Source: Alphaproteobacteria bacterium
Lineage (GTDB): Bacteria > Pseudomonadota > Alphaproteobacteria > CAAHEQ01 > UBA3637
Assembly: GCA_045605805.1 (NCBI GenBank)
Contig: JAZUQR010000020.1
Span: forward strand, 1 to 24,394
Direction: 5' to 3'
Length of the DNA stretch: 24,394 nt
A program made the position numbers and the translations under genes. The notes under the pieces were generated by a model. That model searched no databases and had not been told where the DNA came from. It saw nothing but the letters and a program-made list of their open reading frames with translations. This document shows positions 1 through 24,394 of the stretch, in pieces. Within the stretch, counting starts at the first letter, position 1; every line of letters begins with the position of its first letter.

Positions 1-60
1 CCATTTATTACAGGTCTTAAACCAAGATAACCCATTGAAAAATAACGAAAAAATTGTTCA

Positions 61-70
61 GGGGGGGGGG
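61..70. repeat. G10 homopolymer upstream of the pilin-like gene (possible slipped-strand phase-variation tract)
   Basis: Ten consecutive G in an AT-rich intergenic context, flanked by TTGTTC (54-59) and TATTGT (71-76). Confidence 0.75.
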
Positions 71-126
71 TATTGTAAATCCTTCATAACAGGGGGCAAC
101 GCCCGCTGTTTGATAAACTTTAACCG

Positions 127-167
127 CACCGACCGGATGGCCACAAGCCATCGGCCGGTGTTTTTTT
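127..167 (+). terminator. Intrinsic terminator-like hairpin just upstream of the pilin-like gene
   Basis: CACCGACCGGATGGC-cacaa-GCCATCGGCCGGTG (one mismatch, one bulge) followed by T7; ends 24 nt before the ATG at 192. Confidence 0.65.
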
Positions 168-191
168 AACCAAAAAAAAGGAGAATAAAAA

Positions 192-1661
192 ATGAAACAA
201 ATCAAACAAGAAACCGGCCGTTCTATGGTTGAAATGCTGGGCGTTTTGGCTGTGATAGGCGTGCTGAGCGTGGGCGGTATCTCGGGCTATACGCTGGCCA
301 TGAACAAACATCGGGCCAACAGCGTGGCGGCCGACTTGATGAAACGAGCCGTGGTGATTTCTGCCCAACGCCAATTGGGGCAACAAAACCCAAATATGGA
401 TGGTTTTGGCAATACAGTGGGAGAGTATGAGCTAACTTTACCTATCAGCACAGATAATGCCAATCAAACTTTTGGCATGACGGTTCAAGCTGTGCCAGAA
501 GAAGTGTGTGAAAAGATTTTGGCATTGGATTGGGATAATGCCACCATTAGCCCTGACACAGCAGAAGGGTGTGATGGAGGCGATATGACCTTCACCTATA
601 ATAACGACCTCAGCCCTGTCACCGGCAGCGGTAGCACAGGCGGCGAAGGCACGGATACCCCACCAGAACAAAACTGCGAAGGTGCAGGCAACGCTTGTCA
701 AAAATGTGAAGATGGCGCATGGGTGGCGGATACAGATAAGAACAGCCAATCGTGTGACGGCGGACTGTGTTGGAATGGTCAGTGTAGGCCGTGTAACGGT
801 GAAATTCATGATGGCTATTGTTGTCCAGTCGGCACTTCTTACTATGAAGACTCGAGACAATGTTGCTCCGAATCTTATTATTGTGTTAGCGGTGGACAAG
901 ACTTATATTGTGTAGAGACCGATGAAGAGGGCGCTTGTGTCGGTTGGGAATTATGTGAAGAAGGCCAAAGTAGCTTAGGTGCAATTATTGGTACCCCAAA
1001 AGCAGTTGGACATTGTGCTGGCGTGGAAAAATATTGCGAGTTCACCGATGCGGGGGGAGAATGTCTTGGCATTGCTGATTGTCTGGCAGGAAAAAGTACC
1101 GGTATGAGTATTGTTGGAACACCAAATGCAACAGGAAGCTGTAATGGTGAGAACGAGATAGAGGTCTATTGTAAAATGACTGATGCCCAAGGTGAGTGCA
1201 TTGACTCATGGTCTTGTGCTCAAGGAAAAAGCACCCTAAATCAAATTGAAGGTATCCCAAATGCGACCGGAAACTGCGCAGATGAAGGGAACGAAGTGTT
1301 TTGTTGGAGTACAAATGCCCAAGGACAATGTCAAGTATGGAAGGTCTGCCCCGCAGGAAAAGGTGTTTCAGCTAGTGGTGCAAATGCATTAGGTTCGTGT
1401 AGCGGTGTGACGGATGGCCTGTATTGTGATACTGCTAATGAGGATGGTGGTTGTCTTTTTTGGCGTAAATGTGCAGGAGAACATACCGGCGCTCGGATTA
1501 TTGGCTTTCCATATGGGGAAGGTGCTTGCGCTGGTGCAGGTGAAGAACTGTACTGTGGTGAAACAAACGAAGAAGGACAATGCTGGTCATGGTCTACCTG
1601 TGCCGAAGGCAAAAGTACCTCGGCCACAGGTCCAAGTGCACAAGGAACTTGTGACTTGTAA
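192..1661 (+). CDS. Type IV pilin/pseudopilin-like protein (class III signal) with Cys-rich C-terminal repeats, 489 aa
   Basis: RBS AAGGAG near 178-183. N-terminus MKQIKQETG|RSMVEMLGVLAVIGVLSVGGI has a short leader, Gly at -1, Glu at +5 and a hydrophobic helix. Then a pilin-sized head with two Cys, a Gly/Thr linker and a Cys-rich tail (38 Cys in total by hand count). Confidence 0.85.
   Translation: MKQIKQETGRSMVEMLGVLAVIGVLSVGGISGYTLAMNKHRANSVAADLMKRAVVISAQRQLGQQNPNMDGFGNTVGEYELTLPISTDNANQTFGMTVQAVPEEVCEKILALDWDNATISPDTAEGCDGGDMTFTYNNDLSPVTGSGSTGGEGTDTPPEQNCEGAGNACQKCEDGAWVADTDKNSQSCDGGLCWNGQCRPCNGEIHDGYCCPVGTSYYEDSRQCCSESYYCVSGGQDLYCVETDEEGACVGWELCEEGQSSLGAIIGTPKAVGHCAGVEKYCEFTDAGGECLGIADCLAGKSTGMSIVGTPNATGSCNGENEIEVYCKMTDAQGECIDSWSCAQGKSTLNQIEGIPNATGNCADEGNEVFCWSTNAQGQCQVWKVCPAGKGVSASGANALGSCSGVTDGLYCDTANEDGGCLFWRKCAGEHTGARIIGFPYGEGACAGAGEELYCGETNEEGQCWSWSTCAEGKSTSATGPSAQGTCDL
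903..1658 (+). repeat. Six tandem ~37-45 aa protein repeats, [YF]C-x8-C-x5-C-x16-19-C
   Basis: Units start LYCVETDEEGAC, KYCEFTDAGGEC, VYCKMTDAQGEC, VFCWSTNAQGQC, LYCDTANEDGGC and LYCGETNEEGQC, each ending G-x-C. Confidence 0.9.
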
Positions 1662-1684
1662 ATCAGTTGGTTCATTGCCAAACT

Positions 1685-1713
1685 TCCCCCGACCCAAAAT
1701 CGGGGGATTTTTT
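1685..1713 (+). terminator. Rho-independent terminator of the pilin-like gene
   Basis: TCCCCCGA-cccaaaa-TCGGGGGA perfect 8-bp stem followed by T6, 23 nt after the stop codon. Confidence 0.85.
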
Positions 1714-1797
1714 ATGGCGAGGGAAGGGAGACGATAAGAAGGATTGAATAAATCAGCGAACAAATTGGAAAAAGCATAAAAAACTTCAAAAAAAGGC

Positions 1798-1826
1798 TTG
1801 ACAGAAGGGAAAAAGTCGGTTATAAT
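1798..1826 (+). promoter_or_regulatory. Sigma70 promoter of the str-S10-spc operon
   Basis: TTGACA (1798-1803), 17-nt spacer, TATAAT (1821-1826), with A-tracts upstream resembling an UP element. Confidence 0.92.
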
Positions 1827-1832
1827 AACCCC

Positions 1833-2016
1833 ACTTGTTCGATACTTTTTGGGGTTCTTTTGGAAAAGAATTGCCGGAAAAATCGGGAAGTTCGTTCAAT
1901 AAAATCAAGCATTTATTGCAAGATGGTGTTGGATAAGATGAACGCTTTCGTCCGCTTGAAACAGGTTGATGAAAGATTTTTTGTGAATAAGTAAGGTAAA
2001 AAGGAAAATATAAAAA
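1833..2016 (+). promoter_or_regulatory. Long structured 5' leader of rpsL
   Basis: About 185 nt between the predicted start site and ATG, with three hairpins (about 1840-1885, 1897-1918, 1937-1952) and a possible loop pairing 1905-1910/1954-1959. Confidence 0.5.
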
Positions 2017-2388
2017 ATGCCTACAATTAACCAATTGATCCGCAAGGGTCGTAAAGAAATCGTAAAGCGGAACAAAGTTCCAGCTTTGAAGGCGTGTCCA
2101 CAAAAACGTGGTGTGTGTACACGTGTATATACAACAACCCCTAAAAAACCGAACTCAGCTTTGCGTAAAGTGGCTCGTGTTCGTTTAACAAACGGTTTTG
2201 AAGTAACGTCATATATTCCAGGTGAAGGACATAACTTGCAAGAACACAGCGTTGTCATGATTCGTGGCGGACGTGTGAAAGACTTGCCTGGTGTGCGTTA
2301 TCATATTATTCGTGGTACCCTTGATACGCAAGGTGTTGCTAATCGTAAACAAGCTCGTTCGCTGTACGGCGCAAAACGGCCAAAATAA
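2017..2388 (+). CDS. rpsL: 30S ribosomal protein S12
   Basis: [20 protein letters not shown] and [12 protein letters not shown] motifs. Confidence 0.99.
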
Positions 2389-2400
2389 GGAGAAGAAAAA

Positions 2401-2871
2401 ATGTCCCGTAGACATGCTGCAATTAAACGTGAAGTGGTGGCCGATGCGAAGTATAACGACATCGTTGTTGCCAAGTTTATGAACTGCTTGATGCTTGCTG
2501 GTAAAAAATCGGTGGCAGAAAGTATTGTATATGGTGCTTTTGATGATATTGAAGCCAAGTTGAAACAACCGGCTTTGGAAGTGTTCAAAGAAGCATTAAA
2601 CAATGTAAAACCTCAATTGGAAGTGCGTTCTCGCCGTGTGGGTGGTGCAAACTATCCAATTCCAACAGAAGTTCGTCCTGATCGTCAACAAGCCTTGGCG
2701 ATTCGCTGGATTATTGGCGCAGCCCGTGATCGCAGTGAAAAAACAATGACAGAACGTCTGGCTGCTGAATTGGTGGAAGCATTTAATAATCGTGGTGCCG
2801 CTGTTCGCAAACGTGAAGATGTACATCGTATGGCCGAAGCCAATAAGGCTTTTGCTCACTTTAAGTGGTAA
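2401..2871 (+). CDS. rpsG: 30S ribosomal protein S7
   Basis: [12 protein letters not shown] and [13 protein letters not shown] motifs; follows rpsL. Confidence 0.99.
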
Positions 2872-2880
2872 GGGGGAACT

Positions 2881-4959
2881 ATGGCAAGAGAAACACCGAT
2901 TGAAAAATATCGCAACATTGGTATTATGGCGCACATTGACGCCGGTAAAACAACAACAACAGAACGTATCTTGTACTATACAGGTAAAACACATAAGATT
3001 GGTGAAACACACGATGGTGATTCAACAATGGACTGGATGGAACAAGAACAAGAACGTGGTATTACCATTACATCTGCTGCAACAACGGCCTTTTGGCGTG
3101 AACACCGTGTGAACGTGATTGACACACCAGGGCACGTGGACTTCACCATTGAGGTGGAACGTTGCTTGCGTGTATTGGATGGTGCTGTGGCTGTGTTCGG
3201 TGGTGTGGAAGGTGTTGAACCACAATCCGAAACAGTGTGGCGTCAAGCTGATAAATATGGCGTTCCTCGCATCTGTTTTGTAAATAAAATGGACCGTATT
3301 GGTGCCGATTTTCCACGCTGCGTGAGAATGATTAAAGAACGCTTGGGGGCTCGTCCGATGGTGATGACATACCCAATCGGGGCCGAATCCAACTTTGTGG
3401 GTGTGGTTGATATTTTGAACAATCGTGCTGTTGTGTGGAACTCTGAAGATTTGGGGGCCACTTTTGAATACAAAGAAGTACCGGCCGAATTAAAGGAAAT
3501 CTGTGATACTTATCGTCAAGAAATGATTGAAATGGCTGTGGAAATGGATGATGCAGCTATGGAAGCCTATTTGGAAGGAAACGAACCAGATATGGCCACA
3601 TTGATGAAATGTATCCGCAAAGGAACAATTGAACAAAAATTCGTTCCTGTGTTGTGCGGTTCTGCTTTCAAAAACAAAGGTGTGCAATTATTGTTGGACG
3701 CTGTGGTGGATTACTTGCCATCTCCAATTGATATTCCACAATCTCGTGGGATTGATGCCAAAACAGATGCCGAATATGTTTGCGCTTCTGATGATGACAA
3801 ACCATTGGCAGCCTTGGCCTTTAAGGTGATGAATGACCCATATGTTGGTTCTTTAACTTTTGCCCGTATCTATCAAGGAACATTGTCTTCCGGTACATAT
3901 GTGCGCAACAGCGTGAAAGAAGAAAAAGAACGTATTGGTCGTATGTTGTTGATGCATGCAAACCATCGTGAAGATATCAAAGAAGCTCGTGCGGGTGATA
4001 TCGTTGCCTTGGTCGGTTTGAAAGAAACAACAACAGGTGATACCTTATGTGCCGAAAACATGAATGTGGTTTTGGAAAAGATGGAGTTCCCTGATCCGGT
4101 GATTGAAATTGCCGTTGAGCCAAAAACAAAAGCTGATGTTGAAAAAATGGGTATGGCTTTGAACCGTTTGGCTATTGAAGATCCTTCTTTCCGTGTGTCT
4201 TCCAATGGTGAAACAGGGCAAACCATCATTAAAGGGATGGGTGAATTGCACTTGGACATCATTGTTGACCGTTTGAAACGTGAGTTTAAGGTTGAAGCCA
4301 ATGTGGGTGCTCCACAAGTGGCTTATCGTGAAACAATCGGTAAATCCTATGATGAAGATTATACACACAAGAAACAATCCGGTGGTGCCGGTCAATTTGC
4401 TCGTGTGAAAATTAAATTTGAACCATTGCCACCAGGATCTGGTTTCCAATTTGAAAACACAGTTGTGGGCGGTAATGTTCCAAAAGAATATATTCCAGGT
4501 GTGGAAAAAGGGCTGCGTCAAGCATTAGAAACCGGCGTTTTGGCTGGCTTCCCTTGCACAGACTTCAAGGCCAACCTGTATGATGGTGCTTATCACGATG
4601 TTGACTCCAATGTGATGTGCTTTGAAATTGCTGCACGTGCCGCCTTCCGTGAAGGTATGGCAAAGGCTGCACCAAAATTGTTAGAGCCAATCATGAAAGT
4701 TGAAATTGTGACACCAGAAGAATATATGGGAGATATTATCGGTGATTTGAACTCTCGCCGTGGCCAGGTCAATAACATGGATTCCCGTGGGAACGCCCGT
4801 GTCATTGATGCAACAGTGCCTTTGGCTCAGATGTTCGGTTATGTGGGCAACCTCCGTGGTATGAGCCAAGGTCGGGCCCAATACACAATGCAATTCTCGC
4901 ACTATGCTGATGTGCCACAAGCAATTGCAGACGAAATCAAAGCCAAAATGGCTGGTTAA
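2881..4959 (+). CDS. fusA: Elongation factor G
   Basis: [23 protein letters not shown] GTPase motifs; GMGELHLDI and [10 protein letters not shown]; 692 aa. Confidence 0.99.
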
Positions 4960-4971
4960 GGAGAAAGAAAA

Positions 4972-5274
4972 ATGGATAAAATTAGAATTCGTTTAGAAGC
5001 ATTTGATCACGGGGTGTTGGATCAATCTACCCGTGAGATTCTCAATACAGCAAAGCGTACGGGGGCTCAAGTAGTTGGGCCAATTCCGTTGCCAACTCGT
5101 ATTGAAAAATTCACAGTGAACCGTTCTGTCCATGTGGATAAGAAGTCACGTGAGCAATTTGAAATCAGAACCCACAAGCGGGTGCTCGACATTATTGATC
5201 CGACACCACAAACGGTTGATGCCCTTATGAAATTGGACCTCGCCGCCGGTGTAGATGTTGAGATTAAAGTGTAA
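4972..5274 (+). CDS. rpsJ: 30S ribosomal protein S10
   Basis: [22 protein letters not shown] and [12 protein letters not shown] motifs. Confidence 0.99.
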
Positions 5275-5286
5275 AGGAAAAAGACA

Positions 5287-6030
5287 ATGCGTACAGGTGT
5301 AATCGCAAAAAAAGTCGGTATGATGGGTCTGTTCCAAGAAAACGGGGAACGTATTCCTGTCACTGTTTTGGAAATTGACAGTACAGTAATTGATGTCCGT
5401 ACACAGGAAAAAGACGGCTATACCGCTGTCCAATTGGGCTATGGCAAAGTTAAAGAAAAGAACGTTGCCAAACCACAAAAAGGACATTTCGCAAAATTAA
5501 AACAAGAACCGAAAAAAACTTTGGTTGAATTCCGTGTATCGGAAAACTGCATTGTGCCAGCTGGTTCCGTTATTGGTGCCAATCACTTTGTAGTGGGCCA
5601 ATTGGTTGATGTGGTCGGTGTTTCCTTAGGTAAAGGGTATGCTGGTGTGATGAAACGCCACAACTTCCATGGTGACAACGCTTCTCACGGTGTGTCCAGA
5701 ACACATCGTGCCGGTGGTTCTACCGGTAACCGTGAATGGCCCGGTCGTGTGGTGAAAAACCGCCCGATGCCTGGTCAATTGGGAAATGAACAAGTCACTG
5801 TCCAAAACTTGGAAGTGGTTGCAATTGACGAAGCCCGTAATTTGGTTATGGTTCGTGGGGGTGTCCCTGGCTATGACGGAGCGATGGTGTTTATCAATGA
5901 TGCCAAAAAGCGTTCCAAACAAGCTGTTGGTCCCGTTCCAGCCGGCTTAAAGGCTTCCGAAGTTAAAGAAGAAGTAAAGGCTGAACCTGTGGTTGAAACC
6001 GCAGCTCCTGCCGAAGAAGTAAAGGAATAA
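5287..6030 (+). CDS. rplC: 50S ribosomal protein L3
   Basis: [14 protein letters not shown] and [13 protein letters not shown] motifs; position in the S10 operon. Confidence 0.99.
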
Positions 6031-6033
6031 ACC

Positions 6034-6654
6034 ATGAAGTATGATGTAGTAGATTTATCTGCGAAAAAGGTCGGAAGTATTGAGCTGAACGATACAGTGT
6101 TCGGTGCCGAAGTACGCAAAGACATTCTCGCTCGTGTGATTCAATGGCAATTAGACAAACGTCGTGCCGGTACGCATAAAACAAAAGATAAAGGTGAAGT
6201 CAGTGGTTCCAGCATTAAACCATTCCGCCAAAAAGGAACAGGTCGTGCTCGTCAGGGTGAAAAACGTGCCCCACAAATGTATCACGGTGGTGTTGTTTTT
6301 GGCCCAGTTGTGCGTTCTCACGCATATGGCTTGACCAAAAAATTGCGTGCAAAAGCTATGAAAGTGGCTTTATCCACCAAAGTTGCTGAAAACAAACTGT
6401 TTATCTTGGATGATATGACAGCCAGCAAAATCAGCACAAAAGCCTTTGAAAAAACATTCAAAGAAAACAAATGGAACTCCATTTTGTTTGTTGGTGGTGA
6501 AACACTGGACGAAAAGTTTGTGTTATCTGCCCGTAACATCAAAAATGTTGATGTTTTGCCGGTGCAAGGCGCAAATGTGTATGATATGATGCGTCGTGAT
6601 ATCTTGGTGTTATCCAAGGAAGCGGCTGAAAAATTGGAAGGACGGTTAGCCTAA
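6034..6654 (+). CDS. rplD: 50S ribosomal protein L4
   Basis: [20 protein letters not shown] and GGVVFGP motifs. Confidence 0.99.
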
Positions 6655-6971
6655 TGATTAAAAAGTCCGAAAAGAAAGAATTGACACCAAAAATGACAGA
6701 CGTTCTTGTGCGTCCTGTGATTACGGAAAAGGCCATGAAGGCCGGCGAAAACGGTCAGGTTGTGTTTGAAGTGTCCAAAGACGCCACAAAACCAGCCATT
6801 AAAGAAGCTGTTGAAGCCGTATTTGGTGTAGAAGTGAAAGCAGTGAATACATTAAACCAAAAAGGAAAAGTGAAGTTTTTCCGTGGTCGCAAAGGTGTTC
6901 GCTCCGATGTAAAAAAAGCAATCATTACATTGGCCAAAGGCCAAACAATTGATGTGACAGCGGGGGTGTAA
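6654..6971 (+). CDS. rplW: 50S ribosomal protein L23
   Basis: [31 protein letters not shown] and KKAIITL; TAATG overlap with the rplD stop. Confidence 0.98.
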
Positions 6972-6972
6972 G

Positions 6973-7800
6973 ATGGCATTAAAGAAAACAAAAGCTACAG
7001 GAAACGCAAACAGAGCCTTAATCGGTATTGATCGTTCTGAATTGCACAAAGGCGCTCCGGTTAAAACATTGGTTGAAGGCAAAAAATCCACAGGTGGCCG
7101 CAACAATCATGGTCACATTACCTCTCGTCGTCGTGGCGGCGGTGTGAAACAAGCCTATCGCTTGGTGGATTTCAAACGCAAAAAGATGGACATTCCTGCC
7201 GTTGTGGAACGTTTGGAATACGATCCAAATCGTACAGCCTTCATTGCTTTGATTAAATATGAAGACGGTGAATTGTCTTACATTTTGGCACCACAACGCT
7301 TGGCCAAAGGGGATACAGTGATTTCTTCCGAAACAGCTGATATCAAGCCAGGTAATGCAATGCCATTAAAGAATATGCCAGTTGGTACAATTGTACATAA
7401 CATTGAGTTGCAACCTGGAAAAGGTGGTCAATTGGCTCGTTCCGCAGGCTGTTATGCTCAATTGATCGGTAAAGATGCCGGTTATGCTCAAATTCGTTTA
7501 AGCTCAGGCGAATTACGCTTGGTCTTGGTTGAATGCATGGCTTCTGTCGGTGCCGTTTCAAACCCAGATAATCAAAACACAGTATTGGCGAAGGCTGGTC
7601 GTGCCCGTTGGTTGGGTCGCCGTCCGTCCGTCCGTGGTATTGCGATGAACCCAGTGGATCACCCACATGGTGGTCGTACAAACGGTGGTCGCAACCCTGT
7701 GTCACCATGGGGCTGGAAGACCAAAGGTAAGAAGACAAGAAACAACAAGCGGACGAACAGCATGATTGTGCGTTCTCGTCACGCAGTGAAGAAAGCATAA
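6973..7800 (+). CDS. rplB: 50S ribosomal protein L2
   Basis: [22 protein letters not shown] and [10 protein letters not shown] motifs. Confidence 0.99.
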
Positions 7801-7810
7801 GGAGGCATAG

Positions 7811-8095
7811 ATGACAAGATCTGTCAGAAAAGGACCGTTTGTTGATGGCTATCTGTTAAAGAAAGCTGATGAAGCCAAACAAAATGGTCGTCATGAAGTG
7901 ATTAAAACGTGGTCCCGTCGGTCCACAATCCTTCCTGATTTTGTGGGATTGACCTTTGGTGTTTATAACGGACACAAATTCATCCCAGTATTAGTGAATG
8001 AAAACATGGTTGGTCACAAGTTTGGTGAGTTCTCACCAACTCGTACCTTTACGAAACATACGGCTGCTGATGCCAAGGCAACACAGGAGAAGTAA
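7811..8095 (+). CDS. rpsS: 30S ribosomal protein S19
   Basis: [19 protein letters not shown] and [13 protein letters not shown] motifs. Confidence 0.99.
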
Positions 8096-8096
8096 A

Positions 8097-8522
8097 ATGA
8101 AAGAACAAGTAAAAACAGCTTACGCAAAAGCACGCACCATTCGTGTGTCTCCGCAAAAACTGAATTTAGTTGCCGAAACAATTCGTGGTTTGAAGGCTGA
8201 TAAAGCCTTGGCCGAATTGACCTTCTCAAAACGTCGTGTGGCTAAAGATGTAAAGAAAGTATTACAAGCTGCAATCGCCAATGCCGAACACAATTTTGGC
8301 TTGGATATTGATAAGCTTGTGGTGGCCGAAGCCTATGTAGGCAAAGCAATGGTGATGAAACGGTGGCATGCTGCTGCAAAAGGTGCAGGTCACAAGATTT
8401 TAAAGCCTTTTTCAAACTTAACAGTTGTTGTGGCTGAAAAAGAACCAGCCGCAAAAGCCGCCAAAAAACCGGCAAAAAAAGCTGTTAAAAGTGAAAAGAA
8501 AGAAGAAAAGGAGAGTGTCTAA
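8097..8522 (+). CDS. rplV: 50S ribosomal protein L22 with Lys/Ala-rich C-terminal tail
   Basis: [14 protein letters not shown] and AAIANAEHN. Start moved from 7998 to the ATG at 8097 (AGGAG upstream, 1 nt after the rpsS stop). Confidence 0.98.
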
Positions 8523-9193
8523 TGGGACAGAAAGTTAATCCAAATGGACTGCGTTTAGGCATCAACCGCACTTGGGATTCACGTTGGTTCGCTGATGCGG
8601 ATTATGGTGAAAAGTTGTTGGCTGATATTGAAATTCGCAAGTTCTTAAATGAAAAATTGGCCGGAGCTGGTATCAGCCGTATCGTGATTGAACGCCCAGC
8701 AAAGAAAGCCCGTGTGACCATTTATTGCGCTCGTCCAGGCGTGGTCATTGGAAAAAAGGGTCAAGACATTGAAACCTTGAAAAAAGATTTGGTGAAATTG
8801 GCCGGTGGTGCCGAAGTCAGCGTGAATATTGTTGAAGTTCGCAAACCGGAAACAGACGCCAAATTGGTGGCCGAAAACATTGCCGCACAGTTGGAAAAAC
8901 GCATTTCCTTCCGTCGTGCCATGAAACGTGCAGTTCAATCTGCATTGCGTCAAGGTGCTGAAGGGATTAAGGTCAGCTGCGGTGGCCGCTTGGGTGGTGC
9001 TGAAATCGCACGCACAGAATGGTATTTGGAAGGCCGTGTTCCTTTGCATACCCTTCGTGCTGACATTGATTATGGTACAGCAACAGCCTTTACAACATAT
9101 GGCACATGTGGTGTAAAAGTCTGGATTTACAAAGGCGAAGTTTTGGCTCATGATGCCATGGCGCAAGACAAACGCTTGAATGATCAACATTAA
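8522..9193 (+). CDS. rpsC: 30S ribosomal protein S3
   Basis: [24 protein letters not shown] and [14 protein letters not shown] motifs. Confidence 0.99.
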
Positions 9194-9204
9194 GGAGAGG
9201 AACT

Positions 9205-9627
9205 ATGTTACAACCAAAAAGAACAAAATTCCGTAAAGGATTTAAGGGCCGCATTCATGGTGTCGCTAAATCCGCAACAACAATTGATTTCGGTACTTTC
9301 GGTTTGAAAGCATTGGAACCTTGCCGTATGACAGCTCGCCAAATTGAAGCAGCTCGTCGTGCCATCTCACACGCCATGAAACGTCAAGGACGTATGTGGA
9401 TTCGTGTGTTCCCAGATGTACCCGTGTCTAAAAAGCCACCAGAAGTGCGTCAAGGTAAAGGTAAGGGGTCCGTTGAATACTGGATCGCTCGTGTGAAACC
9501 GGGTCGTGTTTTGTTTGAATGTGATGGCGTCAGCGAAGAAATCGCACGTGAAGCCATGCGTTTGGCCTCTGTCAAACTGCCAATCAAAACAAGATTCTTG
9601 GCAAGAACAGCAGATGAAGAGGTGTAA
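9205..9627 (+). CDS. rplP: 50S ribosomal protein L16
   Basis: [26 protein letters not shown] and GKGKG motifs. Confidence 0.99.
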
Positions 9628-9629
9628 TT

Positions 9630-9839
9630 ATGACAAAAACAAAATTTAAAGAAATCAAAGAAAAATCCGCTGCCGATTTGAAGGCAAAGGAAATTGAGCT
9701 GAAAAAAGAAGCCATGAACTTGCGCTTTCAACAAGCTCAAGGTGCTTTGAAAAACACAGCTCGCTGCCGCCAAGTGCGTCGTGAGATTGCGCAAATCAAA
9801 ACTGCGGCTTCTCAAACCGCTGCAAAGAAAGGAAAATAA
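9630..9839 (+). CDS. rpmC: 50S ribosomal protein L29
   Basis: [15 protein letters not shown] and [10 protein letters not shown]; lies between rplP and rpsQ. Confidence 0.97.
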
Positions 9840-9841
9840 AC

Positions 9842-10075
9842 ATGCCAAAACGTGTTTTACAAGGTGTTGTGGTCAGCACAAAAATGGATAAATCCGTGGT
9901 GGTTCGTGTGGAACGCCGGGTGATGGATCCTGTTTATAAGAAATATGTCAAACGCAGTAAGAAATATACAGCGCATGACGAAAAGAATCTGTGCAATGTC
10001 GGTGATGTTGTTCAGATTATTGAGTGCCGCCCGATTTCCAAGACAAAAACTTGGGAAGTTGTGACGGAAAAATAA
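9842..10075 (+). CDS. rpsQ: 30S ribosomal protein S17
   Basis: [20 protein letters not shown] and [11 protein letters not shown] motifs. Confidence 0.99.
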
Positions 10076-10098
10076 CTGAATCAAGAAAGGAAAACAAC

Positions 10099-10467
10099 AT
10101 GATTCAAGTAGAAACAAACCTTGAAGTAGCTGATAACTCCGGTGCCCGGAAAGTTCAGTGCATTAAGGTCATTGGCGGTGCCGGACGTCGCTATGCTTCT
10201 GTCGGAGATGTGATTATCGTTTCCGTAAAAGATGCAATGCCAAACGGCAAAGTCAAAGCAGGGGAAGTGCAACGTGCTTTAATCGTTCGTACGAAGAAAG
10301 AAATCCGTCGTGAAGATGGTTCTGCCATTCGTTTTGATTCTAACGCAGTTGTACTTGTTGATAAACAAGGTGAGCCCATCGGAACACGTATCTTTGGGCC
10401 AGTGACACGTGAATTGCGTGCCGGTGGCTTTGTGAAAGTGATGTCCTTGGCTCCGGAGGTTTTGTAA
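10099..10467 (+). CDS. rplN: 50S ribosomal protein L14
   Basis: [24 protein letters not shown] and SLAPEVL; start set at ATG 10099 after AAAGGA. Confidence 0.99.
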
Positions 10468-10468
10468 A

Positions 10469-10783
10469 ATGAAACTGAAACTGAAAAAAGGCGATAAAGT
10501 AATCGTCACAACAGGAAAAGATAAAGGCAAAACCGGTGAAATCACAACCGTTTTTCCAAAAGAAAACAAAGTGATTATTGGTGGGTTGAACATGGTGAAA
10601 CGCCATACAAAACCATCCCAAGAATCTGCCGGTGGTATCGTTTCCAAAGAAATGCCAATACATGTGTCCAATGTGGCCTTGGCTGATCCAAAAACAGGAA
10701 AAGCAACACGTGTTGGTTATAAAGTTGAAGACGGACGCAAAGTGCGCTTTGCCAAAAAGTCCGGTGAAGTAGTTGATAAATAA
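10469..10783 (+). CDS. rplX: 50S ribosomal protein L24
   Basis: KOW motif [18 protein letters not shown] and EMPIHVSNV. Confidence 0.99.
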
Positions 10784-10793
10784 GGAGTGACTC

Positions 10794-11345
10794 ATGGAAA
10801 CAAGATTGAAAAAATTATATGATGAAGTGATTGCTCCGAATTTAATCAAAGAATTCGGCTATAAGAACAAAATGGAAGTTCCAAAGCTCACAAAAATCGT
10901 CCTGAACATGGGCGTTGGTGAAGCAGCTGAGGATAAAAAAGCGATTGAATTCGCAGTGAAAGACATGGAAGCTATTTCCGGTCAAAAAGCTGTGACAACA
11001 TTTGCACGCAAATCCATTTCTACATTTAAGTTGCGTGACGGCATGCCAATTGGTTGTAAAGTGACGCTTCGCAAAGAAAAAATGTATGAATTTTTGGATC
11101 GCTTGATTACAATCGCAATGCCACGCATTCGTGACTTCCGTGGTATTTCTGGGAAAAGCTTTGATGGACATGGAAACTATGCCATGGGCGTGAAAGAACA
11201 AATTATTTTCTTGGAAATCAACTATGATGCAGTAGACGCAGTTCGTGGTATGGATATCATTATCTGTACAAGCGCCAAAACCGACAAAGAAGCAAAAGCT
11301 TTGTTGGCTGGTTTCGGAATGCCCTTTAAGAAGGAAGGAAAATAA
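10794..11345 (+). CDS. rplE: 50S ribosomal protein L5
   Basis: [22 protein letters not shown] and PRIRDFRG motifs. Confidence 0.99.
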
Positions 11346-11347
11346 CC

Positions 11348-11653
11348 ATGGCAAAATTATGTCAAATCAATCGTAATGAAAAACGCGAAAAATTGGTGAA
11401 AAAATACGCCGGTAAGCGTGAAGCTTTGAAAAAGGTTATCAGTTCAAAAGAATCTTCTCCGGAAGAAGTCTTTGAAGCCTCAATTGAGCTTGCTAAACTT
11501 CCTCGCAATTCGTCCAAAGTTCGTTTGCACAATCGTTGTGAATTGACAGGGCGTTCAAAGGGATATTACAGAAAATTAAAACTCAGCCGTATTCAACTGC
11601 GCAAATTGTCCAACGAAGGACAAGTGCCTGGTATGACAAAGTCGAGCTGGTAA
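11348..11653 (+). CDS. rpsN: 30S ribosomal protein S14 (101-aa zinc-independent form)
   Basis: [14 protein letters not shown] and [11 protein letters not shown]; no paired CxxC motifs. Confidence 0.98.
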
Positions 11654-11665
11654 GGAGAAGAAAAC

Positions 11666-12064
11666 ATGTCTATGACAGATCCTTTGGGCGATATGCTGAC
11701 TCGTTTGCGTAACGGGGGCATGGCCAAAAAAGAAAGCGTAACAGTTCCTGCTTCTAACTTGCGTTTGAACGTATTGGAAGTTTTGAAACGGGAAGGTTAT
11801 ATCCGTGGCTTTGAAAAAGTGAATGTCCGTACAGGAATTGACGAAATCAAAGTTGAGTTAAAATACTATGAAGGTGAACCGGTAATTAAACAAATTGAAC
11901 GTGTTTCTAAACCGGGCCGTCGTGTGTATTCCAAAGTAAAAGATTTACCCAAGTTCTATAATGGTTTGGGCATCTATGTATTATCAACCCCATCGGGCGT
12001 TATGTCCGATCACGAAGCTCGTCAAGCCAACTTAGGTGGCGAAGTTTTGTGCAAGGTGTTCTAA
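11666..12064 (+). CDS. rpsH: 30S ribosomal protein S8
   Basis: [22 protein letters not shown] and GGEVLCKVF motifs. Confidence 0.99.
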
Positions 12065-12077
12065 GGAGGAAAGGCAA

Positions 12078-12611
12078 ATGTCAAGAATCGGAAAACATCC
12101 TGTAAAAGTGGTTGATGGCGTGAATGTCAACATTACAGAAAAAGAAATTATCGTCAAAGGTAAATTGGGCGAATTAAAGACACACATTCCAGCGGGCGTT
12201 TCCGTGACAATGGAAAACAACGAAATCGTTGTGAAACCATTGAACGATACAAAAGAAGCAGCCGCTATGTGGGGAACAATGCGTCAAAACATCAATAACT
12301 TGATGAAAGGCGTGACAGAAGGTTTCTCCAAAGATTTGGAATTGGTGGGCGTAGGTTATCGTGCGCAAGTGTCCGGTCAAAAATTAAAGTTGACATTGGG
12401 CTTCAGTCATGATATAGATTACACTCTGCCAGAAGGTGTGAAAGCAACTGTAACCGATCAAACAAAATTGAACATTTCCGGCATGGATAAACAATTAGTT
12501 GGTCAAGTGGCTGCTGAAATTCGTTCCTATCGTTCGCCAGAACCATATAAAGGCAAAGGCGTGAAATATGCGAATGAAACAATTTTACGCAAAGACGGTA
12601 AGAAGAAATAA
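12078..12611 (+). CDS. rplF: 50S ribosomal protein L6
   Basis: MSRIGK, GVGYRA, LGFSH and PEPYKGKG; start set at ATG 12078 after AAGGAGG. Confidence 0.99.
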
Positions 12612-12625
12612 GGGGAACTGAAAAA

Positions 12626-12976
12626 ATGAAAAAACAAACTACATTTGACAGAAGAAAAGCGCGTGTGCGTTATGATTTGAAGAAAAAAGCGGGCGATCGT
12701 GTTCGTTTGTCCGTCTATCGTTCTGAAAAGAATATCTATGCGCAAATTATTGATGATAACAATCAAACGACTTTGGTCAGTGCTTCTTCCAAAGAAAAAG
12801 GTTTCAAAGAAAAAGGTTCTACCTTGGCTGGTGCAAAAGCCGTTGGTGCGGCCATTGCCGAAAAAGCTTTGAAAGCTGGAATCAAAGAAGTTGCATTTGA
12901 TCGTGGTGGATATCAGTTCCATGGCCGTATTAAAGCCTTGGCTGACAGCGCTCGTGAAGCCGGTTTATCTTTTTAA
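12626..12976 (+). CDS. rplR: 50S ribosomal protein L18
   Basis: [15 protein letters not shown] and [17 protein letters not shown] motifs. Confidence 0.99.
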
Positions 12977-12989
12977 GTAGGAGTGTAAA

Positions 12990-13598
12990 ATGACAGAAGA
13001 AATCATTGAAAAACAAGAAAAACAAGAAAAGAAACGCGCTCCTAAAAAGGACCGTGCTCCTCGTGAAGATAAAACAATGGATGAATTCATTGACCGTGTT
13101 GTGCACATCAATCGTGTTTCTAAAACAGTGAAAGGCGGACGGAATATGTCCTTTGCCGCATTGGTGGTTGTCGGTGACCAAAAAGGTCGCATCGGTTTTG
13201 CCCATGCAAAAGCAAAAGAAGTGCCTGATGCCATTAAAAAAGCCAACGAATTGGCCCGTCGTCACTTGGTGCGCATTCCATTGCGTGAAGGTCGTACCTT
13301 GCACCACGATGTTATCGGGCGTTTTGGGGCCGGAGAAGTGACATTGCGCACAGCTCCTGCTGGTACCGGAATCATTGCCGGTGGTCCAATGCGTGCCGTT
13401 TTTGAAGTGTTGGGCATTCAGGATGTGGTTGCAAAATGCACAGGATCCAACAACCCACACAACATGATTCGTGCGACATTCAAAGCCTTGTTAGACGAAC
13501 ATTCTCCACGTGCTGTGGCTGCTCGTCGTGGTAAGAAAGTCGGTGAAATTGTTGGTAACCGTGAAGGCAAAACAGCCGAAGAAGCTGTTGCTGAATAA
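12990..13598 (+). CDS. rpsE: 30S ribosomal protein S5
   Basis: [20 protein letters not shown] and [13 protein letters not shown] motifs. Confidence 0.99.
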
Positions 13599-13609
13599 GG
13601 AGAAAAAAC

Positions 13610-14143
13610 ATGAAACTGAATGAAATTAAAGATAACAAAGGCGCAAGAAAATCTTTGATGCGTGTCGCCCGTGGTGTCGGCAGCGGAAAAGGTCGTACAG
13701 CTGGGCGTGGTTTCAAAGGTCAAAAATCCCGTACAGGCGTTTCTATTAACGCTTTTGAGGGAGGCCAAATGCCTGTTTATCGCCGTTTACCAAAACGTGG
13801 ATTTAAGAACATTTTCCGTAAATCCTTTATTGGCATCAATGTGGGTGATTTACAAAAGGCAATTGATGCCAAGATTTTGGCTGCCGATAAGGAAATCAAT
13901 GCCATTGCATTGATGGAAGCCGGTTTGGTGAAAAAAGTACAAGATGGCGTACGCTTGCTGGGTAATGGCGAATTGAGTGCCAAAATCACAGTGCGTGTTG
14001 TCGGTGCAACTGAAACCGCCAAAAACGCTGTGGAAAAAGCCGGTGGCGAATTGATTGTTGAACCAATCAAAAAAACTGTCTTGGTAAAAGGCCAAAAAAC
14101 TTCTAAAAAAGAAGTGAAAAAACCAGTTAAAAAAACAAAGTAA
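13610..14143 (+). CDS. rplO: 50S ribosomal protein L15 with Lys-rich C-terminal tail
   Basis: [14 protein letters not shown] and [17 protein letters not shown] motifs. Confidence 0.99.
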
Positions 14144-14162
14144 ATAAGGGAGGGTGAATACG

Positions 14163-15491
14163 ATGTCTTTGGCTGAAAAAATGGTTGCAAATATGGATAT
14201 GTCCGCATTTTCAAAAGCAACGGATTTGCAAAAAAGGCTTTGGTTCACCCTTTTGGCTTTGATTGTTTTCCGGATTGGAACATATATTCCATTTCCGGGG
14301 ATCAATCCAACCGTCTTGAACGAGTTTTTCTCGTCTAATCAGGGTGGTTTGATTGGTATGTTTAACGCCTTCACAGGCGGTGCGTTGTCACGCATGTCAA
14401 TCTTTGCCTTAAATATAATGCCGTACATTTCGGCCTCAATTATTATCCAATTAGGGGCAAGCGTGATTCCATCTTGGATGGCTTTGCGAAAAGAAGGTGA
14501 AGCCGGTATGCGTAAAATCAATCAGTATACACGAGCCTTGACCATTTTAATCACGGTAGTGCAAGCCTATTTTATGGCCTTAGCGTTGGAACGGGGCGGA
14601 GCAGTTATTATGCCGTCAAGCACATTGTTTGAACTGTCTACAGTGGTTTCGTTGCTGGGTGGAACAATGTTCGTGGTTTGGTTGGGTGAACAAATCACTG
14701 CCCGAGGTATTGGCAACGGCACATCTTTGTTGATTATGGTTGGTATCGTTGCAAATATCCCCTCAGCCTTAATTCGTATGTTGGAAGATGGACGAGCAGG
14801 GGCTATTTCAACCTTTACAATCTTGGTCGTAGGTGCCATGATTTTTGGTTTGATTTATGTGGTGGTGATGTTTGAACGGGCTCAACGCCGTATCGTTATT
14901 CAATATCCTAAACGCCAAGCGGCCGGCCGTTTAATGCAAGGGGTCAGCTCGCACCTGCCATTAAAAATCAATCCAACGGGTGTAATGCCCCCCATCTTTG
15001 CCAGTGCTTTGTTGGCTTTGCCTGTTGGAATTGCTCAGTATTTTTCGCAAAATACAGAATCTGATTTTTGGAGTAAAACAGCGCTGTATTTAACCCCGGG
15101 TCAATGGATTTATATGGTGACATTTGCGGTGTTAATTATGTTCTTTACATTCTTCTATACAGGGATTCAATCTAATCCAAAAGAAACAGCGGAAAACTTG
15201 AAACGCCAAGGGGGCTTTGTTGCCGGCATTCGTCCTGGTGAAAACACAGCCCGCTATCTGGACTATGTGATTACTCGTTTAACCGTGTTGGGGGCAATTT
15301 ATTTAACAGTTTTATGCATCTTGCCAGAATTTTTAATTGCTACCTTTAACATTCCATTCTTTTTGGGTGGCACCACATTGTTGATTGTTGTGTCTGTTAT
15401 TTTGGAAACAGTGAACCAAATTCAATCACATATGGTGGCATATCAGTATGAAGGATTGATTAAAAAAGCCAAATTAAAGGGGAGATTATAA
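14163..15491 (+). CDS. secY: Preprotein translocase subunit SecY
   Basis: SIFALNIMPYISASII, WLGEQITARGIGNG, GIRPG and GGTTLLIVV motifs with multiple TM helices. ATG 14163 preferred over GTG 14154 because GGGAGG lies at 14148-14153. Confidence 0.99.
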   Translation: MSLAEKMVANMDMSAFSKATDLQKRLWFTLLALIVFRIGTYIPFPGINPTVLNEFFSSNQGGLIGMFNAFTGGALSRMSIFALNIMPYISASIIIQLGASVIPSWMALRKEGEAGMRKINQYTRALTILITVVQAYFMALALERGGAVIMPSSTLFELSTVVSLLGGTMFVVWLGEQITARGIGNGTSLLIMVGIVANIPSALIRMLEDGRAGAISTFTILVVGAMIFGLIYVVVMFERAQRRIVIQYPKRQAAGRLMQGVSSHLPLKINPTGVMPPIFASALLALPVGIAQYFSQNTESDFWSKTALYLTPGQWIYMVTFAVLIMFFTFFYTGIQSNPKETAENLKRQGGFVAGIRPGENTARYLDYVITRLTVLGAIYLTVLCILPEFLIATFNIPFFLGGTTLLIVVSVILETVNQIQSHMVAYQYEGLIKKAKLKGRL

Positions 15492-16159
15492 TGGCAAAAT
15501 ATAATAGAATCGTCTTACTTGGGCCACCAGGGTCCGGAAAAGGCACACAAGGGGCAATTTTGGCCGAACGCATGGGTATTAAAGCTATTTCGGCAGGTGA
15601 GTTGTTGCGTGCCGAAGTGAAAACAGGTTCAGAACTGGGAAAAGAAATCGCTGCCCGTATTGATAATGGTCAATTGGTTTCGGCCGATTTGATTGCCCGC
15701 CTAATGACACAGGCCTTTTTGGCACCCGAAAACGCCAACGGATTTATTTCGGATGGCTTTCCTCGTTCCATTGAACAAGCAGAAATTTTTGAAACAATCC
15801 AATCCAAACCAGAGTTTGAAGGCAAAAGAATTGATTTGGCTTTGTTGATAGATGTGCCAGATGATTATATTTTGGAACGGATTTTGGGACGTTGCCAATG
15901 CGCACAATGTGGCACGTTCTATCATAACAAGTTTAAGCCCACAAAAATCGACGGTGTATGCGATGTATGTGGGAGTAAAGAATTTGCCAAACGGGCGGAT
16001 GACACTGAAGAAACAGTGGTATCTAGACTCCGCGTGTACCGTGAGGCAACGGCTCCACTGATACCTTACTACGAAAACAAGGGGCTATTGGTTCGTGTTG
16101 ATGGGATGGGACCCATTGATGCGGTAAGTGAAAAGATAAAAGAAATAGTAGGATACTAA
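15491..16159 (+). CDS. adk: Adenylate kinase with 4-Cys metal-binding LID
   Basis: GPPGSGKGTQ P-loop, DGFPR, RADD; LID contains CAQC and CDVC. Confidence 0.98.
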   Translation: MAKYNRIVLLGPPGSGKGTQGAILAERMGIKAISAGELLRAEVKTGSELGKEIAARIDNGQLVSADLIARLMTQAFLAPENANGFISDGFPRSIEQAEIFETIQSKPEFEGKRIDLALLIDVPDDYILERILGRCQCAQCGTFYHNKFKPTKIDGVCDVCGSKEFAKRADDTEETVVSRLRVYREATAPLIPYYENKGLLVRVDGMGPIDAVSEKIKEIVGY

Positions 16160-16167
16160 TTTTGTGC

Positions 16168-16196
16168 TTGACAAGTTGCGAGAAATAGTTTATAAT
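16168..16196 (+). promoter_or_regulatory. Sigma70 promoter of the alpha operon
   Basis: TTGACA (16168-16173), 17-nt spacer, TATAAT (16191-16196). Confidence 0.92.
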
Positions 16197-16274
16197 TCCC
16201 ACTCGTAATCCAAGCCATTGCTTTCAAAGCGATTGGTTTTTGCTGTTTTAATTTAGAAATATGGAGAAATAACC

Positions 16275-16652
16275 TTGGCACGTATTGCTGGTGTAAATAT
16301 TCCGACAGATAAATTGGCCGTCATTGGTTTGACGTACATTTATGGTATTGGCCGGAAAAAAGCTGAAGAAATCATCAATAAAGCAGGCATTCCGATGACA
16401 CGTCGTGTGAATGAACTGACAGATGATGAAACATTGAAAATTCGTGAAATCATTGATAAAGACTATCAGGTGGAAGGTGACTTGCGCCGTGAAGTCTCTA
16501 TGAATATTAAACGCTTGATGGATCTGGGATGCTATCGTGGATTGCGTCATCGTAGGGGATTGCCTGTGCATGGTCAACGCACACATACAAACGCTCGTAC
16601 TCGTAAGGGGAAGGCTGTGGCAATTGCCGGTAAAAAGAAAGTGACGAAATAA
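16275..16652 (+). CDS. rpsM: 30S ribosomal protein S13 (TTG start)
   Basis: [17 protein letters not shown] and [26 protein letters not shown]; GGAG upstream of the TTG. Confidence 0.99.
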
Positions 16653-16662
16653 GAGGTAGAAC

Positions 16663-17055
16663 ATGGCAGAAAAGAAAGTTGTCAAAACAAAAAGACGTGA
16701 CAGAAAGAATGTGGTGGCCGGTGTGGCACACATTAATTCAACATTCAATAACACATTGGTGACAATTACGGATCCAAACGGAAATGCAATTGCATGGTCC
16801 TCATGTGGCGCAAAAGGCTTCAAAGGTTCCCGCAAATCAACCCCATATGCTGCACAGGTGGCCGCAGATGATGCTGCCCGCAAAGCAATGGAACACGGTA
16901 TGAAAAGCGTGGATATCGTTGTGATGGGCCCAGGCTCGGGGCGTGAATCTGCAATTCGTGCATTTAATGCTGTTGGAATGGTGGTGACATCCATCAAAGA
17001 TGTGACACCGTTGCCGCATAACGGATGTCGTGCCCGCAAACGTCGTCGTGTTTAA
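16663..17055 (+). CDS. rpsK: 30S ribosomal protein S11
   Basis: [20 protein letters not shown] and [11 protein letters not shown] motifs. Confidence 0.99.
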
Positions 17056-17078
17056 TTTTTAACAAAAGGAAGCATACC

Positions 17079-18101
17079 ATGATGATTCAAAAAAATTGGC
17101 AGGAATTGATTAAGCCTGAACGGGAAAAACAAGTCATTGAACAAATCGTGCCGGGCTACAAGGCCAAAATGGTAATTGAGCCATTGGAACGTGGTTTTGG
17201 TTTCACTTTGGGTAATGCGTTGCGTCGTGTCTTGCTGTCTTCATTGCAAGGTGGCGCAGTGACTGGAATTAAAATTGCAGGTGTTCAACATGAGTTTTCT
17301 TCCATCCCCGGTGTTCGGGAGGATGTGACGGAAATCGTGTTAAATATCAAAAACTTGGCATTGAAAGTGGATGCCGAAGGCCCTCAACACATTTATTTGA
17401 ATGCAAAAGGCCCTGGTGTTATCACTGCCGGACAAATTGTCACAAATCACACTATTGAAGTGATGAATCCTGATTTAGTGATTTGTACATTGGAAAAAGA
17501 TGCCACAATTGAAATTGAAATGATTGTGAACACAGGGAAGGGCTATGTCACAGCAGCACAAAATCGTCCTGCTGATTGTCCAATCGGCCTGTTGCCTATT
17601 GACGCAATCTATTCTCCGGTAAAATCGGTCAGCTATGAAGTTGAAAATGCCCGTGTGGGACAACAAACAGACTATGATAAATTGTCTTTAATTGTTGAAA
17701 CAAATGGCGTTTTAACACCGGAAGATGCTGTGGCTTTATCTGCCCGCATTTTGCAAGATCAATTGAAAGTGTTCATCAATTTTGAAGAGCCAGAAGAAGT
17801 GAGCGCAGAAGAAAAAATCGCTGAATTGCCGTTCAATAAAAACTTGTTGCGTAAAGTGGACGATATGGAATTGTCTGTCCGTTCTGCAAACTGTTTGAAA
17901 AACGACAATATCGTGTACATTGGTGATTTGGTTCAAAAATCCGAATCAGAAATGTTGCGCACACCAAACTTTGGTCGCAAATCTTTGAATGAAATCAAAG
18001 AATTGTTAACCGCTTATGATTTGCATTTCGGTATGCAAATTGAAAATTGGCCGCCTGAAAACTTGGAAGAATTGGCTTCTTCCATCAGTTTGGACGACTA
18101 A
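17079..18101 (+). CDS. rpoA: RNA polymerase subunit alpha
   Basis: [32 protein letters not shown] and [13 protein letters not shown]; start at ATG 17079 (or 17082) after AAAGGA. Confidence 0.99.
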
Positions 18102-18114
18102 GTAAAATAAAAAT

Positions 18115-18177
18115 CGTGAGGGGATAAGCCCCTCACGTCCTTTTCTTTACACGCTGACGTAAGGGTGGAGAAAAAGG
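18115..18177 (+). promoter_or_regulatory. Two tandem hairpins in the rpoA-rplQ spacer (candidate L17 leader or attenuator)
   Basis: CGTGAGGGG-ataag-CCCCTCACG perfect 9-bp stem, then CCTTTTCTTTAC pairing with GTGGAGAAAAAGG. Confidence 0.55.
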
Positions 18178-18227
18178 CTTTAACAATCAGCTTTGCACCG
18201 CAAGGCTTTTAACGAAAGGAAAAGAAA

Positions 18228-18782
18228 ATGCGTCATGGATTTAAGAAAAGAACTTTGAATAAAAAAATCGCACACCGTCGGGCTATGTTTGCCAATCTGG
18301 CAAATGCTTTGATTAAGCACGAACAAATTAAAACAACATTACCAAAAGCAAAAGAACTGAGTCCTATCTTTGAAAAGCTCATTACAAAAGCCGAAGACGG
18401 AACATTGCACGCTCGCCGTCAGTTGATTGCTTTCCTTCGTGATGAAGTTATGGTTGAAAAGATGATGACCACATTGGTCAAACGGTATGAAAACCGCAAT
18501 GGTGGTTATGTGCGTGTGTTAAAGGCTGGTTTCCGCTTTGGCGACTGCGCCCCAATGGCTATCGTTGAATTGGTTGATCGTGATGTGACTGCCAAAGGTC
18601 AAGATTCCGGTAAAATCGTGGAAGTGGAAGCCGAAGCCCCAAAAGCCGAGGAAAAGAAAGCCGCTCCAAAAGCTGAAAAAGTGACAAAGGTTAAAAAAGA
18701 AACAGCACAAAAAGCCGTGAAATCTGTGAAAACAAAAGCCCCAACAATGGTGCGTCGTAGCAGCACAGGCAGTGGTTCGTAA
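18228..18782 (+). CDS. rplQ: 50S ribosomal protein L17 with long C-terminal extension
   Basis: [18 protein letters not shown] and [20 protein letters not shown]; about 55 aa Lys/Ala/Glu-rich tail. Confidence 0.99.
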
Positions 18783-18799
18783 GAACGAATCTTGAAATT

Positions 18800-18832
18800 A
18801 AATCCCAATCGGTTTCGGTTGGGATTTTTTTT
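18800..18832 (+). terminator. Rho-independent terminator of the alpha operon
   Basis: AAATCCCAATCG-gttt-CGGTTGGGATTT stem running into a T8 tract, between convergent rplQ and mutY. Confidence 0.85.
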
Positions 18833-18906
18833 GTGATGTTAAAGTAAAAACACTTTTATAAAATTAAAGTAAAAGAATAACAAAACAAAAGATTATATTG
18901 AAAAGA

Positions 18907-19881
18907 TTACTTTATTTTTTTAATAACTTTTTGCATTAAAGTGGAAAAAGGATAGTGTGAAAAATCATCAAACGCAACCCATACAGCATTATCTGGCCAT
19001 GCCGGTGGCTCAGAAAACACAACTTGTAAAGTCAATTTGAAGTGCGTAAAAACATGGGTAATGGTTGGATGCTTGCCTGACAAAAGAGGGGACTCCTGCC
19101 ATGGAAACTCCCATAACCCATGAAGCAACCCCTTTTCACTGCGTTGCCGAATCAAGTAAGCCCCTTTGTTATTTTGTACCACATAAACTTGCCCAGTGAC
19201 AATTTTTTTCTCTAATTTTTTAATCTTCGGGATAGATTCTTGAATCCCTTTTTCCTTGGCGACACAGGTATCAGCCCAAGGACACAACTCACATCTGGGC
19301 CGAGCAGGCGTGCAAACAGTTGCCCCTAAATCCATAATCGCACTGGCATAATCCGCCCCTTCCTCTTGACTGGTCAGCTGTACCGCCAACGGATAAATCT
19401 CTTTGGCCGAAACCTCGTCTGTAATACCATACAACCGAGAAATCACCCGTATGACATTGCCATCAACAACCGTTTCAGGCATATTAAAAGCAAAACAGCA
19501 AATGCTGGATGCAGAATAGGGGCCAATTCCAGGTAATTTAAGTAAAGCCTCTCGGTCCGCAGGTAATTGTCCACCATATTTTTCCATCAAAACTTTGGCG
19601 CATTCGTGAATCTTTCTGGCCCGAGTGTAATAGCCTAATCCTTGCCACATCAACAAAACATCCCCCAAATCGGCCATAGCCAAATCCGCCACCGTTGGAA
19701 AACGCTTCATCCACCTGTCAAAATAATCAATCACCGTGGCAACAGTTGTTTGTTGAAGCATAATCTCACTTATCCAAACGGCATACGCATCAAAATGAGC
19801 CCCGCCTTTAACACGCCAAGGTAAATCACGCCCGTTTTTTTTATACCAAGCCAATAACTCAGCCGTCAGATTCTGTGCCAT
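18907..19881 (-). CDS. mutY: A/G-specific adenine glycosylase MutY
   Basis: RDLPWR, WISEIMLQQT, WQGLGYYTRAR, HhH LPGIGPYSA, VDGNVIRV, [4Fe-4S] motif C-x6-C-x2-C-x5-C, C-terminal GLWEFP and HVFTHF. Start set at ATG 19881, overlapping the upstream gene by 23 nt. Confidence 0.97.
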   Translation of the reverse strand: MAQNLTAELLAWYKKNGRDLPWRVKGGAHFDAYAVWISEIMLQQTTVATVIDYFDRWMKRFPTVADLAMADLGDVLLMWQGLGYYTRARKIHECAKVLMEKYGGQLPADREALLKLPGIGPYSASSICCFAFNMPETVVDGNVIRVISRLYGITDEVSAKEIYPLAVQLTSQEEGADYASAIMDLGATVCTPARPRCELCPWADTCVAKEKGIQESIPKIKKLEKKIVTGQVYVVQNNKGAYLIRQRSEKGLLHGLWEFPWQESPLLSGKHPTITHVFTHFKLTLQVVFSEPPAWPDNAVWVAFDDFSHYPFSTLMQKVIKKIK

Positions 19882-21784
19882 CTTGTGGTGTTTCTTCCAA
19901 AGGTTCAATAGAGTTGTCTTCTGCCAATTCTTGTGGCGGTTTAATATCCGGAACAGGATCTTCCTCTTGTTCAGTTTCGGCCGCAGCCTGAGCAATCATT
20001 TCTTTTTCAGGCGATTGTGCCACTTCTGGCACAACTTCTTTTGTGCCGGCTTTGGCATATACCCGCAATTTGCGCCCAGAATTGTCCACATTTAAGAAGA
20101 CTTCTTGCCCCTGATGAATGCGGTCTTGCATCACCAATAAAGACAGAGGATTTTCCACTTGTTCTTGAATTAAACGCTTCAAGGCACGCACACCAAACTT
20201 GCTTGTAAAAACCTCATCTACAAACCATTTCTTTGCCGAATCATGAACCACAACCGTATAACCAGCATTTTTAGCCCGTTTCAACAGCTTGTTCAGATGA
20301 ATTTCTACAACCTTTAACAAATCTTCTTCGGTCAGTTGGTGGAAAGAAACAATATCATCAAAACGATTCAAAAACTCTGGTCTGAAATAATCTGTCAGCT
20401 TTTCCACCCGTTGATAACTTGGCAGATTTGCCCCCACATTAGAGGTGCAAATGATAATCGTATTTCTGAAATCAATAGTCGTTCCTTTGCTGTCTGTTAA
20501 ACGCCCTTCATCCAACAGTTGAAGCATCAAGTTCAAAATATCCAAATGCGCTTTTTCAATTTCGTCAAATAACACAACCTGAAACGGTTTTAACCGCACA
20601 GACTCAGTCAATAATCCGCCTGCCTCAAACCCCGGAGAACCAGGGGGAGGGCCAATCATCCGAGCCACAGAAGACCTTTCCATATACTCGGACATATCTA
20701 AGCGCAACAAAGCCGTTTCATCATTAAACATAAAGTCGGCCAACGATTTGGCCAATTCGGTTTTACCCACACCAGTTGTACCAATAAATAAGAACGAGCC
20801 AATCGGGCGATTCGGATCTTGCATCCCCGACCGAGAGCGGCGAATGGCATCTGCCACCACTTTAACAGCAGCATCTTGCCCCACAACCCGCTTGCGTAAA
20901 GTATCTTCCGCCCGAGCCATCCTTGCCTTGTCTTCGGCATCCACCTTGTCCACGGGAATCCCAGTCCAATCAGAAATGGTCCGATTGCAAAAAGTGGGTG
21001 TTAAAATGTTTGCCGAAGAATCAACTTCACCCCGAGCAATATCCATCATCAATAAGCTGGCGGAATCATCCAACAAATCCAATGCCTTTTCGGGAAAATA
21101 GCGTTGCTTGACATAGCGAGCCGTCAGTTGACAAGCAATCTTCACCGTTTCGGCCGGAATCTGAATATCATAGTGTTGTTCATACTTTCCTTTTCTGGCT
21201 TGCACAATCTCAATCGTTTCATCCAAAGAAGGTTCTTCCAACAATAAAGGCTGTAAACACCCCATAACAGCGGTATCTTTTTCAACTGTTGTCACATAAG
21301 TTTGTTTGTCTGTTTCCAAAATACAGTTGATTTTACCAGAAATCAAAGCCAATTTCAAAAATTTTGCAGCATCTTTGTTTTCAGGCGAGGTATCCATATA
21401 AACCAAAAAGCTCATGTCTTTCAAATACAAAACCTTTTGGCCTTGGCTGTCAATAATGGATTGAAAAACTTGTTTGATTAAAGAGGAATAATCGCTGTCA
21501 TTTTGGGCATCCAGCATCAAAGCCCCCACATTCAGGCCAACAACCTCACGATTTTGCATATAATCAGGTGCATTTTCACTGGCCATAAAGGAAATAAGCC
21601 CTTCAATCAAAGCAGATTTACCAATGCCAGCCGGCCCAACTACAACAGGATTATTTTTATTCTCCCGCAACAAAACATGAATCAGGCGTTCCAATTCCTT
21701 ATCTCGTCCAATCAAAATGGGCAATTTTCCTTCTTTGGAGAAATCAGTGTAATTGATTAAATACTTATTCGCATCAAAAGCCAT
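19859..21784 (-). CDS. ClpB-derived two-ring AAA+ protein with no N-domain or middle domain and a degenerate first ATPase domain
   Basis: D1: IGRDKE, KNNPVVVGPAGIGKS. D2: RRSRSGMQDPNRPIGSFLFIGTTGVGKTELAK, DMSEYME, FDEIEKAH, FRPEFLNR. 641 aa, RBS AAAGGA. Confidence 0.9.
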   Translation of the reverse strand: MAFDANKYLINYTDFSKEGKLPILIGRDKELERLIHVLLRENKNNPVVVGPAGIGKSALIEGLISFMASENAPDYMQNREVVGLNVGALMLDAQNDSDYSSLIKQVFQSIIDSQGQKVLYLKDMSFLVYMDTSPENKDAAKFLKLALISGKINCILETDKQTYVTTVEKDTAVMGCLQPLLLEEPSLDETIEIVQARKGKYEQHYDIQIPAETVKIACQLTARYVKQRYFPEKALDLLDDSASLLMMDIARGEVDSSANILTPTFCNRTISDWTGIPVDKVDAEDKARMARAEDTLRKRVVGQDAAVKVVADAIRRSRSGMQDPNRPIGSFLFIGTTGVGKTELAKSLADFMFNDETALLRLDMSEYMERSSVARMIGPPPGSPGFEAGGLLTESVRLKPFQVVLFDEIEKAHLDILNLMLQLLDEGRLTDSKGTTIDFRNTIIICTSNVGANLPSYQRVEKLTDYFRPEFLNRFDDIVSFHQLTEEDLLKVVEIHLNKLLKRAKNAGYTVVVHDSAKKWFVDEVFTSKFGVRALKRLIQEQVENPLSLLVMQDRIHQGQEVFLNVDNSGRKLRVYAKAGTKEVVPEVAQSPEKEMIAQAAAETEQEEDPVPDIKPPQELAEDNSIEPLEETPQDGTESDG

Positions 21785-21798
21785 TTTCTAAATCCTTT

Positions 21799-22737
21799 CT
21801 AAAATCCAAAAGTATTGCGTGGTGAGCGTTCATCTTCGGCATCTGCTGCAGCAAAATAATCTTCATTTGACAATTTGACATCCTCTAAAATTAAGGTGCC
21901 ATCATAGGAAGAACCCGTCATACTTGCTTTCATGTATCCTTTTGCCGGATCGCCCCAAACATATTCTTCCCCATCATCCGGATAGCCGTATTTGTCAAAC
22001 ACAGCATTCCAAAACTCTGTTTGACGCAACCTTTTTTTTATCATGTTGACTCGGCTAGAATTAAGAGAAGTGTCGCCTTTGTTCAGATAAACAATTTTAT
22101 AAAGTACATTGTCCGTGGCATTGGAAGTAAAGTAAAGATGTATCGTTTCATTCTTGCGAGTTAAAACGGCTTCGCCAATATATCGTGTATTTTCCTGACA
22201 AGCCAAATCCTTGATACATTTTGCAAGATTGTCTGGTGTCACAACACCCATTTTTTGACATTGATAGTGATAGGTGGTGCTGTAAAACATGGGTACACGC
22301 TCTTGGGTTAAAGTTGTGCGAAAGCCCCTTTGTAAGGCTTGTTTTAAGATAACAGAAGCCGATTCGCCCAAATTAAAACCGGCAATTTCAAAATCAGACA
22401 CATCTCGCAACGGAGCTTCGGGTGACTTTGGCGAGATAGCAGTTTCAATCGGTGCAGGGGTTGTTCCAGACAAATCTATGTGCGTAGACGGTATCTGAGG
22501 CATAGGCTGCGAGGCTTCAGGGGGAGGAGGTAAGGAAGGCGCTTCATTGCTTAAATTGATGCGCAAATTCGGTGCCGGTGGGGGCGTGACACGAATGCTT
22601 TCCAAGGGTTCAGCAGACCGCCCCAACAAAGGCTCTTCTTCCTCTTCTTCAAAAAATAAAGAAACATCCAAATCGTCTTGTGCATAGGCAAAACCCGCAT
22701 AAAATAAAAAACTGCCCAATAAAAGTTGTTTTAACAT
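21799..22737 (-). CDS. Hypothetical exported protein
   Basis: Signal-peptide-like MLKQLLLGSFLFYAGFAYA|QD, acidic and Pro-rich N-terminal region, then a globular-looking domain with three Cys. Alternative start at 22752. Ends 14 nt before the Clp-like gene. Confidence 0.8.
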   Translation of the reverse strand: MLKQLLLGSFLFYAGFAYAQDDLDVSLFFEEEEEEPLLGRSAEPLESIRVTPPPAPNLRINLSNEAPSLPPPPEASQPMPQIPSTHIDLSGTTPAPIETAISPKSPEAPLRDVSDFEIAGFNLGESASVILKQALQRGFRTTLTQERVPMFYSTTYHYQCQKMGVVTPDNLAKCIKDLACQENTRYIGEAVLTRKNETIHLYFTSNATDNVLYKIVYLNKGDTSLNSSRVNMIKKRLRQTEFWNAVFDKYGYPDDGEEYVWGDPAKGYMKASMTGSSYDGTLILEDVKLSNEDYFAAADAEDERSPRNTFGF

Positions 22738-22760
22738 TTTCCCCTTTTTCATTTTTTTTC

Positions 22761-22789
22761 TTGACCTTGTCAACATTTCATTATACATT
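22761..22789. promoter_or_regulatory. Overlapping divergent promoter region
   Basis: Plus strand TTGACC (22761-22766)-N17-TACATT (22784-22789) toward mlaA; minus strand TATAAT at 22785-22780 toward the hypothetical-clp-mutY operon; palindrome TTGAC-ctt-GTCAA at 22761-22773. Confidence 0.5.
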
Positions 22790-22842
22790 AGCATATAACA
22801 AAAATAGTTTTAACGAAAAACTTTAAGAAAAGCAAGTGAAAA

Positions 22843-23625
22843 ATGGTAAAAAAGAAGTGGATTATATTTTTTTGTTGTGTATGGATGTTTGCCGGATGTG
22901 CCACAAAGCCAACTGATCCGGAAGAATTGAAGTTGTATTACGAAACAAACGACCCATTAGAACCGATGAACAGAGGGATACATGCGTTTAATCAAACGGC
23001 AGACAAATATGTGTTGGCGCCTGTTGCAAAAGGCTATCGGGCAACAGTGCCTCAGTTCCATCGTGATTCGGTGAGCAATTTTTTCAATAACATGAAACAG
23101 CCTGTTTTTTTTGTCAATGCTCTGTTGCAAGGGCAGGGGAAGGATATGGCGGCCATCTTGGGACGCTTTGTCATAAATACAACATTCGGTTTTTTTGGCT
23201 TGTTTGATGTGGCCAGTGAGGCAGGTATCCGTAATCCCGAAAACGATTTTGGGCAAACGCTTGCCAAATGGGGCTGGCAAGGCGATGGCGGCCCATTTTT
23301 GATGCTGCCTGTTTTGGGGCCGTCCAGCGTGCGTGATACAATCGGTTCTGGTGTGGATGCTATGGCCCAACCATTGGGATGGGCTCTGTGGGATGAAACA
23401 GCGCTCAGTTATGGCGTGGCAGGCCTCAGCGGTGTTGATCAATACGAAGGAGCTTTGAATTTGATGGAGGATATGAAACGGATGTCAACGGATTATTACG
23501 CCACTATGCGCACGATGTATCGTCAAAATCGCCACAAGAAAATAAAATCTGTGTTAAATCAAAACGAAACCAAAGAAAAACCCAATTATGAAGTGGATTT
23601 TTCGGATATAGAATGGGAGGATTAA
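22843..23625 (+). CDS. mlaA: VacJ/MlaA family lipoprotein
   Basis: Lipobox FAG|C, NDPLEPMNR, RFVINTTFGFFGLFDVA, DFGQTLAKWG and GPFLMLPVLGPSSVRD. Confidence 0.95.
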   Translation: MVKKKWIIFFCCVWMFAGCATKPTDPEELKLYYETNDPLEPMNRGIHAFNQTADKYVLAPVAKGYRATVPQFHRDSVSNFFNNMKQPVFFVNALLQGQGKDMAAILGRFVINTTFGFFGLFDVASEAGIRNPENDFGQTLAKWGWQGDGGPFLMLPVLGPSSVRDTIGSGVDAMAQPLGWALWDETALSYGVAGLSGVDQYEGALNLMEDMKRMSTDYYATMRTMYRQNRHKKIKSVLNQNETKEKPNYEVDFSDIEWED

Positions 23626-23626
23626 A

Positions 23627-24226
23627 ATGAAAAAAATAATAACTTTATGCGCAATCTTATTCACATCATTGGCGGTGTATGCGGCTAATCCAGCCGTAGA
23701 TTTTATTGATAAATTGGCCGATAAAATCTTGCAGGATGTTGTGTCAGCAGACAAAACGCAAACGGAAAAAGAAACGCTTTTTCGCCAAGCGTTTGTGGAA
23801 GCGGTTGATTTGAAAAGCGTTGGCCAATTCGTGCTGGGAACAGCTTGGAAAAAGGCAACCGAAGAAGAAAAGAATAATTTTTTGAATGCGTTTACCGATT
23901 TAACTGTAAAAACATGGGGAGAGAGGTTTGATTTGTACACAGGTCAGGAAATAATCTTTGAAGGAAGCCGAAATGCAGAACGCAAACAAATCTATGTGGA
24001 CAGTGTGATTCAAGATAAAGAACCGGTAGAGGTGATTTGGCGTTTAAGGCCGTATCAAGATACATATAAAATCGTGGATATTATCGTAGAAGGGGTCAGT
24101 ATGGTATCCACATACCGAAACGATTATCGTTCCTTCTTGCAACAAAATGGCAACAGTGTGTCGGTATTGACTCAGGAACTGATTCGTAAAAGCGAAGCCT
24201 TTTCAAAAAAAGATAAAAATGGTTGA
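23627..24226 (+). CDS. mlaC: MlaC/Ttg2D family periplasmic phospholipid-binding protein
   Basis: Signal peptide, GQFVLGTAWKKAT and YKIVDIIVEGVSMVSTYRNDY; 1 nt after mlaA. Confidence 0.93.
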   Translation: MKKIITLCAILFTSLAVYAANPAVDFIDKLADKILQDVVSADKTQTEKETLFRQAFVEAVDLKSVGQFVLGTAWKKATEEEKNNFLNAFTDLTVKTWGERFDLYTGQEIIFEGSRNAERKQIYVDSVIQDKEPVEVIWRLRPYQDTYKIVDIIVEGVSMVSTYRNDYRSFLQQNGNSVSVLTQELIRKSEAFSKKDKNG

Positions 24227-24250
24227 CAAAAAACAAAACTGTGATACAAT
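24223..24250 (+). promoter_or_regulatory. Sigma70 promoter with extended -10
   Basis: TTGACA (24223-24228, overlapping the mlaC stop), 16-nt spacer, TGn-TACAAT (24242-24250). Confidence 0.75.
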
Positions 24251-24286
24251 TTAACTATCAAAAACAATTTTGAGTAAGGAGGAAAT

Positions 24287-24394
24287 ATGGCAAGTGGATA
24301 CACAACACGGAAAGCATTAGCTGCAACAGCATCACGCCCAGCTGCAACAGCGTCACGCCCAGCTGCAACAGCGTCACCTGCACCAGCTGCAACA
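24287..24394 (+). CDS. Partial ORF (runs off the window), Ala/Thr/Ser/Pro-rich repeat N-terminus
   Basis: SD TAAGGAGG (24275-24282) and ATG 24287; reads MASGYTTRKALAATASRPAATASRPAATASPAPAAT with no stop. Not in the supplied ORF track. Confidence 0.75.
   Translation, partial: MASGYTTRKALAATASRPAATASRPAATASPAPAAT
24319..24394 (+). repeat. In-frame 21/24-bp tandem repeat
   Basis: AGCTGCAACAGCATCACGCCC (24319), AGCTGCAACAGCGTCACGCCC (24340), AGCTGCAACAGCGTCACCTGCACC (24361), AGCTGCAACA (24385, truncated). Confidence 0.9.

Follow-up and report, generated by a model that had tools for sequence, protein, structure and literature searches.

Hsp100/Clp proteins are threading motors, in which pore-loop tyrosines, the M-domain and the N-domain set substrate grip, regulation and selection. 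The locus described here raises the question of what is done by a short Hsp100 protein in which all of these elements are missing. The gene for this protein is located in a 24,394-nt stretch of DNA (contig JAZUQR010000020.1 of assembly GCA_045605805.1, Alphaproteobacteria bacterium), the whole of which was analysed and is termed the window. Its features are listed in Table 1. The initial annotation described an intact open reading frame with a good ribosome-binding site and gave no strand; both are present, on the minus strand. The protein has the class I Hsp100/Clp AAA+ architecture, with tandem AAA+ modules (D1 and D2), AAA_lid_9 (58 bits) after D1, and AAA_2 (190 bits) and ClpB_D2-small (66 bits) in D2, and its best sequence match in the PDB is T. 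thermophilus ClpB (1qvr, 485 bits). The evidence presented below suggests that the role of the short Hsp100 is probably unlike that of every characterised relative.

Table 1. Coordinates of the short Hsp100 gene, its parts and its neighbours in the window
Feature	Position	Strand	Remarks
Short Hsp100 CDS, 641 aa + stop	19859..21784	minus	ATG start; Pfam AAA_2, ClpB_D2-small, AAA_lid_9
Ribosome-binding site AGGA	21793..21796	minus	8 nt before ATG; read directly from sequence
Upstream ORF, up to 331 aa	21799..22794	minus	Signal-peptide-like N-terminus
mutY	18907..19881	minus	Pfam HhH-GPD + NUDIX_4; 23-nt overlap with short Hsp100 3' end
D1 tier, degenerate AAA+ module (residues 1-250)	21035..21784	minus	Aligns to ClpB 154-397; confident model
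D1 Walker A GPAGIGKS (residues 50-57)	21614..21637	minus	Lysine retained, K 125/125
D1 pore-loop region (residues 87-104)	21473..21526	minus	Q-N-D where K-Y-R expected
D1 Walker B remnant VLYLKD (residues 118-123)	21416..21433	minus	Catalytic Glu to Asp; first Asp to Lys
D1 sensor-1 region LETD (residues 156-159)	21308..21319	minus	GATT in canonical; alignment and family representatives
D1 Arg-finger positions Gly-Cys (residues 175-176)	21257..21262	minus	Alignment
Linker in place of ~130-aa coiled-coil M-domain (residues 251-267)	20984..21034	minus	Alignment to ClpB
D2 tier, ClpB-type AAA+ module with D2-small domain (residues 268-575)	20060..20983	minus	Catalytically complete
D2 Walker A GTTGVGKT (residues 335-342)	20759..20782	minus	K 125/125
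D2 pore loop GSPGF (residues 382-386)	20627..20641	minus	GYVG[YF] in ClpB and ClpA
D2 Walker B VVLFDE (residues 403-408)	20561..20578	minus	D and E 125/125
D2 sensor-1 TSN to Arg finger RPEFLNR (residues 447-474)	20363..20446	minus	No IGF/IGL loop
D2 sensor-2 GVRALKR (residues 531-537)	20174..20194	minus	R 125/125
Acidic, Pro-rich disordered C-terminal tail (residues 580-641)	19862..20047	minus	Composition and model pLDDT

The short Hsp100 starts directly at D1. Residue 6 is aligned with ClpB residue 154 (1qvr) or 162 (E. coli-type chains), no Pfam match to Clp_N is obtained, and just 8-22 residues precede the conserved Y12 in 125/125 representatives of the short-Hsp100 family. The M-domain is replaced by a short linker, with query residues 250 and 268 aligned with ClpB residues 397 and 528, respectively. 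The distance from Walker A to Walker A is 285 aa in the short Hsp100 and 276-285 aa in 125/125 representatives, compared with about 398-409 aa in ClpB-type representatives and 334-340 aa in ClpC-type representatives, so that the half-length M-domain of ClpC, ClpE and ClpL is not present either. At the opposite end, the tail contains 19 Asp/Glu against 3 Lys/Arg, and 8 Pro, and is modelled with pLDDT below 50 at residues 581-594 and 603-641. This tail varies from 1 to 240 aa across the family and is probably accessory, because several lineages do not have it. The start at D1, the linker and a tail of about 60 acidic, probably disordered residues had all been proposed in the initial annotation, and all are found.

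Of the motifs by which D1 is recognised as an ATPase, only Walker A is kept. GxxGxGK[ST] is found in 34/34 orthologs of the window's order, and Ser/Thr is missing in some distant family members. The Walker B motif, which is I[IV]LFIDE in 20/20 ClpB and 12/12 ClpA, has Asp at the position of the catalytic Glu in 125/125 representatives and retains its first Asp in only 7/125. The two arginine-finger positions, occupied by RR in 20/20 ClpB and 12/12 ClpA, are Arg in 1/125 and 3/125 representatives; the fingers are missing in the window's order, and one or both are kept in some distant lineages. The D1 pore motif K[YFL]R/RYR of ClpB and ClpA is changed to QND, the tyrosine position is aromatic in 0/125 representatives, and the pore is polar or acidic in 125/125. 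Thus, Walker B, pore loop, sensor and arginine fingers are lost as the initial reading held. When three D1 copies (residues 1-258) are submitted to complex prediction with ATP, the score is 0.00 (mark, 0.42), controls not having been folded, and this outcome is neutral as to ring formation.

D2 is catalytically intact and ClpB-like with an altered pore, again as first described. The sensor-1 Asn and the arginine finger are each conserved in 125/125 representatives, and D2 carries the ClpB-type signatures RRSRSG[LM]QDPNRPIGSFLF, GRLTD and LKR. The intact arginine finger, sensor and Walker motifs suggest that the short Hsp100 would be a functional hexameric ATPase, able to assemble a ring and to hydrolyse ATP. 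The position of the D2 pore tyrosine is aromatic in 0/125 representatives (Ser in 71, Thr in 50) and is followed by Pro in 123/125. The position three residues downstream of the lost tyrosine is aromatic in 125/125 (Phe in 120, Tyr in 5) and could act as a substitute paddle, with threading then persisting; it is likewise Tyr or Phe in canonical ClpB and ClpA, and therefore represents no family-specific gain.

The loop by which ClpA docks to ClpP is absent. The tripeptide [IVM]GF is found between TSN and RPEF in 0/34 family orthologs, as compared with 12/12 ClpA, and the ClpP loop of ClpC and ClpE is not present. The TSN-to-RPEF segment is 17 aa long; in the model it forms a short turn and a helix (456-466) rather than an extended loop. 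At the site equivalent to the IGF/IGL loop of ClpA it contains the family-specific motif LP[ST]Y[QK]R, and Y457, Q458, R459 and Y466 are sites of gained constraint relative to ClpB, in a comparison of sets of unmatched evolutionary depth. The automatic annotation of the short Hsp100 as 'ATP-dependent Clp protease ATP-binding subunit' is probably wrong, because there is no ClpP-docking loop. The initial proposals that this protein is neither a standard disaggregase nor a protease partner agree with its sequence, which has neither the M-domain, N-domain and pore tyrosines of a DnaK-coupled disaggregase nor the IGF/IGL loop of a ClpP partner.

The short-Hsp100 family is conserved under strong purifying selection, and its residue pattern is beyond chance. 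The same pattern is fixed in 125/125 family representatives and 34/34 genomic orthologs. The dN/dS values (Nei-Gojobori) are 0.03-0.06 for the whole gene, 0.03-0.08 for D1 and 0.08-0.32 for the tail; the pair with the least saturation (dS 0.89) gives 0.045 both over the whole gene and in D1, 0.009 in D2 and 0.32 in the tail. Within the window's order, 79/80 genomes encode the short Hsp100, the sole miss being a 75%-complete genome; among 401 sampled Alphaproteobacteria it occurs in 16, belonging to 8 of about 208 sampled taxonomic families. Three M-less Clp loci from a contig scan that yields mostly generic ClpB (L078, L080 and L099) are not members, with N-domains and canonical motifs. The loss of many canonical motifs, together with the lower conservation of D1 than of D2, might be taken to indicate a ClpB paralog on its way to a pseudogene. 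However, the dN/dS values and the fixed substitutions refute this reading, the reading frame is unbroken in every complete ortholog examined, and the family is spread over 8 taxonomic families, so that decay has practically no probability, and the early argument against random decay stands.

The D1 and D2 trees group the family, which is monophyletic (support 100), with ClpB and split both from ClpA (support 100/99). When 73 diverse ClpB, ClpC and M-less representatives are added, the family branches as the sister group of alphaproteobacterial ClpB, with a node support of 88; in a further tree it is nested among alphaproteobacterial ClpB, and in the D2 tree it stays with alphaproteobacterial ClpB, apart from most ClpC-type rows. 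Where exactly inside ClpB the family belongs is uncertain, because all trees come from quick searches and a long stem of 0.5-2.3 substitutions per site leads to the family. As judged from these trees, the family is an old paralog derived from alphaproteobacterial ClpB, in line with the ClpB origin first assigned to it. The possibility that the short Hsp100 is a diverged ortholog of a missing ClpA is rejected by the trees and by its coexistence with ClpA elsewhere. A duplication inside the order, as might be read from the 17-aa TSN-to-RPEF segment that the order's own ClpB shares, is also rejected, because a long segment is present in ClpB from four further lineages that bear the family, and because the short family and the order's own ClpB do not form a pair in the tree. 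Membership of an already characterised Clp subfamily, which the initial annotation named as a possible objection, is not seen: no curated model reaches its cut-off, with 590.4 bits against the equivalog cut-off of 1232.1 for ClpB (TIGR03346), 506.5 against 993.15 for ClpA (TIGR02639), 432 against 885 for TssH (ClpV), and 425 and 440 against 1900 for ClpG and ClpK of NCBIfam.

A search for a separate canonical clpB or clpA, called for at the outset, finds neither ClpB nor ClpA above cut-off, nor ClpS, in the window's genome (98.85% complete), in which ClpP, ClpX and DnaK are present. Thus, in this small genome of a gut bacterium, no ClpB/ClpA-type protein other than the short Hsp100 is found. 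ClpB above cut-off is found in 0/12 searched genomes of the window's genus and in 39/61 genomes of its taxonomic family, and ClpA in 0/61; in other families, ClpA, ClpB and the short Hsp100 occur together in 4/5 genomes. All 12 ClpB-less genus genomes retain the short Hsp100, as do 7 others of the taxonomic family in which ClpB has no match at all. When 21 genomes of the genus are searched with the short Hsp100 as query, another two-ring Clp-like frame is found only in G020 (88% complete). The short Hsp100 is not an obligate ClpB subunit, because ClpA, ClpS and ClpB are not found in the genus.

The neighbouring genes do not point to a partner. The stop codon of the upstream ORF (21799-21801) lies just ahead of the AGGA, and this ORF, for which a Pfam search gives no family, is located 5' of the short Hsp100 in 23/33 loci of the order. 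No terminator-like site is found between them on the minus strand, and they are probably co-transcribed. mutY follows the short Hsp100 gene in the same orientation in 31/33 loci of the order, and a common operon is probable. However, the linkage is confined to the order and one sister family (f39) and is absent at the loci of families f19, f108 and f24, by which a functional coupling to mutY is rejected; the linkage is treated as inherited synteny. No partner gene emerges from the genomic context when the order and four other families are compared. A scan for promoters and terminators gives 7 promoter-like sites against 8.6 expected, with no regulatory signal recognised. One metatranscriptomic run contains contigs that match 225 nt of the gene without mismatch and another part, of 158 nt, with 2 mismatches; such libraries may contain DNA, so that these contigs do not establish transcription, and a lack of cover elsewhere in the gene carries no meaning.

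These results are best explained, with moderate confidence, if the short Hsp100 is a neofunctionalised, D2-driven hexamer with a pseudo-ATPase D1, which would be independent of DnaK and ClpP and handle substrates in a non-canonical way. Its structure is confidently modelled as two modules with a disordered tail (pLDDT 85.6) and superposes on ClpC and ClpB protomers taken from hexamers (TM 0.78-0.82). In the proposed two-tier hexamer, ATP would be hydrolysed by D2 only, and D1 would serve to keep the ring intact, either as a nucleotide-binding tier or in a purely structural role. The hexamer would not be switched on by DnaK, because the M-domain is missing, and would not feed ClpP, because the IGF loops are missing. 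Processive threading of the ClpB type is unlikely, because the D1 pore loops are polar or acidic and the D2 pore loop is Ser/Thr-Pro. Conformational cycling driven by D2 would most likely remodel or release one or several specific housekeeping clients through low-grip or non-threading contacts. A stronger form of this proposal, in which a bacterial Hsp100 has abandoned translocation altogether and D2 hydrolysis clamps, pries or releases an essential complex at the ring surface, is offered only tentatively. Low-grip or non-threading action would in principle be comparable to that of Torsins, Clp/Hsp100-related AAA+ proteins that have no aromatic pore loops for threading and have been read, as outlined in PMC5425593, as acting by a non-threading mechanism. 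Torsins differ in that they have a single AAA+ module, have no arginine finger of their own and need activator cofactors, whereas D2 of the short Hsp100 retains the arginine finger, sensor-1 and sensor-2; the analogy is functional only, and no homology beyond the superfamily is claimed.

Retention of the gene exactly where ClpB is lost fits a replacement disaggregase equally well. The short Hsp100 would then be a general unfoldase or disaggregase, a minimal DnaK-independent ClpB that acts in the manner of ClpG or ClpL and grips its substrate with the Phe/Tyr of G[ST]PG[FY]. ClpG/ClpK and ClpL are Hsp100 proteins that work without DnaK, and D2, the main motor of ClpB, is complete in the short Hsp100, with the downstream aromatic invariant and a fold that superposes on substrate-bound ClpB and ClpC protomers. 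However, ClpG/ClpK and ClpL have an M-domain, canonical pore loops and N-terminal aggregate-binding domains, the last of which are needed by ClpG and ClpL, and the short Hsp100 has neither an N-domain nor any other aggregate-binding domain and remains far below the ClpG and ClpK cut-offs. The downstream aromatic accompanies a gripping first tyrosine in canonical ClpB and ClpA and is no new replacement for it, the D1 pore is uniformly polar or acidic, and a non-redundant role is favoured by the genomes, within the taxonomic family and beyond it, that encode canonical ClpB as well. General disaggregation is therefore rather unlikely, although it is the most serious rival of a D2-driven hexamer with specific clients.

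The coexistence with ClpB, together with ClpB-like D1 and D2 folds and ring-interface elements, would be expected if the short Hsp100 entered hexamers of canonical ClpB or another AAA+ protein as a subunit that regulates or poisons them. The mixing with ClpB hexamers that the initial annotation suggested is not supported by the genome comparison: no ClpB or ClpA is found in the window's genome, the genus keeps the gene without ClpB at a dN/dS of about 0.05, and a second two-ring frame is seen in G020 alone, which makes such a subunit highly improbable. Equally improbable is a ClpP partner that replaces ClpA and docks through a non-canonical element such as LP[ST]Y[QK]R. ClpA is above cut-off in none of the 61 genomes of the taxonomic family, although the window's genome has ClpP, the short Hsp100 is colinear with ClpA in a single alignment stretch (6-564 to 169-732), and Y457, Q458 and R459 lie at the loop-equivalent site. 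Nevertheless, the docking tripeptide is absent, the segment has only 17 aa and is modelled without an extended loop, both domains group with ClpB, not ClpA, and canonical ClpA coexists with the short Hsp100 in other families.

The short Hsp100 also differs from each Hsp100 protein that it resembles. It shares with ClpB/Hsp104 the two-tier AAA+ arrangement, the D2 signatures with ClpB_D2-small, and the tree position of both domains, but is without N-domain and M-domain, and hence without DnaK coupling; its D1 is without catalytic Glu, sensor-1 and pore Tyr (in the order, also without both arginine fingers), and its D2 has G[ST]PG[FY], not GYVG. It resembles ClpA in its colinear D1-D2 without M-domain, but has no N-domain or IGF/IGL loop, has no ClpS in its genome, is separated in the trees and coexists with true ClpA elsewhere. 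Skd3 (human CLPB), whose PDB chains match query residues 281-453 with 191 bits, is a disaggregase run by a single ClpB-D2-type module; it has ankyrin repeats in place of the D1 tier and keeps the pore-loop tyrosine. ClpI of Actinomycetota is outlined in PMC10149685 as a third class of double-ring Clp unfoldases, defined bioinformatically, with some sub-classes that have no ClpP-binding motif, and it is likewise a lineage-restricted, phylogenetically distinct extra Hsp100 class recognised by sequence analysis alone. In that outline, the ATPase modules of ClpI are intact, and an N-terminal domain, an M-domain and the motifs for unfolding and translocation are all retained (PMC10149685); of these, the short-Hsp100 family keeps the D2 ATPase only. 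No description of such an Hsp100 family is found in the literature covered, which leaves out subscription-only papers.

The short Hsp100 thus represents a natural Hsp100 family that is stripped of pore tyrosines, M-domain and N-domain and has an inactivated D1, yet is very strongly selected; in some reduced, gut-associated Alphaproteobacteria, no other protein of the ClpB/ClpA type is found. Its D1 has no catalytic residues and is nonetheless constrained (dN/dS about 0.05), which makes it a natural experiment on pseudo-ATPase tiers. If protein remodelling persists, the family would show the reach of a minimal D2-only motor without aromatic paddles; if the function differs, it would represent a new function for the Hsp100 fold. 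A non-threading Hsp100, if true, would be a prokaryotic counterpart of Torsin-type mechanisms, and one that mattered enough to persist beyond ClpA, ClpS and ClpB during genome reduction.

The gene at 19859-21784 encodes a ClpB-derived protein, termed here the short Hsp100; the features of the window are listed in the table below. When this protein is aligned residue by residue to solved ClpB chains, its residues 6-250 correspond to ClpB 154-397 and its residues 268-575 to ClpB 528-848. Because the alignment spans only these two regions, the short Hsp100 lacks both the N-domain and the ~130-aa M-domain; Clp_N gives no Pfam match. In the first AAA+ tier (D1), Walker A is retained (GPAGIGKS), Walker B is VLYLKD as compared with ILFIDE, QND occupies the pore motif at which the consensus is KYR, LETD occupies the GATT site, and GC occupies the RR Arg-finger pair. 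In the second tier (D2), Walker A, Walker B, sensor-1, the Arg finger and sensor-2 are all present, and the pore loop is GSPGF as compared with GYVG[YF]. The [IVM]GF ClpP loop is not detected between TSN and RPEF in any of the 34 genomic orthologs used for motif counts, whereas it is detected in 12/12 alphaproteobacterial ClpA proteins. The AlphaFold2 model, built from a 70-row alignment, has a mean pLDDT of 85.6 and consists of two directly joined AAA+ modules, with the TSN-to-RPEF segment forming a short turn and a helix (456-466). It can be superposed on single protomers of ClpC and ClpB hexamers with TM scores of 0.78-0.82. The final 62 residues are acidic (19 D/E vs 3 K/R, 8 Pro) and disordered in the model (pLDDT <50). 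The motif statements of the initial annotation are all correct when compared with the ClpB chains and the ClpB/ClpA motifs, as are its claims that the Clp_N domain, M-domain and ClpP-docking loop are missing, that the protein ends in an acidic, disordered tail of ~60 aa, and that the ORF is intact with a ribosome-binding site.

Features of the window and Pfam domains of the short Hsp100
Feature	Position	Strand	Remarks
Run of ORFs	192-18782	plus	Ordinary; checked genes at its end are SecY, adenylate kinase, RpoA and L17
Stem-loop	18800-18827		Lies where the L17 and mutY genes converge
mutY	18907-19881	minus	Overlaps the 3' end of the short Hsp100 gene by 23 nt
Short Hsp100 ORF	19859-21784	minus	641 aa, intact; ATG start, AGGA 8 nt upstream
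AAA_lid_9	residues 187-249		Pfam
AAA_2	residues 326-478		Pfam
ClpB_D2-small	residues 484-562		Pfam
Upstream ORF	21799-22794	minus	Up to 331 aa; ends 14 nt before the short Hsp100 gene; no Pfam family
MlaA, MlaC ORFs	22843-24226	plus	Ordinary; flank the Clp locus opposite the run of ORFs

A word-indexed search gives more than 120 clusters that match the short Hsp100 with 66-100% identity (574-794 aa); those that carry a name are annotated as 'ATP-dependent Clp protease ATP-binding subunit' and come from uncultured Alphaproteobacteria. An exhaustive search without profiles, run against 1.8 billion representatives at 50% identity, recovers the family as five representatives (1005, then 615-651 bits), after which the score falls sharply to generic ClpB/ClpC at 482 bits. 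The substitutions are shared by orthologs, being fixed among 125 family representatives. The D1 P-loop Lys and an Asp at the position of the D1 catalytic Glu are each present in 125/125, an aromatic residue at the D1 pore Tyr position in 0/125, and Arg at the two D1 Arg-finger sites in 1/125 and 3/125. In D2, the Walker A Lys, Walker B Asp and Glu, sensor-1 Asn, Arg finger and sensor-2 Arg are each present in 125/125; the pore Tyr position is never aromatic (0/125; Ser in 71, Thr in 50) and is followed by Pro in 123/125. Conserved Y12 is preceded by 8-22 residues, the two Walker A motifs are 276-285 aa apart, and the tail varies from 1 to 240 aa. The dN/dS ratios were calculated by the Nei-Gojobori method for 11 ortholog pairs. 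The overall ratio, computable for 10 of them, is 0.02-0.06, with dS near saturation in all pairs but one, which inflates rather than deflates the ratios. For the least saturated pair (dS 0.89), the ratio is 0.045 overall, 0.045 for D1, 0.009 for D2 and 0.32 for the tail. Because the ratios are low and saturation can only inflate them, D1 is strongly constrained though 'dead', and D2 is extremely constrained. The possibility that the short Hsp100 is a decaying ClpB copy, against which the initial annotation had argued, is refuted by the fixed residue states and the purifying dN/dS ratios.

The initial annotation had left room for an already characterised Clp subfamily. The short Hsp100 stays below the cut-off of every curated NCBIfam Clp model, with 590 bits for ClpB (cut-off 1232), 506 for ClpA (993), 432 for TssH (885), 440 for ClpK (1900) and 425 for ClpG (1900). 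Of the defining features of ClpB it has only the D2 signature, and it lacks those of ClpA, ClpC/E/L, ClpV and ClpG/K. Among published systems, the Actinomycetota protein ClpI comes closest in kind; this extra Clp class was defined bioinformatically and is reported to retain intact ATPase modules, translocation motifs, the M-domain and the N-domain (PMC10149685). A full-text literature search gave no account of the short-Hsp100 family, though papers beyond its coverage could exist.

By descent, the short Hsp100 is a class I Hsp100 protein of the ClpB branch; its derivation from ClpB had been proposed. In 66-row trees of D2 and D1, the family is monophyletic with a support of 100 (long stems of 1.4 and 2.3 substitutions per site, respectively) and groups with ClpB, split from ClpA at 100 (D2) and 99 (D1). 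When 73 diverse top-scoring representatives, typed by Walker A spacing as ClpB-type, ClpC-type or M-less, are added, the family is still sister to a clade of alphaproteobacterial ClpB (node support 88). In a tree that includes the members and ClpB proteins of other positive families, it forms one 24-row clade (support 100), nested among alphaproteobacterial ClpB and not paired with ClpB of the window's own order. The duplication is therefore older than the divergence of at least seven families. The attachment point inside ClpB is not secure, because all trees were built by quick search. In canonical ClpB proteins of two families, the window's own (f1) and f39 (loci L030-L035 and L175), sensor-1 TSN and [RK]PEF are separated by just 17-18 residues, as compared with 29-31 in other alphaproteobacterial ClpB. 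A ClpB/C-like protein of a Phascolarctobacterium MAG (L099, match 4001-5698) lacks the M-domain, has the N-domain and canonical pore loops, and carries FINDLH as D1 Walker B; another phylum thus appears to have lost the D1 catalytic pair independently.

The window's genome (1.21 Mb, 98.85% complete), which is that of an uncultured organism, contains ClpP, ClpX and DnaK above cut-offs; neither of the separate canonical proteins checked for, ClpB and ClpA, is above cut-off, and ClpS is not found. The short Hsp100 is present in 79/80 genomes of the order, which consists of one family with 16 genera, the sole miss being a 75%-complete genome. Among 61 sampled genomes of this family, ClpB is above cut-off in 39, fragmentary in 3 and not found in 19, including 12/12 of the window's genus, and ClpA is above cut-off in none. 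A lone ClpB-D2-like AAA+ module in a frame of ~620-640 aa occurs in some genomes of this genus (G003, G004, G006 and G015; e.g. G004:C10:56411-57268); it is 25-32% identical to D2 of the short Hsp100 and absent from the window's genome. Among 401 sampled Alphaproteobacteria, 16 have the short Hsp100 (8 families, genome sizes 0.9-2.5 Mb), and in four of the five positive genomes of other families, canonical ClpA and a frame of ClpB length are encoded alongside it. This pattern of presence and coexistence indicates that the short Hsp100 is a third paralog that replaces neither ClpB nor ClpA. Members of other families share the defining states; some have additionally lost the D1 P-loop Ser/Thr (GxGK followed by K, N, R or H), and one lineage still keeps the RR pair. 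These uneven losses indicate that D1 degenerated progressively and that nucleotide binding by D1 is not universally required. Metagenomes of animal gut and faeces from 10 studies contain DNA near-identical to the gene.

No terminator-like site is found between the upstream ORF, the short Hsp100 gene and mutY. The product of the upstream ORF looks secreted; its N-terminus resembles a signal peptide, and it has a Pro-rich linker and a C-terminal domain without a Pfam family. This ORF is in place at 23/33 loci of the order. mutY lies downstream at 31/33 loci and also in one sister family. This linkage is probably inherited synteny without a functional clue, because it is missing at the loci of three other families.

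Judging from the conserved residues, D2 is a complete predicted ATPase with a trans-acting Arg finger, and D1 is a constrained, predicted non-catalytic module. The short Hsp100 would form a homo-hexamer powered by D2 alone, in which D1 may serve as an assembly or scaffold tier. Precedents for such tiers are D2 of NSF and D1 of p97 and Pex1/6. The initial annotation had also considered a subunit that mixes into ClpB hexamers, but this is contradicted by the window's genus, in which ClpB is not found in any of the 12 sampled genomes. A role as a ClpP partner, which the initial annotation had rejected, is likewise contradicted, by the missing docking loop and by coexistence with ClpA.

The protein has neither the DnaK-docking M-domain, the ClpP loop, the N-domain nor pore tyrosines. 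In D1, small polar residues flanked by acidic ones take the place of the gripping tyrosine, in D2 Ser/Thr-Pro does so, and processive ClpB-like threading is therefore unlikely. Torsins, known Clp/Hsp100 relatives, similarly lack aromatic pore loops and are considered non-threading (PMC5425593). The tyrosine loss and this parallel favour a dedicated remodeller. The main rival is a minimal DnaK-independent disaggregase that grips its substrate with a conserved Phe/Tyr at +3. Retention of the short Hsp100 where ClpB is gone is consistent with this rival, but the rival is rather unlikely, given that the protein has no aggregate-binding domain and has long coexisted with ClpB. By analogy, the short Hsp100 is probably a dedicated remodeller that acts on a housekeeping client through low-grip or surface contacts. 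In the course of genome reduction, it outlasts both ClpA and ClpB.
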